DNA of 64,000 nucleotides from the NCBI GenBank assembly GCA_964650515.1, contig CAZYUB010000008.1, positions 16,126 to 80,125 on the forward strand, in the 5' to 3' direction. The position numbers and the translations under genes were made by a program. This document shows positions 1 through 64,000 of the stretch, piece after piece (the stretch's first letter is position 1; every line of letters starts with the position of its first letter). The notes below the pieces were generated by a model. That model worked only from the letters and a program-made list of their open reading frames with translations, was not told the DNA's origin and made no database searches. Source of the DNA: an uncultured Planctomycetia bacterium. Its GTDB lineage: Bacteria; Omnitrophota; Gorgyraeia; Pluralincolimonadales; Pluralincolimonadaceae.

Positions 1-794
1 ATCTGGAACCCGAAATCCCTCTTGCCGTCCCTTATCCCGGTAACCTTGTCGTTATGGAGTATTGCCATGTACTGGAACGCTTTTACGCCGGCAAGTTCCT
101 TCTCGAGGATCGCCGTTGCCTTGCGGACCGTCGCGATCTTGTCGGGCGTTGCTTCGCCGATTATCCTGGCTGCAAGCGCCGGGCCCGGGAAAGGCATGCG
201 GTTATATATGGACGCCGGAAGGCCGCAGGCCGCGGCGAGTTTCCTTACTCCGTCCTTGCGCAGTTGGACGAGCGGTTCAATTATCTTGTATCCGAAGGCC
301 TCCTGCGGGTCGATCCCAAGCTGTTCGAACACATTATGCTGCCTCTTTATGCCTGCGACCGTCTCGTCGATATCGGTCAGTATCGTGCCCTGCAGCAGGT
401 ATTTCGCGCCGCTCTGCCTGACGAGCAGGCCGAATACGTCCTTATAGAAGGTCTGCGTTATCGCCTCCCTCTTCTCTTCGGGGTCGGTAATGCCCTTAAG
501 GGCCGCAAGGAACTTTCCGCGCGCGTCGATTATCTCGACCTTCACGCCGAGTTTCCTGAATATTGCGGCGATCTCCTGCGGTTCGCCTTCCCTCATTATG
601 CCGTTATCTATAAAATATGTCTTTAGCCGGCGGCCGAGCGCCTTATGCCCGAGCATCGTGACGGCCGACGAGTCGACGCCGCCTGATAGCGCGTTGATCG
701 CGTACCCGTGCCCTACCGCGGCCGAGATCTCGGCGCTTTTTTCGCGGATAAATTTCGCCGTATTAAGGTCTTTCGCCCTTATTTCTTTCTCCAT
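1..794 (-). CDS. guaA: GMP synthase ATP-pyrophosphatase (PP-loop) subunit; stand-alone/split form; 3' end cut by window edge
   Basis: Manual minus-strand translation from ATG at 794: MEKEIRAKDL...ALSGGVDSSAV (PP-loop), FIDNGIMREGE, LQGTILTDIDE, MPFPGPALAARI. These match the GuaA C-terminal domain. No amidotransferase domain is fused upstream. Absent from the ORF track because no stop lies inside the window. Confidence 0.8.
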   Translation of the reverse strand, partial: MEKEIRAKDLNTAKFIREKSAEISAAVGHGYAINALSGGVDSSAVTMLGHKALGRRLKTYFIDNGIMREGEPQEIAAIFRKLGVKVEIIDARGKFLAALKGITDPEEKREAITQTFYKDVFGLLVRQSGAKYLLQGTILTDIDETVAGIKRQHNVFEQLGIDPQEAFGYKIIEPLVQLRKDGVRKLAAACGLPASIYNRMPFPGPALAARIIGEATPDKIATVRKATAILEKELAGVKAFQYMAILHNDKVTGIRDGKRDFGFQ

Positions 795-808
795 TACGCG
801 CCTCCGTT

Positions 809-3800
809 TTAGCCCGTCTTCTCTTTGTAATAATCCTGGATGGCTTTCGGGGAGATCCCCTTCTTTTTTATCTCTTCGATGGCCTCTACGCTCGCGAAAG
901 CCGCCGCCATTGTGGTTATATAGGGTATCTTGTGCTGTATGGCCATTATTCGTATATAGCTGTCGTCGTATTTGCTCGTCCTGCCCGCGGGAGTGTTCAC
1001 GATAAGGTTCAGCTCCGCGTTCTTTATCAGGTCGGTGATGTTGGGCCTGCCCTCGTGCAGCTTCTTCACCGCGGTATTTTTTACCTGGTTGCCGTCGAGG
1101 AATCGGCTCGTGTTCTCCGTCGCGTAAATATTGAACCCGAGGCCCCTGAGCTTTCTCGCTATCGGTAGCAGTTCCGGTTTGTCCTTGTCGGTCACGGTCA
1201 ACAGGACATTTCCATCGAGAGGGAGCTTCGAGCCCGCGGCTTCCTGCGCTTTATAAAAAGCGAGGCCGAAGGTCTCCGCGAGCCCCATCACCTCCCCGGT
1301 AGAACGCATCTCCGGCCCGAGTATCGGGTCGACCTCGGGGAACATGTTGAACGGGAATACGGCCTCCTTCACGCCGACGTAATTGACCTTGTTCTTCTTG
1401 AGCCCGGGATAATCCTTCAGCATCTTCCCGAGCATTATCTCGGTCGCGATCCGCGCTATCGGCACGCCCATGACCTTCGATACGACCGGCACCGTGCGCG
1501 ACGCGCGCGGGTTCGCTTCCAATATATACACCTTCCCGTCGCATATCGCGTATTGTATGTTCATTATGCCTACCACTTTGAGCTCGCGGGCTATCTGCGC
1601 CGAATACTTTTCGATATCGTCGAGGTGCGCCCCGCTGATGCTCCTCGACGGTATCATGCATGCCGAGTCGCCAGAATGTATGCCGGCGTACTCGATATGC
1701 TCCATCACGGCAGGGACGAAGACGTCCGTCCCGTCGGATATCGCGTCGACCTCGCATTCGAGCGCGTGCTCGAGGAAACGGTCTATAAGCATCGGGTATT
1801 CGGGGCTGACTTTTATCGCTTCGACGGCGTATTTACGCAGCATCGTCTCGTCGTATATTATCTCCATGCCCCTGCCGCCGAGCACGAAGGACGGCCGCAC
1901 CATCAGCGGGTATCCTATCCTGTTCGCTATGAGGACGGCTTCCTCAAGCGAGCGCGCGATCCCGCTCTCCGGCTGAGGTATACCGAGCTCTATCATCTTC
2001 TGTCTGAAGAGCTCCCTGTCCTCGGCGAACGCTATGCTCTTGGGGCTCGTGCCGAGTATCCTAACGCCGCTATCCTCGAGCTCATTGGCTATATTCAGCG
2101 GCGTCTGCCCGCCGAACTGCACTATGACGCCTTCCGGCTTCTCCTTCTCATATATCGAGAGGACATCCTCTACGGTCAGCGGTTCGAAATAAAGCTTGTT
2201 AGAGGTATCGTAATCGGTGGATACGGTCTCGGGGTTGCAGTTCACCATTATCGACTCGAAGCCCGCGTCGCGCAGAGCGAACGCGGCATGCACGCATGTA
2301 TAGTCGAACTCTATGCCCTGGCCTATCCTGTTAGGGCCGCCGCCGAGTATCATTATCTTATTCTTGCCCGATACGGGAACGGCGTCCTTGCCGGGGCTGT
2401 ATGTCGAATAATAGTACGCTGCGTTCTCCACACCGCTGACCGGTACCGCCTCATATCTTGCGGCCTTGCCGAGCGCGAGCCTGCGCGCCCTTACCTCGCC
2501 CTCCTTGGTCCCGAAAAGCTTCGCGAGGTACCTGTCGGCGAAACCGAGCTCCTTAGCTTTTATGAACTGCTTGTCGGTGAGGCCTTTCCACTGGCATTTC
2601 AGCAATTCTTCTTCGAAATCTACAAGCTCTTTTATCTCCTTTATGAACCACACGCCGATATGCGTTATCCTGTGGACCTCATCCGGTGTTACTCCCTTGC
2701 GAAGCGCTTCGTATATGAGGAAGACCCTCTCGCTGGAGGGCTGCGAAAGTTTTTGCCTGAGCGTATCCGCGGAGAGCGATCCAAAATCCTTCGCCCCGCC
2801 GAGCCCGTACCTGCCTATCTCGAGCGAGCGTATCGACTTCTGGAGCGACTCCTTGAAATCCCTGCCGATGCTCATTACCTCGCCGACCGCCTTCATCTGC
2901 GTGCCGAGTATATCCTTCGCCTTAGGGAACTTCTCGAAAGCCCAGCGCGCGAACTTCACGACGACGTAATCCCCCCAGGGCTCATACTGATCGAGCGTGC
3001 CTTTCCTCCAATAGGGTATCTCGTTCATCGTGATGCCGGAGGCGAGCTTTGTCGATATGCGCGCTATCGGGAAGCCCGTGGCTTTTGAGGCGAGCGCCGA
3101 AGAACGCGATGTGCGGGGATTTATCTCTATGACGACGAGGCGGTCATCGGCCGTGTTATGCGCGAACTGTATGTTCGTCCCTCCGACCACGCCGATCGCG
3201 TCTACTATCTTATATGAATAATCCTGCATGCGTCTCTGCAGTTCCGAGGGAACCGTAAGCATCGGGGCGACGCAGAAGCTGTCTCCGGTATGCACGCCCA
3301 TCGCGTCGACGTTCTCGATGAAGCATACGGTGATCTTCCTGCCGTCCTGGTCGCGTACGACCTCGAGCTCGAGCTCCTCCCACCCTATCACGGCCTCCTC
3401 GACAAGCACCTGGTGGACAATACTGGCCGCGAGCCCGCGCGATACTATGGCCCTGAGCTCCTCGACGTTATACGCTATGCCGCCTCCGGTCCCGCCCATC
3501 GTATACGCGGGGCGAAGCACGACAGGATATTTGAGCTTCTCGGCGGTCTTCTCGGCCTCTTCGACGGAACGGCAGATCTCGGAGAGCGGAAGAGAAAGGC
3601 CCAGTTGCTGCATCGTCTTCTTGAACACTTCGCGGTCCTCGCCGCGTTCGATCGCGTCGGCCTTTACACCTATGATCTCTACGTTATATTTCTTAAGTAT
3701 GCCCGCCTTATGCAGGCTCGAGGCGAGGTTCAGGCCCGTCTGGCCGCCGAGGTTAGGCAGCAGGCCGTCCGGCCTCTCTTTTTCTATGATCCTTTCGAGG

Positions 3801-4018
3801 CTCTCCACCGTAAGCGGTTCTATGTAGGTCTTGTCGGCCATATCCGGGTCTGTCATTATCGTGGCGGGATTGGAATTGACGAGGACGATCTTATACCCCT
3901 CTTCGCGGAGCGCCTTGCACGCCTGCGTACCGGAATAATCGAACTCGCAGGCCTGTCCTATGATTATGGGCCCCGAACCTATGATGAGGACCTTCCTGAT
4001 GTCCTTACGATGCGGCAT
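809..4018 (-). CDS. carB: carbamoyl-phosphate synthase large subunit
   Basis: 1069 aa with two ATP-grasp halves (IGSGPIIIGQACEFDYSGTQA... and KIMILGGGPNRIGQGIEFDY...) and a C-terminal MGS-like domain. Confidence 0.97.
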   Translation of the reverse strand: MPHRKDIRKVLIIGSGPIIIGQACEFDYSGTQACKALREEGYKIVLVNSNPATIMTDPDMADKTYIEPLTVESLERIIEKERPDGLLPNLGGQTGLNLASSLHKAGILKKYNVEIIGVKADAIERGEDREVFKKTMQQLGLSLPLSEICRSVEEAEKTAEKLKYPVVLRPAYTMGGTGGGIAYNVEELRAIVSRGLAASIVHQVLVEEAVIGWEELELEVVRDQDGRKITVCFIENVDAMGVHTGDSFCVAPMLTVPSELQRRMQDYSYKIVDAIGVVGGTNIQFAHNTADDRLVVIEINPRTSRSSALASKATGFPIARISTKLASGITMNEIPYWRKGTLDQYEPWGDYVVVKFARWAFEKFPKAKDILGTQMKAVGEVMSIGRDFKESLQKSIRSLEIGRYGLGGAKDFGSLSADTLRQKLSQPSSERVFLIYEALRKGVTPDEVHRITHIGVWFIKEIKELVDFEEELLKCQWKGLTDKQFIKAKELGFADRYLAKLFGTKEGEVRARRLALGKAARYEAVPVSGVENAAYYYSTYSPGKDAVPVSGKNKIMILGGGPNRIGQGIEFDYTCVHAAFALRDAGFESIMVNCNPETVSTDYDTSNKLYFEPLTVEDVLSIYEKEKPEGVIVQFGGQTPLNIANELEDSGVRILGTSPKSIAFAEDRELFRQKMIELGIPQPESGIARSLEEAVLIANRIGYPLMVRPSFVLGGRGMEIIYDETMLRKYAVEAIKVSPEYPMLIDRFLEHALECEVDAISDGTDVFVPAVMEHIEYAGIHSGDSACMIPSRSISGAHLDDIEKYSAQIARELKVVGIMNIQYAICDGKVYILEANPRASRTVPVVSKVMGVPIARIATEIMLGKMLKDYPGLKKNKVNYVGVKEAVFPFNMFPEVDPILGPEMRSTGEVMGLAETFGLAFYKAQEAAGSKLPLDGNVLLTVTDKDKPELLPIARKLRGLGFNIYATENTSRFLDGNQVKNTAVKKLHEGRPNITDLIKNAELNLIVNTPAGRTSKYDDSYIRIMAIQHKIPYITTMAAAFASVEAIEEIKKKGISPKAIQDYYKEKTG

Positions 4019-4062
4019 AAATGCTGGCTCTTAGGGTAATATAAATCGAGGTTAAAATCGAA

Positions 4063-6276
4063 TTATTGTGATGATTTTACCACCTGCGCCCACGTATCGT
4101 CAAGCGAATACCTGCGCAGTTCTATGTTTTTCATGAAACCGAACACTTCGTCGAAGACACGTAGCGGTTTTATGACCGTCTGCTGTTTAAGCTCCGGCCA
4201 CTTTCCCGATATCTTTATCATGATACCGTCCTTGACGAAATCGAAACCGAGCGTGGCGGGTATCAGTATCTGCCTAGCCGTCTTTATCGGGCTCAGTCGC
4301 GAGACATTGGCTCCCGCGGTCATATCGACGTTCCCGGAAAAATCGCAATTTCCGGACATATCTATCTTTATCAGCGGCGACTGGCAGGCGGACCTTACCG
4401 CTATATTCCCGTCCGCCACGTCGAAGCCCGCCCTTATCTCCTTGAAATCCGGCAGCACGAAATCCTTTATTACGGAGTTCATTCCTCTCTCAACGGCGAT
4501 GAATATAGGGACCCCTTTGATGCTGCAATCGGCTATCTTCACATAACCGCCGCCTATCGCGGCTTTCGGCTGCCCGAGGACGCCCGAGCACGCGATGTTA
4601 GCGTCAAGAAGGCCCTTCATTCCCGAAAGCCGGGCGTCTTCCAGGGATAGGGATGACAGGTCGCATTTTTCAAGGTCGAATGAAAAACCCCACTTCCGGG
4701 GCGAGAGCCCCGCATCGAATCTTACTCTTGCCGCGGCCGTGCCTTCGTAAAGCGGGAATTTCGGCGCTTCACAGTCCACGAGCCCGTCCTTGACCGCCGC
4801 TTTTATAGAGAACGACTTAGGCGTCATGTCGAACAGGGTGAAATCGTCCACTTTCACGCCGGTCCTGCCGTTGAACGAAGCGGTCCGGTCAAGTTCCCCG
4901 GAAAGCGTTCCCGATACCGATGCCTTGCCTGACATCTCGCGCTTTACCAGCCCGGCCACCCTGCCGATATCCGAAAGGTCTATGTCACCGGCCATATCGA
5001 TATCGAAAACGAGCCCCTTCAGGTCGTTCGACGAGGCCTTCACCGCAAGCTTCGAGTAGGACGTGAATACCTGCAGGACCGATGAGGCCTTATCCGGGCC
5101 CGATATCTCCATATCGAGAGTGTTGCGTATGCCGCACACCTGGCCGTCGACGGAAAGCCGTTTCGGCTCCCCGAATATGAACATGCCCTTGTATGATACC
5201 GGCTTTTTGAACGCCTGGCCCTCGATATCCGATATATCCACGCCGTCTTTGTCTATGTAAGCCCGGCATTCCGCGCCGGAGACCATCACGTTCTCCCCCG
5301 CGCTTATCTCCATTCCCTTCAACACGAGCTCCGCGTAAGATACTCTCTTGCCCTTCAGGCGCTCGAACGTGTGCTTCATGACACAATCGGCGGATATGTG
5401 AAGGTCCCCATAAGTGATCTCGCCGTCCCTGAGGCCGTAAACACCCTCCATCCTGAACATCCCCGGAGAGAATGCTATATCCGCCTTGAGTTCGGCATCC
5501 CCGACCTTCAGTTCCCACGGTTTTATGAGGTCGTCTATATAGTAGCTCCAGTACTCGTTTATGTTGGGGGTATTTATCCTTATACTGCCCTTCCCGCGGG
5601 GCTCGGCGTCCGGGGAATATTCTAGCGACAGCTTCAGCGAGCCCTTCTTCGGGCCGGTCGATTTCGTCGAGAGAGCGATCCTGCTGCCGTTACCAGAGCC
5701 CGTGACGGAGACGTAAGCGATATCGTATGTCTTTTCTATAGAATTCCCGGGGACAAGGCGGTCGGAATACCTTGCTTTCCCGCCCAGGAGGCGTAGTTCC
5801 TTTACCGTTACCTGGAAGCCGCCGAAATGTTTAGACGCGTCATCCCCAATGCCCATGCTCGCAAGCGGGCCGACGTTCCATAAGCCGTCGCTGCCGCGGT
5901 ACACGTTAAGTTCCGCGTCCGTGATATCGAACCTCCTTATCGTCACGCGCTTGAAGAGCAGGTCAAGCCATGCGAGGTCTATATCGACCGCTTTCGACGA
6001 CACGATATAGTCGGACGGGGAGCCGTTCTTCGTATAAAGCCGGACATCCTTTAACAGGAAACCTGTTGCTGGCACGAAATCGATATCGCCCACGGAGACC
6101 ATCAACGGGCCGGTATTGCCCGATTCGAGGTACGCACGGACCTTAGGTATGAGGACGCGCGGGATGAATACCTTGCCGATGTACTGGCACAACAAGGCAT
6201 AGATGACCACAACCGCGGCGAGTAAATACGCGGGCCGGCGGAACCTGCCGAATATACTTTTACTGCGTCTCTCCAT
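4063..6276 (-). CDS. AsmA-family outer-membrane assembly protein (N-terminal membrane anchor, large periplasmic domain)
   Basis: 737 aa; N-terminal hydrophobic anchor (YLLAAVVVIYALL); AsmA/TamB-like composition; ends at carB. Confidence 0.6.
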   Translation of the reverse strand: MERRSKSIFGRFRRPAYLLAAVVVIYALLCQYIGKVFIPRVLIPKVRAYLESGNTGPLMVSVGDIDFVPATGFLLKDVRLYTKNGSPSDYIVSSKAVDIDLAWLDLLFKRVTIRRFDITDAELNVYRGSDGLWNVGPLASMGIGDDASKHFGGFQVTVKELRLLGGKARYSDRLVPGNSIEKTYDIAYVSVTGSGNGSRIALSTKSTGPKKGSLKLSLEYSPDAEPRGKGSIRINTPNINEYWSYYIDDLIKPWELKVGDAELKADIAFSPGMFRMEGVYGLRDGEITYGDLHISADCVMKHTFERLKGKRVSYAELVLKGMEISAGENVMVSGAECRAYIDKDGVDISDIEGQAFKKPVSYKGMFIFGEPKRLSVDGQVCGIRNTLDMEISGPDKASSVLQVFTSYSKLAVKASSNDLKGLVFDIDMAGDIDLSDIGRVAGLVKREMSGKASVSGTLSGELDRTASFNGRTGVKVDDFTLFDMTPKSFSIKAAVKDGLVDCEAPKFPLYEGTAAARVRFDAGLSPRKWGFSFDLEKCDLSSLSLEDARLSGMKGLLDANIACSGVLGQPKAAIGGGYVKIADCSIKGVPIFIAVERGMNSVIKDFVLPDFKEIRAGFDVADGNIAVRSACQSPLIKIDMSGNCDFSGNVDMTAGANVSRLSPIKTARQILIPATLGFDFVKDGIMIKISGKWPELKQQTVIKPLRVFDEVFGFMKNIELRRYSLDDTWAQVVKSSQ

Positions 6277-7213
6277 GCCCCATCAAGCTTTCGTAGAATT
6301 CCCTGTAATCTTCCTTCCTGTCGCTGCCCCTGAGCGCCATCGCCGAACGCGGGTGTTCGTCGAGTATCCCTGTTATCGCGTAAGGGATCAGGTAGCCCCA
6401 TTCTATCTTCTCCCTCAGCGGTATGAACTCCTTCGATATGAGGTCGAGGATGGGGCGTATATCGAACTTCGGGTTCTTCAGGAACCCGAGAATCAGTTCG
6501 AGCGGGCAGTTACCCGCCGCCCTGCCGAGGCCGTAGACGGTGCCATCGACATAATTCGCGTCGTGTATTATCGCCTCTATCGTATTTCCGAAGGCAAGCT
6601 GCTGGTTGTTATGGGCATGCATGCCTATCTCCTTGCTCTTTATTATATGCTTCGCCTTCTTGACGAGCAGTTCGGTCGTCTCCTGGTAGAGAGCTCCGTT
6701 GCTGTCTACGAGATATATGACACCGGCCTTGCACTCCTGCTCGAGCTGGTGGAACGCTTCGGTCAGTTCATTGTCCATCGCCCGCGATATGGCCATTATG
6801 TTTATGGTCGTCTCGTAGCCCTTTTCGGAGCAATGGTTGGCGAGGTATATCGCCTTGTCTATGTCTTTTACATACGTTGCCACGCGCATCATCGCTACCG
6901 GGCTCTCTTTCCGCGGCTTGATATCATCAAGGTCCACTCGGTCGACGTCGACCATTACGGAGATCTTCGTCTGCGATTCGATGCCGTCGATAACCTTCCT
7001 TATCAGGTCGTCTTCGCAAAATTTCCACTGGCCGTATTCCTTGTCGGAGAAGAGCTTCTTCGAGTTCTTATACCCTATCTCCATGTAGTCGATCTTCGCT
7101 TCAGAGAGCGCCTTATATACCGCGCGGACGAATTTGAAGTCGAAGTCGTGCTTGTTTATGAGACCGCCGTCGCGTATCGTGCAATCCAGTACTTTTATCT
7201 TTTCCCTGAACAC
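6260..7213 (-). CDS. DRE-TIM metallolyase (HMGL-like / pyruvate carboxyltransferase-domain aldolase)
   Basis: N-terminal VLDCTIRDGG motif typical of the HMG-CoA lyase / 4-hydroxy-2-oxovalerate aldolase / IPMS superfamily; 317 aa. Confidence 0.7.
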   Translation of the reverse strand: MFREKIKVLDCTIRDGGLINKHDFDFKFVRAVYKALSEAKIDYMEIGYKNSKKLFSDKEYGQWKFCEDDLIRKVIDGIESQTKISVMVDVDRVDLDDIKPRKESPVAMMRVATYVKDIDKAIYLANHCSEKGYETTINIMAISRAMDNELTEAFHQLEQECKAGVIYLVDSNGALYQETTELLVKKAKHIIKSKEIGMHAHNNQQLAFGNTIEAIIHDANYVDGTVYGLGRAAGNCPLELILGFLKNPKFDIRPILDLISKEFIPLREKIEWGYLIPYAITGILDEHPRSAMALRGSDRKEDYREFYESLMGHGETQ

Positions 7214-7226
7214 TTTTTCATTCTCC

Positions 7227-7682
7227 TTATTTTCCTATGTCTTCATCCCATAGCCGGGGTTTCCCGCGGATGAACCGCCTCATCATCTCCCTGCATTCCC
7301 TGTCGTCAAGGTTGATGAGCTTAACTCCCCTTTTCCTGGAATAGGCCTCCGGCCCCTTGAACGTCCTGTTCTCTCCTATGACCACGACAGGTATCTGATA
7401 TAACAGTATCGCGCCCGTGCACATATCGCACGGCGATAGCGTCGAGTATATGACGCATTTCATGTAATCGCCCGCCTTGAGGCGCCCCGCGTCCTCGAGG
7501 CAGTCCATCTCGGCATGCAGTATCGCGGACTTCTTCTGCGCGCGCCTGTTATGGCCCCGCCCTATTATCCTGCCGCCTTTCACGAGGACCGAGCCGATGG
7601 GGATGCCGCCTTCCTTTTCCCCCTTCCGGGCCTCTTTTATCGCTTCCTTCATGAATTTGAGATGCTGCGACCCGGCGGCCAT
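7227..7682 (-). CDS. cytosine (nucleoside) deaminase, FCY1-like CDA-fold zinc enzyme
   Basis: HAEMDCLE and [13 protein letters not shown] zinc-binding motifs; [10 protein letters not shown]...GRGHN near-collinear with yeast FCY1. Start moved to the internal ATG at 7682, which overlaps the upstream stop (TGATG). Confidence 0.75.
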
Positions 7683-8833
7683 TACTGCGATTTCCTTCTC
7701 GTCGCTATATCTACCCACACCGCCAGCAGCAGTATCATGCCTTTAATAATATACTGGAAAGTTATATTCGTGTCCATAAGGCTCATGCCGTTATCGAGGC
7801 TTGCCATGATGAGCGCGCCGATCAGGGCCCCGAACACCGTGCCTTCGCCGCCCATTAAACTTGTTCCGCCTATTACCGCGGCCGCGATGACATCAAGCTC
7901 CATGCCCTGCCCCGCGGAAGTAGTCGCCGCGTTAAGCCGAGCGGTAAGCACGATACCCGCTATCGCGGTCAGCACGCCGAATATCGCGTAGAGCATCAAC
8001 ACCCTTTTCTTTATATTTATGCCTGATAAGGCGGCGGCATCCGGGTTCCCGCCGATCGCATATAGTTGCCTTCCAAAAACCGTATTCTGAGCGATAAAAC
8101 TGAACCCGAGGGCCAGAGCCATGACAAGCAATACCGCGTAAGGTACTCCCCTGTTATGCACCATGACCCAGAAGAATGCGCCTATAGCAGCGGATATCAC
8201 GGCTACCTTCGCGAGTTCGGCCGGCAACGGCGAGACCGTAAACCCGTATTTCTTCCGTTGTCTTCTCTTGTTAAGATCGAAGAGAACATATGCTGCGATC
8301 GTCGCTATGCCGACTATTAAACTGGCATCCGGCGACAGATAACTCTCACCGATGGCCTCGAAACGGTGAGAAAGCGGCGCGATCGTGGCGCCTTTAGTTA
8401 TCCCGAGAACAGCCCCCCTAAATATCATCATGCTCGCGAGGGTCACGATGAACGAGGGCACATACCTGTATGCTATCCAGAACCCGTGCCAAAGGCCTAT
8501 CAACAGCCCCGCGCCGCACGCGGTCAGTATCGCGGCTTCGGCGGGCCAGTTCATGTTGACCTGCAGGAACGCGCCTATAGCGCCGGCCAGCGCGGCCACG
8601 GAACCTACGGAAAGGTCGATATTTCGCGTGACAATGACAAGTGTCATGCCTATGGCTATTATCGCGACGGTGGCGGTCTGCAGGAAAAGGTTTGAGAGGT
8701 TGCGAGGGGTCAGGAATATCCCTTGTGTCAGGGACGTGAATATCAGCCATATCGCGACGAGCGCGATCAACATGGTAAACTTGCGTATCTTGTCCTGGGC
8801 TATCGCCTTCCTGAGTCCGGGTCTCTTTTCCAT
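7682..8833 (-). CDS. xylH: sugar ABC transporter permease (XylH/RbsC family)
   Basis: 383 aa polytopic membrane protein of the monosaccharide ABC permease type; third gene of the F-G-H set. Confidence 0.8.
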
Positions 8834-8851
8834 GTCCTTATCCTTATGTCG

Positions 8852-10378
8852 TCATTGGACGCACTCCTGCCGCGTCCCTGTGGCGAATAACATGATCTTT
8901 TCCTGCGTCGCGGCCTTATTCAGCATCTCGCCGGTTATCTGGCCTTCATGCATCACGATTATCCTGTCGCTGATGCCGAGCACTTCATTCAGCTCCGACG
9001 ATATGACGAGCACGGCCACGCCCTTATCGACAAGGTCGTTAATGATATTATAGATCTCGACCTTAGCGCCTACGTCTATACCTCTCGTCGGTTCGTCGAG
9101 TATCAGGACCTTCGGCTCTGTCATGAGCCATTTCCCGAGAACGACCTTCTGCTGGTTGCCGCCGCTGAGGTTGCCCGCCTTCTGCTCTATCGACGGGGTC
9201 TTTATCCTCAGGTCTGCGGCATATTTCTCCGCCGACTTGATCTCTTCGTTCTCGTTGACTACCTGCGCGGTCGATATCTTGTCGAGGCTCGCAAGCGAGA
9301 TATTCCTCTTTATGTCCTCGTCTAGTATGAGACCGTAGCGCTTGCGGTCTTCGGAAGCCATACTGATCCCGACCGCGACCGCGTCGCCGGCGTCGCGCAG
9401 GGATATCTCCCTGCCTTCGAGGAATACTTTCCCGGACATCGCCTGCCCCCACATACGGAAAAGGCTCATCACGAGCTCCGTCCTGCCGGCGCCGACAAGC
9501 CCCGCTATGCAGAGTATCTCGCCCCTGCGCACCGAAAGGTTTATGTTGCGCACCGCCCTGTTCATGCCGGAGTTGATCGCGGTCCAGTCCTTTATCTCGA
9601 GGACGGTCTCTCCAGGCACGCGTTCCTTGCGCGGGTAGACGTTCGAAAGCTCGCGGCCGACCATGAGCGATATAAGCTTGTTCTCGTCAAGGCCGTTCCT
9701 AGGGTAGGTGCCGACGGTCGCGCCGTCGCGCAATACCGTGATGCTGTCGGATATTTCCAATACCTCCTTCAGCCGGTGGGAGATATATATGCAGGTGACG
9801 CCGCCTGCCTTCAGCGCCTTAAGGATATTCAGCAACCGGTCGGCTTCACCCGCCGATAACGAGGCGGTCGGCTCATCAAGGATAAGTATGCGCGCCTGCT
9901 TTGATACCGCCTTCGCTATCGCGACGAGCTGCTGCTCGCCGGTACCGAGCTTGGACACTTCCGTAGAAGGGCTTACATCGAGGCCCACCTGCTTCAGGAC
10001 TTTCTCTGTCTTCAGGAAACATTCGTCCCAGTTTATTATGCCGTTCTTCGCGGTCTCGTCGCCGAGAGTCACGTTCTCCGCGATACTGAGCTGCTGGATA
10101 AGCGCTAGCTCCTGGTGTATTATCGCTACGCCGGCGCGCTCGCTGTCTTTTATGTCAGAAAAACGCATGGCCTTGCCGTCTATCGATATCTCTCCCTCAT
10201 AGGACCCTGCGGGATATACGCCGCTTAATATCTTCATCAGCGTCGACTTGCCCGCACCGTTCTCGCCGACAAGCGAATGTATCTCTCCCTTCGCGACGCC
10301 TAACGTAACCCCATTGAGAGCCCTTACTCCGGGGAACTCCTTCGTTATGCCGCTCATATCAAGTATGTTTACTGCCAT
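8852..10378 (-). CDS. xylG: sugar ABC transporter ATP-binding protein with duplicated ABC domains (XylG/RbsA type)
   Basis: Walker A GENGAGKST, LSGGQQQ signature and a second ABC half; 508 aa. Confidence 0.85.
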   Translation of the reverse strand: MAVNILDMSGITKEFPGVRALNGVTLGVAKGEIHSLVGENGAGKSTLMKILSGVYPAGSYEGEISIDGKAMRFSDIKDSERAGVAIIHQELALIQQLSIAENVTLGDETAKNGIINWDECFLKTEKVLKQVGLDVSPSTEVSKLGTGEQQLVAIAKAVSKQARILILDEPTASLSAGEADRLLNILKALKAGGVTCIYISHRLKEVLEISDSITVLRDGATVGTYPRNGLDENKLISLMVGRELSNVYPRKERVPGETVLEIKDWTAINSGMNRAVRNINLSVRRGEILCIAGLVGAGRTELVMSLFRMWGQAMSGKVFLEGREISLRDAGDAVAVGISMASEDRKRYGLILDEDIKRNISLASLDKISTAQVVNENEEIKSAEKYAADLRIKTPSIEQKAGNLSGGNQQKVVLGKWLMTEPKVLILDEPTRGIDVGAKVEIYNIINDLVDKGVAVLVISSELNEVLGISDRIIVMHEGQITGEMLNKAATQEKIMLFATGTRQECVQ

Positions 10379-10398
10379 ATCTTTTCCGCGGCCCCGCC

Positions 10399-11418
10399 TT
10401 ATTTATATACGTCCGCCTTCTTCAGGTATCCGCTGTCTATCAGTACCGCGTCAATATTATTCTTATCGACTACGACCGGCTTAAGCAATATCGACGGGAC
10501 GTCCATCTTGTTGTTATTAACGGCCCCCGTGGCCCCGGGATCCTGTTTGTTAATCATCTTCAGCGCGGCATCCATCGCTTTCGAGGCGAGTTCCCTCGTG
10601 TCCTTGAAGACGGTCATCGACTGTGTGCCTTTGACTATCCTCTGGGCGGCCGTCAGCTCGGCATCCTGCCCCGTGACGGGGACTTTTCCCGCGAGGCCGG
10701 CCTGCGCGAGGGCCTGTATGACCCCTCCGGCGGTATTATCGTTGGGTGCCAGCACCGCGTCTATCCTGTTGTTGTTCGCCGTAAGCGCGTTCTGCATGAG
10801 GTTCATCGCGACGGTCGGCTGCCAGTCCTGTATCCACTGGTCCATGACTATTTTAATGTCGCCCTTGGCCGCGAGCGGCTTTATGACCGACATAGCGCCC
10901 TGCTTGAAAAGCTTCGCGTTGTTGTCGGTCGGCGCGCCGCCGAGCACGACGTAATTCCCTTTCGGCACCGCTTTCGCGAGGTAATCCCCCTGCAACCTTC
11001 CGACCTCGACATTGTCAAACGAGATATAAAGGTCGACCTTCGTGTTCAGCACGAGCCTGTCATAGGATATCACTTTAATACCGGCGCCGTGCGCCTCATC
11101 GACAATAGCCGCAGCACTCGTCGCGTCATGCGGCGCAAGGATGAGCACGTCGATGCCCTGCGCGAGCAGGTTCTCGCATTGGGACATCTGTTTCGCGGCG
11201 TCATTGTCCGATATCTGCATCTTCAGGTCGAGGCCCTGCGCCTTTGCGACATCCCTCATCTTCTGCGCGTCCCTGACCCAGCGCTCGTCCCTTTGGGTCG
11301 GCAGCGACGCGCCTATACGCACCTTCTTCGCGGCCGGCGCGGCATCGCACGGCCCGAACGCGGTAACTGCGATAATTAACGATGCTGCAAACGAGGCATA
11401 TTTGAGCTTTACGTCCAT
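10399..11418 (-). CDS. xylF: periplasmic D-xylose-type sugar-binding protein
   Basis: Signal peptide; long collinear matches to E. coli XylF (YISFDNVEVG..., NNAKLF, KIVMDQW, LTANNNRIDAVLAPNDNTAGG, VPSILL). Confidence 0.85.
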   Translation of the reverse strand: MDVKLKYASFAASLIIAVTAFGPCDAAPAAKKVRIGASLPTQRDERWVRDAQKMRDVAKAQGLDLKMQISDNDAAKQMSQCENLLAQGIDVLILAPHDATSAAAIVDEAHGAGIKVISYDRLVLNTKVDLYISFDNVEVGRLQGDYLAKAVPKGNYVVLGGAPTDNNAKLFKQGAMSVIKPLAAKGDIKIVMDQWIQDWQPTVAMNLMQNALTANNNRIDAVLAPNDNTAGGVIQALAQAGLAGKVPVTGQDAELTAAQRIVKGTQSMTVFKDTRELASKAMDAALKMINKQDPGATGAVNNNKMDVPSILLKPVVVDKNNIDAVLIDSGYLKKADVYK

Positions 11419-11443
11419 CTTCCTTCTCCTTTATCAAAAGGCC

Positions 11444-12844
11444 TTATTCCCGCTCGAGTATCCTGATAAACGCCTCTACTACCTTTGGGTTGAACTGCGT
11501 GCCGCTGTTCTTCCTCAATTCATCTATCGCCGCGGCCTTGCCCATCGAATCCCTGTAGGCGCGCTTTGACGTCATGGCGTCGTATGAGTCCGCAACGGAG
11601 ACGATCTGCGCGAGGATATCTATCTCGTCGCCCTTGAGCCCGTCGGGATACCCCTTGCCGTCGTAGCGTTCGTGGTGCGACCTGACTATCGCGAGTTTCT
11701 TCTTGTCGAGGAAGACCGGCGTCAATATCTCCTCCCCGGTCTTCGGGTGTTCCTTGATTATCTCCCATTCCTCCGGGGTCGGCTTGCCGTCTTTGTTCAA
11801 TATCCCTTCCTCTATGCCTATCTTGCCTATATCATGCAGCTCGGCGACGCTCTTGAGCATCTCGGCTTCTTCCGAGGATATGCCCAGTTCGAGCGCTATC
11901 TTCATAGCGTATTCCGCGACCCTGTCGGAATGGCCCTTCGTGTACGTGTCTTTAGCTTCGATACTGCGCGCGAGTGTCTGCACTATCCTGTAAAAATAAT
12001 CCTGCAGCGCCTTTCGCGACTCGGATATGCTCTCGGCCATCCTGTTGAACGCCTTGCCGAGGCGGCTTATCTCGTCGTTGCCCCTGATGTCTACCCTGTA
12101 CTGGAAATCCCCGGAAGATATCCGCTGTGTCGCCTCTTCCAGCTTCTTTATGGGGTCGGTGGTGTTCTTGCCTACGAGCAGGCCCAGGATGACCGCGAAG
12201 AAGACACCGAGAAGCAGGACTATGAGCGCGCGGCGGTTCAGCTCTTTTTCCATATCACGGACTTTTTTCGCAGACATATCTATCCCGATCACCGCTACGG
12301 CCTTGCCGCCGGCGTCCCGTATCGGCGCGTAACCTGAAAGCGTCGTGCCCCACTCGTCCTCGACGAGTTTCTTGTCCGAGGACGGGACCTTCAGGGCCTT
12401 CATCATCTCCGGAAAGCGCGATACATCATACCTGTCGCCGGGATAGGAGGTCGAGGCCTCCTTCCTTTTCGACTTCGCGAGCGGCTCAGGGTCCACGATG
12501 AACTGCCATACGCCTTCATCGGATGTCCTGGCCATCGTATATACGAACAGGATCTGCGGGTCGGACGATTTTATCTTGCGGAGTTTCTCGGCTATTATCT
12601 TATATTCCTCGCTGTCCACGCCGGAACGATCGAGCGGCACGCGCATCAGTATGCTCTCGTCTATGCTCAAAGCCGCGGTCTGCGCGACAAGCTCGAGCTC
12701 TTCCCTGAGCTGGGAGAACCTCGAATCATAACTGTATTTGTATACCAGGAAATTGCTGAGGAATGCCACGAAAAGCAGCGAGAGGACAAACGCAATAGTT
12801 ACCTTGGTGCGGAACCCGCCGAATAAAGGATGGGAATACCTCAT
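11444..12844 (-). CDS. membrane HD-GYP c-di-GMP phosphodiesterase with periplasmic Cache-like sensor and HAMP
   Basis: Two TM segments around a periplasmic domain, a HAMP region, then HD-GYP motifs (HSDRVAEY, HDIGKIGI, HHERYDGKGYPDGL). Confidence 0.85.
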   Translation of the reverse strand: MRYSHPLFGGFRTKVTIAFVLSLLFVAFLSNFLVYKYSYDSRFSQLREELELVAQTAALSIDESILMRVPLDRSGVDSEEYKIIAEKLRKIKSSDPQILFVYTMARTSDEGVWQFIVDPEPLAKSKRKEASTSYPGDRYDVSRFPEMMKALKVPSSDKKLVEDEWGTTLSGYAPIRDAGGKAVAVIGIDMSAKKVRDMEKELNRRALIVLLLGVFFAVILGLLVGKNTTDPIKKLEEATQRISSGDFQYRVDIRGNDEISRLGKAFNRMAESISESRKALQDYFYRIVQTLARSIEAKDTYTKGHSDRVAEYAMKIALELGISSEEAEMLKSVAELHDIGKIGIEEGILNKDGKPTPEEWEIIKEHPKTGEEILTPVFLDKKKLAIVRSHHERYDGKGYPDGLKGDEIDILAQIVSVADSYDAMTSKRAYRDSMGKAAAIDELRKNSGTQFNPKVVEAFIRILERE

Positions 12845-13821
12845 TTCACCAGGCTATAGGCCAAAGCCGATATTAACGCCGAACACGGTATCGTCAATAC
12901 CCATGCCCAGACGATCTGCCCCGCGACCCCCCAGCGGACCGCGCTGAGGCGCCTGAGCGACCCGACGCCCATTATCGCCCCCGTTATCGTATGCGTCGTG
13001 CTGACCGGGATGCCGAAGGCGGATGATATGAACAGCGTTATAGCCGCGCCCGATTCGGCGCAGAAACCGTCGACGGGCTTCAGCTTCGAGACCTTTTGCC
13101 CCATAGTCTTGACTATGCGCCAGCCGCCGAACATCGTGCCGAGGGCTATGGCGGCATGGCACATAATGACGACCGCGAACGGAATGTGGAACTCATTACC
13201 GAGCAGGCCGGCGCTGAAGAGCAGGCTCGCTATTATACCCATCGTCTTCTGCGCGTCATTTCCGCCATGGCCTAAGCTGTATGCGGCAGCCGACACGAGC
13301 TGGCCTTTCCTGAATATATGGTCAACCTTAAGCGGGGCGCTGTAGCGAAATATCCAGTGGACGGCGATGCCGAACGCGAGGCCGAGAACGAGGCCCACTA
13401 CGGGGGATACGACGATGAATGCCGCGGTCTTGATGATGCCATTCCAGACAAGCGCGCTTGTTCCGGCCTTTACGAGAGCGGCGCCTATAAGGCCGCCCAT
13501 CAGCGCATGCGAAGAGCTTGTCGGTAGGCCGAAATACCACGTGATTATGTTCCATCCGCAAGCGCCGATAAGGGTGCCGAAGATTATCCCCTTATCCACT
13601 ATTGAGATATCTATTATACCCTTTCCGATAGTATTGGCGACATGGAGGCCAAAGAAAAGGAACGCTATGAAATTAAAAAACGCCGCCCATATTACTGCAT
13701 GGCGCGGCGAAAGGACCCTCGTCGACACGATCGTGGCGATAGAATTCGCCGAATCGTGGAAACCGTTCAAAAAATCGAACAATAGGGCAAGGAGGATCAG
13801 GAAAATGATGGTTATTGTCAT
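12841..13821 (-). CDS. inorganic phosphate transporter, PiT family
   Basis: LLFDFLNGFHDSANSIAT and GHGGNDAQKTMGII signature repeats of PiT/Pho4. Confidence 0.85.
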   Translation of the reverse strand: MTITIIFLILLALLFDFLNGFHDSANSIATIVSTRVLSPRHAVIWAAFFNFIAFLFFGLHVANTIGKGIIDISIVDKGIIFGTLIGACGWNIITWYFGLPTSSSHALMGGLIGAALVKAGTSALVWNGIIKTAAFIVVSPVVGLVLGLAFGIAVHWIFRYSAPLKVDHIFRKGQLVSAAAYSLGHGGNDAQKTMGIIASLLFSAGLLGNEFHIPFAVVIMCHAAIALGTMFGGWRIVKTMGQKVSKLKPVDGFCAESGAAITLFISSAFGIPVSTTHTITGAIMGVGSLRRLSAVRWGVAGQIVWAWVLTIPCSALISALAYSLVK

Positions 13822-13883
13822 AAGTTGGGCTCGATTTCACGCATTATTATAGATAACGGCCGCCGCAACGTCAAGATATTATA

Positions 13884-15134
13884 TCAGGGCCTGCGGCTGT
13901 GGTACCTCGAACGCCTCTGCTTGAATACGTACCTCGGCCTCCTGCCCTCGGCCGGGCCCTGCAGCTTGCTGAATTCCGCGGGAGTGACGTCGGGATGCTT
14001 CGAGACCGGGAGCGAGATCCTCATGAGCTTCTCTATATTGCGCACGTCCCCGCTCTGGTCCGGGGTCGCGAAAGATATCGCGTGGCCCTTGTGCCCCGCC
14101 CTGCCCGTCCTTCCTATCCTGTGGACGTAATTGCCCGCGTCTTCCGGAAGGTCGTAATTTATGACGAGCTCGATCCCGGCGACGTCTATTCCCCTCGAGG
14201 CGATATCAGTGGCAACGAGGACCCTGTACCTGCCCGACTTGAACCCGTCGAGCGCTTCCCTGCGCTGGCCCAGCGAGCGGTTCGAGTGTATCTCGGCCGA
14301 GCTGACCCCCATGTTCTTTACGGCTTTCGCGATCTTCTTCGCGCCATGCTTGGTCCTGGAGAACAGCAGGACGGCGCCGTGATATTGCGAAAGAAGTTTC
14401 GTAAGCAGTTTGGTCTTTGATTCCTGCTGGATTATGAACAACTCCTGCGTGACCTTTTCCGCGACCGTGCCCGAAGGGGCGATCTCTACGGATACGGGAA
14501 GCTTCATATGGCGCGATGCCATCTGCAGTATCTCCCTCGGAAGCGTCGCGGAGAATAGCATCGTCTGCCTCTCCCTCGGAAGGTGGCGTAATACCCTTTC
14601 TATCTGCGGCGCGAATCCCATGTCGAGCATGCGGTCCGCCTCGTCGAGTACGAGCATCGCCGTATCGCCGAGCGTGAGGTTCCGCTGCTCGAGATGGTCG
14701 AGCAGGCGCCCGGGCGTCGCGATTATGACGCGCGGGTTCCTGCGCAGCGCGCGCATCTGCTCGTGCATGGATGCCCCGCCTATAAGACAGGCGGTCTTTA
14801 TCCCGAACGCGTGCGCGAGGCCCTTGAAGACCTCGTCTATCTGCAATGCAAGCTCCCGCGTCGGGGCCATGACAAGGCCCTTGCCTTTTACCTGCGCGAG
14901 GCGCTGTACCATCGGTATGGCGAACGCGTGCGTCTTGCCCGTGCCCGTCTGCGCTATGCCGACGACGTCCTTGCCCTCTATCGCGAGCGGGATCGCCTTG
15001 AACTGTATCGGCGTCGGGACGGTGAATTTTATGCGCTCGAGTATATCGAGTATCTTCGGCGCGATGCCGAGCCCGTAAAAACTCTGTGCGGGCTGCGCGG
15101 GTTTTTCGTTATGTATGTTCTTATGCTGCATCAT
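13884..15134 (-). CDS. DEAD-box ATP-dependent RNA helicase
   Basis: Q-motif, GTGKT, DEAD, SAT and HRIGRTGRAG motifs; basic C-terminal tail. Confidence 0.92.
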   Translation of the reverse strand: MMQHKNIHNEKPAQPAQSFYGLGIAPKILDILERIKFTVPTPIQFKAIPLAIEGKDVVGIAQTGTGKTHAFAIPMVQRLAQVKGKGLVMAPTRELALQIDEVFKGLAHAFGIKTACLIGGASMHEQMRALRRNPRVIIATPGRLLDHLEQRNLTLGDTAMLVLDEADRMLDMGFAPQIERVLRHLPRERQTMLFSATLPREILQMASRHMKLPVSVEIAPSGTVAEKVTQELFIIQQESKTKLLTKLLSQYHGAVLLFSRTKHGAKKIAKAVKNMGVSSAEIHSNRSLGQRREALDGFKSGRYRVLVATDIASRGIDVAGIELVINYDLPEDAGNYVHRIGRTGRAGHKGHAISFATPDQSGDVRNIEKLMRISLPVSKHPDVTPAEFSKLQGPAEGRRPRYVFKQRRSRYHSRRP

Positions 15135-15300
15135 CTTTATACCTCCGCCTTGGCTTTGTGGTCCTGCGGCATCTGGTGCAGATGCACATGGCAGTAGGCC
15201 TCGTGGTTATAGATGCTCAGGATCTGCTTGCAATGCAGATGCTTGCATTTCCTTCCCTTTGATGAAGTCTTTACTCTTTTGATATCTGCTCCTTTTGTTT

Positions 15301-16752
15301 TTAAGCCCTGTTGACTACGAATGTCCTCTTTAGCGAATCCTTAAGCCTGCCCTTCTTCAGGTCGCGCGCTATCGCGCTGACAAGAAGGCGCGGCATCACC
15401 GCGACAAGGGAGGCGACCTCCCCTAAAGACAGGAACCTGTTACTGAAAACGCCCTTCCAAAATACCCTGATAAAACGCTGCGGCGTGTAAAAGGAGAACT
15501 TGATGGTCCTGCCTATCTTCTTGAGCGCCGCGTGGCTGTAGGTATCCGAGTACAGTTCGCCCTTCTCGGTAATGTGGTAACCGGCCGTCTTCTCGGCCAG
15601 TTCCCTGAGCGGCGAGAACCTCTCTATCCTCAGCTTGTTGCACGATATGAAATCCAGCCCGATCTCTTTAGCGAACCTCGGGATATAGAGCATCTCTTCC
15701 TTGCTCTCCCCGATATTGCCGTAAATGAAATACCCGTTATAGAAGATCGGGTACTTCTTGAGCACTTTAAACGCCTTGCGGACCGTTGCCGAATCGAACC
15801 CCTTGTTCAACTGCGCAAGGATGCGGTCGTTCGGGGATTCTATCCCCATCAGCAGGGCCTTGAACCCAGCCTTGACCATCTTTTCGAGCAGGCGCGGATG
15901 CTTGTATATCTCTATACGCGCCTGGGCGATGAAACGCTTCTTTATCCCGCGCTCGATGATGCCGTCGCACAGTTTCTCCGCCCTTGAGGGATTCACAAAA
16001 AGGTCGTCATCGCTGAAGAGTATCACCTGGGCGGTTATGCCTTCGAGCTCTTCCAGGACAGAATCGACGCTTCGCGCCGAATAGGTCCTTTTCTGGCCCA
16101 GCGGGTTAAGGCTGAACGTACAGAATTTGCAGTTGTGAGGGCAACCCCTTGCGCTCAATACCGAATCGAAGGTCAGGCCCATCACTTCTATGCCATTGAT
16201 CGCGAGCTTGTATTTGTTCGCCCTCAATGCCCGGTCCGGGGAATCGATATCATTTACGTCGCGCAGCGGCCTGTTCTTGTTGTGGACCACGGCGCCGTTC
16301 TCCGCGTACGATATGCCGAGGATATCCTTCAGCGGGACCCCGTTGAGTATATCCTTTATCGTCTCCTCGCCCTCACCGCGGACTATTATGTTTATCTTTG
16401 GGCACAGCTTGAAAAGCTCATCCGCCATCTCGGTCGCCTTGTATCCCCCTACGACGAGGGTCTTTCCGGAAGGCATGCGGTTCAGCAGGTCGCATATCTC
16501 CTTGAACTGGCGGTCCCAGCCGATGCTGACGCAGATTATGTCGATCTCTTTCGATATGAAATCGAGCAGTTTTGCGGTGTCCGAAAGTTCCTTCTCATAC
16601 CTGAGGTCGAGCATGGAGATCCTGCCGACAAGGCCTTCGGCGCTTGTCGCGACGTATTCGAGGCCGGTCGGAGGAAAAAGCTTCATTACACTGGTGTTGT
16701 TGCTCTCAATGTAGGGATTCAGGAACAAGGCATGATCGTATTTCACCTGCAT
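15301..16752 (-). CDS. B12-binding-domain radical SAM enzyme (class B)
   Basis: N-terminal cobalamin-binding-like domain and CPHNCKFC radical-SAM cluster motif. Start moved to the internal Met (MQVKYDH) so that it abuts the upstream stop instead of overlapping it by 89 nt. Confidence 0.75.
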   Translation of the reverse strand: MQVKYDHALFLNPYIESNNTSVMKLFPPTGLEYVATSAEGLVGRISMLDLRYEKELSDTAKLLDFISKEIDIICVSIGWDRQFKEICDLLNRMPSGKTLVVGGYKATEMADELFKLCPKINIIVRGEGEETIKDILNGVPLKDILGISYAENGAVVHNKNRPLRDVNDIDSPDRALRANKYKLAINGIEVMGLTFDSVLSARGCPHNCKFCTFSLNPLGQKRTYSARSVDSVLEELEGITAQVILFSDDDLFVNPSRAEKLCDGIIERGIKKRFIAQARIEIYKHPRLLEKMVKAGFKALLMGIESPNDRILAQLNKGFDSATVRKAFKVLKKYPIFYNGYFIYGNIGESKEEMLYIPRFAKEIGLDFISCNKLRIERFSPLRELAEKTAGYHITEKGELYSDTYSHAALKKIGRTIKFSFYTPQRFIRVFWKGVFSNRFLSLGEVASLVAVMPRLLVSAIARDLKKGRLKDSLKRTFVVNRA

Positions 16753-16753
16753 A

Positions 16754-17863
16754 TTATAGCATATTGCGGGCATAATCTGTAAGAAACTTTGCCTTAAGCA
16801 GGCCCTCTTCCCATTCGCCGCGCGGTGTCGAGTCCCAGACAATGCCGCCGCCTACGCCCATCTCGCCCGCGCCGTCCCTGATAAGCAGCGTGCGTATGGG
16901 TATATTGAAGAACATGTCCCTCTCCGGGGATATGTAACCTATCGCTCCGGTATATATCCTGCGGTCCTCCCCCTCAAGCTCCCTTATTATCCGCATCGCC
17001 CGTATCTTCGGCGCGCCTGTGACGGAGCCCGACGGGAAGAGCGATGAGAAGACCTGCCGGAACGGGATGCGCGCGTCGATCTCCCCCGTGATGGTCGAGG
17101 TCATCTGGTGCAGTTTCCTGTATTTAGTTACCTCGAACAGCCTCGGGGCCTTTATGCCTGTGCCCATCCTGCCGAGGTCGTTCCTCAGGAGGTCGGCTAT
17201 CATGACGTTCTCCGCCCTGTTCTTCGTGTCGTATTTGAACCGTATCCCGGCGACCGCGTCGGATATTATGTTGCCGCCCCTCGGCCATGTGCCCTTCATG
17301 GGTTTCGTGGTTATATTCGGGCCCTCCTTCCTGATGAACATCTCCGGGGAGAGCGAAAGTATATGGTGGCTGCCGGTATCTATATATGCCGGATAAGGCA
17401 CGGGCTGTTCCCTCAGCAGTATCCTGTAAAGCGAGAAAGGGTCCCCGCGGAACCTGAAGAGGAACTTGATGCAATATGTCACCTGGTAGACATCGCCGTT
17501 CTTTATATATTCGCGTATAGCCGTTATATCGGAGTGGTAATCCTCGTATGGGATATTGAGCCGCATATCCGCCAACGATATCCGCGTCCGGACGGGTGCG
17601 GGAGGTATCCTTACGGCGGCAGGCGCGTCATAAACTCCCATGCGCAGCAACGGAAAATCCCTGCGGATATCGCCGCCGAGGCACTCCTCAAAGCTGTATC
17701 CGGCTTCGTAAGAGACGAATCCCGCGAGATAATAACCCCTCTCGATGGCGTCTTCCATCTTATCGAAACATTCCCAAAGCGACGACGGGTCTTCGCACGA
17801 TATCACCGAGACGGGGTCACGGAAAAGCAGCGGTTTCTTTTCGAATTGGATGAGTACTTTCAT
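16754..17863 (-). CDS. chorismate-utilising enzyme, aminodeoxychorismate synthase component I-like (PabB/TrpE family, short form)
   Basis: SGSVTGAPK and chorismate-binding C-terminal motifs; 369 aa, lacking the usual N-terminal region. Confidence 0.75.
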   Translation of the reverse strand: MKVLIQFEKKPLLFRDPVSVISCEDPSSLWECFDKMEDAIERGYYLAGFVSYEAGYSFEECLGGDIRRDFPLLRMGVYDAPAAVRIPPAPVRTRISLADMRLNIPYEDYHSDITAIREYIKNGDVYQVTYCIKFLFRFRGDPFSLYRILLREQPVPYPAYIDTGSHHILSLSPEMFIRKEGPNITTKPMKGTWPRGGNIISDAVAGIRFKYDTKNRAENVMIADLLRNDLGRMGTGIKAPRLFEVTKYRKLHQMTSTITGEIDARIPFRQVFSSLFPSGSVTGAPKIRAMRIIRELEGEDRRIYTGAIGYISPERDMFFNIPIRTLLIRDGAGEMGVGGGIVWDSTPRGEWEEGLLKAKFLTDYARNML

Positions 17864-17953
17864 GACCTTTAGGCGGGTCTGGATGCCCCATTGCTTCTAT
17901 AAGCGAGGGGCTATCCACTACGCTTATAAAAGAGGAGCTAGGTCATGACCTCT

Positions 17954-19720
17954 TTAAAGATGAGATTTCAGCGCTTCGTATTCTTTCCAGATCTCGGCGG
18001 GCATGCTGTCGCCGAATTGCTTCAGGAACTTCTCTATATCCTCGAGCTCGGGCCCCCATTCCTTCGTATTTATCTCGAGGAGCTTCGCGAGGTTCTTTTC
18101 CGGTATCGAGAGCCCTTTAAGGTCAAGGTCCGACGCGTGCGGGACATATCCGATGGGGGTCTCTTTCGCTTTCGCGCCGTTATTGACCCTTTCTATTATC
18201 CACTTGATGACCCGGATATTCTCGCCGAAACCCGGCCATATATACCTGCCGTCATCGTCCGTCCTGAACCAGTTGACGGAAAATATCTTCGGCGGATTGC
18301 GCATCTGCCTTCCGATATTGAGCCAATGGCTGAAATAATCCCCCATGTTATACCCGCAGAACGGCAGCATCGCCATAGGGTCGCGCCTAAGCACGCCGAC
18401 CTGGTGGGCCGCCGCGGCCGTCGTCTCCGAGCCGGTGCGCGCCCCGAGGAATACGCCCTGCTGCCAGTTCATGGCCTCGACAACGAGCGGTATCAGGTGC
18501 GTCCTGCGCCCGCCGAGTATTATCGCGGATATCGGCACGCCTTTCGGGTCGTCGAATTCCTTTGAAAGCGTCGGGCAATTATATATGGATGCCGTAAACC
18601 TTGAATTCGGGTGCGCGGCTTTCTTGTCCGTGCCCGGCTGCCACGGGTTACCCTGCCAATCGAGCGCGTGCTGCGGCTCAGGGCCGTCAAAGCCCTCCCA
18701 CCACGGCTCGTTCTTGTCGGTATCAAGGGCGGTATTCGTGAAGATGGTCGGGAAGAACTTATTCCCCTTCAGTGTCCTTATCATGTTCGGGTTCGTCTTC
18801 ATCGAGGTGCCCGGCGCAACACCGAAAAACCCGGCTTCCGGGTTTATCGCATAGAGCCTCCCGTCGGGGCCTACGTTGAGCCATGCTATGTCGTCTCCGA
18901 TGGTCCAGACCTTGTATCCCGGAAGCGCCGATTCGAGCATCGCGAGGTTCGTCTTGCCGCACGCGGACGGCATTGCCGCCGTTATATAAGTGATATTGCC
19001 CTTAGGGTCTTCTACGCCGAGGATGACCATGTGCTCGGCAAGCCATCCCTCCTGGTAACCGAGCCAGGATGCGAGCCGCAACGAGAAGCATTTCTTCCCG
19101 AGCAGCGCGTTTCCGCCGTATCCCGAACCGATGCTCCATACGAGATGGTCATCGGGAAAATGCATTATGAAACGTTTGTTGGGGTCGAAATCGCCTACGG
19201 AATGGAGGCCTTTCACGAAATCGCTGCGGCCGCCTATCTTTTCGATGACCTTCCTGCTCATGCGCGTCATTATGCGCATGCTTACCGCGACATACGATAC
19301 GTCGGTAAGCTGCACGCATGCCTTCGCGTACGGTGAATCGGGGTGGCCCATCATATAAGGAAGGACGTACATCGTCTTGCCCTTCATGCAGCCGTCCGAA
19401 AGCTTCGTCATCATCGCCTTCGCTTCGCCGGGGTCCATCCAGTTATTGTTCGGCCCGGCGGTGGCTTTCTCGGGATGGCAAACGAACGTCAGGTGCTCCG
19501 TCCGCGCGACGTCGGTATGGTGGCTCTTATGGTAATAAGCGTTCGGCCAGGTCTTCTGGTTCAGCTCCTTGAAGATCGGGTGTCCGTCGATATTCTCTTC
19601 CTTCATCCCAATCTCTATGAGCCTGCGCGCTTCCTCTTCGGAACCGTCGCACCAGATTATCCTGTCGGGCTTAGTGAGCTTTGCTTGTTCTTCTACCCAT
19701 TTTTCGAGGGGAGTGGTCAT
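17954..19720 (-). CDS. pckG: phosphoenolpyruvate carboxykinase (GTP)
   Basis: Full-length GTP-PEPCK signature (CGKTNLAML, WxGDDIAW, FFGVAPGT). Start placed at the internal MTTPLEKW rather than the 65-codon upstream extension. Confidence 0.92.
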   Translation of the reverse strand: MTTPLEKWVEEQAKLTKPDRIIWCDGSEEEARRLIEIGMKEENIDGHPIFKELNQKTWPNAYYHKSHHTDVARTEHLTFVCHPEKATAGPNNNWMDPGEAKAMMTKLSDGCMKGKTMYVLPYMMGHPDSPYAKACVQLTDVSYVAVSMRIMTRMSRKVIEKIGGRSDFVKGLHSVGDFDPNKRFIMHFPDDHLVWSIGSGYGGNALLGKKCFSLRLASWLGYQEGWLAEHMVILGVEDPKGNITYITAAMPSACGKTNLAMLESALPGYKVWTIGDDIAWLNVGPDGRLYAINPEAGFFGVAPGTSMKTNPNMIRTLKGNKFFPTIFTNTALDTDKNEPWWEGFDGPEPQHALDWQGNPWQPGTDKKAAHPNSRFTASIYNCPTLSKEFDDPKGVPISAIILGGRRTHLIPLVVEAMNWQQGVFLGARTGSETTAAAAHQVGVLRRDPMAMLPFCGYNMGDYFSHWLNIGRQMRNPPKIFSVNWFRTDDDGRYIWPGFGENIRVIKWIIERVNNGAKAKETPIGYVPHASDLDLKGLSIPEKNLAKLLEINTKEWGPELEDIEKFLKQFGDSMPAEIWKEYEALKSHL

Positions 19721-19833
19721 GGGCGATATTATAGTGAATTTGCCCCGGAGTATCAAGAATATTCTTGGAACAAACGGGTCCCCTCCCCTGTCTAAAGGTT
19801 GAAGGCGAAAAACCCTAACAAAAGGAGGAAGCC

Positions 19834-21150
19834 ATGGGACACTTAAGGGCAGCAGCAATAGTGGTGTGTTTTGCGATCGTCGCGGTGCTCGCTTCGCAGG
19901 CGGACGCGAGAACACTGGATTACGGCAGCGTCATAAACCGTACCGCGAACATGACCGGCGATCATGATGCGATCAGGCTCGCCCGCCAATACGGGCTCGA
20001 TATCCTGAACCTGACATGGGAGGATACGGGCAGGTACAAGAACTCGAGCGTAGGGCCCAACATAAGCGATATGACGATACAGGTCCAGCAGAAGGACCCG
20101 TATTCGGGCAATTATAACCTGACCTGCATGCCCGTCATACGGTTCCCGAATTTTTCAGACAGGACCGGCGACGTCGACCTCGACAAGCTCTATATCCTCG
20201 TCGGCAACGAGAGGGGTAATAACCTGCAACGCGTGTCATTGCGCGAATTCCTTGGCGATATACGCAAATATATGAGCGAGCCCGACTCATGGAAAGGCGG
20301 CCGCAGGTCCCTGCTCGCGCCGCGCGATTCCCATGTGCTGGTCAGCGCGCAGGCATGTTTCCTGCCGATACCCAAGGAAGGCATAGCGGAATTCAACCCG
20401 GTTTTGTTCAACTACCAGTCGACCGAAGGTGATCCCGCAGTCCTTACCATCCTCGCTACGCGAGAGGGCACGAGCGTTACGGTCATCGATAACAAACGCG
20501 ATGGCTTCAACACCGGCGGCGTATGGGGCCAGCGCCTCTTCTTCAACCAGGACGGCGAGCGCGCGAGCCTTACCGGAAAACGTCTCAGCGATTACCTCGG
20601 GAACAACGATGAAGGTTATTCGGCCGACAGCGGGCCGCACGAGACCGAAGCTCTGAATATGGTGATGCTGATACAGGTCCCCTTAAAGCAGAAGAAACCG
20701 ATGAGGCTCGGTTATGCCTGCGATATGTGCGCGGCTATGCCGGTGTTCAAAAGCGAGTGCGAAAAGAAATATAAGGAAGCCGGAAACGTGGAGAACGCCG
20801 TTATCGGGCACGGCAGGGTCGAAGGGCCGTTCACCGAGATCGCGGGGCTCGATATCGAGCGCGACCCGGCATATCCGATAAGGGTCACCGTGCAGTTCTA
20901 CAAGGCGACAAGCAACGGCATAGTGACGGAGCAGGACATGAAACAGATAGCGGAGCAGATCGAGAAAGTATACGCCAAGGCGGACTATGTGGGCAGCCTC
21001 GTAGTCGGCGGCGACACGCACCGCCCGACGGAATATACGGGCGACAAGAACAAGCCGTGCAACTGGTGGAGGGAATTCTGGAAGAGGCATAATGCGAACA
21101 TGGGTAATACCTGCAGGCCGTCGACACGCCCCGAGTGGGGATTAGATTAA
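19834..21150 (+). CDS. secreted hypothetical protein (signal peptide); the only plus-strand gene
   Basis: Strong RBS (AAAGGAGGAAGCC-ATG); cleavable signal MGHLRAAAIVVCFAIVAVLASQADA; 438 aa with no recognisable motif. Confidence 0.6.
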   Translation: MGHLRAAAIVVCFAIVAVLASQADARTLDYGSVINRTANMTGDHDAIRLARQYGLDILNLTWEDTGRYKNSSVGPNISDMTIQVQQKDPYSGNYNLTCMPVIRFPNFSDRTGDVDLDKLYILVGNERGNNLQRVSLREFLGDIRKYMSEPDSWKGGRRSLLAPRDSHVLVSAQACFLPIPKEGIAEFNPVLFNYQSTEGDPAVLTILATREGTSVTVIDNKRDGFNTGGVWGQRLFFNQDGERASLTGKRLSDYLGNNDEGYSADSGPHETEALNMVMLIQVPLKQKKPMRLGYACDMCAAMPVFKSECEKKYKEAGNVENAVIGHGRVEGPFTEIAGLDIERDPAYPIRVTVQFYKATSNGIVTEQDMKQIAEQIEKVYAKADYVGSLVVGGDTHRPTEYTGDKNKPCNWWREFWKRHNANMGNTCRPSTRPEWGLD

Positions 21151-22263
21151 ACCGTCGGCGATATCCTTGACGATGCCTGCGATGGACAGGCATCCGGTCA
21201 ACCCGGGCGATTCGATCCCGATAAGGTCGATGAGCCCGGGAAAACCTTTTTCGGATTCTTCTTTTATCACGAAATCCCTGAAATCCTCGCCGGGGCCCTG
21301 CAGTTTCGGCCTTATGCCCGACGTATCCGGGCTCAGGTCATCCGGCGATATAAAAGGAAGGAAAGTCCTCGCGCTATCGTAAAATCCTTTTCTCTTTGAC
21401 GCGTCGACGCCGTAATCTATGCGATTCACGTATTCTTCGTCCGGCCCGAGCCTGACGCCTCCGCCGAGGTCGGGCGTTGCGTGTATCCCGAGCCCCGCCC
21501 CCTTCTTTTTAGGCACCGGATACACGAGCCTGCTTATCATCTTCGCCTTCGACGCGCTTACGCGGAAGTAATCCCCCTTGCACGGCTTTATCGCGTATTC
21601 TGCGCTGTCGAGCCCCGCCATCGCCGCAATCCTGCCTGAATCGAGCCCGGCACTGTTTATCAGTATCCTGGTGTGGAAATCCAGCTCTCCGCCGTCGGTA
21701 TCTTTCACCGTTACCTTGTAACCGCCCGCGGCCTTCCCTATGCGCGTCACTTCCGTATTATATGTGATAGTCCCGCCGCGGGACTTGAACTTGCGCTCAA
21801 GGTCCTTCATGAGGCCATGCGTATCCACTATTCCCGTTGACGGCGACCATATCGCGGCTTCGGCGGATATGTTCGGCTCTAGCTTATTGGCGTCTTCCGC
21901 CGATATCAGTTCAAGGCCGGGGACCCCGTTCTCCGTCCCTCTTTTGAAAAGCGCCTCGAGGTCCGGTATCTCTTCTTTGTCCACCGCGACGATGAGCTTG
22001 CCGGTCTTCTTATGCGGGATATTGTTCGCGAGGCAGTATTCGTAAAGCAGCCTGTTGCCTTCTACGCAAACCCTTCTCTTCAACGAGTCCTTCGGATAAT
22101 ATATGCCTGCGTGGATGACTTCGCTGTTGCGCGAACTCGTCTCGCGCCCGAACGAATCGTGCCTCTCTATGAGGAACATATCACTGTATTTTACGGACAA
22201 TGCCGCCGCGGCAGCCAACCCGACGACGCCCGCGCCGATGACCGTTATTTCCGTCTTTTCCAT
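21142..22263 (-). CDS. FAD-dependent oxidoreductase, L-2-hydroxyglutarate oxidase/dehydrogenase-like
   Basis: N-terminal VIGAGVVGLAAA dinucleotide fold; DAO-family architecture. Confidence 0.7.
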   Translation of the reverse strand: MEKTEITVIGAGVVGLAAAAALSVKYSDMFLIERHDSFGRETSSRNSEVIHAGIYYPKDSLKRRVCVEGNRLLYEYCLANNIPHKKTGKLIVAVDKEEIPDLEALFKRGTENGVPGLELISAEDANKLEPNISAEAAIWSPSTGIVDTHGLMKDLERKFKSRGGTITYNTEVTRIGKAAGGYKVTVKDTDGGELDFHTRILINSAGLDSGRIAAMAGLDSAEYAIKPCKGDYFRVSASKAKMISRLVYPVPKKKGAGLGIHATPDLGGGVRLGPDEEYVNRIDYGVDASKRKGFYDSARTFLPFISPDDLSPDTSGIRPKLQGPGEDFRDFVIKEESEKGFPGLIDLIGIESPGLTGCLSIAGIVKDIADGLI

Positions 22264-22267
22264 TTGC

Positions 22268-23479
22268 TTATAAGTATACTATATCATCGGGATGATACAA
22301 AGAAAGAAAAAGGAGCATGTACTCCTTCAGGTGGCGTGTTATGAGGAAATTGTTCTTCACGTGTTCCCTGCCGTTCTCGCCGAGCTTGCGCGCGTAATCC
22401 GGGCTGTGCAGCAACTGTTTCAGCGAGAAACCGGCGCCTTCTATCGAGTTGCATAGCAATCCCGAATACTTGTGCGCTATCTGGAGAGGTATCCCCCCGA
22501 CGTTCGACGCGACGACCGGTTTCGCTTTCCACAACGCTTCCGATACCGTCAGCCCGAACCCTTCCCGCAGGGATTTCTGCATTATGACGGTCGAGGCCCT
22601 CTGCAGAGCGTTTATCTCTATGTCGTTCTGCGCAAGCAGCAATATATGTATATCGGGATCGTCCTTGGCGGCCTCCCTGACCTCAAGAAGGACTTCCGTG
22701 CTCTCCGGATCGTCGGAGGCGCCGCCTCCGGCGAGCACGAGTCGGCAATCGGAGTATCTCTTCACCTGCTTGTAGACCTGTATCACCCCGAGCGGGTCCT
22801 TCAACCTGTCGAAACGCGATATCTGCGTCACTATCGGCTTGTCCTTCGGGATGCCGTATTTTTCCAGCACCGCGTCTATCGTCTCCTGCGGCAGATCCTT
22901 GTTCTTGTCGCTAAGCGGGTCTATCGACGGGGATATCAGGAACTGCCTTATCGGCAATTTTTGCGAGAACGCGGGCGCAGAGAAGACGGACGCGTCATAC
23001 TTGTCGATATAACCCCTGAGGAAATCCCACACCCTTTTATCGGGTTCGGATACGTCGACATGGCAACGCCATACCCATTTGTTGCCTGCCTTTTTGTCCA
23101 CAAGCGCTACCGGCTGGGGGTCGTGTACGAAGACGACGTCGCCGTACGTATTGAGATCCTCTATATTGCTGCGGCTTGTCTCGAGGAAGATATCGAAGTC
23201 CTGGTCGAGCAATTCGACATTGACGCCGTGGAGGGCGTTATGGAATTTCTTCGTCGCCTCGAAGAACCTCTCCCCCCCTTTGATGAAATCCCATCTTGCG
23301 TCGACACCGAGTTCCTTCAGCATCGGCACCATCCTGCTGAGTCTCTCGGCCACGCCGCCGCCCACGGATGTGGACTGTATAGTCTGGATCACCTTGCCCT
23401 TCAGCTTCTCGGCAAGGAGCCTCAGGTCGTCTATCTGCGGCTGCCCGACCACGGGTATATATTCGTCTATCTTTGCCAT
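22268..23479 (-). CDS. treT: trehalose glycosyltransferring synthase-like GT4 glycosyltransferase
   Basis: STSVGGGVAE...FHNALHG N-terminal region collinear with archaeal/bacterial TreT; GT4 C-terminal Rossmann half. Confidence 0.7.
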   Translation of the reverse strand: MAKIDEYIPVVGQPQIDDLRLLAEKLKGKVIQTIQSTSVGGGVAERLSRMVPMLKELGVDARWDFIKGGERFFEATKKFHNALHGVNVELLDQDFDIFLETSRSNIEDLNTYGDVVFVHDPQPVALVDKKAGNKWVWRCHVDVSEPDKRVWDFLRGYIDKYDASVFSAPAFSQKLPIRQFLISPSIDPLSDKNKDLPQETIDAVLEKYGIPKDKPIVTQISRFDRLKDPLGVIQVYKQVKRYSDCRLVLAGGGASDDPESTEVLLEVREAAKDDPDIHILLLAQNDIEINALQRASTVIMQKSLREGFGLTVSEALWKAKPVVASNVGGIPLQIAHKYSGLLCNSIEGAGFSLKQLLHSPDYARKLGENGREHVKNNFLITRHLKEYMLLFLSLYHPDDIVYL

Positions 23480-23480
23480 C

Positions 23481-24152
23481 TCAGGAGGATGCCCTTGTTT
23501 TAATTATGCTGACCATCCTGTTCCTCAGGCCCTCGAGCGTGAACGTATACGGGTCCAGCTGGGATATCTCCCTCGCTATGCGTTCGTCCCCTACCGAGGT
23601 CCTTATCCAGTTGGAAAAATCGTTCGTGTTCTTCTCGAGCCTCAGGCGCGCCTCGAATATGTGATAATAGATCGAATCTATGGTGACCTTGCCCAGCATA
23701 TCCGCGAATTCACCGAGGTCATGCGCGGTATATTTCGTCGATATCACGAAGCTTATCGACTTCATGAAATGGAACTCTTCGTTCTCCCCGGAAAACCTGA
23801 CTTTTGCCATCGGGTTCTTTGCCAGGTATGTTTCTATGGTCGCGGCTATCTTCTCCCTTAGGCTGCGGATAGTGCTGAACTGTACGACATCGATGCTCGC
23901 GAGCCGCTCCCCGAGTTCGTCCTCGCCGAGGACCTCGGTTACCCAATAAGCAAAATCATTCGGGGGTTCGGGCGAAAGGTACTGGTGCTGCTGCAGGAAC
24001 CTGTGCGTATGGTGATAGATGCAGGAGCCGTTGACCTCTTTGACGAGCTCGAGCAGCTGGCCGAGCGTCGATGCCCTCAGGCCGGTCAACTCGGTAAGAT
24101 GCATCCTCGTATAGAATACAAAGGGCTCTTTGGCTGTCCCTGTCTCCGCCAT
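23481..24152 (-). CDS. conserved hypothetical protein inside the trehalose operon
   Basis: 223-aa ORF packed between treT and otsB on the same strand; no known motif. Confidence 0.5.
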   Translation of the reverse strand: MAETGTAKEPFVFYTRMHLTELTGLRASTLGQLLELVKEVNGSCIYHHTHRFLQQHQYLSPEPPNDFAYWVTEVLGEDELGERLASIDVVQFSTIRSLREKIAATIETYLAKNPMAKVRFSGENEEFHFMKSISFVISTKYTAHDLGEFADMLGKVTIDSIYYHIFEARLRLEKNTNDFSNWIRTSVGDERIAREISQLDPYTFTLEGLRNRMVSIIKTRASS

Positions 24153-24156
24153 TCGG

Positions 24157-24903
24157 CTATTCCCTCTCCAGGCGCCCCGCCTGCCTTATGAACCTTATGA
24201 CTTCCTTATAGTCCTTCAGGGAATAAGCGGCCTTCGTCTTGCCCGGCCTCCCGACAAAAACCGTTATCCCCTTCTTGCCCAGCGCCGCAAAAGCGTCCTC
24301 GTCGGTAGTGTCATCGCCGATATACACCGGCAGGACCGGCTCCTTGACGCCAGCGGATGGCCGATGTTTTGCCAGCAACCACATTATGAGCTTGCCTTTA
24401 TCCCAGTCAACCGGAGGTTTTATCTCCAGCACCATCTTGCCTGTGCCTGCCTTGACCTTTCCTCCGGCAATATAACGCGCCGTCGCTTCCCTGAATGCCT
24501 TCCTGATGCGGGGAATATCCTTACGCCCCGCCAGCCTGTAATGAACGCTTAGAGTATAGCCCTTGTCTTCGAGGACCACGCCGTCTATCCCGGCCAGGCC
24601 CCTGCGCAGGTCCTGCGCTATCTTTTTTACGAGTTTACTGAAGCCTGCGGGGACAAAGCTCCTGGATTTGATGCCGGGGCCGCTGACCTCGAGCCCGTGG
24701 TTGCCGGAATACACTATACCTTTGACCCCGACCATCTTCTTTATGTCTTTAAGCGACCTGCCGCTTATGACAGCCAGCCTGCATCCGCCGTCCAGGGCCA
24801 GCCTGCGCAAGAGGCCCCTCGTACTTTTCGGGATGACCGCCTTTCCGGGGGTATCCGCGATCGGGACCAGGGTACCGTCATAATCGAGGAACAGGTATAC
24901 CAT
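24157..24903 (-). CDS. otsB: trehalose-6-phosphate phosphatase (HAD family)
   Basis: FLDYDGTL HAD motif I and IGDDTTDEDAF motif IV. Start set to the internal Met so that start and otsA stop overlap by 1 nt. Confidence 0.85.
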   Translation of the reverse strand: MVYLFLDYDGTLVPIADTPGKAVIPKSTRGLLRRLALDGGCRLAVISGRSLKDIKKMVGVKGIVYSGNHGLEVSGPGIKSRSFVPAGFSKLVKKIAQDLRRGLAGIDGVVLEDKGYTLSVHYRLAGRKDIPRIRKAFREATARYIAGGKVKAGTGKMVLEIKPPVDWDKGKLIMWLLAKHRPSAGVKEPVLPVYIGDDTTDEDAFAALGKKGITVFVGRPGKTKAAYSLKDYKEVIRFIRQAGRLERE

Positions 24904-27137
24904 TATTCTTTTTTCAATGAGGTGAGCTCCGTCACGATGCTGCCGGCCCACTTGAATACGTTGTTATCCCTCACGATATTGCGCATATTTTCCATGCGCT
25001 TCCTCTTGTCTTCTTCCGGCATCTCTATGGCCGTTTTTATCGCGTCGGAGAACTCCTCAATGGAGTAAGGGTTGATCTGCACCGCATCGGTCAGCTCCTT
25101 TGCCGCCCCGGTGAATCGGCTCAGTATCAGGACGCCGTCGAGGCTCTTGTTCGACATAACGTACTCTTTCGCGACGAGGTTCATCCCGTCGTGGAGCGAG
25201 CTTACGATGCAGATATCTGCGATAGCATAATACGGCTTTATCTCTTCCGGCGAAAAATGCTTTTTCAGGTATATGACCGGTTTCCAGTCGCCGTCGGAAT
25301 GCTTCCAGTTCACTTTCTCGACAGCTTCATCTATCTCCGCTATCAGATCGTGGTAACGTTTTATATGCGTCCTGCTCGGGGCCGCAAGCTGCACGAGGAC
25401 GAACTTCCCCTTATATTGAGGGTATTTCTCGAGGAACCTGTCGACCGCAGAGATCCTCTCGACGAGGCCCTTGGTATAATCGATCCTTTCGACGCCGACG
25501 GCCACTATCTTGCCTTTCAGCTCGAATTCCTCTTTAAGGCCGTTGATCGCGCTCATGTCCTGCTTGGCGCTGTCCTCCATGAAGCTGTCTACGCTTATCG
25601 GGAAAGCCCGGACGAACGTCTCTGACCCGGAGCGGACGATGCTGAATTTTTCCGTGTCAACTCGCGACTCAAGCAGCCTGTTGGCGGTATCAAGGAAATT
25701 ATTGCAATGGTACTGGACATGGAACCCTATCAGGTCGCACCCGAGCATCCCGTCGAGTATCTCTTTCTGGTAAGGGCATGTCGCGAATATCTCCGGGTTT
25801 GGCCACGGTATATGCCAGAAGAGCGCTATCGTCGCGTTCGGCTGCTTCTCTTTTATCATCTTCGGCAGAAGCGTAAAATGGTAATCCTGTATGAATATGA
25901 ACGCGTTTTTCGAAGGAAGCTCTTCGAGGATGGCGTCCGCGAATTTCTGGTTCACTTCTTTGTACATCCCCCAGTCCCAATCCCTGAAGACGGGCCGCGT
26001 ATGTGTTATGTGGCAAAGGGGCCATAAGCCCTCGTTCGAGAAACCGTAGTAATAACCCTGCTCCTCCTCCTTCGAGAGCCACACCCTTTTGAGTATATAA
26101 AGGTCCTCGCCCGGCGGCACCGGAAGCTTGTTCTTCGAATTCACGAACTTCCTGTCCTCGTTCCCGCTGCCATGGGCTATCCATGTGCCTCCGCACGCGC
26201 GCAATATCGGGTCTATCGCGGTTACTACGCCGCTCGCGGGGCGTATGCATTTCGTTTTGCCCGTCTCGTCTTCGCTGACATGCATATACGGTTCCCTGTT
26301 CGAGACGACATAGAGGGCATTCTCTCCGAGTTTCGCGAGTACAAGGTCCCGGAGCTTCTCCTGCGTCCAGAGCTCCTCATTCTTCAGCCGTGCCTGGGCC
26401 TCGCCCGATATGGTCTTGCGCGCTATCCTCAGGCTCAATGCTATCTGTTCCACTTCGCTGGCAAGTTTCCCGAAAGCGCCTTTCTCCTTGGTTATAGGAT
26501 GCTGCTCGTCGGTCTCTCCCTTCTGGAAACTGTGGAACCAATCGGTAAGCTGGAGTATCGGTAGTATGAAGATCTGCCTTTGCAGCATCAGCATTACGAG
26601 CGCGATGGACACAACGAGGGTTATCAAGGCCGTGCTAATATGCTTCCACAAGCCGGCCAGCGTCGTAAACACATACGACGTGTCATATATGACCTCGACG
26701 ACGCCCAGCTTGTTGTTCTCATCATCGGTTATCGGAAGGACATAACTGTATACCGAAAATTCCTTGAACTTTTCGAGCGCTCCCCTCGGTGCCCCTCCTT
26801 CCAGCGATTCCTTGACGTAGGGTTTGTCCTTATGCCCCCAGTCCGCGATACGGGAAGTTATGGAGAGTATGTTCCCGTTCCCGTCATAGATAACGCATCC
26901 CTGGAGCCTCTCCCTCTTCTGGAAACTCTCGGTGAGCCGGTTGGCCGACCTGAGGTCGTTGTTAGCAAGGATATACCTCGCGGAAAGCTCCGTGCTCTCC
27001 GCAACTGCCCTCGCTTTCCTTTGCAGGTCGTCCATGAGCTTGCCTTCCTCATAATTGACCTGCACGATGCCGAAGACGGTAAAGACCGCGGCAACGATTA
27101 TGAGTATGGGCAGTATAAAGAGAAGTACTCGCCTCAT
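24903..27137 (-). CDS. otsA: membrane sensor/HAMP domain fused to alpha,alpha-trehalose-phosphate synthase (GT20)
   Basis: C-terminal ~470 aa is a full OtsA (GLWPL, FFLHIPWP-like, LHDGMNLVAKEY). N-terminal ~270 aa has TM1, a ~140-aa extracytoplasmic domain, TM2 and a HAMP-like helix pair. Confidence 0.85.
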   Translation of the reverse strand: MRRVLLFILPILIIVAAVFTVFGIVQVNYEEGKLMDDLQRKARAVAESTELSARYILANNDLRSANRLTESFQKRERLQGCVIYDGNGNILSITSRIADWGHKDKPYVKESLEGGAPRGALEKFKEFSVYSYVLPITDDENNKLGVVEVIYDTSYVFTTLAGLWKHISTALITLVVSIALVMLMLQRQIFILPILQLTDWFHSFQKGETDEQHPITKEKGAFGKLASEVEQIALSLRIARKTISGEAQARLKNEELWTQEKLRDLVLAKLGENALYVVSNREPYMHVSEDETGKTKCIRPASGVVTAIDPILRACGGTWIAHGSGNEDRKFVNSKNKLPVPPGEDLYILKRVWLSKEEEQGYYYGFSNEGLWPLCHITHTRPVFRDWDWGMYKEVNQKFADAILEELPSKNAFIFIQDYHFTLLPKMIKEKQPNATIALFWHIPWPNPEIFATCPYQKEILDGMLGCDLIGFHVQYHCNNFLDTANRLLESRVDTEKFSIVRSGSETFVRAFPISVDSFMEDSAKQDMSAINGLKEEFELKGKIVAVGVERIDYTKGLVERISAVDRFLEKYPQYKGKFVLVQLAAPSRTHIKRYHDLIAEIDEAVEKVNWKHSDGDWKPVIYLKKHFSPEEIKPYYAIADICIVSSLHDGMNLVAKEYVMSNKSLDGVLILSRFTGAAKELTDAVQINPYSIEEFSDAIKTAIEMPEEDKRKRMENMRNIVRDNNVFKWAGSIVTELTSLKKE

Positions 27138-27138
27138 G

Positions 27139-28194
27139 CTATCGGGCCCCTTCCTGTTCGTAGTTTATCGCCCTTATCGGATACGGTATGACTATGCCCT
27201 CTTTATTATACCTCTCGTGCAGCCTCTTTACAAACTCATGTTTTATGAGGTACTGGTCGACAAACTCCTTTGCCCTCAGGATGACAGAGAAGTTTATGCT
27301 GAAATCCCCGAAGGTATGATAACGTATGAACGGCTCAAATCCGGGCAAGCCCCCGGACACTTGCTCCATGACCTCTTTCGCCACCTCGCACGTCACTTTC
27401 TCGACCTTCTTGAGATCGCTATTATAATGGACCCCGAGGTTTACAAGCACCGCCATCTCTTTTTCCGGCAGGTAATAATTCGTCGTGATCACCTGCGTCA
27501 ATTTGGCGTTCGGGACGAGGATGACATTGTTAGCCAGCATCCTTATCTTCGTGCTCCTCCAGGTTATATCGCTGACATAGCCCTCCTCCCCGGTCTCGAG
27601 TTTTATGTAATCGCCTATCTTTATCTGCCTGGCGGCAACGATATGGAAACCGGCGAACAGGTTCGAGAGCGAATCCTGCAACGCAAGCGCAACGGCAAGG
27701 CCTCCTATGCCCAAAGTGGCCAGGATAGGCGTGATCGCTATGCCGAGGTTATTCAATACAAGCAGCAGGCCGACGCCGAATATTATTATCCTGCTTATGT
27801 TCTGCGTGAGCGATGTGACCGGCAACGCGGATTCTATCGCGCTCGAACGCGAAACTATAAGCCTTGTGGCTATATGCGAAAGCGCGATCATGACCGATAT
27901 TGAACCCAGCACGAACAGCGCTTTTCCCCCGATATCAACCCACTTGGCAGGAAGCGAAGAGATCCCGAGCCCAAAATATATGCCGAGCATAAGGCACCAT
28001 ATAATGAACGGGCCTCTGGTTGCGGCAATGATTATGTCGTCTATATCGGTCTTGGTCTTGCTTGCCAAATGCAGGAAATGCCTGAATATAATGCCTCTCA
28101 ACACATAACCGAGCAAGACGGTCCCGAGGCAAACCAACGACGGAAGTATATAGGCCGCTGTACCGTTGAGATTCTGTAAAATAAGCTCCTTCAT
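27139..28194 (-). CDS. mscS: small-conductance mechanosensitive channel, MscS family
   Basis: Three N-terminal TM helices plus the conserved MscS pore and beta domains; RBS AGGAGGG. Confidence 0.85.
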   Translation of the reverse strand: MKELILQNLNGTAAYILPSLVCLGTVLLGYVLRGIIFRHFLHLASKTKTDIDDIIIAATRGPFIIWCLMLGIYFGLGISSLPAKWVDIGGKALFVLGSISVMIALSHIATRLIVSRSSAIESALPVTSLTQNISRIIIFGVGLLLVLNNLGIAITPILATLGIGGLAVALALQDSLSNLFAGFHIVAARQIKIGDYIKLETGEEGYVSDITWRSTKIRMLANNVILVPNAKLTQVITTNYYLPEKEMAVLVNLGVHYNSDLKKVEKVTCEVAKEVMEQVSGGLPGFEPFIRYHTFGDFSINFSVILRAKEFVDQYLIKHEFVKRLHERYNKEGIVIPYPIRAINYEQEGAR

Positions 28195-28235
28195 GCGATA
28201 TCCCTCCTGAAACTAAAAAAAGCGCCCTCCCGCTT

Positions 28236-28278
28236 ACACGAGATGGCGGCCCGACCATCGTAATGCCTCCCGGAGCAA
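28236..28278 (-). repeat. conserved leader module copy 1 (CTCCGGGAGG-N6-ATGGTCGGGCCGCCATCT) in the mscS 5' leader
   Basis: 19-nt core identical to the copy at 54801..54820; flanking similarity ~40 nt. Confidence 0.7.
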
Positions 28279-28304
28279 CCTATTTGCCCGGGACCCGATT
28301 ATCC

Positions 28305-28333
28305 ATTATATTGACATCGGATGGACATAGCAA
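28305..28333 (-). promoter_or_regulatory. sigma70-type promoter of mscS leader (TTGCTA-17-TATAAT)
   Basis: Hexamers and spacing. Confidence 0.5.
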
Positions 28334-28353
28334 GATGTTTCGAACTAACATCT

Positions 28354-29391
28354 TCAATCCCTGTTGATAAAATGTATCATATCCGTCAGCTTCCCGTAGC
28401 TGTGGAAATCAAAATACATGACGAGCCTCGGAAGATGGGGGTACTCGCCCTTCTCTATCTCTTCCTTCAGCGGGGGCGATAGTTTTATCTCACCCTCCGT
28501 AAGGATACCCTTGAACTTCCTGTTAATGGCTGCCAGCGTCTTATCGGATATCTTCCTGTTCAGGCGCAGGACCGTCCGGCCCGACACATACCTTATCGAA
28601 TGGTATACCCTGTAGAATTCCTCTATCAGCCTGATCGCCTCGTCGGCCGTATTCACTATCCTGAAGAGGCTGAGGTCCTCTTTCTCTATGTACCCGTTCC
28701 TCAGCAGCTCATTGTTCACGAAACGCTTCCAGACCTCCCAATATGTCGAGCCCGCCGGCTCCATCATGATTATCGGCCTCGGCTTCGATTTGCCCGTCTG
28801 TATAAGCGTCAGCATCTCGAATCCCTCGTCATTAGTGCCGAACCCGCCCGGGAATAGGACGGTCGCATCGGTCTCCTTTATGAAGATGAGCTTTCTCGTG
28901 AAGAAATACTTGAAGCTTATTATCTTCTGTTTTTCGTATATGAACGGGTTGGGTTTCTGCTCGAACGGCAGGCGGATGTTAAGCGCGAATTCCATGCCCA
29001 TGTTCGCGCCTTTATTGCCGGCCTCCATTACGCCGGGGCCCCCGCCGGTAACGACCATATACCCCTTGCCGGTTATCTTCCTCGCGAAATCCTCCGCCAT
29101 CTTGTATTCCGCGGAAGAGGGCTTTGACCTCGCCGAACCGAATATCACTGCCTTCTTCACCTGCCTGTACGGCGCGAATATCTTGAACGAATACCTGAGC
29201 TCCTTAAGCGTGTTGTTAACGAGCTTAAGGTCCCCCTTGTCGTCGGATTCACGCCCCAATTTGACGGCGGTGGTGATTATCTCGCGCAGGATAGCCTCCG
29301 TCTCTGTGGAGCATGATTCGCAGGTAAGGTCGTTTATCAACCCGTCGACGCTCTTGTCGCCTATCTTATAATCCCCCGGGATCTTCTTCAT
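28354..29391 (-). CDS. LOG-family (TIGR00730, lysine-decarboxylase-like) nucleotide-binding protein, long type
   Basis: GGGPGVMEAGNKGA and PGGFGTNDE signature motifs. Confidence 0.8.
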   Translation of the reverse strand: MKKIPGDYKIGDKSVDGLINDLTCESCSTETEAILREIITTAVKLGRESDDKGDLKLVNNTLKELRYSFKIFAPYRQVKKAVIFGSARSKPSSAEYKMAEDFARKITGKGYMVVTGGGPGVMEAGNKGANMGMEFALNIRLPFEQKPNPFIYEKQKIISFKYFFTRKLIFIKETDATVLFPGGFGTNDEGFEMLTLIQTGKSKPRPIIMMEPAGSTYWEVWKRFVNNELLRNGYIEKEDLSLFRIVNTADEAIRLIEEFYRVYHSIRYVSGRTVLRLNRKISDKTLAAINRKFKGILTEGEIKLSPPLKEEIEKGEYPHLPRLVMYFDFHSYGKLTDMIHFINRD

Positions 29392-30761
29392 GTCTTTAGT
29401 TTGCCTTCCAGTTCCTTTATTCGCTCCTTAAGCTCTATCATCTTAAGCTCCCTGTCAACGGCTACCCTGTGGAACTTCTCCATGTCGTTCATCTTGTCGC
29501 GCAGTTCCTTCTGCGCCTTCTTGAGCGCCGAGATATCCTTCGCTATATGGACGGACCCCATGAACTCGCCGTTATCATCGTATATCGGCGATGTCGAAAC
29601 GAGCAGCGGCAGTCCTATTCTCGGGTCGAATACCTCTTCCACGTGCGTTTTCTTGTCGACGATTGTGAGCTGGTGCGGGCAGCCCGGCCATGGCTTCTCG
29701 GCCCCATGGATTATCCTGAAGCATTTCTCGCCGATGATATCTTCCGACTTCATTTTTAGAAAATTGGTCAACGCCTTGTTCACCCTCACTATCCTGCTGT
29801 CCTTATCTATGACAAATATAAGGTCCGTAATGGAGTCAAAAGTCGTCGACCAGTCCTTTGCCGCCTTACTTATCTCCTCCTCCGCATCCATCCGCTCCTC
29901 TTCGGTACGCAGGAGCGTCCTTGCGCTCATCATTACGATAATACAGAAGACGACCGCGTTAAAGAACGCGACAAGCGACACTCCGAGCTCATTTTGAATG
30001 ATACCGTATCTTTCTCCCGCCAACTTAAGCCATCCGAAGAACGGCGGCAATATAAGCGCGAACGGCAGGATCTTCCGCAGCATTATGCCCGCGGAAAGGT
30101 CTGAACACATGATCCTCATGAAACCCCTGTTCCCGGACGCAAATATCACGCCTACGGACAACAGCAGGAAAAACACGGCGGTATGCAGCGCCATAGCCGT
30201 AAAGCTATACTGTAAAATATACAGGATCTTTACCCCGAAGATATAACCGATCAGGTTCTGGTAGGCAAGCAATCCTGCAACCGCAGAGACAGCCTGCGCG
30301 GCGTAAATGCTGCGTTCCGTCTTTCCCCGGACCAAGGCCAGGGAAATGTTCAGCAGGATGAAATTTGCCGCTGTGACCGGGGCCATCCTTCCTAAATGCG
30401 TAGTAAGGATAGCGCCGGCAGGCTCCCTGAACAACAGCTGGTCGATACCCAGCTCAACGCCTGCGGCATATTCGATCACCGTCAGGAGCCCTATTATGCC
30501 CGCGGCCAAAGAAGCGGCGAGCGCAATACCTTCGCTTTTATTGTCCCTGCGAGGCCCGGAGGAGATGATATAAAGCGATATACCTGTAAGCATGAAAGCC
30601 AGCGCGGTATTGAACTTCATTGTGACCATGCCCGGAAAGACGCTTTTCAGGATACCGATATCCAGGAACCACCCGGCCAATACGAGGAAACCTCCGCATA
30701 CGGCAAGCAGCGCTGTGGCCACGGAGACATTCCTGTAATTCTTTTCCCTGGCCTCTTTCAT
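29388..30761 (-). CDS. polytopic membrane sensor with cytoplasmic PAS domain and C-terminal coiled coil (no output domain)
   Basis: ~6 TM helices in the first 280 aa, then a PAS fold (SITDLIFVIDKDSRIVRVN...), then a coiled coil. Confidence 0.6.
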   Translation of the reverse strand: MKEAREKNYRNVSVATALLAVCGGFLVLAGWFLDIGILKSVFPGMVTMKFNTALAFMLTGISLYIISSGPRRDNKSEGIALAASLAAGIIGLLTVIEYAAGVELGIDQLLFREPAGAILTTHLGRMAPVTAANFILLNISLALVRGKTERSIYAAQAVSAVAGLLAYQNLIGYIFGVKILYILQYSFTAMALHTAVFFLLLSVGVIFASGNRGFMRIMCSDLSAGIMLRKILPFALILPPFFGWLKLAGERYGIIQNELGVSLVAFFNAVVFCIIVMMSARTLLRTEEERMDAEEEISKAAKDWSTTFDSITDLIFVIDKDSRIVRVNKALTNFLKMKSEDIIGEKCFRIIHGAEKPWPGCPHQLTIVDKKTHVEEVFDPRIGLPLLVSTSPIYDDNGEFMGSVHIAKDISALKKAQKELRDKMNDMEKFHRVAVDRELKMIELKERIKELEGKLKT

Positions 30762-30780
30762 GTCATGCCTCCCTCAGGTT

Positions 30781-32085
30781 TTACCTCAACTCCAGTATGC
30801 GCCAATGCGTATCGTCGTCCTGCATCTCCTCCGTGCGCCCTTCGACGCAGGCGAAGATACTGTCCGGGTATTCCAGCAGCGAGAGCGGCACCCTGAGCGT
30901 TATCGTCCTGGGGCCGTGGTCCGCGCTCACCTCTTTGGATGATAACCTTTTGTGCATGTCCCTGCAATGGAGGCCGTCGGCATCCATCCTTATATGCAGT
31001 TTCGGCATGCCGGAAAATCCCCGTCCTTTTTTGTATCCTATAAGATAAGCCGTAAAATCCCTGTCCACATCCGCCCTTCCCGCCGTCGCCAGGTGCACTA
31101 CGACGCTGCCGTCTTCGATGCCGTATATGCCGCTGCGCCCGCCGTCTTTCATCTTAAGCGGCGCATAATCGCCGAAAAGCTCGTTCCTCCTGGCGAAGGA
31201 AAAGAGGTACGCCGGGTCATACGCCAACTGGCTCTTATAGGCCTTGATGGCATCATGCTTAGTTTTCACGTCCTCCTGCGGCAGGTCGAACGTCCCCCAT
31301 GATACCCGTTTGAACGGGACCGGCGGCTTCAGGCCCAGTTCGGGACGGTACCCTTTCGGCGCGGGCCAGCCCTGGACATGCACGATATAAGGATGCACGG
31401 ACGGCGGCTCGATCGAGCCTTCCGTGTCCCAGAGCGCGACGCGCAGGAAAAGATACAGCGCCTTATGGTCCGGGTTTGAATCCGACGGATGCGAAACAAA
31501 TATGTCGGTAGGCCGGAATTGCGTCAGGATGTCCTCCAGGTCCTTAAGTATGCTCTCGCCGGTATAGGGCGCGCCGCATGAGACCGCCCCGGAATACGGG
31601 ACCTTCGTCTGCTTTGTCAGCATCGCCTCGTAGGGCTTACCGTCGCCCCAGTAGCCCGTGAAGATCGCGAGCGTCCCGAAATCCGGGTAGCCGAGGAATG
31701 ATACATCCTGCGCCCCGAGCCCCATCCCGGACATTGCTGCCAACGTCTCCTTCATCCTCGTCTCCCCCATCGCGATGAGGCCTTTCGCCGACAGGACCGG
31801 GTGCTTCTTATATATAAGGAACGCTATCTCGTTATTGTCGCCGTTGGTCAGGCATACCACTTTTACTTTCGCGCCCGCGCCCAGCGCCTTCTTCATAACC
31901 CCAAAAGCGGCTATCGTCTCGTCGTCGGGATGGGGAGCGAGCACAAGGACCCTGTCGGAACGCTTGAACGTTATATCGTCGGAAGCCAAAGCGGTGACAG
32001 CGCATGACAGGAACAGGATGATGCCCGGTATTATTACGGAAGAGATCTTCGCCACGTCTTTATTATAAGGGCAACGGAATGCCAT
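30781..32085 (-). CDS. PIG-L/LmbE-family N-acetylglucosaminyl deacetylase with N-terminal anchor and ~230-aa C-terminal extension
   Basis: VLAPHPDDETIA motif. Start placed at the internal MAFRCPY so that the gene abuts the upstream stop. Confidence 0.75.
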   Translation of the reverse strand: MAFRCPYNKDVAKISSVIIPGIILFLSCAVTALASDDITFKRSDRVLVLAPHPDDETIAAFGVMKKALGAGAKVKVVCLTNGDNNEIAFLIYKKHPVLSAKGLIAMGETRMKETLAAMSGMGLGAQDVSFLGYPDFGTLAIFTGYWGDGKPYEAMLTKQTKVPYSGAVSCGAPYTGESILKDLEDILTQFRPTDIFVSHPSDSNPDHKALYLFLRVALWDTEGSIEPPSVHPYIVHVQGWPAPKGYRPELGLKPPVPFKRVSWGTFDLPQEDVKTKHDAIKAYKSQLAYDPAYLFSFARRNELFGDYAPLKMKDGGRSGIYGIEDGSVVVHLATAGRADVDRDFTAYLIGYKKGRGFSGMPKLHIRMDADGLHCRDMHKRLSSKEVSADHGPRTITLRVPLSLLEYPDSIFACVEGRTEEMQDDDTHWRILELR

Positions 32086-32086
32086 A

Positions 32087-32902
32087 TCAAGGATTTTCGG
32101 AAATCCGGTGCAAAGGCATATCGAGCAGGGCGGGCCACTTGCGGTCCCAGCCGGAATAATGATTGACGCCTTCCACGGCCGTGATGCTTTCGTGTTTTCC
32201 GTCTCCGGCCTTCTCGGCAAAGGACTCCGCCGCCTCCGGAGGTATTATCCTGTCTTCGTAAGAGATGAAATGCCGCTGCGGGACTCTTTTTAATTTAACC
32301 GCGGCATCGACCGGGTCCAATGACCCTTTTAGCGGGCTTACTTTGTTCTTTCTGCTGACGGCGGCGCTGTCGAGGTTGCCGGCTACCGTGCGCAGGCCTA
32401 TGACATCATCACGGCACGCGGCAATAAGCGCGGCGACAGCCGCCCCTCCGGAATATCCTACCAGGCTGACCTCTCCGGCGCCTGCCATATCGCGCAAGTC
32501 GCTTACCGCCGAATCCATGTCCGCTATGACCTCGGGCGCGAACCTTTTAGACATCCAGTATTTCGCGTCGCAGTCCGACGCTCCTTCCGAAGGATATTGC
32601 CCGGGACGCGCGAGATACGCGACATTCGGCGACGGGTCGAGGGACGCAAGCTTCATGACAAGCTGGCTTGCGGGAGTCGGGTCGGAAGATGCGCGGTACC
32701 GGTCCAGCCACGCGCGGCCGTCCCCTTCTATATATACGGTAAGCGGTTCGCCGGGGCTGGTTACCTTTATGCGGGAATACAGGATAAAATCGCGGCCGCG
32801 TATCAGTTTCTTCGTGAACCCGCTATCGTACCCAGGGTTATACGAGGTGGTCACGCATCCGGAAAGGCAAAATACCGCTATAATCGCGTACAGCGGCCTC
32901 AT
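32087..32902 (-). CDS. lipoprotein, alpha/beta-hydrolase-like (GYSGG nucleophile elbow)
   Basis: Lipobox LSGC; VGYSGGAAVA serine-hydrolase motif. Confidence 0.55.
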   Translation of the reverse strand: MRPLYAIIAVFCLSGCVTTSYNPGYDSGFTKKLIRGRDFILYSRIKVTSPGEPLTVYIEGDGRAWLDRYRASSDPTPASQLVMKLASLDPSPNVAYLARPGQYPSEGASDCDAKYWMSKRFAPEVIADMDSAVSDLRDMAGAGEVSLVGYSGGAAVAALIAACRDDVIGLRTVAGNLDSAAVSRKNKVSPLKGSLDPVDAAVKLKRVPQRHFISYEDRIIPPEAAESFAEKAGDGKHESITAVEGVNHYSGWDRKWPALLDMPLHRISENP

Positions 32903-32905
32903 TTC

Positions 32906-33595
32906 TCACTGTCCCGAGGAATGGCTCTGCAGCGACAGGCTGCAGCCGACCGTCCCCTTTATCAGGACGGGCAGGCGGTCCTTGTCCTTGCTGACCCATA
33001 TCTCGAACTTGTCGGGTTTGCTCGTGAAGTGGTAGGCGGTCACTTTCCTGTCATTGACCTTCACGTCCTCGATGTCGGTAAGAGTGACGGTAAACTCCTC
33101 CTGGAGCCGTATGACCGTGCTCCAACCCACTTCGAGGCCGTCGATACGCCGCAGGCTGAAAGGCAACAGCACGGCGTTATGGTACGGGCTGTCCGATTTA
33201 TATTTGTATTCGTCGGAGACCTTTTCGTTCATGAACTTCTTGATCACGAGGGAGTTGTTCCTGGGGTCGTATTCCTCGATAAGGTGCTCTTTGGCCAGCG
33301 GCCAGCTGATATGCCGCTCGACTATCAGCGGCATTCCGGTCTCCGGGTCGGCATATATCTCTTCGAGGTCGCTGAACCCGGCAAGTTTGGTCCGGAAGGT
33401 CACATGCCAGTACGTCTTGCCCTGGCGTTCTACGAGCCCCATATCCTCATACTCCGCCTTCCCTGCCGGGCTGACGTTATAGATGATCTTCTCGCCCTGG
33501 GATACCGTGGCCGGAATATTGCCGGACACGGCAAGCAGTGACGCCGCTAACATTATATTCAATACCGACTTGCCTTGCATGTCTATCGACCTCAT
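32906..33595 (-). CDS. secreted hypothetical protein (DUF3108-like beta-rich protein?)
   Basis: Signal peptide; 229 aa; no catalytic motif. Confidence 0.45.
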   Translation of the reverse strand: MRSIDMQGKSVLNIMLAASLLAVSGNIPATVSQGEKIIYNVSPAGKAEYEDMGLVERQGKTYWHVTFRTKLAGFSDLEEIYADPETGMPLIVERHISWPLAKEHLIEEYDPRNNSLVIKKFMNEKVSDEYKYKSDSPYHNAVLLPFSLRRIDGLEVGWSTVIRLQEEFTVTLTDIEDVKVNDRKVTAYHFTSKPDKFEIWVSKDKDRLPVLIKGTVGCSLSLQSHSSGQ

Positions 33596-33837
33596 TAACC
33601 GGGATTGCGTTTTGCCCTGACGAGTTCCACCAGCTCGCCCACGGTAGCGACTGCGTCAACCTCTTCATCGGATATTGTGATATTATACTTCTCTTCGATG
33701 TCAATTGCCAGTCTTACTATATCGACGAAATCCATAAAGAGGTGCTCTATCAGAAGGGACTCCGGCAGTATCCTCTCGACCGGCATCTTTATCTGCTCGT
33801 TTATCAGTTCCCTGACCTCTTCGAATAGTGTCTTCAT
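33595..33837 (-). CDS. acyl-carrier-protein-like small acidic protein lacking the phosphopantetheine serine (DSL replaced by DFV)
   Basis: 80 aa; aligns with the ACP helix II region (LFMDFVDIVRLAIDIEEKYNI versus LGADSLDTVELVMALEEEF); the codon at the Ser position is TTC. Confidence 0.6.
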   Translation of the reverse strand: MKTLFEEVRELINEQIKMPVERILPESLLIEHLFMDFVDIVRLAIDIEEKYNITISDEEVDAVATVGELVELVRAKRNPG

Positions 33838-35355
33838 CTAATGGACCATGACCGTCCCTTTATTCTTGACCTCACGGAAGATGAACACGAGGAAGACGCA
33901 TGAAAAAGCTATCATCCCGTAGTATTGGAAGCAATCGATATAGGAAAGAAGCGCTGCCTGGCGCATCAATTCCCTGTAAAGGAGGCCGTCCGCAAGCCCT
34001 GAATACGCTTTCGCCACCTGCTGATATATCTGGTTAAAGGGGTTTAGCTGGCCCACAAGGGCCGCCTGGTGCGCCTGCGCCATGCGGGACAGTATCGTCG
34101 TTGACACCGCAATGCCTACGCTTCCGCCGATATTCCTCATCAGGTTAAAAAGCCCGGAGCCGTTGCCTATGTCACTCGCATGCAGCGTCCCGAAAGCCAC
34201 TATCGATAACGGCACAAAGACCATCATCGTCCCGAAACCCAGGATAAAGAGCGGGACCACCCTCGAATCCATGGAGATCTGCAGGTTGATGTTGCCGAGG
34301 GACAGCGCCGCCAATCCTATTATGACAAGGCCTGCGGCTATCAGGACCTTGTTCTTGAAATAGATACATAGGCGCGAGACCGACATGGCCCCGATAAATG
34401 CCCCTATCCCGAGAGGGACCAGTATTAGCCCGCTTAAATAGGCCGTGTATCCCATCATCGTCTGGTAAAATAGCGGCATGAGCGCCATGACCCCGTACAT
34501 TATCGCGCCGATCATGAAAGCGATGATCATTCCGCCGGTAAGGTTCCTGTCCTTGAGGATGCGCAGGTCAACCACCGGATGCTTCACGCGGAATTCCCAT
34601 ATGATGAACGCGACGAGCGAAACGACGACAACGATCGTCGTCCAGCATATCCACGACGCCTGGAACCAATCCGCCTCCTGGCCCTTGTCGAGTACCAGCT
34701 GAAGCGCGCCGAGGCCCAGGGCCATCAGCGCGAACCCGTAATAGTCGATGCCGGTCCTGGTCTTACGTATGTACGGCGGATCCTCAACGAAGACCTTTGA
34801 CATAATGACCGCTATGACACCAACGGGCACGTTTATGAAGAAGAGCCACCGCCAAGAAAAGTTATCGGTGAGCCAGCCCCCGATGACGGGGCCTATGATA
34901 GGTGCCACTATCACACCCATCGCGAAGACCGCCATGGCTGAGGTGCGTTTCTCCTTCGGGAAACTTTCAAGCAGTATCGCCTGGGAGATCGGCTGGAGGG
35001 CCCCTCCACCTATGCCCTGGAATATACGGAACAAGACCAATTGCCCGAGGCTGCCGGCTATGCCGCAGAGGACCGACGAAATGGTAAACAATGATATACA
35101 GACAAGGAGCACGCGCTTACGGCCGAAAAAACTTCCGAACCATGCCGAGGCGGGCAATATGATGGCGTTCGCGACAAGATAACTCGTTAAGACCCAGGTC
35201 CCTTCATGGGTGGTCGCGGAAAGGTTCCCCGCGATCTGCGGCAAGGCGACATTCGCGATGGATGTGTCGAGGACTTCCATGGTCGCGGCCAGCATGACCG
35301 CAATGCAGATAAGCCACGGATTGCTTTTCGGGCGCCATTCCTCGTGCTGCATCAA
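33838..35355 (-). CDS. emrB: MFS drug:H+ antiporter, 14-TM DHA2 family (EmrB/QacA)
   Basis: 505 aa; MFS motif A; 14 TM helices. Confidence 0.85.
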   Translation of the reverse strand: MMQHEEWRPKSNPWLICIAVMLAATMEVLDTSIANVALPQIAGNLSATTHEGTWVLTSYLVANAIILPASAWFGSFFGRKRVLLVCISLFTISSVLCGIAGSLGQLVLFRIFQGIGGGALQPISQAILLESFPKEKRTSAMAVFAMGVIVAPIIGPVIGGWLTDNFSWRWLFFINVPVGVIAVIMSKVFVEDPPYIRKTRTGIDYYGFALMALGLGALQLVLDKGQEADWFQASWICWTTIVVVVSLVAFIIWEFRVKHPVVDLRILKDRNLTGGMIIAFMIGAIMYGVMALMPLFYQTMMGYTAYLSGLILVPLGIGAFIGAMSVSRLCIYFKNKVLIAAGLVIIGLAALSLGNINLQISMDSRVVPLFILGFGTMMVFVPLSIVAFGTLHASDIGNGSGLFNLMRNIGGSVGIAVSTTILSRMAQAHQAALVGQLNPFNQIYQQVAKAYSGLADGLLYRELMRQAALLSYIDCFQYYGMIAFSCVFLVFIFREVKNKGTVMVH

Positions 35356-36215
35356 CGGACCTTTATCTCTGCGATGACCGACATGCCTACGCCGAGGTCA
35401 TATTTATCGTAGGGTTTGCCGTCGAAGACGATCTTTACCGGAATGCGCTGGACCACTTTCACAAAGTTCCCGGACGCATTCTCGGGAGGGAACATGCTGA
35501 ATTTGGCTCCTGTGCCGCGTTGGATGCTGTCTACGCGGCCATCGAAGACCTTGCCCGGGTATGTATCTATCTTTATCCTGGCCTCCTGGCCGGGCCTGAC
35601 ATTCTTAAGCTGGGTCTCCTTAAAATTGGCGACTACCCACATTTCGTCCGAAACGACCGCCATAAGGCCCTGCCCAGGCTGTATCTGGTTGCCCGACTCG
35701 ACGGACCTTTTCGCCACATGGCCGTCCGCTGGGGCGCATATCTTCGTATATTCAAGGTTGCGCTGAGCGATGTTGAACTGCGCCTCGGCGGCTTCGGCCT
35801 GTGCTTTCGCTAGATTATACGCCGTGACGGAATTCTCATACCTTTCTTTCGGGTATACCTCTTCCTTATATAACGCCTCGGCGCGGTCCCTGTCGCGCGA
35901 CGCCTGCTCAAAAGCCACCTTACGTATGTCCAGGGCCGCCTGCGCCTCTTTTACCCTCAGTTCGTAATCCGCGGGATCGATCTCGACCAGCACGTCCCCC
36001 TTTTTCACGATACGGTTATCTTCCGCGTTCACCGTCCCGACCGTCCCGGGGACTTTTGACGCTATGCTGTGGATCCTTCCCTCGATGTATGCGTCATCGG
36101 TGGAAACGCGGCTTAGGCCGCCTATTACAAAGAGGATGAATACCACGGCGGCAGTACCGCACGCAGCCAGAAATATTCCAAGCAGTTTCGCTTTCTTAAT
36201 GTTTTTCAGGTCCAT
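35352..36215 (-). CDS. emrA: HlyD-family membrane fusion protein (EmrA-like)
   Basis: N-terminal anchor, coiled-coil and lipoyl/beta-barrel domains. Confidence 0.85.
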   Translation of the reverse strand: MDLKNIKKAKLLGIFLAACGTAAVVFILFVIGGLSRVSTDDAYIEGRIHSIASKVPGTVGTVNAEDNRIVKKGDVLVEIDPADYELRVKEAQAALDIRKVAFEQASRDRDRAEALYKEEVYPKERYENSVTAYNLAKAQAEAAEAQFNIAQRNLEYTKICAPADGHVAKRSVESGNQIQPGQGLMAVVSDEMWVVANFKETQLKNVRPGQEARIKIDTYPGKVFDGRVDSIQRGTGAKFSMFPPENASGNFVKVVQRIPVKIVFDGKPYDKYDLGVGMSVIAEIKVR

Positions 36216-37560
36216 TTTTGTTCTCCATTGTCTCGTAGATAAGTGTAAGGTCGATACCCATGGAATACATAAGCCTCGCGTAATTACGCTTCAACTCGTA
36301 ATCCGCGCTGTAATAATTGGTCCGGGCCCTCGTCTGAAGGGTTATCGCCTCAAGCACATCCGTGGGCGTGGCGACTCCCGCCGAATATTTTACGCGGTAT
36401 GCGCGGACGTTCTCGTCTGCCTGCCCGATCGCTTCCGAGGCAACGGAGACCTTTTCGCAGGCATCCTTCAGGCCGAGATGGCTGTCTTCCACCTCGAACT
36501 TGATATCCTCGACCAGCTTTTCCTTCTGTTCCTTTATCTGCTTCTGCAAAGCGCGTTCCTTGAGCAGGTCCGCCCTCGCCGCGCCGCCGTCATAGAGGTT
36601 CATCTTGACCCCGAGGTTTACCGACACGTTGTCCTCGTGGACCAAGTAACTATTTTTCGTGTGGTTATACCCGCCGTCGGCATAAAGGACGGGGAGGTTC
36701 TCTACCGCCTTCGCCCTCTCGCTCGAGACGGACGCTTTTATCCTGTTCTCATAAAAAGATATCTCCGGTCTCTGCTCCTGCGCGATAGCCCAGGCGTCCT
36801 CTATGCCAGGGCACTGCGGCAGTTCCATCTCTATGTCCCGCACAATGAGCTTCTCCCTAAGAGGGAAAGCCAGTATATTATTCAGCCTTGCCACGGCGAC
36901 TTCCCTGCCGTTACGCGCCGCTATCAGTTTTTGTTTGGCGTCGGCGAGCTCCACCTTTGCGGGAAGCAGGTCGTTCTTTACTATGACCCCCTGCTTGAAC
37001 AGGTGTTCCATGTCCTCAATATAGGAATCAAGGTTCTCGACCTCTTTTTCCGCGACATTTATCATCTTTTCCGATTCCAGCAGGTCCAGGTATGCCGTAA
37101 TGAATTCGAGCGTGGCCACGCGTTTAACGCTCTCGCTCCGGGCCTTCGACGCCTCGACCATATCCTTTGACGCACGGTAGTTGGAGAGGCTCTTGCCGAA
37201 GTCGAACAGCGTCTGGTAGACGCTCACGCCGAAAGAATACGGGTTCTTGTCAGAGGTCGGCACCGACACACCCCCGAATTTCATCTCCTGCTTATACCTG
37301 TTGAATGTCTGGACGGCGCCTACATTCAGCTGCGGAAGCATCACTGAACGGGCCATCATCGAGTTCTGGAAAGCCATCTCATCGTCATAGGCCGATATCT
37401 TGACCAACCGGCTGTCCTTCTGCACTATAGCGATCCCTTCCTGGATAGTCAGAAGCCTGCCTTCCTTCCCGGCCGCCTCTTCCCCGCATGCCGGACGTCC
37501 TGTACAAGCGAACAGGGCCAGGAATACGCTTGCCGCTATGATTACCGACTTCCTTGACAT
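36196..37560 (-). CDS. TolC-family outer membrane efflux protein
   Basis: Signal peptide; duplicated OEP repeats. Confidence 0.85.
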   Translation of the reverse strand: MSRKSVIIAASVFLALFACTGRPACGEEAAGKEGRLLTIQEGIAIVQKDSRLVKISAYDDEMAFQNSMMARSVMLPQLNVGAVQTFNRYKQEMKFGGVSVPTSDKNPYSFGVSVYQTLFDFGKSLSNYRASKDMVEASKARSESVKRVATLEFITAYLDLLESEKMINVAEKEVENLDSYIEDMEHLFKQGVIVKNDLLPAKVELADAKQKLIAARNGREVAVARLNNILAFPLREKLIVRDIEMELPQCPGIEDAWAIAQEQRPEISFYENRIKASVSSERAKAVENLPVLYADGGYNHTKNSYLVHEDNVSVNLGVKMNLYDGGAARADLLKERALQKQIKEQKEKLVEDIKFEVEDSHLGLKDACEKVSVASEAIGQADENVRAYRVKYSAGVATPTDVLEAITLQTRARTNYYSADYELKRNYARLMYSMGIDLTLIYETMENKNGPEKH

Positions 37561-37598
37561 ATTGCCGATCCTTCCTTTGTCACATGCTTACTATCAAT

Positions 37599-37635
37599 GG
37601 TGAACGTATACTTCATTTTATGAACCTTTGTTCAT
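37599..37635 (-). promoter_or_regulatory. two tandem TetR-type operator palindromes (ATGAAC-N4-GTTCAT, plus a degenerate copy) just downstream of the tolC -10
   Basis: Sense: TATATT-tctaaa-ATGAACAAAGGTTCAT-aaa-ATGAAGTATACGTTCA. Confidence 0.6.
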
Positions 37636-37641
37636 TTTAGA

Positions 37642-37670
37642 AATATACCATTCATTATGGGTTTTGTCAA
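37642..37670 (-). promoter_or_regulatory. sigma70-type promoter of the tolC operon (TTGACA-17-TATATT)
   Basis: Consensus hexamers with 17-nt spacer, ~80 nt upstream of the tolC ATG. Confidence 0.6.
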
Positions 37671-37700
37671 GATGGATATTTCAGGCGGGGTGATGTACCT

Positions 37701-38315
37701 CTACTTGCCGGATATGCCGTTCAGCAGGCACCTTATTATCATATCGGACATGTCGGCCAGGCTCTTCTTCCCTTTTCCGTCTTCCTTGAACCATTTCATG
37801 ACATATGACTTCATTATCGCGGTAAGTATGTCCAGGATCTGCGTAGGCTCGAAATCCCTGCTTATGACCCCTTCCTTCTGAGCCTGTTTGACTATATCCG
37901 CCATGTACCTTTCGAATTTCTGGCCTGCGGGTGTGCTCCTGAGCCCTTTTTCGGCGAGCATCATTTCATCGGCTTCCGATATGAAGATGCGGAAGAAATC
38001 CAGGTTGTTCTCGAAAAACACGAGGGATTCGCGCACGAACGTCTCCAGCTTACCCTTCGCGTCCTTAGCCGACGACATCTTCTCCTCGACTATCGACAGC
38101 ATCGTCTTCAGCTTTTCCGTGGACAAGGAGAGGTACAGCTCATCCTTATCCTTGAAATGCAGGTAGACGGTGCCGGTAGCATACTGGGCTTCTTTTGCGA
38201 TATCCCTTATCGTCGCCTTGTGGTATCCCTTAAGCGCGAAGATATGCTCCGCCGCCGCGAAGATATCCGATCTTCGCAATTGCCTGTCCCTTTCTTTCCT
38301 GCTGAATCCGGCCAT
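37701..38315 (-). CDS. TetR/AcrR-family transcriptional repressor
   Basis: N-terminal HTH (TIRDIAKEAQYATGTVYLHFKDK). Confidence 0.9.
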   Translation of the reverse strand: MAGFSRKERDRQLRRSDIFAAAEHIFALKGYHKATIRDIAKEAQYATGTVYLHFKDKDELYLSLSTEKLKTMLSIVEEKMSSAKDAKGKLETFVRESLVFFENNLDFFRIFISEADEMMLAEKGLRSTPAGQKFERYMADIVKQAQKEGVISRDFEPTQILDILTAIMKSYVMKWFKEDGKGKKSLADMSDMIIRCLLNGISGK

Positions 38316-38345
38316 TTCGCCTCATTTAGGATAATTTTCAATTAC

Positions 38346-38391
38346 TGAACATCCGTTCATAATATATACCATCCGGCCCCGCCCGTGTCAA
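38346..38391 (-). promoter_or_regulatory. tetR promoter (TTGACA-17-TATATA) with an overlapping operator copy ATGAACGGATGTTCAG
   Basis: Same TGAAC-N4-GTTCA palindrome as upstream of tolC, i.e. autoregulation. Confidence 0.6.
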
Positions 38392-38402
38392 GTTAATAAC
38401 CT

Positions 38403-39485
38403 TTAGGGATGGTGTTTCCTCAGGCGCAGCGCGACATTGACTAGGATTATGAGCGCAGGCACTTCTATCAGCGGGCCGATGACCGTCGCGAAGGCCTGGT
38501 TGGAGCTTATACCGAAGATGGCTACCGCGACCGCTATTGCCAGCTCAAAATCATTGCTGGCCGCGGTAAAAGACACGGCCGTGGTCTGGCCGTAGTTTAT
38601 TCGCATCTTCCTCGCGATGAAGAACGTCGCGAACCACATCACGAAGAAATATATCAACAGCGGTATCGCTATCCTTACCACGTCAAAAGGCATCTGTATT
38701 ATGTACTGCCCCTTCAGCGAGAACATGACGACAATAGTGAACAGCAGCGCAACGAGGGTCAACGGGCTTATCTTCGGGATAAAGACTTCCTCGAACCACT
38801 TCCTCCCTTTCAACCCGATGCCGCCGACGCGCGTAAGCGCTCCCGCAAGGAAAGGGATCCCCAGGTAGAACAGCACGGTCTTCGCCGCGTCTACCATCGA
38901 GATGCTGATATTTACGCCTTTCGCGAGTCCGAGCCATTTCAGCCCGAGCGTAATGAACAGGTATATATACGCGGCATAGAACAGGACCTGGAACAACGCG
39001 TTGAAGGCGACCAGCCCTATCGCGAACTCCCTGTCCCCTTCAGCGAGCTCGTTCCACACGATCACCATGGCGATACAGCGCGCAAGCCCGACAAGTATCA
39101 CGCCTATCATATATTCGGGGCGATCGCGCAGGAACGTTATCGCGAGGACGAACATCAACAGCGGGCCTATGACCCAATTCTGCACGAGGGAAAGCACCAG
39201 CAGTTTCGGCCTGCTGAATACCTTTCCCATCTCCTCGTATTTTACCTTGGCCAGCGGCGGGTACATCATGAGTATAAGCCCTATGGCTATCGGAATAGAG
39301 GTAGTGCCTACCTGCATGCCCGCGATGGCATCGGTGACGTCGGGAGCGAAATAGCCCAACGCTATTCCCGCAGCCATCGCGGCAAATATCAACGGCGTCA
39401 GGAGCTTATCCAGCAGGGATAATTCCCTCTTTATTTCAATGTCTTCATGTTTAGTATAAGGCATATATATAGTATGATCCGGCAA
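38403..39485 (-). CDS. arsenite efflux transporter, ACR3 family
   Basis: 10-TM BART-superfamily protein, collinear with ACR3. Confidence 0.8.
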
Positions 39486-40128
39486 TGATGAATATCGTGC
39501 CTGTGATCATCCTCATGTAATATTCTATGGAAGCCAGGCGCTTGAACCAACGGCCCAGGGATGCCACACCGAGCGATATAGCAAAAGCGAATATAAGGAC
39601 GGGCAATCCCGTGCCGATGCCGTAGACCAGCGGCAGTACGATGCCGTTTTTGCCGTTTATCGCCAAAGGAATGAGGCTTCCGAAAAACAGCGCTGCCGAG
39701 ACCGGGCAAAAGGCGAGAGCGAATACGATGCCCAGGAGAAATGCCCCGGGGATGCCCGCGCCGGCGAGCTTGTCCTGGTCTTTCTGCGAAAGGGAGAATC
39801 CCGGGACCCTGATCTTTATTATCTCCAACAGGACCAGCCCGGTGGCCACAAGCAGCGGTCCAAGCGCGCGGTTCATGTATTTCTGGAGGAACTGCGCTAC
39901 CTGCGGGACGCTCAACAACGAATTGACGAGTATGATCCCTAGTACGGCGTAGGAAACCATCCTGCCCGCCGTATACGCCGCGCCGGAGGCCAGGACCAGC
40001 GCAGGGCGGGATACCTTCTTGGCGATGAACGATATGGCCGCGACATTCGTGGCCAACGGGCACGGGCTTATAGAGGTCAATATGCCCAGCCATAACGCCG
40101 ACCCGATGCCCGCGAGCAACCCGGTCAT
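39451..40128 (-). CDS. DsbD/CcdA-like transmembrane thiol-disulfide transfer protein
   Basis: 6 TM helices; conserved Cys in TM1 and TM4 ([15 protein letters not shown]). Confidence 0.7.
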
Positions 40129-40520
40129 TGCGCCTCCTTCAACAGGGCCGACATTTCTTTTTTGACATAATCGATGAACTTCTGCCTGTTGCCGGAGTAC
40201 TCCCAGATCTTATCGAGGTTCTTCCATTTTATCTCTTTGCTGCCTTTTACCAATGACAACACGAGCGATTTGGTATAAAGCTGGTAGTCCTTAATATAAT
40301 GCCCGTTCTCCTTTTCATCCACATTGACCACTTTAAGGTCCGGCCCTATCGCTTCCTTTGAATATTGCTCCAGCTTATGGCATGTGGGGCAGCGCGCATT
40401 GCCGTGGAAATAATAGGCGACTACATGCGCGGCATCCGCATCTTCCGCCGCGCCCGCCGGCTCCGGAAATACCATGCTTATCGCGGCAAACGCCAGTATG
40501 GCTGTAAACAGTTTTCCCAA
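40125..40520 (-). CDS. secreted thioredoxin-fold protein (CPTC)
   Basis: Signal peptide; CPTCHKLE redox motif. Confidence 0.65.
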   Translation of the reverse strand: MGKLFTAILAFAAISMVFPEPAGAAEDADAAHVVAYYFHGNARCPTCHKLEQYSKEAIGPDLKVVNVDEKENGHYIKDYQLYTKSLVLSLVKGSKEIKWKNLDKIWEYSGNRQKFIDYVKKEMSALLKEAQ

Positions 40521-40530
40521 TCTCCCTCCT

Positions 40531-40764
40531 TTATTTTGATATTATACCCTTTATCTCTTCCCTGCTTAATACTTTCCCGGAGGATACCAGGGTGCCGTCT
40601 ACCGCGAGCGCCGGGGTCATCATCACCCCGTATCCCGTGATCTTATCGATATCGGTGACCTTCGATATCTCGGCGTCAAGGCCGAGCTCCTTTACCGCCG
40701 CCTCCGCGTTCGCCTTGAGCTGGTCGCATTTGAAGCAACCCATTCCTAATATCTCTATCTTCAT
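40531..40764 (-). CDS. small thioredoxin-like protein (redox-active disulfide protein 2 / MTH895-like)
   Basis: 77 aa; GMGCFKCDQ motif. Confidence 0.75.
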   Translation of the reverse strand: MKIEILGMGCFKCDQLKANAEAAVKELGLDAEISKVTDIDKITGYGVMMTPALAVDGTLVSSGKVLSREEIKGIISK

Positions 40765-40773
40765 CTCCCCCTC

Positions 40774-41520
40774 CTATTTGACCGCCCGCACACATATGCT
40801 GGCCACCGAATCATCGGCAGGATAGCCGGACTCTTTTTCCACGCTTACATCGCGGAATCCGGTCTTTTTTACCAAGGACAGGTATTCGTCCTTATTTATC
40901 GCGCCTGAAATGCATCCGACATACGCTTTGACGGATTCCTTTTTCTCCGGCGGAAGCTCTTTTATTAGGACCAGGTCGGAGACCATCATCCTTCCTCCCG
41001 GCTTTAATACCCTGAACGCCTCCCTGAACACGCTTTCCTTGTCGGGCGACAGGTTTATGACGCAGTTAGAGATGACCGCATCGATGCAACCGTCTTCGAC
41101 GGGCAGCTTCTCTATCTCGCCCAGCCTGAATTCGACATTTTTGTAGCCGCCTTTCGCGGCATTTCTCACGGCCTTCTCTATCATCTCCGGGGTCATATCC
41201 ACCCCGATTACCCGGCCGGCGGGGCCGACCCTGCGTGAAGCAAGGAAGGAATCGAAACCCGCCCCGCTTCCGAGGTCAAGGACGGTCTCCCCCTCCTCAA
41301 GTGACGTTATCGCTACGGGATTGCCGCATCCGAGCCCCAGGTTCGCGCCACCGGGAACGGCGTCCATTTCGGCATCGCTGTATCCTACGGACCTGCTAAT
41401 ATCCCGCGCGGCCTGCGCGCCGCCGGAACAACATGAAGATCCCTGACAGCATGAGCTTTCCGTGCGCGCTATCTCGGCGTACCCGTCCCTTACAATCTTC
41501 TTTATATTCTTCTTGTCCAT
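40774..41520 (-). CDS. arsM: arsenite S-adenosylmethionine methyltransferase
   Basis: SAM motif VLDLGSGAG plus N-terminal Cys pairs (CCQGSSCC) and C-terminal Cys, typical of ArsM. Confidence 0.85.
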   Translation of the reverse strand: MDKKNIKKIVRDGYAEIARTESSCCQGSSCCSGGAQAARDISRSVGYSDAEMDAVPGGANLGLGCGNPVAITSLEEGETVLDLGSGAGFDSFLASRRVGPAGRVIGVDMTPEMIEKAVRNAAKGGYKNVEFRLGEIEKLPVEDGCIDAVISNCVINLSPDKESVFREAFRVLKPGGRMMVSDLVLIKELPPEKKESVKAYVGCISGAINKDEYLSLVKKTGFRDVSVEKESGYPADDSVASICVRAVK

Positions 41521-41532
41521 AACGTTTCTCCC

Positions 41533-42657
41533 TTATTCCGCGATCAACCCGAACACGACACCGGATATCGTAGCCATTATCACGACCGACACCACATAGA
41601 CGGCCGTCTTCTTCGTGCCTATAACACCCCTGATTACAAGCATGCTCGGCAGGCTCAGGGAGGGTCCCGCCAGCAGCAGCGCAAGCGCCGGGCCTTTTCC
41701 CATACCCGAGGCCATGAGCCCCTGCACTATCGGCACCTCCGTCAATGTCGCGAAATACATGAACGCGCCTACGATCGAGGAGAAGAAATTCGCGAACAAC
41801 GAGTTCCCCCCGACGAGAGCTGCAACATACCTCGAAGGTATTATGCCTTCATGCCCTACCCGGCCGAGCAGGAATCCCGATATCAGGATACCGCCCAGCA
41901 AGAGCGGCAATATCTGCAACGCAAAAGCCCACGTCGCGGACACCCAGTCCTTGATCTCGTCTTTCTTGAACCAGCTGGCCAGCGCAGCAACCATAACCGC
42001 GAGAAAGAACCCGGTTATCCACCATCTCCCCGAGTTCGCGAAGACGAGCACCGCGATCATCGAGAAGAAGTAAACCGCGTTCTTCCAGAGCGGGCGCGGT
42101 TCCTTTATCACGCCCGGCTGTAACTCCCCCTTAGCATGGCGGGCATGCTCTTCCTTTATGAATATCAGGTGCATGATAAAACCTATAACTATACTGAAGA
42201 CGATCGCTCCTATCGCGCGCGCAAGGCCGATCTTCCATCCGAGGATGCGGGCGGTCAGTATTATCGCCAGCACATTGATGGCCGGCCCCGAATACAGGAA
42301 CGCTATCGCAGGCCCCAAACCGGCCCCTCGCCTGTATATTCCCGAGAAGAGCGGCAATATAGTGCACGAGCAAACCGCAAGTATAACGCCGGAGACCGAC
42401 GCAACGCCGTATGACAGCATCTTGTTCGCCTTTGCGCCGAAATACTTTATTACGGATGCCTGGTTGACGAATACCGCGATCGCGCCCGCTATGAAGAACG
42501 CCGGCACGAGGCACAGCAGCACGTGCTCCCGCGCATACCACTTCACCAGAGCGAGCGCTTCGAATATTGCGTTATCGAACCGCAGGTTCTCTATCGGCAT
42601 GTAAAAACAGCCGAGGAATATAGCAATTATATACACGAGTTTCTTCAATTCCTTCAT
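41533..42657 (-). CDS. arsP: organoarsenical efflux permease ArsP-like (DUF318 permease)
   Basis: Two-repeat permease carrying AVCSCTILPLF, which matches the ArsP TPFcSCSxxP signature. Confidence 0.7.
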   Translation of the reverse strand: MKELKKLVYIIAIFLGCFYMPIENLRFDNAIFEALALVKWYAREHVLLCLVPAFFIAGAIAVFVNQASVIKYFGAKANKMLSYGVASVSGVILAVCSCTILPLFSGIYRRGAGLGPAIAFLYSGPAINVLAIILTARILGWKIGLARAIGAIVFSIVIGFIMHLIFIKEEHARHAKGELQPGVIKEPRPLWKNAVYFFSMIAVLVFANSGRWWITGFFLAVMVAALASWFKKDEIKDWVSATWAFALQILPLLLGGILISGFLLGRVGHEGIIPSRYVAALVGGNSLFANFFSSIVGAFMYFATLTEVPIVQGLMASGMGKGPALALLLAGPSLSLPSMLVIRGVIGTKKTAVYVVSVVIMATISGVVFGLIAE

Positions 42658-42959
42658 TTCCTTCCTTTCCTAATGATCTCGCAGCATCCGCCTTCTATCC
42701 GTATGGCCTTGATATTTACCAGTCCGTCGGCTATCTTCTCCTGCGCGGAAGTCAGGATCCTCGAGAATGTCGGCCGTGATATCTTCATGAGTTTCGCGGC
42801 GTCGACCTGCTTTAATCCTTCGAGGCAAGCCAGGCGCATCGCCTCGAATTCATCGAGGGTCAAGGAAACCGCGTCCACCTTGTTCATCGGCTTGCAGAGG
42901 GGCTTGAAACACCTCTCCCCGGGGGCACATTTTATCCATCTTGTTATTTTCGGCCTCAA
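42654..42959 (-). CDS. DUF134 (UPF0251) predicted DNA-binding protein with Cys-rich termini; candidate regulator of the ars operon
   Basis: TTG start with a GGAGG RBS 6 nt upstream; CxxxxxC...C N-terminus, sigma-region-4-like HTH (LTLDEFEAMRLACLEGLKQVDAAKLMKISRPTFSRI), C-terminal GGCCE. Confidence 0.65.
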   Translation of the reverse strand: MRPKITRWIKCAPGERCFKPLCKPMNKVDAVSLTLDEFEAMRLACLEGLKQVDAAKLMKISRPTFSRILTSAQEKIADGLVNIKAIRIEGGCCEIIRKGRK

Positions 42960-42972
42960 GGCGATCCTCCAT

Positions 42973-43021
42973 TATGAACATATGTCCATAACAGTATAGC
43001 ATACATGCGGCGGTTGTCAAT
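42973..43021 (-). promoter_or_regulatory. ars-operon promoter (TTGACA-16-TATACT) followed by a 20-bp near-perfect palindrome TTATGGACATATGTTCATAA
   Basis: Palindrome (18/20) lies between the -10 and the GGAGG RBS of the DUF134 gene. Confidence 0.55.
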
Positions 43022-43026
43022 ACCGG

Positions 43027-43680
43027 TTATTTTTTCGCGCCGGCTTTGATCAGCAGGTGGACTATCTCGTTGTATTTTTTTTCTTTTGCGAGGCTGTATG
43101 CAGTCGAGCCGTCGATGACCTTGGCGTCGACACGGGCATCTTTTGCTAGGAGGGCTTTTACCACATCGATGTAGCCGTTGTTGGATGCTGCTATTAAGGC
43201 GGTGACGCCGTTATTCGCGGTCGCATTCACGTCGGCGCCCTTCTCGAGGAGCGCCTCCACTATCTTGGTATAACCATACTGCGAGGCCCATATCATGGCG
43301 GTAGTCCCGTCGTCGTTGGCTTTAGCGTCTACCTCCGCCCCCTTCTCCAGCAGCGCCTCGACAACATCGAGGTAACCTCTCTGGCATGCCTGCATAAGGG
43401 AGGTGACGCCGTTATCGGTCTTCGCGTTCACGTCGGCGCCTTTCTCCAGCAGCAGTTTCACGACCTCGAGATGGCCCTGTTCGGAGGCATACTGCAGCGC
43501 GGTGGCGTTGTAGGTGGTCTTCCCGTTAACGTCCACGCCTTTTGCAAGCATGGAGCGGACTGCGGATACATCGCCTTTCCAGGCGGCCCTTATAAGGTCT
43601 TCGCAGGAACTGTCAGCGCAAAGACCGGGGTATGCCAGGCAAATTAACGCGATCGCTAAAGCAAGGACGTGAGGCCTCAC
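43027..43680 (-). CDS. secreted ankyrin-repeat protein (5 repeats)
   Basis: Signal peptide; repeated G-TALxxAxxxGHxxVVxxLLxxGADVNA units. Confidence 0.85.
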   Translation of the reverse strand: MRPHVLALAIALICLAYPGLCADSSCEDLIRAAWKGDVSAVRSMLAKGVDVNGKTTYNATALQYASEQGHLEVVKLLLEKGADVNAKTDNGVTSLMQACQRGYLDVVEALLEKGAEVDAKANDDGTTAMIWASQYGYTKIVEALLEKGADVNATANNGVTALIAASNNGYIDVVKALLAKDARVDAKVIDGSTAYSLAKEKKYNEIVHLLIKAGAKK

Positions 43681-43692
43681 CGTATCTCCGGG

Positions 43693-46600
43693 TCAGAACT
43701 TATACCTGACATCAGCCCAGCCCGTATGCGCAGTGAAGTCCTCCTTGTATTCGAAATCATAGTTCGTCTCTAACACCCAGTTGTTATTCGCTATTAGGGT
43801 CACCTTGGCGCCGGCGTTCAGCGAGTTCTGCGCGGGATCAAAGCCGTTGGTAGCGAACGAGCCGCCTCCGCCCGAGAATGTCGAGGTCGTCTCCTGCCTG
43901 TCTCCGATAAAGTCATAAAGCCATTTCGCGTGGATCTCGGGTATTATCGTCCCCGTCTCCGTCTTGAACGGGCGCTCGAGCTTCATGCCGAGGCCGGACT
44001 GCAGGAGGTCGTAATTCTGGCTGTTGACGTGCAGGTTGAGCGCGCCCGCGTTCTTCTCCGTGTAGCCCTCAAGATGGAGCCGTTCGTACTGCAACGACGC
44101 CATGGGAGTGATGCCGAATTCGCCGGATTTGAACGTGTATCCTCCGTCCAGCAGCACGGAATACTGCTGGCCGTCATAATCAGAATTCGCAGTCCTCATT
44201 ATAGTGCCGACCGCTATATGCCTCGAGCTGTCATATTTATTATAGGCAAACGAGAAAGCGCCGTTCAGGTAATACGGGTTCTCCGCGTCCGCGTAACCGG
44301 CATAAAGCGTGCCCTGGTAGCTGTCTATGTCCGTCTTGCCGCTGTTATCCTTCGAATTGATGCCGCTCTGCGCGTAACCGCCGCTGAGGCCCATGCGGAC
44401 CCTGTTATTGAATGCCGGGATGTCCCCGCCGATGGCCGTGCCCCAGACGGTAGCGCGGTAACCGTTACTCGAGCCGCGCGGCTCCTGGCGAAGGTATTCA
44501 CCGAAGCCCTGGCCCCAAGCCTCAAAACCCTGCAGACCTTCGCATCCTGCCGACACGCCGGTTTCTCCGTCGCGCGCTCTTGCGAAGAGGCCCGTAAGCC
44601 TGTCGGTTACTGTACCTATAAACTGCCCTAATGACAGGTTGCTTGAGGCGATCACGCCGCCGTCCACGACCGGGATAAGAGTGTCCAGGGATGAGCCCAC
44701 TTCCGCATTGTTCAACCCTTCGAGCGCGTTCAACACGTCCGCCATGTCATCGGTCGGGTCAGATATATTGTCAAGCACTGCGCCTACAGCGGCAGTGTTG
44801 GAGTTCGTGGCGTCACCCGCAAAACCCTGTCCCGGGCCTGAACGGTTTACCGTAAGGATAAGGTCGCCGCCGACACTCGAGCCTATGAGAGTATATCTCG
44901 AATTGCTTGATGTTATCGTAGCAGGCACATTCACGCCGGCGCCTCCCGCTCCGTCTATGATTTTCAAGGTAGCATTATTCGGCAGATATTCGGTTATAGT
45001 GACATTGACCGCGCTTGCGGCGGAGACAACGGCATCGGCAGCGGATACGATACTGCCGAAGCTCGAAACGGAAGCCGCGTTCAACCTCAAGGTTGAGCCC
45101 GCCGCCTGCGTATAGACGCCGTTAAAAGTCAATGTAGTCGACCCGATATCGAGGGTGGCATTGTTCGTTAACGCCCCCGTACCGACGGCGCTGGCGTTGC
45201 TTGCCCTCAACGTACCCGCATTGATCGTCGTAGTCCCGGTATATGTGTTCGCGCCGCTGAAGATAAGGGTGCCTGTCCCCTCTTTCGTGAACGCCGTCGC
45301 AGCGGTACCGTCTGCGATGACTCCGCTGTATGTAGTGGAGCTGTCGTTGCCGCCCGCAACCAGCGTGCATGCACCGGCGCGGTTTATGACATTGCCTGCG
45401 CCGGAAAGCGAGCCTATAGTCTCGTTCTTGCCATTGAGGTCAAATTCCGCTCCCGCCGCGATATTAATGGCGCTGGCATCCGGTATGACCCCGGAGGCGC
45501 CGAGAGTAAATTTGCCTTCGTTGATGTTAGTCGCTCCGGTATAATCGTCCCCTGTCATGTAAAGCAGGAGTTCTCCCGCTCCGCTCTTATTTACGTCGCC
45601 ATTCCCGGTGATCTTGCCGGTCAGGTTGTTCACGATAAGAAAATCACCCGCGCCGGTGAATGTTATGTCGTATCCTGCGGCGCCGGTATTGATGTTGCGG
45701 TAGATGAGCATGCTGCCTGCCGCATCCGATACCCCGATAGTGCTGTCGGCAGTAAGCGTTATGGTGCCTGAATAGGTGGACATTCCGGCAGAGCTGTTGA
45801 AGAGCGCTCCTTCACCGGCGGTGCCGGTGCCGGCTATCGAGAGCGGTTCGTCTTCGCCGGCGGTGAAAAGGTCGTGCCCGTTAAGGTCCATGGAACCGCC
45901 CGAATTTATAGTAGTCCCCGAGGTCTGGTCGCCGAGTGCGGAATCATCCCCAAGCTTCACCGTTCCGGCGTTTATCGTAGTTGTGCCGGTATAGGTATTG
46001 ACGCCTGATATCGTAGTCGTGCCGGTCCCGTTATGCTCTACGCTCATCGCGCCGGATATTACAGGGCTGAAAGTAAGCGCCGCGCTCGTGTGGTTGAAAA
46101 CCAGCTTTGCGGTACCTGCGCCTGCGGCGACTTCAGCTGCGGTCAGAGTACCGGCCGCCGCGCCGTTGCCTATATTGACGGTACCTACAGAACCTGCGGC
46201 ACTGGCCACGTTAACGGTCCCGGCCCCCCCATTGACATTGACGGTGGCGCTGTCGGCAACGGTCAATGTGCCCGTGCCGTTAAGCCCTACGTCGATATCG
46301 TTGTTCGTCACATATGTAGAACCTGTGCCCGTGACGGTCAGGACGCCCACCGAATCCGCGCTCGTGCTACCTATATACGTCTTTTCGTTCGATACGGTAA
46401 AATCTCCGCCGTTCGAGACGGTCAGCGATCCGTTGGTGTTATCGCCTATGACAACGCCCCAGGTGTTAGTCCAGTTCGATCCTGAGCCGATGTTCAGGAC
46501 ACCCGTAGTCGCACCATCGAACTTGGTCCAGCTCGTGCAGCCGCCGACATAATTGGTCAGTGTCACGTCATAGCTGTTTAGGTCCAATGTGGTTTCGAAA

Positions 46601-46842
46601 CCGAGGGATGTGACGTAACCGGTCAGGTCTATCGTGCCGGAAGCCGCGCTTTCGTTGAATTCGATGGTGCTCGTCGCGCCGTGGCTATTGACGTCATCGA
46701 TAGCCTGGCTGAAAGATCCGGCGCCGTTAGGATCATAGTTGGTCACAGTAAAGGTATCGGCGCATGCAGTTGGCGCAAATGCAAAGATGAGAAATAATAT
46801 CGTGAGGGGTATTACCGAAATATTCTTGTCGGCCTTTATCAT
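43693..46842 (-). CDS. autotransporter (type Va) with a long G/T/A-rich beta-helical passenger and C-terminal 12-strand barrel
   Basis: Signal peptide; numerous autotransporter-associated beta-strand repeats (GTGT.., NGG...); C-terminal barrel ending WADVRYKF. Confidence 0.8.
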   Translation of the reverse strand: MIKADKNISVIPLTILFLIFAFAPTACADTFTVTNYDPNGAGSFSQAIDDVNSHGATSTIEFNESAASGTIDLTGYVTSLGFETTLDLNSYDVTLTNYVGGCTSWTKFDGATTGVLNIGSGSNWTNTWGVVIGDNTNGSLTVSNGGDFTVSNEKTYIGSTSADSVGVLTVTGTGSTYVTNNDIDVGLNGTGTLTVADSATVNVNGGAGTVNVASAAGSVGTVNIGNGAAAGTLTAAEVAAGAGTAKLVFNHTSAALTFSPVISGAMSVEHNGTGTTTISGVNTYTGTTTINAGTVKLGDDSALGDQTSGTTINSGGSMDLNGHDLFTAGEDEPLSIAGTGTAGEGALFNSSAGMSTYSGTITLTADSTIGVSDAAGSMLIYRNINTGAAGYDITFTGAGDFLIVNNLTGKITGNGDVNKSGAGELLLYMTGDDYTGATNINEGKFTLGASGVIPDASAINIAAGAEFDLNGKNETIGSLSGAGNVINRAGACTLVAGGNDSSTTYSGVIADGTAATAFTKEGTGTLIFSGANTYTGTTTINAGTLRASNASAVGTGALTNNATLDIGSTTLTFNGVYTQAAGSTLRLNAASVSSFGSIVSAADAVVSAASAVNVTITEYLPNNATLKIIDGAGGAGVNVPATITSSNSRYTLIGSSVGGDLILTVNRSGPGQGFAGDATNSNTAAVGAVLDNISDPTDDMADVLNALEGLNNAEVGSSLDTLIPVVDGGVIASSNLSLGQFIGTVTDRLTGLFARARDGETGVSAGCEGLQGFEAWGQGFGEYLRQEPRGSSNGYRATVWGTAIGGDIPAFNNRVRMGLSGGYAQSGINSKDNSGKTDIDSYQGTLYAGYADAENPYYLNGAFSFAYNKYDSSRHIAVGTIMRTANSDYDGQQYSVLLDGGYTFKSGEFGITPMASLQYERLHLEGYTEKNAGALNLHVNSQNYDLLQSGLGMKLERPFKTETGTIIPEIHAKWLYDFIGDRQETTSTFSGGGGSFATNGFDPAQNSLNAGAKVTLIANNNWVLETNYDFEYKEDFTAHTGWADVRYKF

Positions 46843-46911
46843 TATCGTCCTCCTTGCTATTTAGGATATGCTATCAGAAAGAGCCTGTATATAGCAAGAA
46901 AAAGTTATTTT

Positions 46912-47229
46912 CTATTTCCTCTTGAGGTTGTTCAGTACCTTCACAAGCATAAATATGGCGAATGCTATGATAAGGAAATCTATAAGAGTATTGATGAAAA
47001 GGCCGTAATTCAACGTGACTGCGGGATCAGTAGCCGTCGCCGCTTTCATCGTAAGCTTCAGGTCCTTGAAATCCACGCCGCCAAGCAGCAGCCCTATAGG
47101 CGGCATTATCATGTCATTTACGAGGGAACTGACGATCTTCGTAAAAGCCGCGCCGACGACTATACCTACCGCCATATCGATCGCATTGCCCTTGACCGCG
47201 AATTCCTTGAACTCCTTGATTATTTGCAT
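46912..47229 (-). CDS. mscL: large-conductance mechanosensitive channel (short form)
   Basis: [29 protein letters not shown]...[14 protein letters not shown] near-identical in pattern to MscL TM1 and loop. Confidence 0.85.
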
Positions 47230-47242
47230 TTCGGGGCTCCTT

Positions 47243-48610
47243 CTATTTCCGCGCCGCCAAAGCTACGGCCTTCGCCACATTCTCATGCACAGCGGCATTC
47301 ATGAAGTTCGGGACGACCTCGTTCTTGCCTGCGAGCGAGGCGATCGTCTCGGCTGCGGAGAACTTCATCTTTGTCGTGATCTCCTTGGCGCGCGAATCAA
47401 GCGCGCCCCTTATGATGCCGGGAAAAGCGAGCGCGTTGTTTATGGTCCTTCCGTCGAGCGCTATAGATGCGCCGGCCTCTTCGGCCTCTTTCGGCCATAT
47501 CTCGGGAACTGGATTGGCAAGCGCGAATATTATCGGGCGCCTGTTCATCGTCTTGACCATCTGCTTGCTGACGAGTCCCGGGGCGGACAGTCCTATAAAC
47601 ACGTCCTTGCCCTTCAACACGTCCTTAAGCGCGCCTTTCTCCCTGCGCTTGTTCGTTATGCAGGCGATCTCCTTCTTATACGGGTTCATATCGCCTGCCC
47701 TGCCTTTATAAATGGCGCCTGCCCTGTCGCAGAACACTATGTGCCTGAAGCCGTATCCGAGCATGAGCTTTGCGGCAGCAATACCCGCCGCTCCTGCGCC
47801 GTTGATGACTATCTCGACCTTCTCCTTCTTCTTTCCGGTCATCTTGAGCGCTTTTATCAACGCGGCCAATATGACGGTCGCGGTGCCGTGCTGGTCGTCG
47901 TGGAAGACGGGCACCTTTACCTTCTTCTGGAGTTTCTGCTCGACCTCGAAACAAAGCGGAGCGCCGACATCCTCTATCATGATGACGCTGAACGTCTCCG
48001 CGAGGCACGCGAGCGAATCGACTATCTCATCGGCGTCTTCGCTCTTGAGCAGCAGGGGCACACAGCTTACCTTTGCCATCTTGTTCAATATTATGGATTT
48101 CCCTTCCATGACCGGCATCGCGGCTAGGACGCCTATATTACCGAGCCCGAGGACGGCGGAACCGTTCGTCGCTATGCAGACCGTGTTGCCGATCGACGTA
48201 TAGTCGCGCGCCGACGAGGGGTTGGCGACGATATGGTTACATACCTGCGCGACACCGGGCGTATAGATCATGCGCAGGTCGTTGAGCGTCTCCACTTTTA
48301 CGCGTGGCTTTACTTCGATCTTACCGCCTTTATGCAGGTTGAGCACCTCGTCCTGTATGTTCAGGACCTTATATCCCTTGAGGGTCTTTACCGCGGCTAT
48401 CGCCTTATGGAATTGCCTCTCATCGTCGAAGAACGCTATTATGTCCCTTACTATATAATTTGACGTAAGGTGTATCTTCGTGATGTCGCCCAGCGTGACG
48501 CCTTCGATGCCGAGCGCAAGCGCGAGGGTGCCGAGGGCTCCGGGGACATCCGGTATCCTGAAGCGTATCTTCTTGACGATCTTATGCGAATACTTCTCTA
48601 CTTCCGACAT
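47243..48610 (-). CDS. malic enzyme (NAD(P)-dependent malate dehydrogenase, decarboxylating) with N-terminal ACT domain
   Basis: ACT-like first 75 aa, then malic-enzyme motifs ([25 protein letters not shown]). Confidence 0.85.
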
Positions 48611-48975
48611 TTTGCAAGTATCTCCTTGACCTGTTTTACGAATTTATCGTTCGGGGTGGATTTTGATATATAGTCGAGCCCGCCTATCTTCCCGTCCACA
48701 GCCGCGACCTCTTCATCCGTGACAAGCGCGGTCAGGAACGCGACCGGGATGCCTTTCGTCTTCTCATCAAGCTTCAGGCTTTCGTGGACCCGTGTTCCTT
48801 CCACGTCCGGCATCATTATATCGAGCAGGACAAGGTCAGGCGCCTGTTCCGCGGCCATGGCCAATCCTTTCCTCGCGTCGTTCGAGGATATAACTTCAAA
48901 ACCTTCTTTCGACAGGACCTCCGTATAGAGCTTGAGCACCATCGCATCATCGTCTATCATCAGGATCTTTGCCAT
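48598..48975 (-). CDS. single-domain response regulator (CheY-like)
   Basis: DDD acidic pocket, phospho-Asp (LLDIMMPD), conserved T and K. Confidence 0.85.
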   Translation of the reverse strand: MAKILMIDDDAMVLKLYTEVLSKEGFEVISSNDARKGLAMAAEQAPDLVLLDIMMPDVEGTRVHESLKLDEKTKGIPVAFLTALVTDEEVAAVDGKIGGLDYISKSTPNDKFVKQVKEILAKCRK

Positions 48976-48990
48976 GTCCCCTCCTTAGGG

Positions 48991-50118
48991 TTAATTTATG
49001 TTTAACGGCAGGGTGAAACAAAAACGCGAACCCTTGCCCTTGCCTTCGCTTTCGAACCACATCCTGCCGCCGTGCAATTCGATGAACTTCTTGCTCAGCG
49101 GCATGCCGAGTCCGGTCCCGGCATACTTGCGCGAGTATTCACTGTCTATCTGCTCGAACTCCGAGAAGACCTTGCTCCTGTCCTTCTCGTCTATGCCGAT
49201 GCCGGTATCCGAGACGCATACGGATATCTCCTTATCTCCGGATTTGCGGGCGGTGATCCCTATCTTTCCCCCGTCGGGCGTGAACTTCATCGAGTTCGAC
49301 AGCAGGTTGAACACGACCTGCTTTACCTTCCTCTCGTCCGCCCGGATGACGCCGATGCCTTCTTCTATGCCGGTCGAGAGCGCAATGCCGTGTTTGGCCG
49401 CCTTTTCCTTAATGAATACCAGGCTTTTTTCGAGCAAGGCCTTAAGGTCGAAATCGCTTAGTTCAAGCGCCATCTTCCCTGATTCGACCTTCGAGAGGTC
49501 AAGTATATCGTTAATGAGCGAGAGCAGGTGTTTGCCGCTCTCATGTATGTAATCTATATATTCTTTTTGTTTTCCGTTCAGCGGGCCTACGCCCTCTTCC
49601 TTGATAAGTTCGGAGAAGCCGATTATCGCGTTAAGCGGCGTCCTCAATTCATGTGACATGTTAGCGAGGAACGAGCTCTTCGCCTTATTCGCGCTCTCCG
49701 CCGCCTCCTTCGCCTTCAGTATCTCCTCTTCCGCCTGCTTCAGCCGGGTTATATTGTTGCCTATGCAGAATATCTCCCTGACGCGCCCGTCCTCGTCGAG
49801 GATCGACTTATTCGTCCACGCTATCCATACGCGCGCCCCGCTGCGCTGCATGTTCTCGTTCTCGTTATTCACGTAGCTCGAAGGATGGAGCGCCATATCG
49901 TCTATCATCGCCTTGAGGTCGCGTCCGGACGTATCGGTGGGGGCTACTATCGTGCCGACGACGTTCTTTCCTATTATCTCTTCGCGCCTGTACCCGAAGA
50001 AATCCTCGGCGTACCTGTTGAAATACGTGACGTTGCCCTTCATATCCATGCGCAGGATGATGCTGTTCGCGTTCTCTACGAGGTCCTCATATTGTATTAC
50101 CGGGCCGCTCCCGCTCAT
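48991..50118 (-). CDS. cytoplasmic PAS-domain sensor histidine kinase
   Basis: PAS, then HisKA H-box (MSHELRTPLNAI), then HATPase N, G1 and G2 boxes. Confidence 0.9.
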   Translation of the reverse strand: MSGSGPVIQYEDLVENANSIILRMDMKGNVTYFNRYAEDFFGYRREEIIGKNVVGTIVAPTDTSGRDLKAMIDDMALHPSSYVNNENENMQRSGARVWIAWTNKSILDEDGRVREIFCIGNNITRLKQAEEEILKAKEAAESANKAKSSFLANMSHELRTPLNAIIGFSELIKEEGVGPLNGKQKEYIDYIHESGKHLLSLINDILDLSKVESGKMALELSDFDLKALLEKSLVFIKEKAAKHGIALSTGIEEGIGVIRADERKVKQVVFNLLSNSMKFTPDGGKIGITARKSGDKEISVCVSDTGIGIDEKDRSKVFSEFEQIDSEYSRKYAGTGLGMPLSKKFIELHGGRMWFESEGKGKGSRFCFTLPLNIN

Positions 50119-50492
50119 CCGTTTAAGTGGTCCTTTATTTTCTTTATAAGGCCTTTCGTGTCGATCGGCTTCGGTATGAAATCGTCGAACCCGGCCGCCC
50201 TTACGCGTTCCTCGTCCTCCCTCATGGCAGAGGCGGAGAGCGCGACAACCTTTACCTTACCCAGGCGGCTGTCTTCCCTTATTTTCCCGTACACTTCGAA
50301 CCCGTTCATCTTAGGCAGGTTTATATCAAGCAGTATAAGGTCCGGGACGTTTTCTTTCAACATCCCGATCGCGCCGCATCCGTCGACACAGCTTAACACA
50401 TTGAAACCGTTCATTTCAAGCAAGTCGACAGCCAGCCTCATGCTCAACGGCTCGTCCTCGACGACCATCACCGTTTTCTTAATGTCGGGCAT
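50115..50492 (-). CDS. single-domain response regulator (CheY-like)
   Basis: VEDEP...LLDINLPKMNG...KPI receiver motifs. Confidence 0.85.
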   Translation of the reverse strand: MPDIKKTVMVVEDEPLSMRLAVDLLEMNGFNVLSCVDGCGAIGMLKENVPDLILLDINLPKMNGFEVYGKIREDSRLGKVKVVALSASAMREDEERVRAAGFDDFIPKPIDTKGLIKKIKDHLNG

Positions 50493-50496
50493 CGGT

Positions 50497-51039
50497 TCAG
50501 TTTCCCCCTGCCAGGCCCTTCAGCAATCCCTCGATAGCGTCTATATCGGCATCCGCTATCCTGCCTGAACCGAAATAACGGACGGTCCCGCCCTTATCTA
50601 TGATGATGACGTTGCTGACGCCCTCTTTTGCCATATAATCCGCCGACATCTTTCCGTCCCAGTCGCCGTAGATCGTTATGCCTTCTTTCGCCGAGTTGTC
50701 CCGGAGGTTCTTCCTCCACGCCCCACCAAACAACACGCCCTTGCAATCGACGACCGCTATCCTGGTTATGCCGTCTTTTATGCCTTCGGGCTGCCTGTCG
50801 TAAAATTCGTTGAGAGCAGTCTTTAATTTGCGGTTCTGTTCCACGGCGTTCTTCGATTCATAGAACAATACGGCGGTCTTTCCTTTTATGTCATCCAATG
50901 TCAACGTCTTGTTATCTCCGGATATTACCTTGAAATCCGGGGCGGGATTCCCGGTAAGTGTGCCGCCTGCAATACAACAGGCCAGCGGCAATATTGCAAA
51001 GGCCATAAATAGGATTGCGGATATCAGGTTTCGTCTCAT
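50497..51039 (-). CDS. thioredoxin-fold lipoprotein, TlpA/AhpC-TSA-like but lacking a CxxC motif
   Basis: Lipobox LPLAC; NPAPDFKV TlpA-type entry motif; no redox cysteine pair. Confidence 0.5.
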   Translation of the reverse strand: MRRNLISAILFMAFAILPLACCIAGGTLTGNPAPDFKVISGDNKTLTLDDIKGKTAVLFYESKNAVEQNRKLKTALNEFYDRQPEGIKDGITRIAVVDCKGVLFGGAWRKNLRDNSAKEGITIYGDWDGKMSADYMAKEGVSNVIIIDKGGTVRYFGSGRIADADIDAIEGLLKGLAGGN

Positions 51040-51043
51040 GTAA

Positions 51044-52486
51044 TCAGGACAACCTTCCCAGGAGTTCCCGTAATGAAACCAGCGCTATAGCCGTCTGTTG
51101 GTCGGATAACGCGTACGGGATGATTAGCGCATCACCATGGAGTAAAGCACCGCATGAATATACCACGTTCGGGACATATCCGGAGCGGGTATCGTCCTCC
51201 CAATGGATAAGCGGCTCCTTCAACCTTCCGATCACTTTTGAAGGGTCATCGAGGTCGAGCAAAGCTGCGCCGATCGAATACTGGCACATCGGGCCGACTC
51301 CGTGGGTCAGCAGCAGCCACCCGCGGCCGGTCTCTATCGGTGAACCGCAATTGCCTATCTGCACGAACTCCCACGGGCATAAGGGCTCCATGATCGGGAC
51401 GGCTTCGTGCCAGAAATGTATATTGTCGGAATACATCAGGAAGAGCCTTTCATTATCGTTACGGGATATCATAGCATAAAGGCCGTTTATCCTGCGAGGG
51501 AACAGCGCCATGCCTTTGTTGACCGCCGCCTTGCCGTTCAGCGTGATCATTTTGAAGCGGATAAAATCTTCCGTCTCCATTATCTGCGGCAGTATTGCCC
51601 TTCCGTCATACGCCGTATAGGTGGCGTAGTACCTGCCTGTCCCGTCATCGTCCCTGAAGAACACGAAACGCGCGTCTTCCATCCCGTTCTGCTCGCTCGG
51701 TGAAAGCGGGAACAACACGCGTTCCGAAAGCGGCGACCCGCACATGAAGTCCGCCTCATAATTGCACCGGGCAAGCCAAAGTATCTTTTCGCAGGTTATC
51801 TTATCCGTATGCGCAAGCGGCTGGTGGCCGGCGATATATTCATTCGCCCTATCCTCGAGATGCCCCATCGTGAACTGGTCCTGGAGCGGCCCCGTAATGA
51901 ATCCTGAACAATCGTTTTCCAGCCCCATCTCAAAAAGTTTCCTGACAAAACATGCCTTATCGTACAGCGTATTTGGTCTCGGTTCCGCGATACAAGCGAG
52001 GCCTGAAGCTTCGTCTATTGCTACTGATCCGTCCCGGCCCGCGACTCCAGAGCGGAATGTCAGCGTGGATATATGCCCTTCACCCGTTGCGCGCAATGAA
52101 ATGATAAAACGCAGTGAACCCTCGGGGATCCCCGATTGGTCGGGGTGCGCTATAATAGACGGATTGAACAGGGCGGTTGATTCATACGAACGCTCTCCGA
52201 TGAAATATGCCCCGATAAGCAGCCTTTGCGTCCTTGATGGGGAGAAATCGGCAGGCATATGGGAACGGACGACCTCGAATTGGCGCTCGAGTATAGTTTC
52301 GAAATTATAGTGCCGCGCCGAAAAATCCTTTATTGTCTTCCCAAGCTCTTCATCCGCGGCAGGCGCGCCAAGCGCCATGACACGCGCGATTATTTTAGGC
52401 ACTCTCGACTGGTCGCCGGGAATATACGGCCTGATTATGACACGCTTGCTGTCGGGAACGATCGATACGCCTGCGTCCTTTATCAT
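51044..52486 (-). CDS. glycoside hydrolase family 130 (GH130)-like (DUF377) glycoside phosphorylase/hydrolase with ~200-aa N-terminal extension
   Basis: C-terminal GH130 signatures (YVPNVVYSCGALLHGDALIIPYALSDQQT, GSPIETGRGWLLLTHGVG). Confidence 0.7.
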   Translation of the reverse strand: MIKDAGVSIVPDSKRVIIRPYIPGDQSRVPKIIARVMALGAPAADEELGKTIKDFSARHYNFETILERQFEVVRSHMPADFSPSRTQRLLIGAYFIGERSYESTALFNPSIIAHPDQSGIPEGSLRFIISLRATGEGHISTLTFRSGVAGRDGSVAIDEASGLACIAEPRPNTLYDKACFVRKLFEMGLENDCSGFITGPLQDQFTMGHLEDRANEYIAGHQPLAHTDKITCEKILWLARCNYEADFMCGSPLSERVLFPLSPSEQNGMEDARFVFFRDDDGTGRYYATYTAYDGRAILPQIMETEDFIRFKMITLNGKAAVNKGMALFPRRINGLYAMISRNDNERLFLMYSDNIHFWHEAVPIMEPLCPWEFVQIGNCGSPIETGRGWLLLTHGVGPMCQYSIGAALLDLDDPSKVIGRLKEPLIHWEDDTRSGYVPNVVYSCGALLHGDALIIPYALSDQQTAIALVSLRELLGRLS

Positions 52487-54774
52487 TCTTCCAACGGCTC
52501 CTTGAGGCTCTCGAGGACATTTTCCATCTGCGTCATTTCCGTAAGGGATAAAAGGAACGAGAGGGTGGATTCTGCGCCCTGGTTGCGGTTCACCCTGTTT
52601 ATATGGAGGCCGTCACAGCAACCGCCCGTAACCGGATCATATAAGGAGATCCCGAGATCGTTGCTCCCGAGGAACCACTGGAAGACATTCAAGGCCTCCT
52701 CATACCACGCCTTATCCCTTGTCACGCGATAGGCGTCCAGGCATGCCGATACGGTGGAATAGGCCTCGACCGGCTGCTGGTCAAAAACGGGCTTTACCCC
52801 TCCCTTGCGGTATTCACCGTCGGTACCTACCGGCTGGAAATGGCCGCGCGGTGATGTCTGTACTTTTGTAAGCCATTTCAGGGACTCTATCCCTGACTTC
52901 AGCATCTCCGCGTTATCGAGATCGTGCCCGCTCAAAAGCAGCGCGTGGGGAAGCCTGGCGTCGCAATATGTAAGGGATTCCTCAAACCACCGCCATTCGT
53001 CGCTATTGTTTGCCTTATACAGGTCGTAAAGCCGTGACGCGAGCGTCTGCAGGCAGTTACGCGCAAGCCTGTCGCCGTGAAAACGCTGCAGGTATTCATG
53101 TATGCCGAGTAGCGTAAAAGCCCATGCCCTGGGAGATGTGAACGACAATGTGGGAGCAAGGGCCTTTTCAAAAATTTCTACCGACATCTGGGTGAACCCC
53201 TCGTTCTTGGACTGCCCTATGCAGGTACCGATAGCCCATATCGCCCTACCGTGGCAATCTTCGCTCGGCACCTCTTCCTTCCAGTTCCGCTGGAACGTCA
53301 GGAAATTCCTGAATCGCCCGGCGGACGGGTCCCACGCATACGTGACAAACCCGAGGTAGCGGCTCGCGAGGTCGTTTATCTTTACGGGATTTATCGAGCC
53401 GAGATTCTCGAGCAGGACGGCCAGGATCAGCGCGCGCGCGTTATCATCCGTGCAATAACCTTCGGAAAAATTCGGGACATTGAACGTGGCATGCTGGAAG
53501 ACGCCTATAGAATCGGTCATCCGTATCAGATGGTCGAGTTTTATATCCGGCAATACCGGATACTCGTGCTCGAGAGGGTGCATCGTTATCTTCTTCTGCG
53601 CGACAGAGGGGCGTTTTGTCTTTGCTTCCTCGAAGATCGACGCGTATTTCGACCCGGTTTTGCTCCATATCATATCGCGGCCGAGAAGATAAGCGTTCTT
53701 GCGCATCGCGTTGCGTTCATTATCATTGGCAATGAGCTTTGTTATCGCCTGGGCCGTCGCCTCCGGGTCGTTGAACGGCACGAGGATACCCCTGCCGTCG
53801 CTGAGCAGTTCGGCGGCATGCCAATACGGAGTGGAGATGACAGCGTTGCCTACCCCGAACGAATAAGCAAGCGTGCCGGAAGTTACCTGGGCCTCCTCAA
53901 GGTACGGAGTGATATAAATATCCGCGAGCACGAGCAATTCTTTAAGTTCTTCGGGAGAAACGAAATGGTTATGGAAGATCACGTTCCCGGATATCCCGAG
54001 TTCATCGCAAAGGATCTGCAGGGAAAGCCTGTAGGCCTCACCTTCATGCCTCAACAGGTTCGGATGCGTGGCGCCGACGATAATGTACACCACGTTCGGA
54101 TACTCCTTTATGACTTTCGGGAGCGCGCGCAGGACTACCTCTATCCCCTTTCGCGGCGAAAGCAACCCGAACGTCAGGATAGTCGTCTTGCCCTCGACCC
54201 CGTACTGGTCCTTATAAAAATTCGGGTCAATAAAAGACACGTCCGGTATACCGTGCGGGACCAGCCTTATCTTGGACTTTTGCGCCTTATTTACCGACTC
54301 AAGGATATCGACGGCCTTTTGCGTCATTACTATCACGCTGTCCGAGAGGCTGATCAGCTCATCCATGACACGTTTCTGGCGCGCGGACGGATTCTTCAAT
54401 ACAGTGTGCAGGGTCGTTATGACAGGCATATTCAACTGGCGCAATAAAGCCAGTATATAGCTGCCGTCGTTGCCTCCGAAGATGCCGAATTCATGCTGCA
54501 GGCAAACGACATCGACATTATTGAGGTTCAGGAAGTCCGCGGCCGCTTTATACGAGTCTATGTTCTGTTCTTTGATCTCGAAGCGAACGCGTTCAGGGTA
54601 ATCATAACCTTCCTCGATATCCGTGACCGGTATAGCGAATACCTGGACAGATGGGTTCAGGGCCGCGAACGCCTCGCAAATATCGGTGGTAAAAGTCGCT
54701 ATACCGCAGCGCCTCGGCAGGTAATTTCCTATAAACGCTATTTTTTTTATCTCGTTTGCCATTGCCCTTCCCAA
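52483..54774 (-). CDS. GT4 glycosyltransferase fused to a C-terminal ~370-aa alpha/alpha-toroid (six-hairpin glycosidase-like) domain
   Basis: N-terminal 390 aa: GT4 Rossmann pair with EX7E-like region. C-terminal domain rich in W/aromatic residues, GH63/GH15-like. Track start is TTG at 54774; ATG MANEIKK at 54762 is equally plausible. Confidence 0.7.
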   Translation of the reverse strand: MGRAMANEIKKIAFIGNYLPRRCGIATFTTDICEAFAALNPSVQVFAIPVTDIEEGYDYPERVRFEIKEQNIDSYKAAADFLNLNNVDVVCLQHEFGIFGGNDGSYILALLRQLNMPVITTLHTVLKNPSARQKRVMDELISLSDSVIVMTQKAVDILESVNKAQKSKIRLVPHGIPDVSFIDPNFYKDQYGVEGKTTILTFGLLSPRKGIEVVLRALPKVIKEYPNVVYIIVGATHPNLLRHEGEAYRLSLQILCDELGISGNVIFHNHFVSPEELKELLVLADIYITPYLEEAQVTSGTLAYSFGVGNAVISTPYWHAAELLSDGRGILVPFNDPEATAQAITKLIANDNERNAMRKNAYLLGRDMIWSKTGSKYASIFEEAKTKRPSVAQKKITMHPLEHEYPVLPDIKLDHLIRMTDSIGVFQHATFNVPNFSEGYCTDDNARALILAVLLENLGSINPVKINDLASRYLGFVTYAWDPSAGRFRNFLTFQRNWKEEVPSEDCHGRAIWAIGTCIGQSKNEGFTQMSVEIFEKALAPTLSFTSPRAWAFTLLGIHEYLQRFHGDRLARNCLQTLASRLYDLYKANNSDEWRWFEESLTYCDARLPHALLLSGHDLDNAEMLKSGIESLKWLTKVQTSPRGHFQPVGTDGEYRKGGVKPVFDQQPVEAYSTVSACLDAYRVTRDKAWYEEALNVFQWFLGSNDLGISLYDPVTGGCCDGLHINRVNRNQGAESTLSFLLSLTEMTQMENVLESLKEPLEE

Positions 54775-54806
54775 AACAAAAAACCACCTGATCTTATATC
54801 AGATGG
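54771..54806 (-). terminator. intrinsic terminator or attenuator hairpin (CCAUCUGAU-AUAAG-AUCAGGUGG followed by UUUUUUGUUUU), 12 nt before the GT4-fusion start
   Basis: 9-bp stem including one G.U pair, then a U-tract. Confidence 0.65.
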
Positions 54807-54838
54807 CGGCCCGACCATCATAAAGCTCCTCCGGAAGT
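54797..54838 (-). repeat. conserved leader module copy 2 (TTCCGGAGGAG-N6-ATGATGGTCGGGCCGCCATCT) in the GT4-fusion 5' leader
   Basis: See copy 1; here the core overlaps the 5' arm of a 9-bp terminator hairpin. Confidence 0.7.
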
Positions 54839-54883
54839 ATTCGGGCTATCTCCGGACCCTTTATCATTTTCGCATACTTAAAG

Positions 54884-54912
54884 AGTATAACTGACTTTAA
54901 CCTATTATTCAA
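54884..54912 (-). promoter_or_regulatory. sigma70-type promoter of GT4-fusion leader (TTGAAT-17-TATACT)
   Basis: Hexamers and spacing. Confidence 0.5.
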
Positions 54913-54921
54913 CAGATATAA

Positions 54922-56535
54922 TCAGGTTATAGCCACAACGCATTTGCCCGCCGCTTTATCGGACAGGTATTCGTCATATGTTATGCCGGAACGGTCGATA
55001 AAACCGTCCGCCGTGATCTCGATGATGCGGTTAGCCACCGTCTGGATGAGCTGGTGGTCATGCGAAGCGAAGAGCAGGGTCCCCTCGAACTTCTCGAGCC
55101 CCTTGTTCAGGGCCTCGATCGATTCCAGGTCCAGGTGGTTCGTCGGCTGGTCAAGGATCATGACGTTAGGCTGGGCGACCATCATGCGCGACAACATGCA
55201 CCTGACGCGCTCGCCGCCTGATAAGACCCTTACCTGTTTTAGGGATTCGTCCCCGGAAAAAAGCATGCGCCCCAAAAATCCGCGTACAAAACCCGGATCG
55301 GTATCATCCGAATACTGGCGAAGCCAATCGATAAGGTTGCTGTCCGAATCGAAATATTTGGAGTTATCCTTCGGATAATACGCCAGGTTGACCGAGGCTC
55401 CCCACCTAAAACTGCCGCCGTCCGGCTTCGCTTCTCCCGCGAGGGCCTGGAACAGGGTCGTATTAGCGAGGTCATCGGAACCGACAAAAGCGATCTTATC
55501 ACCCTTCTCGACGGTAAAGGTAAGGCCCTTGAACATGTCCAGCCCGTCAAGCGACCTTGATAGGTCATTGACGGCAAGGACGTTGTTCCCCGCCTCGCGC
55601 GACTGTTCAAAATTTATGTACGGGCTCCGCCTTGAGGAAGGCACGATATCTTCGAGGGTAAGCTTTTCCAGGATCTTTTTGCGGCTTGTCGCCTGCTTCG
55701 CCTTGGAAGCGTTGGCGCTAAAACGGGCTATAAAACTTTTGAGCTCCTCCCGCTTCCTTTCGATCTTCTTGTTCGCCTCTATGCGCTGCCTGAGGATGAG
55801 CTGTGTTGATTCCATCCAAAAAGTGAAATTTCCAGGGTACAGCTGGATCTTGCCGTAATCGATATCGGCGATGTGCGTGCAGACCTTATCCAGGAAATGG
55901 CGGTCATGGGAGACGACGATCGCGGTATTCTTGAAATTCGACAAAAAATTCTCAAGCCACATACAGTTCTCGATATCAAGGTGGTTCGTGGGCTCATCAA
56001 GAAGCAGTACATCGGGGTTGCCGAACAGGGCCTGGGCCAGCAGGACGCGCACCTTCTGCCCCTCTTCCAGCTGTCTCATCTCGACCCCGTGGAACTCTTC
56101 CGTGATACCGAGGTCGCTTAACAACTTTGCCGCGTCAGATTCGGCGTTCCATCCGTCCAGCATGGAGAACTCCGCCTCAAGATCTGCGAGCTCCATCCCC
56201 TCCTTATCGGAAAAATCCTTCTTGGCGTGGAGCGCCTCTTTTTGCTCTATGATATCGTAGAGCCTCTTATGGCCCATGATGACTGTGGCCAAGGCCGTGG
56301 ATCCGTCGAAAGCGAACTGGTCCTGCCTCAGGACCGCGATCCGCTCTCCCGGAGTTACCGAGACCTCGCCCGCGGTTGATTCCAATTCTCCGGAGAGTAT
56401 CTTCAAGAACGTGGATTTCCCGGAGCCGTTGGCCCCTATCAGCCCGTAGCAATTCCCGGGAGAAAATATTATATTAACGTCGGAAAATAGTTTCCGCGCG
56501 CCAAAATGCAGTGATATGCCGTTTGCCGAGATCAT
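54922..56535 (-). CDS. ABC-F family ATPase (two ABC domains, no TMD; YbiT-like)
   Basis: Two Walker A (GANGSGKST, GSDDLANTT-degenerate), two LSGGE signatures, inter-domain linker. Confidence 0.85.
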   Translation of the reverse strand: MISANGISLHFGARKLFSDVNIIFSPGNCYGLIGANGSGKSTFLKILSGELESTAGEVSVTPGERIAVLRQDQFAFDGSTALATVIMGHKRLYDIIEQKEALHAKKDFSDKEGMELADLEAEFSMLDGWNAESDAAKLLSDLGITEEFHGVEMRQLEEGQKVRVLLAQALFGNPDVLLLDEPTNHLDIENCMWLENFLSNFKNTAIVVSHDRHFLDKVCTHIADIDYGKIQLYPGNFTFWMESTQLILRQRIEANKKIERKREELKSFIARFSANASKAKQATSRKKILEKLTLEDIVPSSRRSPYINFEQSREAGNNVLAVNDLSRSLDGLDMFKGLTFTVEKGDKIAFVGSDDLANTTLFQALAGEAKPDGGSFRWGASVNLAYYPKDNSKYFDSDSNLIDWLRQYSDDTDPGFVRGFLGRMLFSGDESLKQVRVLSGGERVRCMLSRMMVAQPNVMILDQPTNHLDLESIEALNKGLEKFEGTLLFASHDHQLIQTVANRIIEITADGFIDRSGITYDEYLSDKAAGKCVVAIT

Positions 56536-56561
56536 CTTCCGCTATCCTCAATATTAGGGAT

Positions 56562-56590
56562 AAAAAAAGGCCCTGTTATATAACAGGGCC
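56562..56590 (-). terminator. rho-independent terminator (GGCCCUGUUA-UA-UAACAGGGCC followed by U7) inside the ABC-F 5' leader
   Basis: Perfect 10-bp stem followed by TTTTTTT on the coding strand. Confidence 0.8.
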
Positions 56591-56623
56591 TCGTTCAACC
56601 CATTCTCTTAATTCAATGTATGT

Positions 56624-56652
56624 ATTATACCGGATAATTTGCGTTTTTGCAA
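56624..56652 (-). promoter_or_regulatory. sigma70-type promoter upstream of the ABC-F leader (TTGCAA-17-TATAAT)
   Basis: Hexamers and spacing; lies upstream of the terminator at 56562..56590. Confidence 0.5.
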
Positions 56653-56689
56653 GGATAAGCAGCTATCTCTCCCGTTATCCGGCGGATCA

Positions 56690-57241
56690 TTACATAGAAG
56701 GGGAAGCGCTGAAACAGGCGTCATCAAAATAGCAGGACCCGCCGGTCTCTTTTTTAGGGGCCTGTATGACCACCTTTATCTTTGCTTTAGCGGCGCCTGA
56801 AGGCGCGGTGACTTCCGGAGTCGATAAGAGCGTCCAATCGTCGAGTGTGGAGGTAAGCGGAGGGCTCTTTATCGGATCGCTTATCGCGACGTCATCGGCG
56901 GTATACCATTCTATCTGTATCCACGCCTGGGAATCGCCGGAAAATGTGTCGCCGGGCTTACTGAAGGCGTAAACGCTCGCCGTATACTTCGTGCCGGGGG
57001 TCACCTTGACGTACTGCTCGAACAAACCGTCGCCATAATCCCATGCCCACGTCTTGCCGGATTGCCCGCCGCTCCTGAATGTCTGCGTATCATACGTGGC
57101 GTCTCCGTACAAACTCCATCCCGCCGGGTCTGTTTTCTCAAAACCGGGGTTAACGAGCAGGTTGGCTTCTTCGGCGGACGACAGCATATTGACGCAGCCC
57201 AGCGCGAAGACAAGCAAGCATATCGCATACGGCCTCTTCAT
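56690..57241 (-). CDS. secreted CBM4/9-like (NPGFE) carbohydrate-binding protein
   Basis: The track start at 57277 lies inside the predicted -10 element. Start moved to MKRPYAICLL (57241), which has a GGAGG RBS. Signal peptide; NPGFE...YFDD jelly-roll markers. Confidence 0.65.
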   Translation of the reverse strand: MKRPYAICLLVFALGCVNMLSSAEEANLLVNPGFEKTDPAGWSLYGDATYDTQTFRSGGQSGKTWAWDYGDGLFEQYVKVTPGTKYTASVYAFSKPGDTFSGDSQAWIQIEWYTADDVAISDPIKSPPLTSTLDDWTLLSTPEVTAPSGAAKAKIKVVIQAPKKETGGSCYFDDACFSASPSM

Positions 57242-57275
57242 TTTTCCTTCCCTCCTCTTATTACTGGTTGATTTC

Positions 57276-57330
57276 ATTATAAGTATAATGCCTTCCTATA
57301 TCAAGGGATTTCGGAAAATGTAGGGGGCAG
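57276..57330 (-). repeat. promoter cassette copy A (CCGAAATCCC-TTGATA-17-TATAAT) driving the CBM-like gene
   Basis: ~55 nt, ~80% identical to 62371..62425. Confidence 0.65.
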
Positions 57331-57379
57331 GGAAACCTGAACGTGCTATCCGGGCACGCTTTCGGCTGACCCTGCCCCG
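57324..57379 (-). terminator. GC-rich nested hairpin (GGGGCAGGG...CGUGC-UAUCCGG-GCACG...CCCUGCCCC) downstream of the PEP-CTERM gene
   Basis: 9-bp outer and 5-bp inner stems; only a weak U-tract. Confidence 0.4.
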
Positions 57380-57393
57380 TCTCTTCCCCCGGG

Positions 57394-57975
57394 CTAGAAG
57401 GAAGTCCTTCTCCTTAATCCTAACAATCCGGCCAGGCCGGAACCGAGCAACAGGATACTTGCGGGTTCCGGGACCGCCTCAAAACCTGCGTCATCGAAGT
57501 AGACATCGTTGGAGCTCTGGCTTCCCGGAGCCAACAGCACATAGGCGACTTTAGCCGTGGTAACGCCTTCCGGCGCGACAATCCACGGGGTCTCGTAGTA
57601 TGACCAATCGGTGTTCGCGGCTGTCAGCTTGGCGCTTTCTATTGCCGTACCGGCGCCGTCCCACTGGAACTGTATCCAGGCGCTGCCGGTATCCAAACCT
57701 GAGGATTTCAGGTAACCGCTCGCCTTATAGGAGACTCCCGGAGTGACATCGACCGTCTGCTCGAACTTCCCGTCAACGTTGTCCCATGTCCAGGCATGCG
57801 CTGACTGCGCCCCGTTCGCCTTAATGTCAGTGACGTAGTTGCTGTCTCCCCAGTTGCTCCAGCCATTGCCGGTCTCAAAACCCGGATCGCTGAGCAGGTT
57901 AGCGGAAGCTGTTGACGGCACAGATATAGCCGCGGAAGCAATTATCACTAAGGCGACCAAATATAGTTTCTTCAT
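57394..57975 (-). CDS. secreted CBM4/9-like protein with C-terminal PEP-CTERM sorting signal; paralogue of 56690..57241
   Basis: SDPGFE...VYFDD; C-terminal VPEPASILLLGSGLAGLLGLRRR, which is PEP + TM + RRR. Confidence 0.8.
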   Translation of the reverse strand: MKKLYLVALVIIASAAISVPSTASANLLSDPGFETGNGWSNWGDSNYVTDIKANGAQSAHAWTWDNVDGKFEQTVDVTPGVSYKASGYLKSSGLDTGSAWIQFQWDGAGTAIESAKLTAANTDWSYYETPWIVAPEGVTTAKVAYVLLAPGSQSSNDVYFDDAGFEAVPEPASILLLGSGLAGLLGLRRRTSF

Positions 57976-58012
57976 CTTTCACCCCCTTTCCTTTAGGTTA
58001 TCCTTCATATAT

Positions 58013-58117
58013 CTGCTCTCGGGAGCAGACACAAGCAAAAAAATATATCCTTCTTTAAGCTGAAATCTGCTCTCGGGTGCATATTTGAAGTATACCATGA
58101 CTTTCCCAATATGTCAA
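58013..58117 (-). promoter_or_regulatory. promoter (TTGACA-17-TATACT) plus two LacI-type operator palindromes (CTGCTCTCGGGAGCAG; CTGCTCTCGGGTGCAT) upstream of the PEP-CTERM CBM gene
   Basis: Central-CG palindromes between the -10 and the start codon. Confidence 0.55.
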
Positions 58118-59118
58118 GTCGACTTCCTTATAATAATTTGCGGCTCGAAGAACTGCGTACAATCCCCCTGCTTTCCCGATGAGACCATTTTTATCAGGCC
58201 TTTGGTAGCGGCGGCAGCCATATCCTTTACGGGCTGCGCGACGGTAGTAAGCGCAGGCGAGAAATTTTCGCAATTCGGTATATTATCGAAACCCACTACG
58301 GCAATATCCTCCGGTATGCTCTTCCCCTTCTCCTTGATAGCCGACATAGCTGCGAGGGCCATCCTGTCATTGACGGTAAAGACGGCGTCCGGCGGCTCCT
58401 TTAATCCCAGAAGCTTTCCCACCGCTGCCTTTTCATAATCACCGTAAGGGCGGCCGGAGTTGTATTGCACATATACGTTCTCTATTTCCCTGCCCGCTTC
58501 CTTTAAGGCCTTTTTGTATCCTATGAACCTGTCCTCGGCATCTACCCAGTTCTCGTTACCGTGAAGAAAGGCGATCCTCTTGCGGCCCGATTCCAATAAA
58601 TGTTTTGTCGCGAGATAGCCTCCGGCCACGTTATCGCAATCAAAAGAAGATATGCCTTTAAGATGCGAGCATAGGAGGACAAGCGGAATTTTCTTTTCCT
58701 TCAGCTCCACGACATCCTTGTAATTATCCTTGCCTATGGACGGCAATATGAAGCCCGCGACTTGTTTGCTCAGGTGCAATCTAAGGCAATCGGCGCCGTT
58801 GAACTGCTCCTGGGTAAAGAGCATGAGCTGGTAGCCCTCTTTCTTCACGACCTCGCTTACCCCCTTGATTATCTCTTGTATATAATACTCCATGCTGAAA
58901 AATGCCTCTCCGAGGAAGACGAGCCCGAGGATCTTCACTTTTCCCGAGTAGAGCACGCTTGAATGGACGTTAGGGACATAGGGCTCTTTCTTCAGGTAAT
59001 CCAGCACGAGGGAGCGTTTTTTCTCTGAGACATACTTTTCGCCTTTCAGGACCCTCGCAACGGTGAACCTTGATATCTTCAGTTTCTTGCCGATCTCTTT
59101 GAATGAAGTCGAAGCCAT
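58114..59118 (-). CDS. LacI-family transcriptional regulator
   Basis: HTH (MASTSFKEIGKKLKISRFTVARVL) plus periplasmic-binding-fold effector domain. Start at the internal Met; the 117-codon upstream extension overlaps the preceding gene. Confidence 0.85.
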   Translation of the reverse strand: MASTSFKEIGKKLKISRFTVARVLKGEKYVSEKKRSLVLDYLKKEPYVPNVHSSVLYSGKVKILGLVFLGEAFFSMEYYIQEIIKGVSEVVKKEGYQLMLFTQEQFNGADCLRLHLSKQVAGFILPSIGKDNYKDVVELKEKKIPLVLLCSHLKGISSFDCDNVAGGYLATKHLLESGRKRIAFLHGNENWVDAEDRFIGYKKALKEAGREIENVYVQYNSGRPYGDYEKAAVGKLLGLKEPPDAVFTVNDRMALAAMSAIKEKGKSIPEDIAVVGFDNIPNCENFSPALTTVAQPVKDMAAAATKGLIKMVSSGKQGDCTQFFEPQIIIRKST

Positions 59119-59132
59119 AATATCTCTCTTCT

Positions 59133-62100
59133 TTATTTTAACGGAACGGTTATGTCGGCCGGCAGTTTTTTGAACTCTATTTGGCCGCCCACGCCATAAG
59201 GCAATATGAAGACAAACCCTTCGGGAGGCCGCGCTTTGCCCGAGACCTTTATGCGAAGCCCTCCTTTTTCCTCTTTTATTGAATAACTTAAAGTCCCGTA
59301 GTATGTCGGAAAATTCCCTATAGACACCCCTTCCTTGCCCAGGAGCCATTTCCGCGGTATACCGTGGCCCAGGATAAGGCGGCCGTCTTTTTCGTACACA
59401 AATAAACTCCTGAATGCATTTATATATATCGATGCGACCCATGTGTGGGGCAGGTCGCCGACGAACCACGGCTTCCGGTCGTCAGCCAGTATCCCTTCCG
59501 CCCATCCGTTCCAGGCAAGCGGCCTGTGCAGCCTCAGGTATTCTTCCATCATCCTCACGGCCTTTTCCCTTTGGTCCAGCAGGACGAATACCTGCGCTAT
59601 CCTGATGGCATACGGCGAATACGACCATTGAGGGCCCGCCGCCAGGCTCGGAGCGAACTGGTCCGTCCAGAATATGCCGAAGGTATTATAGAGCGAATCC
59701 TGGGGAAGGAACTGCGACTCTTCCGTAGGCCAGACCGCGATGGCCGTTGAAGGCGCGTCAAAATCGGCCTTCTCGACGCAGCCCGGTATATATTTTATCT
59801 TCGCGGATTCCCGGACCGCTTTAATGGAATCATAAACGCTCTTCCTGAAATCCGCCGCCTCCTTTTCCGCCCTGGCCGATAGTTCGCTGTCCCCGAGTAT
59901 AGCAGCGATCTCACCGGCATCCTTCCACCCCCTTATCCCCCAGAAATCATCCCAATAGCTGTGCATGCCCGGCGCCGGGAAATATCCCTCGTGGCTGACC
60001 GAGCGCGGGAATATGCCTGACGGCTCTTCCTTCCTGAGGGCTTCCATGAAATCCAGGACGCGTTTTACCGCGGGAAGTTTCCCTTTAAGCCACGCTTTGT
60101 CCCCGGAGAAACGGTAGTATTCGAGGACTGCGTAGACATATTGCCCCTGGCTGTCATACTCCTCGAACTCCCTCTCCCACGCGGGTTCCGCGGCGGCCTC
60201 TGATATCATAATAGGGGGCACTTTGCCGTCCGGCTTTATATGTCCGGTAAACCAGTCCAGGTATTCCTTCGCCTCGGCAGTGTGCCCCATCCTCATCATA
60301 GCGGCCGAAGCCGAACACGCGTCGCGTATCCAGGACTTCTTGTAAGCGCCGGAGCCGCCCTGCAGCATCGGCCCGTTTTTATTTATAAGGATATACGCGA
60401 GGCTGGTCTTGACGGCATCCGACATCTCTTTATCCGGGATATTTATCCGGACCTTGTTTAATTTTTCTTCCCAGGACCTCCTCGTCTTCTCCTGCATCGC
60501 GTCAAAATTCTTACTACGCGGTTTGCCGCCATGCAGCGGAATGATGAACAGGTATTCCTTTTCGGCTTTCGGGGCTATGCTGAAACCGTATTCAAGGGCT
60601 CCTGAGGCGTAGTCGAAAGGATCACTGACCGATCTCCTCGGGGTTATCGTCCCGGCCTTCAGATCGTCAATGAGGGTGTCTTCCATATACGTCGAGCCGC
60701 CAAACTTATCCGGCACAGTAAGGGAGACGAGGCGGTCTTTGCCGTCTATCTTCAGCGTATGCCCGCCCTTCGCATCATATTCCAGGCTCCTTATCATCGC
60801 CATCCCGCCGCTCCACTGCCATGAGGGATAGACCTGGAAAGGCCTTATGGTCAGGAAGAGTTTCCCTTCCAATTTCTTTTCGCTTTTGTTCTTTAACTTA
60901 TACCTGATGCAGGTAATGGCCTCGCCTTGCTTGCCGTAGCCGAACAGTTTCTGGGAAAAGGCCAGGCCGTCATTCTCCCAAACGACTTCGGGCATCGGAA
61001 GATAACCTTTTTCAAGGGACTGCGAGATCCGGAAATCCTCGCGGGTAAGGAGTTTACCGTCCATGTAAATGAAAGGCATCAGGGACGGGCCCCAATTATA
61101 CATTTGTATCTGGCCGTCTTCGCAGAAACAGCTCTCGGCAATATCCCCTTCCACGCCGACCACGGTCCAGTATGCCTGGCGGCCCCCTATCCATTCCGGA
61201 TAATATTTCCTTTCCGAGGGTTTCGCCTTCATCTGGTAATAACTCTGCGCGTCCAGCCGTTTCCTGATCTGCGGGACGGCATCCCCGTCCTGCACGAGCA
61301 CTATTGGCGGTTTGGATATGCCTCCGCCGCCCCACTCATCGAAGACGCGGAAAGTAAAATCATTCGGTTTACCCGGGACCAGGTATTTCCCTACGGGCGT
61401 AACGGTCAGCGTCTGGTTCACGCTGCCGTGTATAGTCGAGTCCTTGGCCCTCGGGCCGTAGCCGGCAACGAACTGGCCGTTAACATAAAGCTCGTAAGCG
61501 TCGTCCACTCCGCCTATCATCAGGACGGCCTTGCCGTCGTCCCAATTTTCGGGAATCGGAACATCCTTCTTGTACCAGGCGTATCCGTCGTAATCCGGAA
61601 AGCCCTGGTCTTCCCATAACCGCCCCGTCTCTATCTTGGCCCAGTCCTTTGAGGCGTCTGTCCTGAAATCCCATTCGCCCTCGAGAGGTATTATATCTGC
61701 CGTATTTATCCTGCCGGGATCATTGATACCGGCGCCGTTTACGGAGACCTCAAAGAGCGAATAGCCCCACTCCGTGGCCCTCTTTCCGAAAACCAGCTTT
61801 ATGTACCGCGCGGCGGCCTTATCGAAATATATCTCTTCATTGCCGCCGGCGCCTTTATCTTGTTTATATACGCTCTTCCAGTCCTTGCCGTCATCGGAGA
61901 GCAGGACCTCATAAGAAGACGCATATGCCGTCTGCCAGAAGAGCGTCAACCCGGATATTTCTTTGGACTCGCCGAGGTCGATCTCGAGCCATTCGTTGTC
62001 GGAGAACTTGCTGCCCCATCGCGTGGCCGTGTTGCCGTCGAGTACATATTCAGGCCCAAACGCGTCATTTTCCGATGACGACGCGGTTACCTTAATCTCG

Positions 62101-62195
62101 GCAGCGTATGATATGGAAGAAAATAGACAAATACAGGCCGCCGCTGACAAGCAATATTTCAGGTTTGCTCCTATATTTCCGGCTTTTCTATTCAT
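59133..62195 (-). CDS. secreted multidomain glycoside hydrolase: N-terminal F5/8-type-C (discoidin) domain plus large alpha/alpha-toroid catalytic region
   Basis: Signal peptide; discoidin markers (VTASSSEND...AxDGNTATRWGS...WLEIDLG); 1020 aa. Confidence 0.75.
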   Translation of the reverse strand: MNRKAGNIGANLKYCLSAAACICLFSSISYAAEIKVTASSSENDAFGPEYVLDGNTATRWGSKFSDNEWLEIDLGESKEISGLTLFWQTAYASSYEVLLSDDGKDWKSVYKQDKGAGGNEEIYFDKAAARYIKLVFGKRATEWGYSLFEVSVNGAGINDPGRINTADIIPLEGEWDFRTDASKDWAKIETGRLWEDQGFPDYDGYAWYKKDVPIPENWDDGKAVLMIGGVDDAYELYVNGQFVAGYGPRAKDSTIHGSVNQTLTVTPVGKYLVPGKPNDFTFRVFDEWGGGGISKPPIVLVQDGDAVPQIRKRLDAQSYYQMKAKPSERKYYPEWIGGRQAYWTVVGVEGDIAESCFCEDGQIQMYNWGPSLMPFIYMDGKLLTREDFRISQSLEKGYLPMPEVVWENDGLAFSQKLFGYGKQGEAITCIRYKLKNKSEKKLEGKLFLTIRPFQVYPSWQWSGGMAMIRSLEYDAKGGHTLKIDGKDRLVSLTVPDKFGGSTYMEDTLIDDLKAGTITPRRSVSDPFDYASGALEYGFSIAPKAEKEYLFIIPLHGGKPRSKNFDAMQEKTRRSWEEKLNKVRINIPDKEMSDAVKTSLAYILINKNGPMLQGGSGAYKKSWIRDACSASAAMMRMGHTAEAKEYLDWFTGHIKPDGKVPPIMISEAAAEPAWEREFEEYDSQGQYVYAVLEYYRFSGDKAWLKGKLPAVKRVLDFMEALRKEEPSGIFPRSVSHEGYFPAPGMHSYWDDFWGIRGWKDAGEIAAILGDSELSARAEKEAADFRKSVYDSIKAVRESAKIKYIPGCVEKADFDAPSTAIAVWPTEESQFLPQDSLYNTFGIFWTDQFAPSLAAGPQWSYSPYAIRIAQVFVLLDQREKAVRMMEEYLRLHRPLAWNGWAEGILADDRKPWFVGDLPHTWVASIYINAFRSLFVYEKDGRLILGHGIPRKWLLGKEGVSIGNFPTYYGTLSYSIKEEKGGLRIKVSGKARPPEGFVFILPYGVGGQIEFKKLPADITVPLK

Positions 62196-62225
62196 TACAA
62201 CTCCGCATTAAGTCGAATTCGGGTA

Positions 62226-62243
62226 TATGCTCTCGCGAGCATA
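62226..62243 (-). promoter_or_regulatory. LacI-type operator palindrome TATGCTCTCGCGAGCATA between promoter B and the GH start
   Basis: 17/18 symmetric, central CG; same GCTC-N4-GAGC core as 58013..58028. Confidence 0.55.
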
Positions 62244-62282
62244 AGCTTATCATACTTTCGTGCTTTGTCAAGTATGGCATAA

Positions 62283-62311
62283 AAAACCCCGATCGTTATG
62301 ATCGGGGTTTT
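62283..62311 (-). terminator. rho-independent terminator (AAAACCCCGATC-GUUAU-GAUCGGGGUUUU) after the low-GC island gene
   Basis: 12-bp perfect stem with a flanking A/U run; symmetric, so it could act bidirectionally. Confidence 0.8.
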
Positions 62312-62370
62312 CCCATTCAATCAAACCGCATTTATGACATTTGGGAAACCTCTCTGATTTAGCTGGCTTT

Positions 62371-62425
62371 ATTATAGGGGTAATACCTTACTATATCAAG
62401 GAATTTCGGGAATTAGAGAGGGATT
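62371..62425 (-). repeat. promoter cassette copy B (CCGAAATTCC-TTGATA-17-TATAAT) driving the discoidin-GH/LacI operon
   Basis: See copy A. Confidence 0.65.
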
Positions 62426-62543
62426 TCCTCGCTAAATATGTCCGTTTTGTCCGGTCTTTCTTGGCCGAAAATGACGTAACTATTTGAGGAATCGAAAGAT
62501 AAGGTTGTCCACACCTTGAGAAGCGGACAAAGAGCCAGCGCTT

Positions 62544-63533
62544 TTAACTGCCACCGCCTAAAATTTCACCGGTTTCAGCATCTATCCATACGTGTGCGGG
62601 ATCATAGTTCTTGGTGAATATCTCATCATAGCCCCAAGAGAAGCTTACTATCCACGCAAGACGGGTATAGGATTGAGGGTATTTACTATAATCCTTTACA
62701 CCTATTTTGCTGAAACCCTTTGCGAATTGGCCTTCAAAATAATTCGGGTTTGTTATCTGTAATTCGGCATCAAGAGCCTCGCCTGATTTATAACCGAATA
62801 ACCTCGCCATCTTCTTTGCAAATGGTTTTGCTATTCCAATCGCTTTTTCTTTTGAGATATTAACAATCAAAGAATCGGGAGGATCAGAGAAAAATACATA
62901 CCCGTATCCCGCAAGACCATACTTCTCATGTATAGTTACCCTTATTCCATCAAATCTATACTTATAACCACCTGTTTTTCTTCCCCAGTCAACTCGCCAT
63001 AGCCCTTCATAATATCGCTTTGTGTCAATACCAGAGGAATTATTATCGTAAATCGCTTTTTCATAATAAGCATCCTTTGGTATTTCACCATTAATTATTT
63101 GAATATACTTCTCGGCCTCCTTGATTATAAACTCCCTTTTCTCTTTGGGCTTAGAGCCACCCTCAAATACAGGAGCACCAACTCCACTTATTATATCGGT
63201 AATATACCTATTAGATAATCCTCTTATCGTTCCATCAACATAATCAATATCCATCACAATACCACTGTGCAGACAAGCAACATTCCACACTTTTTTGCCA
63301 TACCATTCTGTTTCAACGCCTATATTAAACGATTCATATTTGATTTTATCTCTATCAATATTAAACAAATTAAGAATTTTCAGTTTATCTGAATATATTA
63401 CAAATAATTCCTGTTTCGCAATACTTTTTGTCGCTCCGCATAATGCTAGGCTATTTATACATATTGCTAGAATAAACAATACTAAAATAACTATATAAAT
63501 TTTCATTCTACGGCGATAAATCAATACTGTCAT
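62544..63533 (-). CDS. hypothetical membrane-anchored/secreted protein encoded in a low-GC island
   Basis: N-terminal hydrophobic segment; AT-rich codon usage unlike every other gene in the window. Confidence 0.5.
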   Translation of the reverse strand: MTVLIYRRRMKIYIVILVLFILAICINSLALCGATKSIAKQELFVIYSDKLKILNLFNIDRDKIKYESFNIGVETEWYGKKVWNVACLHSGIVMDIDYVDGTIRGLSNRYITDIISGVGAPVFEGGSKPKEKREFIIKEAEKYIQIINGEIPKDAYYEKAIYDNNSSGIDTKRYYEGLWRVDWGRKTGGYKYRFDGIRVTIHEKYGLAGYGYVFFSDPPDSLIVNISKEKAIGIAKPFAKKMARLFGYKSGEALDAELQITNPNYFEGQFAKGFSKIGVKDYSKYPQSYTRLAWIVSFSWGYDEIFTKNYDPAHVWIDAETGEILGGGS

Positions 63534-64000
63534 CTTTGGGTCCTAAACAATTAATATTATCCGCATAGTTAATTTTATTTCCTGCAAGCTCATCAACTGC
63601 AACTTTTATAAAATATGGTTTCAGCGTATTACGATCAATTTGATTCATTTTATTAAAAAATGCCTTTGAATAATTTAATGCCGCCATCGGATTCGAAGGT
63701 ATTTTCCATCCCATATACTTACCAGTATTAAAAGCAGAAACAAATTCATCGGTATTGCTAGCAGTTTTTTCATCGCCACTTAGGCAAGCATTAATAAATA
63801 CTAGTTTATAACTATTATTATTCATACTGTCACTAACTTGTCGAGGGAATACTACTGTTGGCCACACTGTCGTTGTAGAATACTCATCTTCAATTGTTGA
63901 CTCTAACTTAATTCCTCTGTATATCATATTTGGTGCATACCCATGAGACGTTATGTACAATATTGAATGATTTGGTAACTCTTCCAGAAATTCCTTTGTT
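63508..64000 (-). CDS. clan CD (caspase/legumain/gingipain-like) cysteine peptidase homologue, 5' end beyond window
   Basis: Frame stays open to the window edge (..TKEFLEELPNHSILYITSHGYAP..). The His-Gly dyad after a beta-strand (ILYITSHG) and the downstream LVFINACLSG resemble the legumain FIYFTDHG / IEACESG pair. Confidence 0.45.
   Translation of the reverse strand, partial: TKEFLEELPNHSILYITSHGYAPNMIYRGIKLESTIEDEYSTTTVWPTVVFPRQVSDSMNNNSYKLVFINACLSGDEKTASNTDEFVSAFNTGKYMGWKIPSNPMAALNYSKAFFNKMNQIDRNTLKPYFIKVAVDELAGNKINYADNINCLGPKDDSIDLSP

Follow-up and report, generated by a model that had tools for sequence, protein, structure and literature searches.

The closest described relatives of the enzyme considered here are the soluble OtsA proteins (E. 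coli, PDB 1GZ5/1UQU; mycobacterial, 5JIJ), which have a GT20 fold and are encoded next to otsB. E. coli otsBA is under transcriptional control, and mycobacterial OtsA is regulated in the cytoplasm by allosteric metabolites. For the N-terminal part of the protein, the closest systems are kinases of the WalK/CitA/DcuS/EnvZ type (TM1-PDC/Cache-TM2-HAMP-DHp-CA). The HAMP adenylate cyclase Rv3645 and Cache-HAMP-GGDEF cyclases likewise combine an extracytoplasmic sensor, a TM/HAMP element and a cytoplasmic catalytic domain in one polypeptide. Known outputs of HAMP/Cache modules are kinases, chemoreceptor arrays, nucleotide cyclases and phosphatases. The available Cache census drew on proteins with canonical signalling outputs only (PMC4822843).

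At the level of the operon, the nearest precedent is Thermoproteus tenax, which has an msc-gt-tpsp operon and possesses both a TPS/TPP (OtsAB-type) and a TreT route (Zaparty et al. 2013, PMC3634074). The T. tenax TPS is fused to TPP and becomes active when it forms a complex with a separate glycosyltransferase. Downstream of the nhaA-I riboswitch class, otsA was recorded in 16 of 944 cases and mscS in 3 of 944; an osmotic role was suggested, and the otsA association of Li+-I/Na+-II riboswitches was termed occasional (White et al. 2022, PMC9646797). The same study described a terminator platform for Na+-II variants, reported terminator-bearing variants in Deltaproteobacteria only and placed the diagnostic nucleotide for ion specificity at position 54 of a D. 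propionicus construct; it does not mention a sensor fusion. No paper on a sensor-OtsA fusion was found in the literature.

The window analysed is a 64,000-nucleotide stretch of an Omnitrophota contig, and all features of the locus described below lie on its minus strand. The fusion gene (24903..27137) is a single continuous ORF of 744 aa with an ATG start, located 1 nt past the mscS stop codon and accompanied by a Shine-Dalgarno-like stretch, GGAAGGGG. The encoded protein consists, in order, of TM1, a single-Cache (PDC) domain of ~140 aa, TM2, a HAMP-like two-helix unit, a linker of fixed length and a complete GT20/OtsA domain. Kyte-Doolittle hydropathy of the whole protein revealed exactly two TM-grade segments, aa ~4-25 and ~165-187, and none within the GT20 part. 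In the AlphaFold model of aa 1-274 (pLDDT 89.5), residues 2-48 form a long helix, 78-152 a five-stranded alpha/beta domain and 154-205 a second long helix; a loop and a further helix (221-254) follow, and the predicted layout is TM1-Cache-TM2-HAMP. Hydropathy and model thus agree with the original prediction, which had assigned the N-terminal ~270 aa two TM helices around an extracytoplasmic domain of ~140 aa, followed by a HAMP-like region.

TM1 (aa ~4-25; 27063..27128) has a hydropathy peak of 3.14 and is helical in both models, and TM2 (aa ~165-187; 26577..26645) has a peak of 2.61 and lies within helix 154-205. The extracytoplasmic domain between them (aa ~26-164; 26646..27062) was identified using Foldseek and through sCache_3_2 matches in relatives. 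It is modelled with high confidence (pLDDT 90-98 across aa 20-170) as a long N-terminal helix and a five-stranded PAS-like sheet that fill the inter-TM space. The top fold match of the whole sensor is a WalK TM-Cache-TM-HAMP model (9a5d, TMq 0.68). The Cache domain alone matches the extracellular domains of WalK (4ywz, TMt 0.78), CitA (2j80, 0.72-0.74) and DcuS (3by8, 0.72), with a TMt of 0.72-0.79 for these three as a group; Foldseek probability was 1.00 for 4ywz, 5is1, 3by8, 2j80, 1p0z and 4jgo (TMt 0.5-0.79). The Cache fold that had been raised as a question for the periplasmic domain is therefore the one recovered, nearest to WalK, CitA and DcuS. Its conserved polar and aromatic residues R77, Y84, R96, W100, Y130, Y132, D138, D139, E148 and D152 are invariant.

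The HAMP-like unit (aa ~188-240; 26418..26576) is formed by a helix with P193, a connector with G207 and a helix with E228, all three conserved at >=90%. Hallmarks of HAMP domains are a Pro in helix 1, a Gly in the connector and a Glu at the start of helix 2. The unit spans ~50 aa after TM2, with a helix to aa 205, a loop at 206-220 and a helix from aa 221. Pfam HAMP (PF00672) gave no match on query aa 1-273 even at E<=10, and no Cache-clan model reached its gathering score on the query (dCache_3 18.2 vs 25.7, sCache_3_2 12.6 vs 28.4). Among 61 family members, HAMP was matched in 12 (best 1.3e-15), and at E<=0.01 sCache_3_2 was matched in 19, dCache_3 in 11 and Cache_WalK in 2. The query region aligns collinearly with the Pfam-HAMP region (188-236; 1.3e-15) of kinase P0330. 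The query's own Pfam matches are absent or below gathering, and both assignments rely on transitive homology and predicted fold.

A search of sensor aa 1-274 against 1.84 billion representatives returned 439 matches; among them are HAMP-HisKA-HATPase kinases and GGDEF cyclases (for example P0254 and P0239) that are collinear over aa 1-260. These alignments show homology between the sensor module and those of true HAMP histidine kinases and GGDEF cyclases. Sensor order and size, fold (the WalK model 9a5d and the ectodomains) and sequence homology to HAMP kinases such as P0330 are all shared with WalK-type kinases, but the fusion has no phosphorelay, and its HAMP output helix enters a GT-B glycosyltransferase. 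Profile searches detected neither HisKA/DHp nor HATPase_c in the fusion protein, and a weak NCBIfam WalK match is confined to the sensor part (aa 4-248). By its domain content the protein is not a kinase. The claim of a signal transducer architecture with a biosynthetic enzyme as output is supported by the homology and the fold of the sensor. Rv3645 and the GGDEF cyclases produce a signalling nucleotide, whereas the output here is a primary-metabolism glycosyltransferase making a compatible-solute precursor.

The GT20/OtsA domain (aa 275-744 plus stop codon; 24903..26315) matches Pfam PF00982 at aa 275-739 (E=5.8e-124, 414.8 bits vs gathering 32.5; profile positions 3-472 of 473) and M. thermoresistibile OtsA 5jij at E=7e-85, and is 32% identical to E. 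coli OtsA. Twelve active-site residues, checked in register against MG1655 OtsA, are invariant in 128/128 sequences: R281, G303, W319, Y363, W372, D418, H442, R551, K556, R589, D650 and E658, equivalent to E. coli R9, G22, W40, Y76, W85, D130, H154, R262, K267, R300, D361 and E369. The E. coli residues used for this mapping are those reported for the Gibson et al. structures. With its active site intact, the domain is predicted to be a catalytically competent T6P synthase, sharing fold and checked residues with soluble OtsA, from which the fusion differs by its additional 274-aa N-terminal membrane sensor module. The domain scores below the NCBIfam equivalog cut-offs (TIGR02400 427.6 vs 564.85; PRK14501 483.6 vs 634) and is by that measure a divergent subfamily. 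These scores, together with a GgpS model (TIGR02398) that still reaches 322.6, could point to a different product (glucosylglycerol phosphate as in GgpS, or a VldE-like pseudoglycoside) or to a non-catalytic regulatory domain like plant class II TPS. Such an identity is very improbable: the OtsA/TPSP models outscore GgpS, all 12 of 12 OtsA substrate and catalytic residues are retained, and the next gene, which overlaps the stop codon and is present downstream in 49/53 loci, encodes a bona fide T6P phosphatase.

The ORF of 743-745 aa occurs in >120 independent 90%-identity protein clusters, from independent assemblies and sources, and the survey of sensor-OtsA fusions that had been proposed recovered the Omnitrophota type in >=238 species-level genomes as well as a distant Acidobacteriota clade (Terriglobales, Sulfotelmatobacter) with the same fusion. 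Of 80 GTDB species-representative loci, 69 carry the ORF at full length and 10 have it truncated where the contig ends. The one remaining locus (L061), where the ORF is split, is all that speaks for a small sensor gene and otsA having been joined through frameshift or misassembly, the danger recognised when the fusion was first predicted. This explanation was rejected on the cluster count and the intact loci, the architecture in the distant clade being the same, and its likelihood is negligible. Judged by this distribution, the fusion is old and widespread, with hundreds of genomes from uncultured Omnitrophota and Acidobacteriota carrying it.

The operon order is nhaA-I riboswitch, mscS, sensor-otsA, otsB, orfY/DUF5752 and treT. 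The fusion gene was originally placed at the head of the operon; it is instead second, with mscS and a riboswitch leader upstream on the same strand. The first gene, mscS (27139..28194), encodes a small-conductance mechanosensitive channel of 351 aa (Pfam MS_channel_1st/2nd/3rd), and adjoins the fusion in 20/52 loci (~38%). The trehalose-6-phosphate phosphatase gene otsB (24157..24903; TIGR00685 177 bits vs cut-off 68; Pfam Trehalose_PPase) follows the fusion gene, the otsA stop and the otsB ATG overlapping as TAATG (24903-24905). Next comes a 223-aa protein (23481..24152), previously listed as unknown, which belongs to the DUF5752/OrfY family (Pfam PF19027, 234.4 bits vs 23) and has a solved homologue, PDB 4cso_A ("ORFY protein, transcription factor"; E=1.4e-24, aa 6-214). 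The treT-like gene (22268..23479) encodes a putative trehalose glycosyltransferring synthase of 403 aa (Pfam TreT_GT1 3.3e-50 and Glycos_transf_1). It scores above threshold for the TreT-specific N-terminal domain PF21269 (170 bits vs 27) and below the equivalog cut-off of 775 for NF041139 (NCBIfam TreT_Thcocales, 358.8 bits). Sequence and profiles bear out the predicted series of an overlapping otsB, a 223-aa protein and a treT-like gene, and otsB, DUF5752 and treT are found downstream of the fusion in 49/53 loci. The last gene on the strand encodes a DAO-family FAD oxidoreductase (21142..22263; Pfam DAO 2.2e-60); it follows treT in the four closest loci only (L005-L008) and is therefore probably not core. 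In L001, CBS and Na+/H+ exchanger genes are inserted at the locus.

The system shares with T. tenax a mechanosensitive channel gene in the TPS operon, the TPS/TPP and TreT routes and a homologue of OrfY/DUF5752 (4CSO). It differs in that the fusion partner of TPS is a transmembrane sensor, with OtsB made as a protein of its own. The co-occurrence of OtsAB and TreT that had been pointed out is not new, having a precedent in T. tenax (PMC3634074).

The leader of mscS is a member of a known riboswitch class. The nhaA-I aptamer (RF03057, Li+-I/Na+-II riboswitch family; 28241..28296) was detected with the Rfam covariance model at 49.9 bits (gathering score 37), over the full model 1-55. Directly upstream is a sigma-70-like promoter, TTGCTA-17-TATAAT (28305..28333), a pattern match only (10/12 in a consensus scan). 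The terminator scan, the centroid fold and the sequence indicate a terminator-like hairpin, GCCAUCUCGU-GUAA-GCGGGAGGGC, followed by U7 (28215..28247). Its 5' arm shares the 3' strand of aptamer stem P2, which makes the hairpin a candidate anti-termination ON platform; this sharing of P2 would fit an ON switch. The adjacency of mscS was as predicted, whereas the leader described as attenuator-like is an nhaA-I riboswitch with a putative terminator platform. Genes for otsA and mscS have already been listed downstream of this class. The terminator variants of White et al. 2022 are from Deltaproteobacteria, whereas the present leader, with its terminator-like hairpin, is from Omnitrophota. The window contains a second nhaA-I copy (54801-54859, 45.2 bits). 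The motif lies ahead of the operon in 44-53 of the 74 related loci, directly upstream in 32/74 and via mscS in a further 12/74; it is absent in 21/74.

Membership in a stress operon (riboswitch, mscS, otsB, orfY, treT) suggests two tiers of control. In the first, cytoplasmic Na+/Li+ would open transcription via the riboswitch, and in the second, the receptor module would adjust the activity of the enzyme to a cue from the envelope or periplasm, most likely one tied to ionic or osmotic stress. The N terminus would be cytoplasmic, TM1 leading to the periplasmic single-Cache domain and TM2 back to the cytoplasmic HAMP-like unit. The protein is predicted to be membrane-anchored and is probably dimerised through TM/HAMP; taking HAMP kinases, cyclases and chemoreceptors as the model, we infer a homodimer in which a change at the Cache/TM module would be relayed via the HAMP bundle and the linker. 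The fixed-length helical linker would run straight into strand beta-1 of the T6P synthase, the strand with R281, which corresponds to Arg9 of E. coli OtsA, a residue that binds glucose-6-phosphate. Such a relay may alter the acceptor site, domain closure or GT20-GT20 pairing, thereby turning T6P synthesis on or off. OtsB would then finish trehalose synthesis, and MscS would serve as the release valve on down-shock. As OtsA would be a new kind of HAMP output, mechanistic precedent for HAMP-OtsA coupling is lacking. We assign a probability of roughly 0.6 to this main reading, in which a receptor-enzyme gates trehalose synthesis post-translationally on top of riboswitch control. Weighing against it are the limited MscS adjacency (~38% of loci), the 21/74 loci that lack the riboswitch, the transitive basis of the HAMP and Cache assignments and the low model confidence in HAMP and linker given below.

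The sensor might also be an exapted relic that passes no signal and serves just to hold OtsA at the inner membrane as a dimer, providing local trehalose near MscS or for membrane protection, while regulation is purely transcriptional via the riboswitch. Riboswitch control is already in place in most loci, and the HAMP of the query has diverged beyond direct recognition by Pfam. The full-length monomer model has low confidence in HAMP and linker (pLDDT 46-65, <50 at aa 245-253), with a break at aa ~254-258 between HAMP and enzyme, so the model does not show an obvious straight coiled-coil relay. A plain anchor would, however, need neither a 140-aa periplasmic domain with many invariant polar and aromatic residues nor a linker of constant length. 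Mean pairwise identity is 0.71 in the Cache domain, 0.76 in HAMP and 0.80 in GT20, and the conservation of the sensor may be counted as a sign of selection on it. In the linker (aa 241-274; 26316..26417) W257, T258 and L262 do not vary among 19 aligned sequences, distant ones included. The spacing from E228 to N280 is 52 aa in 119/128 sequences and 51 aa in 9/128, and is kept at 51-52 aa between clades with just 23-27% sensor identity. Passive anchoring is therefore considered unlikely.

The nature of the cue is a separate matter. Direct membrane or osmotic sensing had been proposed, and the link to stress is supported by context, through mscS adjacency, the conserved otsB-DUF5752-treT genes (49/53) and the riboswitch, but directness of sensing does not follow. 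The conservation of the Cache domain (71%, vs 80% in the enzyme) argues for a periplasmic ligand or ion at least as much as for membrane tension. Control could be of the chemoreceptor type, by a specific periplasmic organic ligand that has nothing to do with osmotic stress (for instance a carboxylate, as for CitA and DcuS, or a metabolite from a host or partner), with trehalose as a carbon store or signalling sugar. The fold is near ligand-binding PDC/sCache domains (CitA, DcuS, KinD), the Cache domain is strongly conserved, and Omnitrophota are described as reliant on other organisms for substrates (PMC8542988). The operon partners are nevertheless osmotic and ionic stress genes (MscS, the Na+/H+ exchanger in L001, the Li+/Na+ riboswitch). 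The top fold match is to WalK-type Cache domains, for which we know of no small ligand, and at 16-22% identity the fold alignment gave no reliable mapping of CitA/DcuS-type binding residues onto the Cache domain. An organic ligand of this kind is rather improbable.

On the most far-reaching reading, the protein would be the founding example of a new transmembrane receptor-enzyme class, in which a GT-B glycosyltransferase is subject to allosteric gating by a Cache-HAMP module. It would convert a periplasmic or envelope cue directly into a compatible solute without kinase, second messenger or transcription, under two-input control with the Li+/Na+ riboswitch (cytoplasmic ion AND periplasmic cue), and would represent the usual form of OtsA in Omnitrophota and in many Acidobacteriota. 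This full combination is proposed tentatively, at somewhat less than even odds.

If the receptor-enzyme reading is true, a primary-metabolism glycosyltransferase as output would widen the rules of transmembrane signalling, and T6P or UDP formation would offer a very simple readout of how a HAMP conformational change is converted into catalysis. Stress sensing would be wired straight to solute synthesis, post-translationally and much faster than by the transcriptional otsBA control of E. coli. It would also give a physiological role to the otsA association of Li+-I/Na+-II riboswitches, formerly seen as occasional. Most OtsA of the almost entirely uncultured Omnitrophota is of the fusion form, which is also present in soil Acidobacteriota and therefore bears on how both abundant groups cope with salinity and desiccation.

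The sensor-otsA fusion gene is a single minus-strand ORF (24903..27137) which encodes a protein of 744 aa. Its ATG lies 1 nt past the TAG stop of mscS, with GGAAGGGG just before it, and its own stop overlaps the ATG of otsB (TAATG), as the original prediction had proposed. A complete GT20 domain was detected by Pfam at aa 275-739 (E=5.8e-124). A Kyte-Doolittle scan with a 19-residue window found exactly two segments of transmembrane grade, at aa ~4-25 (peak 3.14) and ~165-187 (peak 2.61). The anatomy first read from the DNA, an OtsA enzyme behind a two-TM and HAMP-like front, is therefore present. Because the protein begins with MRR and its enzyme part draws UDP-glucose and G6P from the cytoplasm, an N-in/C-in topology with aa 26-164 outside is predicted.

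A full-length search returned more than 120 clusters (defined at 90% identity) of 743-745 aa proteins with 70-99% identity to the query. Nearly all derive from MAGs of Candidatus Omnitrophota and carry no annotation beyond 'trehalose-6-phosphate synthase'. When each GTDB species was represented by a single genome, 238 genomes were found to encode an N-terminal module of this type. Among the 80 best loci, module and GT20 domain share a single full-length ORF in 69, are cut by the contig end in 10 and are split in one. The alternative that the N-terminal part is a separate gene, joined to otsA by a frameshift or misassembly, is ruled out by these clusters and full-length ORFs. The window corresponds to one of these loci, L005 (JBAZJG010000007.1, Ca. 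Omnitrophota bacterium SO_2017_LW4_113; 99% identity). The sole interrupted ORF (L061, 8938-11235) is broken between aa ~200 and the remainder, and may reflect a sequencing error or a pseudogene.

A comparison of the sensor module (aa 1-274) with 1.84 billion representatives gave 439 matches. These include GT20-fused proteins with just 23-30% sensor identity: P0238, P0278, P0298, P0312 and P0337 (739-761 aa), and P0236 (913 aa). Cluster names and a further search placed this second, distant fused clade in Acidobacteriota (Terriglobales, Ca. Sulfotelmatobacter). In P0337 otsB lies directly downstream, and the contigs of P0238 and P0312 are too short to judge context. The fusion is widespread in Omnitrophota and Acidobacteriota. 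P0236, found on a Logan contig, has an additional N-terminal sensor-like stretch of ~160-170 aa with a weak SMP_2 match before its Cache-TM-HAMP-GT20 core and may be a double-sensor form. Homologue searches with the N-terminal part as query gave only fragments of ~480 aa or less, apparently because of the way the word index selects candidates; members of full length came from the full-length query and the representative search alone.

At curated thresholds the N-terminal part had no Pfam match; below them it showed just weak similarity to dCache_3 and sCache_3_2, and none to HAMP. Since direct assignment failed, the module was identified through family-wide scans, kinase homology and predicted fold. 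In the representative search aa 1-274 matched HAMP-HisKA-HATPase_c kinases (P0330, P0331, P0348, P0360, P0361) and GGDEF cyclases (P0254, P0239). P0330 is collinear with query aa 1-261 (E=6e-18), and the part of it recognised by Pfam as HAMP (188-236, E=1.3e-15) lines up with query aa 188-237. The fusion protein shares a homologous sensor module with these kinases but is not itself a kinase. Across 61 family members, Pfam detected sCache_3_2 in 19, HAMP in 12, dCache_3 in 11, dCache_1 and CHASE8 in 10 each and Cache_WalK in 2. For aa 1-274 an AlphaFold model based on an alignment of 61 sequences reached a pLDDT of 89.5. Along the chain come helix 2-48, a pair of short helices, two strands (78-85, 90-93), two more helices, three strands (118-124, 127-137, 143-152) and helix 154-205, which a loop separates from helix 221-254. 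In the PDB, Foldseek ranked the WalK TM-Cache-TM-HAMP model 9a5d first (TMq 0.68 across 261 columns), followed by the ectodomains of S. aureus WalK (4ywz, 5is1), DcuS (3by8), CitA (2j80, 1p0z) and KinD (4jgo), with TMt <=0.79. The periplasmic domain, for which a fold comparison had been suggested, thus matches the Cache/PDC fold. In the 61 sequences, P193 in HAMP helix 1, G207 in the connector and E228 in helix 2 each show conservation of 90% or more. Homology, family scan, predicted fold and these conserved residues together identify the module, at the level of sequence and model, as TM1 - single Cache/PDC - TM2 - HAMP-like, in line with the initial guess.

By its domain and its active-site residues the enzyme part belongs to GT20/OtsA. 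Its matches among solved OtsA structures include 5jij (E=7e-85) and 1gz5 from E. coli (E=6e-65), and it is 32% identical to MG1655 OtsA. Residues that bind substrate or take part in catalysis in E. coli OtsA (R9, G22, W40, Y76, W85, D130, H154, R262, K267, R300, D361, E369) correspond to R281, G303, W319, Y363, W372, D418, H442, R551, K556, R589, D650 and E658, and all 12 are invariant in 128/128 fused proteins. The fusion enzyme scores under the NCBIfam equivalog cut-offs and by this measure is a divergent subfamily, and the OtsA/TPSP models score above GgpS. The T6P phosphatase gene downstream is translationally coupled and scores over its own NCBIfam cut-off.

On the minus strand the order runs from a promoter-like site (28333-28305) and leader through the RBS and mscS (28194-27139), the fusion gene, otsB (24903-24157), a DUF5752 gene (24152-23481), treT (23479-22268) and a DAO-family oxidoreductase (22263-21142). 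The trio otsB, DUF5752 and treT lies downstream of the fusion gene in 49 of the 53 loci with sufficient flank. MscS is directly upstream in 14/52 and directly downstream in 6/52. In L001 (9759-11419) genes for a CBS-domain protein and a Na+/H+ exchanger stand between the fusion gene and otsB within a riboswitch-led operon, and likewise in L054. Upstream of the operon in the window, a LOG/SLOG-family (lysine-decarboxylase-like) gene (28354-29391, minus strand), also found upstream of mscS in L005-L007, overlaps by 4 nt a gene (29388-30761, minus strand) whose 457-aa product is a polytopic membrane protein; it has a PAS domain and coiled coil at its C terminus and no recognisable output domain. 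The window end (62001-64000) has a GC content of 0.374 vs 0.51-0.57 across the remainder and may be foreign or non-coding DNA.

The mscS leader (28214-28333), originally described as attenuator-like, is by covariance-model match an nhaA-I riboswitch (RF03057, Li+-I/Na+-II class). The aptamer (28296-28241) is followed by a terminator-like hairpin with U7 (~28247-28215), whose 5' arm shares the 3' strand of aptamer stem P2. Owing to this overlap a ligand-stabilised aptamer should block termination, and the leader is predicted to work as an ON switch. The same anti-termination mechanism was given for terminator-bearing 'Na+-II' variants (PMC9646797), where terminator-type platforms of the class are reported only in Deltaproteobacteria, whereas this leader is from Omnitrophota. 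Folding of the whole leader is no more stable than that of shuffled sequences (z = -0.36), so it is the covariance model, and not folding energy, that supports the call. A covariance model made from nine Rfam-confirmed copies placed a riboswitch <=250 nt from the start of the fusion gene in 32 out of 74 loci, the usual distance being ~42 nt. In 12 further loci it precedes an mscS that lies upstream of the fusion gene, and in 9 it is located 0.3-3 kb upstream. Among genes downstream of the class, otsA was reported in 16/944 and mscS in 3/944 cases and an osmotic role was suggested, with no mention of a sensor fusion (PMC9646797).

Further nhaA-I copies indicate several ion-riboswitch units in the neighbourhood. 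L080 has tandem aptamers (8225-8294 and 8368-8429) before one fusion gene, and in L054 (15674-15736), L021 (13982-14045), L078 (15014-15074) and L001 (14182-14244) an additional copy just past treT leads the next gene. In the window a second riboswitch (54801-54859, minus strand, 45.2 bits) precedes by 27 nt a gene (52483-54774, minus strand) for a 763-aa GT4 glycosyltransferase with ~400 unannotated C-terminal residues, followed by a GH130 phosphorylase-like gene (51044-52486, minus strand). This unit may represent another pathway to a glycoside or compatible solute under ion control.

The 223-aa protein, initially listed as unknown, was assigned to DUF5752 and matches PDB 4CSO ('OrfY protein, transcription factor', E=1.4e-24). 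As it is paired with treT in the 49 loci, the OrfY-TreT pair is conserved far beyond Thermoproteales. Searches for papers on DUF5752 and on OrfY with TreT found none. The co-occurrence of OtsAB and TreT and the mscS link, both pointed out originally, are present here; they have a precedent in T. tenax, in which TPS of the msc-gt-tpsp operon is activated by a separate glycosyltransferase and a TreT route exists as well (PMC3634074). Genome papers on Omnitrophota mention no more than the capacity for trehalose synthesis (PMC8542988). The Cache census found Cache exclusively with canonical signalling outputs, and was built solely from such proteins (PMC4822843). Literature searches for T6P synthase, OtsA or Glyco_transf_20 joined to a HAMP, Cache or transmembrane module found nothing relevant.

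Conservation suggests that the sensor part has a role. Mean pairwise identity among 121 Omnitrophota-type proteins is 0.75 in TM1, 0.71 in Cache, 0.63 in TM2, 0.76 in HAMP, 0.70 in the linker and 0.80 in GT20. N280 of the VVSNREP strand follows E228 of HAMP at a distance of 52 aa in 119/128 proteins and of 51 aa in 9/128, the distant clade included, and the linker residues W257, T258 and L262 are invariant. A mechanical relay is expected to have a fixed helical linker. The linker ends just a few residues ahead of R281, the equivalent of E. coli Arg9, which binds the G6P phosphate. In the full-length monomer model aa 200-260 are poorly defined (pLDDT 46-65), with a helix break at ~aa 254-258.

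On the present analysis the best explanation is a dimeric receptor-enzyme in which the Cache/TM/HAMP module would gate T6P synthesis (probability about 0.58). Of the two main rivals, that the module is a passive membrane tether appears unlikely, and that the sensor is controlled by an unrelated periplasmic ligand slightly more so. The observed architecture stands as originally described, and its original interpretation is partly supported. Enzyme and sensor module are each known, and their combination is itself undescribed; the proposed receptor-enzyme would act within an ion or osmotic stress operon under riboswitch control.

Follow-up and report, generated by a model that had tools for sequence, protein, structure and literature searches.

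The closest described counterparts of the two leaders analysed here are RNAs of the nhaA-I family, a motif that was first reported as a candidate sodium-related cis-regulatory element by Weinberg et al. in 2017 (PMC5737381). The motif was validated by White et al. in 2022, and its typical members, which bind Li+ with a KD of ~20–30 mM, discriminate about tenfold against Na+ and activate expression, were named Li+-I riboswitches (PMC9646797). Among the first genes downstream of family members, Supplementary Table I of that study counts otsA (16), glycosyl transferase (5) and mscS (3) genes. Rare terminator-bearing variants, reported only from Deltaproteobacteria and upstream of hypothetical genes, were named Na+-II. 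The Na+-II RNA of D. propionicus binds Na+ with a KD of ~1.4 mM and brings about antitermination in vitro with purified RNA polymerase, and its layout, in which aptamer and terminator are mutually exclusive, was demonstrated experimentally (PMC9646797). At 'position 54', a U in most nhaA-I RNAs, it carries C, and its mutant M4 (C54U) was responsive to Li+, Na+ and NH4+ (PMC9646797). From the construct sequences, 'position 54' is the nucleotide immediately 5′ of CGGGCC (AGC-CGGGCC in D. propionicus). Competition between the P2 hairpin and a terminator has also been described for the Na+-I riboswitches (PMC9337991).

The window (the whole 64-kb stretch of DNA that was analysed) contains exactly two copies of the 19-mer GATGGTCGGGCCGCCATCT, at 28241–28259 and 54801–54819, both on the minus strand, and no third copy was found in it even when up to three mismatches were allowed. 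Two matches were reached in none of 100 dinucleotide-preserving shuffles of the window. The copies belong to the 5′ leaders of two minus-strand genes, mscS and a GT4-fusion gene, and each has a sigma70-like promoter upstream of it and the ribosome-binding site (RBS) downstream. A preliminary description of this DNA had proposed that two unrelated genes share one leader, and this is borne out, as is most of the anatomy it gave. The promoter-like site of leader 1 (28305–28333, minus strand) consists of a −35 element TTGCTA (28333–28328), a 17-nt spacer and a −10 element TATAAT (28310–28305), with 10 of 12 consensus positions matched; that of leader 2 (54884–54912, minus strand) reads TTGAAT, 17-nt spacer, TATACT, with 9 of 12. 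Transcription of leader 1 is predicted to start at about 28297–28300, just 5′ of the conserved element. Also present are the first hairpin with its compensatory arms (CCCGGG../..CCGGG in copy 1, UCCGGA/UCCGGA in copy 2), a core that folds on itself as GAUGGU-CGGGCC-GCCAUC in both copies and, downstream of the core in both leaders, a hairpin with a U-tract followed by the RBS. The two parts of the preliminary description that did not stand are a mini-ORF, discussed below, and the statement that no leader with this sequence had been described.

When the entire window was searched with the Rfam 15 models at their gathering thresholds, there were exactly two matches, both to RF03057 (nhaA-I RNA). 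Copy 1 (28241–28296, minus strand) scored 49.9 bits and copy 2 (54801–54859, minus strand) 45.2 bits, where 37 is the gathering score, and both matches cover model positions 1–55 of 55. The novelty claim fails because both copies pass this score: the two leaders belong to a described riboswitch class, nhaA-I (the Li+-I/Na+-II family), that is already known, and are not a new peptide-based attenuator. Both gene associations in the window (mscS and glycosyl transferase) are likewise already on record, since Supplementary Table I of PMC9646797 lists those gene types, and both elements would be labelled in any routine annotation with Rfam. No other riboswitch family was matched when each leader was rescanned permissively. 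The DUF1646 motif (Na+-I) was considered separately and rejected, since its covariance model matched neither leader at E ≤ 10 under permissive filter settings. No rRNA or tRNA was found in the window.

Alignment to the model assigns the parts noticed earlier to their places in the aptamer. The first hairpin corresponds to P1 and the '19-nt core' to the P2 hairpin, including the conserved loop CGGGCC, and the GGAGG that had been read as a Shine‒Dalgarno sequence is the 3′ end of P1 together with the conserved AGG junction. In copy 1 the GGGU tail (28296–28293) leads into P1, in which 28293–28284 pairs with 28278–28268 and U28274 is bulged; the AGG junction and linker (28268–28260) follow, and then P2, where GAUGGU (28259–28254) pairs with GCCAUC (28247–28242) around the loop CGGGCC (28253–28248). 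Copy 2 has GGGU at 54859–54856, P1 at 54856–54830 with arms UCCGGAG.. and ..CUUCCGGA, and a P2 in which GAUGGU (54819–54814) pairs with GCCAUC (54807–54802) around CGGGCC (54813–54808). The conserved nhaA-I core (GGGU, P1, AGG junction, GGU...GCC P2 and CGGGCC loop) is therefore present in both copies. The equivalents of 'position 54' are U28254 and U54814. The P. monteilii, R. eutropha and A. caulinodans constructs have exactly this sequence in P2 and its loop.

Both leaders contain an intrinsic terminator that takes the 3′ arm of P2 (GCCAUC) as its own 5′ arm. In leader 1 (28215–28247, minus strand) the hairpin GCC-A-UCUCGU / GCGGGA-G-GGC (28247–28224) is followed by GC and a run of seven U (28221–28215); its stability is about −14.8 kcal/mol, and five nucleotides of the P2 arm are paired within it. 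In leader 2 (54777–54807, minus strand) a 10-bp stem, GCCAUCUGAU with AUCAGGUGGU around the loop AUAAG (54807–54783), precedes a T-run that gives six U (54782–54777). When the aptamers are folded alone, the minimum free energy (MFE) structure is exactly P1 plus P2, at −23.0 kcal/mol for copy 1 and −19.7 kcal/mol for copy 2. Folding of the full leaders favours the terminator, by 4.2 kcal/mol in leader 1 (−35.8 kcal/mol with the terminator, −31.6 with P2 enforced) and by 7.7 kcal/mol in leader 2 (−31.2 and −23.5). P2 and the terminator are mutually exclusive in both leaders. Compared with shuffled sequences the gain in stability of the leader folds is not significant (z = −0.8 and −1.0) and lends no support; unremarkable folding z-scores are usual for short riboswitches.

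This layout is that of a standard ON switch, which in this case most likely activates salt-stress genes by keeping the terminator from forming. Transcription would start a few nucleotides 5′ of the aptamer, and P1 and P2 would fold first. A bound cation would then hold P2, making its 3′ arm unavailable and blocking the terminator hairpin, so that polymerase would read through into mscS-otsA-otsB-DUF5752-treT (copy 1) or GT4-GH130 (copy 2). When the cation is absent, the more stable terminator hairpin would capture the GCCAUC arm and transcription would stop at the U-tract. The earlier conclusion that a cis-acting transcription-attenuation leader is common to two unrelated genes was right. Ligand binding by these two copies, and the identity of the ligand, are presumed from their family; family membership, architecture, the exclusive pairing of P2 and terminator, covariation and the conserved gene context were computed here. 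A riboswitch of the nhaA-I class that switches transcription ON in response to a small monovalent cation is the best explanation for both leaders, with a probability that we put at about 0.88.

Relatives were sought in genome and metagenome data. The pattern used on the genome collection, GGGTCCN{8,38}GGAGGN{6,20}YCGGGCCGC, was too loose, 116 of its 120 loci being chance matches in high-GC genomes. After a pairing filter four matches looked real: a Nitrospirae MAG (L050) with identical P2 and a terminator, Thermodesulfobacteriota (L089) and Coriobacteriaceae (L006) MAGs, each with a terminator, and a Verrucomicrobiia MAG (L108). A strict metagenome scan (GGGTCC..GGAGG..TGGTCGGGCCGCCA) returned at least 120 loci, and the signature GGGUCC...GGAGG...UGGUCGGGCCGCCA is common to at least 120 metagenomic relatives. 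A terminator overlapping the 3′ arm of P2 was detected in at least 49 of 122 relatives among the matches listed, a lower bound, as one clearly terminator-bearing relative (L141) was missed by the detector. For covariation, the anchored P1 and P2 segments of 117 distinct sequences among the matches listed were placed in a gap-free alignment. In this set 94.8% of the cells were paired, compared with 29–58% when the partners were slid, and 199 cells showed changes on both sides, compared with 49 ± 12 in shuffles, none of 500 shuffles reaching 199. The search pattern itself fixed the inner four pairs of P2 and two basal pairs of P1, and it is four pairs in P1 and three in P2 that carry the signal. 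P1 and P2 are accordingly backed by compensatory changes among the relatives. The two nucleotides that follow GGAGG are variable, being UU in only 16 of 124 instances among the matches listed.

Copy 1 precedes a set of genes for osmoadaptation. The RBS AGGAGGG (28208–28202) and mscS (ATG at 28194, 351 aa) occupy 27139–28208 on the minus strand; the product has the Pfam domains MS_channel_1st, MS_channel_2nd and MS_channel_3rd, and MscS models of NCBIfam are its best matches, though below cut-off. It is followed on the same strand by an otsA-like trehalose-6-phosphate synthase gene (24903–27137; 744 aa, with a conserved N-terminal extension of ~270 aa), the trehalose phosphatase gene otsB (24157–24951), a DUF5752 gene (23481–24152) and a gene for a TreT-type trehalose synthase (22268–23479). 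The tight spacing and overlaps suggest that mscS and the genes in 22268–27137 are co-transcribed (operon 1). Metagenomic relatives, among them L133, L148, L187, L138 and L224, have this gene set behind the same riboswitch; in L133 leader and operon are near-orthologous throughout, with 77.5% DNA identity across both. Homologs of OtsA, MscS, OtsB, DUF5752 or TreT lie within 6 kb downstream in 32 of 122 listed relatives, 23 of these 32 having a detected terminator. The first downstream ORFs of 100 relatives among the matches listed include 12 GT20 genes, 4 MscS genes and about 8 antiporters or transporters (cation/proton exchangers, DUF1646 and related proteins); the sample is not unbiased, but the shift to osmoadaptation genes is nonetheless large. 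In the published nhaA-I family about half of the first genes are nhaA or other antiporters (PMC9646797). Operon 1 fits a salt or osmotic response.

Operon 2 (51044–54774, minus strand) consists of the GT4-fusion gene and, behind it, a gene for a GH130-domain protein (51044–52486). The GT4 protein, a glycosyltransferase joined to a C-terminal domain of ~360 aa, has 759 or 763 aa, depending on whether the gene (52483–54762/54774) starts at ATG 54762 or TTG 54774. Its ortholog in L141 begins MANDIKK..., which supports ATG 54762, and in L141 the same riboswitch and terminator stand ahead of the operon 2 ortholog. At E ≤ 1 no Pfam match was obtained for the C-terminal ~360 aa of the GT4 protein or for the N-terminal extension of ~250 aa in the GH130 protein. 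A PDB sequence search with the GT4 protein found only GT4 folds and a weak C-terminal match to 'putative exported protein YPO2471' (7tem). In the literature no direct link was found between GH130 and compatible solutes.

The mechanism first proposed for these leaders was a ribosome-mediated attenuator, in which a mini-ORF (MVGPPS...) is translated from the GGAGG and AUG and an EF-P-dependent stall at Pro-Pro occludes the 5′ arm of the terminator. GGAGG does lie 6–7 nt 5′ of AUG in both copies, a ribosome on the Pro-Pro codons would physically cover the 3′ arm of P2, and ATG, GTG or TTG is found at the 'start' position in 118 of 124 instances among the matches listed (ATG 85, GTG 26, TTG 7, with CTG in the other 6). 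The Ser codon is, however, not followed by a stop codon in either copy, nor is there an in-frame stop near the motif. From ATG 28258 the frame stays open for 107 codons, passing through the terminator into mscS and out of frame with it, and from ATG 54818 it runs for about 23 codons across the terminator and beyond the GT4 start codon. Among the 124 listed instances the ORF length varies from 5 to 734 codons, the peptide is unrelated after (M/V/L)VGPP, and in some relatives the VGPP frame merges with the downstream gene. Validated members of the family have CAG (P. monteilii), CUG (A. caulinodans) or UAG (D. propionicus) at that position, and L089 and L006, also family members, likewise have one of these codons in place of ATG, GTG or TTG. 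Every third codon position is invariant, while stem positions vary only in compensatory fashion, and the nucleotides of the SD-like GGAGG and of the AUG occupy paired or junction positions in the aptamer. Moreover, a family member carries out ion-dependent antitermination with purified RNA polymerase alone, in a system free of ribosomes (PMC9646797). The lack of a conserved stop, the unconserved peptide, the covarying stems and the ribosome-free antitermination in the family together speak against a Pro-Pro stall as the mechanism, and leave the leader peptide very improbable. Invariant third positions, compensatory stems and regulation in vitro without ribosomes point to constraint at the RNA level, and the fallback offered in the preliminary description, that identity at the nucleotide level reflects a role in RNA structure, was the right one. 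In this nhaA-I subgroup the aptamer consensus incidentally gives rise to the SD-like GGAGG with AUG. The palindromic 6-mers of the arms (CCCGGG and TCCGGA) and the identical core would also suit a generic REP-like dispersed repeat, or a DNA operator for a palindrome-binding protein. Against this, the 64 kb contain no more than two copies of the element, each placed ahead of a gene in the sense orientation and in the interval from promoter to RBS; the P1 sequence is free to change across relatives with pairing kept, the signature of an RNA and not of an operator; and both copies score above the threshold of a structure-aware model. On the basis of copy number, position and covariation we reject a repeat or operator, to which we attach a negligible probability.

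If the nhaA-I riboswitch is accepted for both leaders, the cation that triggers it in the cell can be considered. Judged by their nucleotides, the aptamers combine the U of the Li+-I type with the P1 base and terminator platform of Na+-II, which is the same combination as in mutant M4. A physiological response to Na+, or a broad one to Na+ and Li+, is what we would expect, with modest confidence and by analogy with characterised members. It is favoured over strict selectivity for Li+ because the genes controlled serve osmoadaptation (trehalose synthesis and MscS), because Li+ is scarce in nature, and because a Na+-II-type P1 base and terminator together with U54 recall M4, which answered to all three ions. 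The alternative is a strictly selective Li+-I riboswitch that senses toxic Li+ and induces trehalose synthesis and MscS as a response to Li+ toxicity. Three validated Li+-selective aptamers (GGUCGGGCCGCC) have the same closing U of P2 and the same loop, the Rfam model that was matched is built mostly from Li+-I members, and a link between Li+ and trehalose was raised in PMC9646797 itself. On the other hand, in the P1 base, GGGUCC..GGAGG, and in the terminator the two leaders agree with the Na+-sensing variant of D. propionicus and not with the Li+-validated GGGUGC..GCAGG type, the C54U mutant with the same combination as here also answered Na+ and NH4+, and among the first genes of the subgroup otsA and mscS are frequent and nhaA is scarce (the 12 GT20 and 4 MscS genes against the ~8 antiporters or transporters of the 100 listed relatives). 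Strict Li+ selectivity appears unlikely, although it carries appreciable weight, and a trigger of any other kind is improbable.

The Na+ or broad-cation reading allows a wider proposal, which we put forward tentatively and at somewhat short of even odds. Terminator-bearing aptamers with GGGUCC/GGAGG and U54 may form a distinct and environmentally abundant nhaA-I subgroup, for which the signal would be Na+ or the total load of small cations, and which would control an osmoadaptation regulon of trehalose synthesis (OtsAB, TreT) and MscS. If this is true, guilt by association would make the GT4-fusion/GH130 operon a salt-induced pathway for a glycoside serving as compatible solute. The window would hold two sugar-metabolism operons under the control of cation riboswitches, and both probably take part in a salt or osmotic response, which hints at a function for DUF5752 and for the unannotated GT4-fusion/GH130 pair. 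The relatives add evidence that environmental DNA commonly encodes terminator-type nhaA-I RNAs which have the Li+-type U and are linked to trehalose/MscS operons.

Among known systems, the two leaders are closest to the Li+-I riboswitches (RF03057), with which they share a full-length match, the GGGU tail, P1, AGG junction and GGU-CGGGCC-GCC P2, a location in the 5′-UTR, ON logic, and downstream genes (mscS, glycosyl transferase and, within the operon, otsA) that are listed among the published associations. Whereas control of the RBS is the mode thought to apply to most Li+-I members, both leaders here use intrinsic terminators. They differ further in the base of P1, which has C-G, C-G (GGGUCC/GGAGG) where the tested Li+-selective RNAs have GGGUGC/GCAGG; in the linker after AGG, with C/A here in place of the AGGUU of all four tested aptamers; and in controlling osmoadaptation genes, not nhaA. 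With the D. propionicus Na+-II RNA they share a terminator 5′ arm that is the 3′ arm of P2, the GGGUCC...GGAGG base of P1 and a transcriptional ON switch, but the diagnostic C at 'position 54' is replaced by U28254 and U54814, and published Na+-II variants precede genes of unknown function whereas those in the window are identifiable. The Na+-I riboswitches (DUF1646 motif) resemble them in having two hairpins, a terminator that competes with P2, ON regulation and some members that control osmoprotectant synthesis, but according to the authors the lower part of P1 and the P2 loop differ between Na+-I and nhaA-I (PMC9337991). The likeness to attenuators of the trp/his type and to polyproline/EF-P stalling leaders lies in the leader terminator and in an SD-like sequence and AUG placed 5′ of Pro-Pro codons; in contrast to these, the leaders described here contain no bounded, conserved ORF, their conservation is at the level of RNA structure, and the family to which they belong works in vitro free of ribosomes.

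The genes for the GT4 fusion and the GH130 protein, both on the minus strand, form an uncharacterised sugar module of two genes under predicted riboswitch control. Large parts of both products had no Pfam match at E ≤ 1, namely the C-terminal part of the GT4 protein (about 360 aa, nt 52,486–53,565) and the N-terminal part of the GH130 protein (about 250 aa, nt 51,737–52,486). The former shows a weak likeness to PDB 7tem, a 'putative exported protein YPO2471' (E = 1.3e-9). On the minus strand, the pair and an AhpC/TSA-like gene are followed by signalling genes (nt 48,598–50,492), which domain annotation identifies as specifying a response regulator, a PAS histidine kinase and a second receiver-only protein.

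Nucleotide comparison with the unrelated metagenome contig L141, which carries a GT4 ortholog with the same riboswitch and terminator, revealed an intergenic element of 113 nt (nt 62,343–62,455, read on the minus strand) that is 87.6% identical to L141 nt 322–434. In L141 this stretch lies directly upstream of the promoter for the riboswitch and GT4 gene, and outside the shared intergenic stretch no synteny is kept between the two sequences. The element contains a promoter-like site (TTGATA-17-TATAAT), has complementary ends (GGAAATCCCTCTC / GAGAGGTTTCC), and extends to a terminator-like hairpin at about nt 62,283–62,310 (minus-strand reading), where the window reads CCCCGATC-ATAA-CGATCGGGG-T6. 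An Rfam search with the element returned no family match, the only matches being weak and terminator-driven (E ≥ 0.036). It may have been conserved as a promoter/operator, or it may encode a small RNA.

In the predicted trehalose operon (minus strand), the OtsA-like protein of 744 aa carries an N-terminal extension of about 270 aa (nt 26,328–27,137) on the trehalose-6-phosphate synthase. The extension is kept in relatives, the alignments being full-length (query residues 1–744). Domain searches with it gave only weak Cache-like matches (dCache_3, E = 0.002), together with a faint likeness to WalK. One possibility is that OtsA is fused here to a membrane or sensor domain. Further along the operon, a DUF5752 protein (nt 23,481–24,152, minus strand; E = 1e-69) is encoded between otsB and treT. 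Several metagenomic relatives (L138, L148, L178, L187 and L224) also have its gene together with these two downstream of their riboswitch, a co-conservation that links DUF5752 to trehalose metabolism.

On some metagenome contigs, two aptamers, both recognised by the signature of this subgroup, lie only a few kb apart. In L184 both copies are on the minus strand (nt 734–783 and 4300–4347), while in L197 they are divergently oriented (nt 1461–1510, plus strand; nt 1258–1307, minus strand) and about 150 nt apart. These contigs resemble the window, which also has two copies, and such pairing on one contig is compatible with a multi-operon regulon.

What the first reader, a model, noticed from the sequence alone, without database searches (positions are those of the whole stretch)
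28354..38391. TetR-controlled 9-gene operon coupling a TolC-EmrAB pump to a pseudo-ACP, LmbE deacetylase, hydrolase, PAS membrane sensor and LOG protein
From tolC (37560) down to the LOG gene (28354) all nine genes overlap or abut (gaps -20 to +19 nt), so they form one transcript. This transcript sits behind a consensus promoter with two TGAAC-N4-GTTCA operators; the divergently regulated tetR carries a third copy. Tripartite drug pumps are common. A pump co-transcribed with a signal-peptide LmbE/PIG-L deacetylase, a lipoprotein hydrolase, a secreted beta-protein, a Ser-less ACP homologue, a polytopic PAS sensor lacking any output domain and a LOG-family enzyme is not a described unit. It looks like a biosynthesis or export module, or a signalling module, for a surface or secreted metabolite.
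Basis: partly seen in the sequence, partly recalled or inferred. Interest (0 to 1): 0.6.

Follow-up and report, generated by a model that had tools for sequence, protein, structure and literature searches.

The report
TetR-controlled efflux pump with envelope genes
An uncultured Omnitrophota bacterium has an ordinary repressor-controlled three-part efflux pump followed, probably on the same transcript, by a set of envelope or lipid-handling genes that only partly recurs in related genomes, so it is a loose lineage-specific neighbourhood rather than a fixed nine-gene machine.

Summary
The nine genes exist and their family assignments hold. They run from tolC (37560) to LOG (28354) with junctions of -20 to +19 nt. 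Larger gaps on each side carry regulatory signals. Two details are wrong. tetR is co-directional, not divergent. The tolC promoter has one exact TGAAC-N4-GTTCA site plus a degenerate N5 site. The window comes from a Candidatus Omnitrophota genome in which 50 of 51 genes share a strand and the median gap is 6.5 nt. Abutting genes are therefore weak evidence of shared function.

Synteny is not unique. An eight-gene core recurs in at least five related lineages, and the promoter-operator layout recurs in six. The composition is fluid:
- Most relatives have a patatin phospholipase before the ACP-like gene.
- Several have a Spy-like gene plus an autotransporter after the hydrolase.
- One relative replaces EmrAB with an RND pump.
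- One has tetR and its operator directly before patatin, with no pump.
- The PAS gene occurs in only two lineages.

The best reading is a FadR-like TetR switch driving an amphiphile or fatty-acid efflux pump together with clade-specific periplasmic lipid-handling proteins. The substrate is unknown. Interest is modest.

The parts
38363..38391 (-). tetR promoter, TTGACA (38391-38386) - 17 nt - TATATA (38368-38363)
   Evidence: Read from the sequence. The same layout is present in L011, L013 and L015.
38346..38359 (.). Operator O_R, exact palindrome TGAAC-GGAT-GTTCA, just downstream of the tetR -10 box. Implies autoregulation.
   Evidence: An exact palindrome sits at the equivalent position in L011, L013, L015 and in L092, L094. 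The spacers vary and the half-sites are invariant.
37701..38315 (-). TetR-family repressor, 204 aa, FadR/YsiA-like, co-directional with the pump
   Evidence: PF00440 scores 57.7 bits against a cut-off of 24. The best NCBIfam model is Bacillus-type FadR at 81.8 bits, below its cut-off of 200. The best PDB matches over the full length are 3VPR, 3WHB (named fatty acid metabolism regulator protein) and 1VI0.
37642..37670 (-). Pump promoter, TTGACA-17-TATATT with TG extension (11 of 12 consensus positions)
   Evidence: Conserved in L011, L013 and L015.
37621..37634 (.). Operator O1, exact palindrome TGAAC-AAAG-GTTCA, 7 nt downstream of the -10 box
37601..37615 (.). Degenerate second site, TGAAG-TATAC-GTTCA (N5 spacing, one mismatch). 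Only the right half, GTTCA, is conserved in position in relatives.
36196..37560 (-). TolC-like outer-membrane channel, 454 aa, with signal peptide
   Evidence: PF02321 OEP, 200 bits, two repeats. TIGR01844 scores 142.6, below its cut-off of 225.
35352..36215 (-). EmrA/HlyD-type periplasmic adaptor, short form of 287 aa
   Evidence: HlyD_D23 and HlyD_3 match. TIGR00998 EmrA/EmrK scores 233 bits (cut-off 390.8). The generic MFP model TIGR01730 scores 146.9 bits (cut-off 94.9).
33838..35355 (-). EmrB-type DHA2 MFS permease, 505 aa
   Evidence: TIGR00711 scores 422.4 bits against a cut-off of 230.2. MFS_1 matches.
33595..33837 (-). Ser-less ACP-like protein, 80 aa, with DSL replaced by DFV
   Evidence: PF00550 scores 32.3 bits. 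Ser is replaced by Phe or Tyr in all seven full-length orthologues. Among 1.84 billion representatives only two others are close relatives, and both lack the Ser. The 14 next hits that were fetched all keep DSL or DSI.
32906..33595 (-). Secreted DUF3108 beta-barrel protein, 229 aa
   Evidence: PF11306 scores 37 bits. The AlphaFold model has pLDDT 89.8 and is all-beta. Foldseek gives weak hits to DUF1849, VioE, LolA/LolB and YmcC. One paper describes DUF3108 as having a YmcC fold (PMC4364669).
32087..32902 (-). Lipoprotein alpha/beta serine hydrolase, 271 aa, with GYSGG nucleophile motif
   Evidence: Lipobox LSGC. S151, D217 and H248 are invariant in 40 homologues. The model has pLDDT 90.3. Structural neighbours are generic esterases and S9 peptidases at TM about 0.6. 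The family has 3470 homologues, and every source name shown says Omnitrophota/Omnitrophica.
30781..32085 (-). Two-domain LmbE/PIG-L deacetylase, 434 aa, with an N-terminal signal or anchor segment. Predicted periplasmic.
   Evidence: PF02585 scores 85 bits. The AHPDDE-type motif and a downstream PDH motif are present. There are 3197 homologues and the best 120 cover 89-100% of the length. The few with names are Omnitrophota.
29388..30761 (-). Polytopic membrane protein with one PAS domain and a C-terminal coiled coil, 457 aa. An accessory, non-conserved member.
   Evidence: Only PAS families match, and the N-terminal 290 aa match nothing in Pfam. The gene is absent from 90 loci. It is present at 74% identity at the same position in L092. 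It is cleanly deleted in L011, where window 30789-29400 is missing.
28354..29391 (-). LOG-family (TIGR00730) protein with N- and C-terminal extensions, 345 aa. Last gene of the string.
   Evidence: PF03641 scores 89.8 bits. TIGR00730 scores 100.7 against a cut-off of 96.35. The GGGPGVME and PGGFGTxxE motifs are present. The best PDB matches are cytokinin riboside 5'-monophosphate phosphoribohydrolases, E = 2.5e-39.

Best explanation
This is a TetR-switched efflux operon with lineage-specific cargo genes.

**Proposed mechanism**
- A FadR-like TetR repressor binds TGAAC-N4-GTTCA sites that overlap the start regions of two tandem promoters, its own and the one before tolC.
- When its ligand accumulates, the repressor leaves the DNA. 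By analogy the ligand is a fatty acyl-CoA, a fatty acid or a similar amphiphile.
- Transcription then runs through tolC-emrA-emrB and, with no room for a terminator or promoter at the junctions, on through six more genes: the Ser-less ACP-like gene, DUF3108, the lipoprotein serine hydrolase, the periplasmic LmbE deacetylase, the PAS membrane protein and LOG.
- The pump expels amphipathic molecules such as free fatty acids or lysolipids across both membranes.
- The accessory proteins handle or remodel acylated or GlcNAc-bearing envelope lipids in the periplasm. In sister genomes these include a patatin phospholipase and a surface autotransporter.
- The set is a loosely coupled, clade-specific neighbourhood, not an obligate nine-part machine.

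**Shown**
- Gene identities.
- Promoter and operator architecture, and its conservation across genomes.
- Recurrence of the core genes and fluidity of the accessory genes.

**Inferred**
- Co-transcription.
- The lipid nature of the inducer and the substrates.
- Any functional hand-off between the enzymes and the pump.
For: **Regulation**
- Each locus carries two exact palindromes at the same two positions, with invariant half-sites and free spacers. This holds in the window, L011, L092, L094, L013 and L015.
- In L013 the second site lies before patatin-ACP-like-DUF3108-hydrolase with no pump.

**TetR type**
- The best NCBIfam model is FadR.
- The top PDB matches cover the full length and include one chain named fatty acid metabolism regulator protein (3WHB). 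That the other top chains (3VPR, 1VI0, 5GPA) are FadR-type acyl-CoA sensors is from memory.

**Pump**
- EmrB passes the DHA2 model cut-off. The adaptor and OEP domains are present.

**Core synteny**
- The core is conserved in at least five lineages. A pump of either type (MFS or RND) always lies immediately upstream of patatin/ACP-like where a pump is present.

**Lipid theme by association**
- Patatin lies next to the ACP-like gene in L001, L008, L012, L013, L015 and L094.
- DUF3108 relatives lie next to Aas-like AMP-ligase-ACP-PlsC fusions (L053), ACP-PlsC proteins (five loci), an LPS-core cluster (L010, L075) and DUF2062 plus GNAT (18 of 83 loci).
- LmbE relatives lie next to GNAT (L097, L098) or to AMP-ligase-MMPL-DUF1329-DUF1302 (L096).
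- The DUF3108 model weakly resembles LolA, LolB, YmcC and VioE barrels.

**Boundaries**
- A 140-nt gap holds the pump promoter.
- A 159-nt gap holds a promoter-like site, an nhaA-I riboswitch and a terminator-like hairpin.
Against: - There are no transcript data.
- Gene packing of this kind is the norm in this genome, so co-transcription does not imply shared function.
- The conserved relatives are close (GT20 is 86-99% identical) and their flanks are collinear too. Synteny may be inherited rather than selected.
- The TetR misses the FadR equivalog cut-off (81.8 against 200).
- The fold matches are weak for DUF3108 (E about 1e-3, TM 0.49) and non-specific for the hydrolase.
- LOG has no evident link to lipids.
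- The window itself lacks patatin.
- In most of the wider hydrolase-family contexts sampled, the hydrolase gene lies next to an autotransporter gene rather than a pump, which points to a different partnership.
- A promoter-like site (TTGATA-17-TATAAT, 32090..32062) lies at the hydrolase/LmbE junction.
Confidence: 0.45

Rival explanations
1. This is packing, not partnership. Only tetR-tolC-emrA-emrB form a functional unit, an ordinary repressor-controlled multidrug pump. The six downstream genes are unrelated envelope and housekeeping genes. They sit in the same co-directional string because this compact genome leaves almost no intergenic space.
For: - 50 of 51 genes share a strand, the median gap is 6.5 nt, and other runs of 7-8 abutting genes occur in the window.
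- Nearly all genes in about 90 Omnitrophota loci are co-directional.
- Accessory content varies between close relatives.
- The hydrolase, LmbE and DUF3108 families each occur in many other contexts without a pump.
- The flanking arsenic-type and trehalose genes are conserved just as well.
Against: - In L013 the tetR operator and promoter directly precede patatin-ACP-like-DUF3108-hydrolase with no pump.
- A pump of a different family (RND) occupies the same slot before patatin/ACP-like in L008.
- DUF3108-LmbE adjacency recurs in distant genomes, with DUF3108 only 43-46% identical: L038, L041, L047.
Confidence: 0.3
2. This is a dedicated biosynthesis-export module. The accessory enzymes make or tailor one specific surface or secreted glycolipid or metabolite, and TolC-EmrAB is its dedicated exporter.
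For: - The core genes recur with a pump in at least five lineages.
- A distant LmbE relative lies next to an AMP-ligase, an MMPL exporter and DUF1329/DUF1302, a lipid-export-like set.
- LmbE plus GNAT pairs suggest deacetylate-then-reacylate chemistry.
Against: - The string contains no glycosyltransferase, synthase or ligase.
- The only carrier-protein homologue cannot carry a phosphopantetheine arm.
- The enzymes present are hydrolytic and predicted to be periplasmic.
- The pump can be absent (L013) or swapped for an RND pump (L008).
- A FadR-like repressor fits induction by a substrate better than a constitutive biosynthetic line.
Confidence: 0.15
3. This is a signalling module. The PAS membrane protein senses a signal and LOG makes or degrades a nucleotide-derived messenger that the pump exports.
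For: A PAS sensor and a LOG enzyme are adjacent in the window and in L092.
Against: - The PAS gene is missing in L011, L094, L012, L015 and L008, while LmbE-LOG stay adjacent.
- The PAS protein has no output domain.
- LOG passes only the generic TIGR00730 cut-off.
Confidence: 0.05

Closest known systems
EmrAB-TolC of Escherichia coli and FarAB-MtrE of Neisseria gonorrhoeae (tripartite DHA2 MFS efflux pumps; known substrates recalled from memory)
   Same: All have a 14-TMS-type EmrB permease, an EmrA/HlyD adaptor and a TolC-family channel. Here these are encoded together behind a repressor-controlled promoter.
   Different: - The channel gene is in the operon and comes first.
- The adaptor is about 100 aa shorter than E. 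coli EmrA.
- The repressor is TetR-type rather than MarR-type (EmrR, FarR).
- Six non-pump genes follow without gaps.
FadR/YsiA-type TetR regulators (chain 3WHB is named fatty acid metabolism regulator protein; assignment of 1VI0, 3VPR and 5GPA to this type is from memory), and by analogy from memory the S. aureus TetR-type FarR that controls the fatty-acid efflux pump FarE
   Same: These are the best full-length sequence matches to the TetR here. Like them, it is a small homodimer-type repressor with a short palindromic operator over the promoter.
   Different: The score is below the FadR equivalog cut-off (81.8 against 200 bits). The targets here are a pump and periplasmic proteins, not beta-oxidation genes. 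The ligand has not been tested.
Acyl carrier protein (AcpP, PF00550)
   Same: It has the same length and the helical PP-binding domain. NCBIfam ACP models give 35-54 bits.
   Different: The phosphopantetheine-attachment Ser is Phe (Tyr in some orthologues) throughout the small clade. It cannot be a covalent acyl carrier. In most relatives it pairs with a patatin gene.
LmbE/PIG-L deacetylases (MshB, BshB, diacetylchitobiose deacetylase)
   Same: It has a PIG-L domain with the metal-binding AHPDDE-type motif.
   Different: - It has an N-terminal signal or anchor segment, so it is predicted to act outside the cytoplasm.
- It has an extra C-terminal domain of about 170 aa with no Pfam match.
- It scores far below the MshB and BshB equivalog cut-offs.
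- All source names attached to its homologues are Omnitrophota.
DUF3108 / YmcC(GfcB)-like and LolA-like periplasmic beta-barrels
   Same: It passes the Pfam DUF3108 cut-off, is secreted and is predicted to be all-beta.
   Different: No DUF3108 member has an established function. The structural similarity to LolA, LolB and YmcC is weak.

Membership tests
Tripartite EmrAB-TolC-type (DHA2 MFS) efflux pump | DHA2-family MFS permease (EmrB type) | tested here: met
   TIGR00711 scores 422.4 bits against a cut-off of 230.2. PF07690 scores 195 bits.
Tripartite EmrAB-TolC-type (DHA2 MFS) efflux pump | EmrA/HlyD-type periplasmic adaptor | tested here: inconclusive
   HlyD_D23, HlyD_3 and the generic MFP model TIGR01730 pass (146.9 against 94.9). 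The EmrA/EmrK subfamily model TIGR00998 scores 233 against a cut-off of 390.8. The protein is short at 287 aa.
Tripartite EmrAB-TolC-type (DHA2 MFS) efflux pump | TolC-family outer-membrane channel with two OEP repeats | tested here: met
   PF02321 scores 200 bits over two stretches. TIGR01844 scores 142.6, below its cut-off of 225.
Tripartite EmrAB-TolC-type (DHA2 MFS) efflux pump | Efflux of hydrophobic drugs or fatty acids | not testable with these tools
   Needs genetics or transport assays.
TetR-family repressor with operator control | N-terminal TetR HTH domain | tested here: met
   PF00440 scores 57.7 bits against a cut-off of 24.
TetR-family repressor with operator control | Palindromic operator overlapping the regulated promoters | tested here: met
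   Exact TGAAC-N4-GTTCA sites lie just after both -10 boxes. They sit at the same positions in six genomes, with variable spacers. Binding itself was not tested.
FadR (Bacillus-type acyl-CoA-sensing TetR) | Equivalog-level sequence match | tested here: not met
   NF053878 scores 81.8 bits against a cut-off of 200. The top PDB relatives match only at E about 1e-12.
Acyl carrier protein | PP-binding domain fold | tested here: met
   PF00550 scores 32.3 bits against a cut-off of 20.8.
Acyl carrier protein | Conserved Ser of the DSL motif for phosphopantetheine attachment | tested here: not met
   The motif reads DFV in the window, and DFV or DYV in all orthologues. The 14 fetched non-orthologous hits keep DSL or DSI.
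LmbE/PIG-L deacetylase | PIG-L domain with metal-binding motif | tested here: met
   PF02585 scores 85 bits against a cut-off of 28.2. APHPDDE and NPDH motifs are present in the sequence.
LmbE/PIG-L deacetylase | Membership of a characterised subfamily (MshB, Mca, BshB) | tested here: not met
   Scores are 22-31 bits against cut-offs of 182-277.
LOG / TIGR00730 family | Lysine_decarbox/LOG domain with GGGxGxM and PGGxGTxxE motifs | tested here: met
   PF03641 scores 89.8 bits. TIGR00730 scores 100.7 against 96.35. Both motifs are seen in the translation.
LOG / TIGR00730 family | Cytokinin-activating LOG or PpnN equivalog | tested here: not met
   NF058542 scores 37.6 against 300. NF038390 scores 45.1 against 450.
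DUF3108 | Pfam family match and beta-barrel fold | tested here: met
   PF11306 scores 37 bits against a cut-off of 26. The model is all-beta with pLDDT 89.8.
Single nine-gene operon | No room for terminators or promoters at the gene junctions | tested here: met
   Junctions run from -20 to +19 nt. The same is true of most of the window.
Single nine-gene operon | One continuous transcript | not testable with these tools
   Needs RNA-seq or RT-PCR across the junctions.
Single nine-gene operon | Same gene set conserved in related genomes | tested here: not met
   Eight of the nine genes recur. No other locus has exactly the nine. PAS, patatin, Spy-like plus autotransporter and pump type all vary.

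The most novel reading that the evidence does not exclude
The conserved core is an undescribed Omnitrophota-specific envelope-lipid turnover system. Its parts are a Ser-less ACP-like protein (normally paired with a patatin phospholipase), a DUF3108 periplasmic barrel, a lipoprotein serine hydrolase and a periplasmic two-domain LmbE. Acyl or GlcNAc groups are stripped from membrane or prey-derived lipids in the periplasm. The released amphiphiles are sensed by a FadR-like TetR and expelled by a dedicated tripartite pump. The ACP-like protein has been re-purposed as a non-covalent partner or regulator of the phospholipase.
Probability: 0.2. Interest if true: 0.55.

Novelty: new variant of a known kind. 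Interest (0 to 1): 0.35.

Why it matters
Omnitrophota are widespread and uncultured. Some are reported to be very small cells that depend on or attack other microbes (from memory). Almost nothing is known about how they build or remodel their envelope.

If the accessory genes really work with the pump, the cluster offers three things:
- an entry point to Omnitrophota lipid handling;
- a first functional context for DUF3108, for a large family of secreted LmbE proteins and for a Ser-less ACP paralogue;
- a compact, testable regulatory switch.

If they do not, the case is a useful caution. In strand-coherent, tightly packed genomes, abutting genes should not be read as functional operons without comparative evidence.

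Tried and rejected
- **1049-aa ORF at 43693-46842.** I first took it for an RND transporter, by analogy with L008. Pfam shows it is an autotransporter with PATR repeats.
- **First ORF caller.** My longest-ORF-first caller picked antisense ORFs over DUF3108 and the hydrolase. I replaced it with a dicodon-scored caller.
- **PAS gene history.** After comparing only L011 and the outgroups, I inferred that the PAS gene was a recent insertion in the window. L092 carries a 74%-identical PAS gene at the same site, and L011 keeps the last ~11 nt of the gene at the junction. The better reading is a deletion in L011.
- **Metagenome scan with the ACP-like alignment.** It could not give a broad census of patatin/ACP-like pairs.
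- **PDB sequence searches.** They gave nothing for DUF3108 and only weak generic hits for the hydrolase.
- **Fold searches.** They gave no specific functional assignment for either protein.
- **Literature.** A search for DUF3108 found five papers. The two read gave no function. A search for Omnitrophota plus patatin found nothing relevant.
- **Ideas considered and rejected.**
  - An aryl-polyene or mycothiol-like biosynthetic cluster: no synthase, ligase or glycosyltransferase genes are present.
  - A toxin-export (HlyCABD-like) system: there is no acyltransferase or ABC exporter.
- **tetR upstream of the RND variant (L008).** I could not check for one, because the locus ends inside the adaptor gene.

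Full report
**Source and setting**

The window matches a Candidatus Omnitrophota MAG contig, JBAZJG010000007.1. Proteins are about 97% identical and the DNA is 93.6% identical. A dicodon-scored gene call places 50 of 51 genes on the - strand. The median same-strand gap is 6.5 nt, and 34 of 48 gaps are 20 nt or less. Related Omnitrophota loci are equally strand-coherent. Any argument of the form 'the genes abut, so they work together' must be discounted against this background.

**Check of the observation**

Pfam and NCBIfam confirm the labels:

| Gene | Coordinates (- strand) | Key support |
|---|---|---|
| TetR | 37701-38315 | PF00440 |
| TolC-like OEP | 36196-37560 | PF02321 |
| HlyD/EmrA adaptor | 35352-36215 | HlyD_D23, HlyD_3 |
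| EmrB DHA2 permease | 33838-35355 | TIGR00711, 422 bits against 230 |
| PP-binding protein, 80 aa | 33595-33837 | PF00550 |
| DUF3108 | 32906-33595 | PF11306 |
| Alpha/beta hydrolase with LSGC lipobox | 32087-32902 | lipobox, GYSGG motif |
| PIG-L/LmbE | likely start 32085, end 30781 | PF02585 |
| Membrane protein whose only domain is PAS | 29388-30761 | PAS families only |
| TIGR00730/LOG protein | 28354-29391 | PF03641, TIGR00730 |

- The tolC-to-LOG junctions run from -20 to +19 nt.
- The promoter TTGACA-17-TATATT lies at 37670..37642 and matches 11 of 12 consensus positions, with a TG extension.
- Exact TGAAC-N4-GTTCA palindromes lie at 37621-37634 and 38346-38359. Matches at up to one mismatch number 7, against 1.0 expected.

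Two details are wrong.
- tetR is on the same strand as the pump, 140 nt upstream, behind its own TTGACA-17-TATATA promoter. It is not divergent.
- The second site at the pump promoter is TGAAG-TATAC-GTTCA, with N5 spacing and one mismatch.

**Boundaries**

The 159-nt gap after LOG contains three features: a promoter-like site (28333..28305), an nhaA-I riboswitch hit (RF03057, 28241-28296, 49.9 bits against a gathering score of 37) and a hairpin followed by a T-run (28235..28220). They sit just before the MscS-OtsA-OtsB-DUF5752-TreT genes. The next unit therefore has its own control. The tolC-to-LOG string is a genuine gap-delimited block. Whether it is one transcript cannot be tested here.

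**Regulatory architecture is conserved**

Six genomes each carry two exact palindromes: the window, L011, L092, L094, L013 and L015. One lies just after the tetR -10 box and one just after the -10 box of the next promoter. The half-sites are invariant and the 4-nt spacers vary freely. The degenerate second site keeps only its GTTCA half, at a fixed distance.

In L013 the gene after the second promoter is patatin, not tolC. The TetR switch there drives patatin-ACP-like-DUF3108-hydrolase directly. This is the strongest evidence that the accessory genes belong to the regulon.

**Synteny**

tblastn of the window proteins against 95 fetched loci gave the following orders.

| Locus (ACP-like identity) | Gene order |
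|---|---|
| L011 (98%) | As the window, but without the PAS gene |
| L092 (95%) | tetR-tolC-emrA-emrB-ACPl-DUF3108-hydrolase-Spy-like-autotransporter-LmbE-PAS (74%)-LOG |
| L094 (89%), L012 (86%) | Patatin between emrB and ACPl; an autotransporter after the hydrolase; no PAS |
| L013 (82%) | tetR-patatin-ACPl-DUF3108-hydrolase; no pump |
| L001 (72%) | MFS-patatin-ACPl-DUF3108-autotransporter x2-hydrolase, then unrelated genes |
| L015 | tetR-tolC-emrAB-patatin-ACPl-RR-HK-RR-hydrolase-ankyrin-DUF3108-LmbE-LOG |
| L008 | As L015, but behind an RND pump with its OEP |

- No other locus has exactly the nine genes.
- The flanks are collinear too: the arsenic-type genes upstream and MscS-trehalose downstream.
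- The PAS gene gave no hit in 90 loci.
- Relative to L011, the window has an extra 1390 bp (30789-29400) that holds exactly this gene.
- L092 has the gene at the same site, and the L011 junction retains the last bases of the gene. Deletion in L011 is therefore the simplest history.

**Individual proteins**

*ACP-like protein*
- It has Phe, or Tyr in some orthologues, in place of the DSL serine. This holds in all seven full-length orthologues.
- A scan of 1.84 billion cluster representatives found only two other close relatives, both Ser-less. The 14 next-best hits that I fetched keep DSL or DSI.
- It is a small, clade-restricted ACP paralogue that cannot carry a phosphopantetheine arm.
- It is retained at 98% identity even where patatin is absent.

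*DUF3108 protein*
- The model is a confident all-beta barrel with pLDDT 89.8.
- Foldseek matches to DUF1849, VioE, LolA, LolB and YmcC are weak, with best E = 1e-3 and TM 0.49.
- One paper describes DUF3108 as YmcC-fold outer-membrane beta-barrel proteins of unknown function (PMC4364669).

*Hydrolase*
- The model has pLDDT 90.3.
- S151, D217 and H248 are invariant.
- Structural neighbours are generic esterases and S9 peptidases.
- The family is large, with 3470 hits. All source names shown are Omnitrophota/Omnitrophica.
- In most sampled contexts the gene lies next to an autotransporter gene.

*LmbE*
- The two-domain form is also a large family, with 3197 hits. The few that carry names are Omnitrophota.

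*TetR*
- The best matches over the full length are FadR-type regulators, below equivalog level.

**Guilt by association in distant genomes**

- The commonest neighbours of DUF3108 are DUF2062 and a GNAT acyltransferase, in 18 of 83 loci.
- Other DUF3108 contexts are an Aas-like AMP-ligase-ACP-PlsC fusion with an alpha/beta hydrolase (L053), GtrA-domain plus ACP-PlsC proteins (five loci) and an LPS-core cluster (L010, L075).
- LmbE lies next to DUF3108 in L038, L041 and L047.
- LmbE lies next to GNAT in L097 and L098.
- LmbE lies next to AMP-ligase-MMPL-DUF1329-DUF1302 in L096.
- The recurring theme is acyl-lipid and envelope metabolism. This is suggestive but indirect.

**Interpretation**

The most likely reading (about 0.45) is an ordinary kind of device with a lineage-specific extension. 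A FadR-like TetR autoregulates and represses a tripartite MFS pump. By read-through it also represses a set of mostly periplasmic, hydrolytic proteins that handle lipids or glycolipids. The inducer and substrates are probably fatty-acyl amphiphiles.

From memory, EmrAB-type FarAB exports fatty acids in Neisseria, and a TetR-type FarR controls a fatty-acid pump in S. aureus. These are functional analogies, not tested memberships.

The rivals are as follows.
- **Packing only (0.3).** It is weakened by L013, by the RND swap and by the recurrent DUF3108-LmbE pairs.
- **Dedicated biosynthesis-export line (0.15).** It is weakened by the absence of any synthase and by a carrier protein that cannot carry.
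- **PAS-LOG signalling module (0.05).** It is weakened by natural loss of the PAS gene.

**Verdict**

- The cluster is a new variant of a known kind: a TetR-controlled tripartite efflux operon.
- Its most unusual elements are the clade-restricted Ser-less ACP paralogue, which is usually paired with patatin, and the secreted LmbE.
- Interest is modest at 0.35.

Noticed in passing
window 28241-28296 (-), with 28305-28333 and 28220-28235: An nhaA-I RNA hit (RF03057, described from memory as a Na+ riboswitch class) scores 49.9 bits. A promoter-like site precedes it and a terminator-like hairpin follows. It sits directly upstream of an MscS channel and a trehalose set (OtsA-like GT20 with an N-terminal membrane domain, trehalose phosphatase, DUF5752, TreT). 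This suggests salt-responsive control of osmoprotectant genes.
   Followed up: partly
window 54801-54859 (-): A second nhaA-I hit (45.2 bits) lies upstream of a 763-aa GT4 glycosyltransferase (52483-54774) and a GH130-family protein (51044-52486). This may be another compatible-solute or glycoside operon under the same riboswitch class.
   Followed up: partly
window 29400-30789, compared with L011 12806/12807: There is a clean 1390-bp indel containing exactly the PAS membrane gene between two genomes that share 93.6% DNA identity. L011 keeps the last ~11 nt of the gene, fused to the LmbE end, and preserves the ATGA stop/start overlap with LOG.
   Followed up: yes
window 43693-46842 and 43027-43680 (-): A 1049-aa autotransporter with PATR repeats is followed by a secreted 217-aa ankyrin-repeat protein. 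In relatives the hydrolase family of this finding usually lies next to such autotransporter genes. In L008 and L015 the ankyrin gene lies between the hydrolase and DUF3108.
   Followed up: partly
window 38403-42959 (-): An arsenic-type resistance string lies directly upstream of tetR: a DUF134 regulator, an ArsP-like permease, a SAM methyltransferase, small thioredoxin-like proteins, a DsbD-like protein and an ACR3/SBF transporter. A near-palindrome, TGAACATATGTCCA (42975-42988 as listed), lies 16 nt upstream of the DUF134 gene. The same near-palindrome recurs at the same place in L011.
   Followed up: no
L012 5470-5856, L013 11537-11923, L092 11758-12162: A small secreted protein of about 130 aa contains an LTDxQ motif that I read as Spy/CpxP-like. 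It has no Pfam hit. It lies between the hydrolase and an autotransporter in several relatives and is absent from the window.
   Followed up: no
window 19834-21150 (+): This is the only gene called on the + strand in 64 kb. It encodes 438 aa with no Pfam match and overlaps both neighbours. It may be a real orphan or a miscalled antisense ORF.
   Followed up: no
window 62001-64000: GC content drops to 0.374 in the last 2 kb, against about 0.51-0.57 elsewhere in the window.
   Followed up: no
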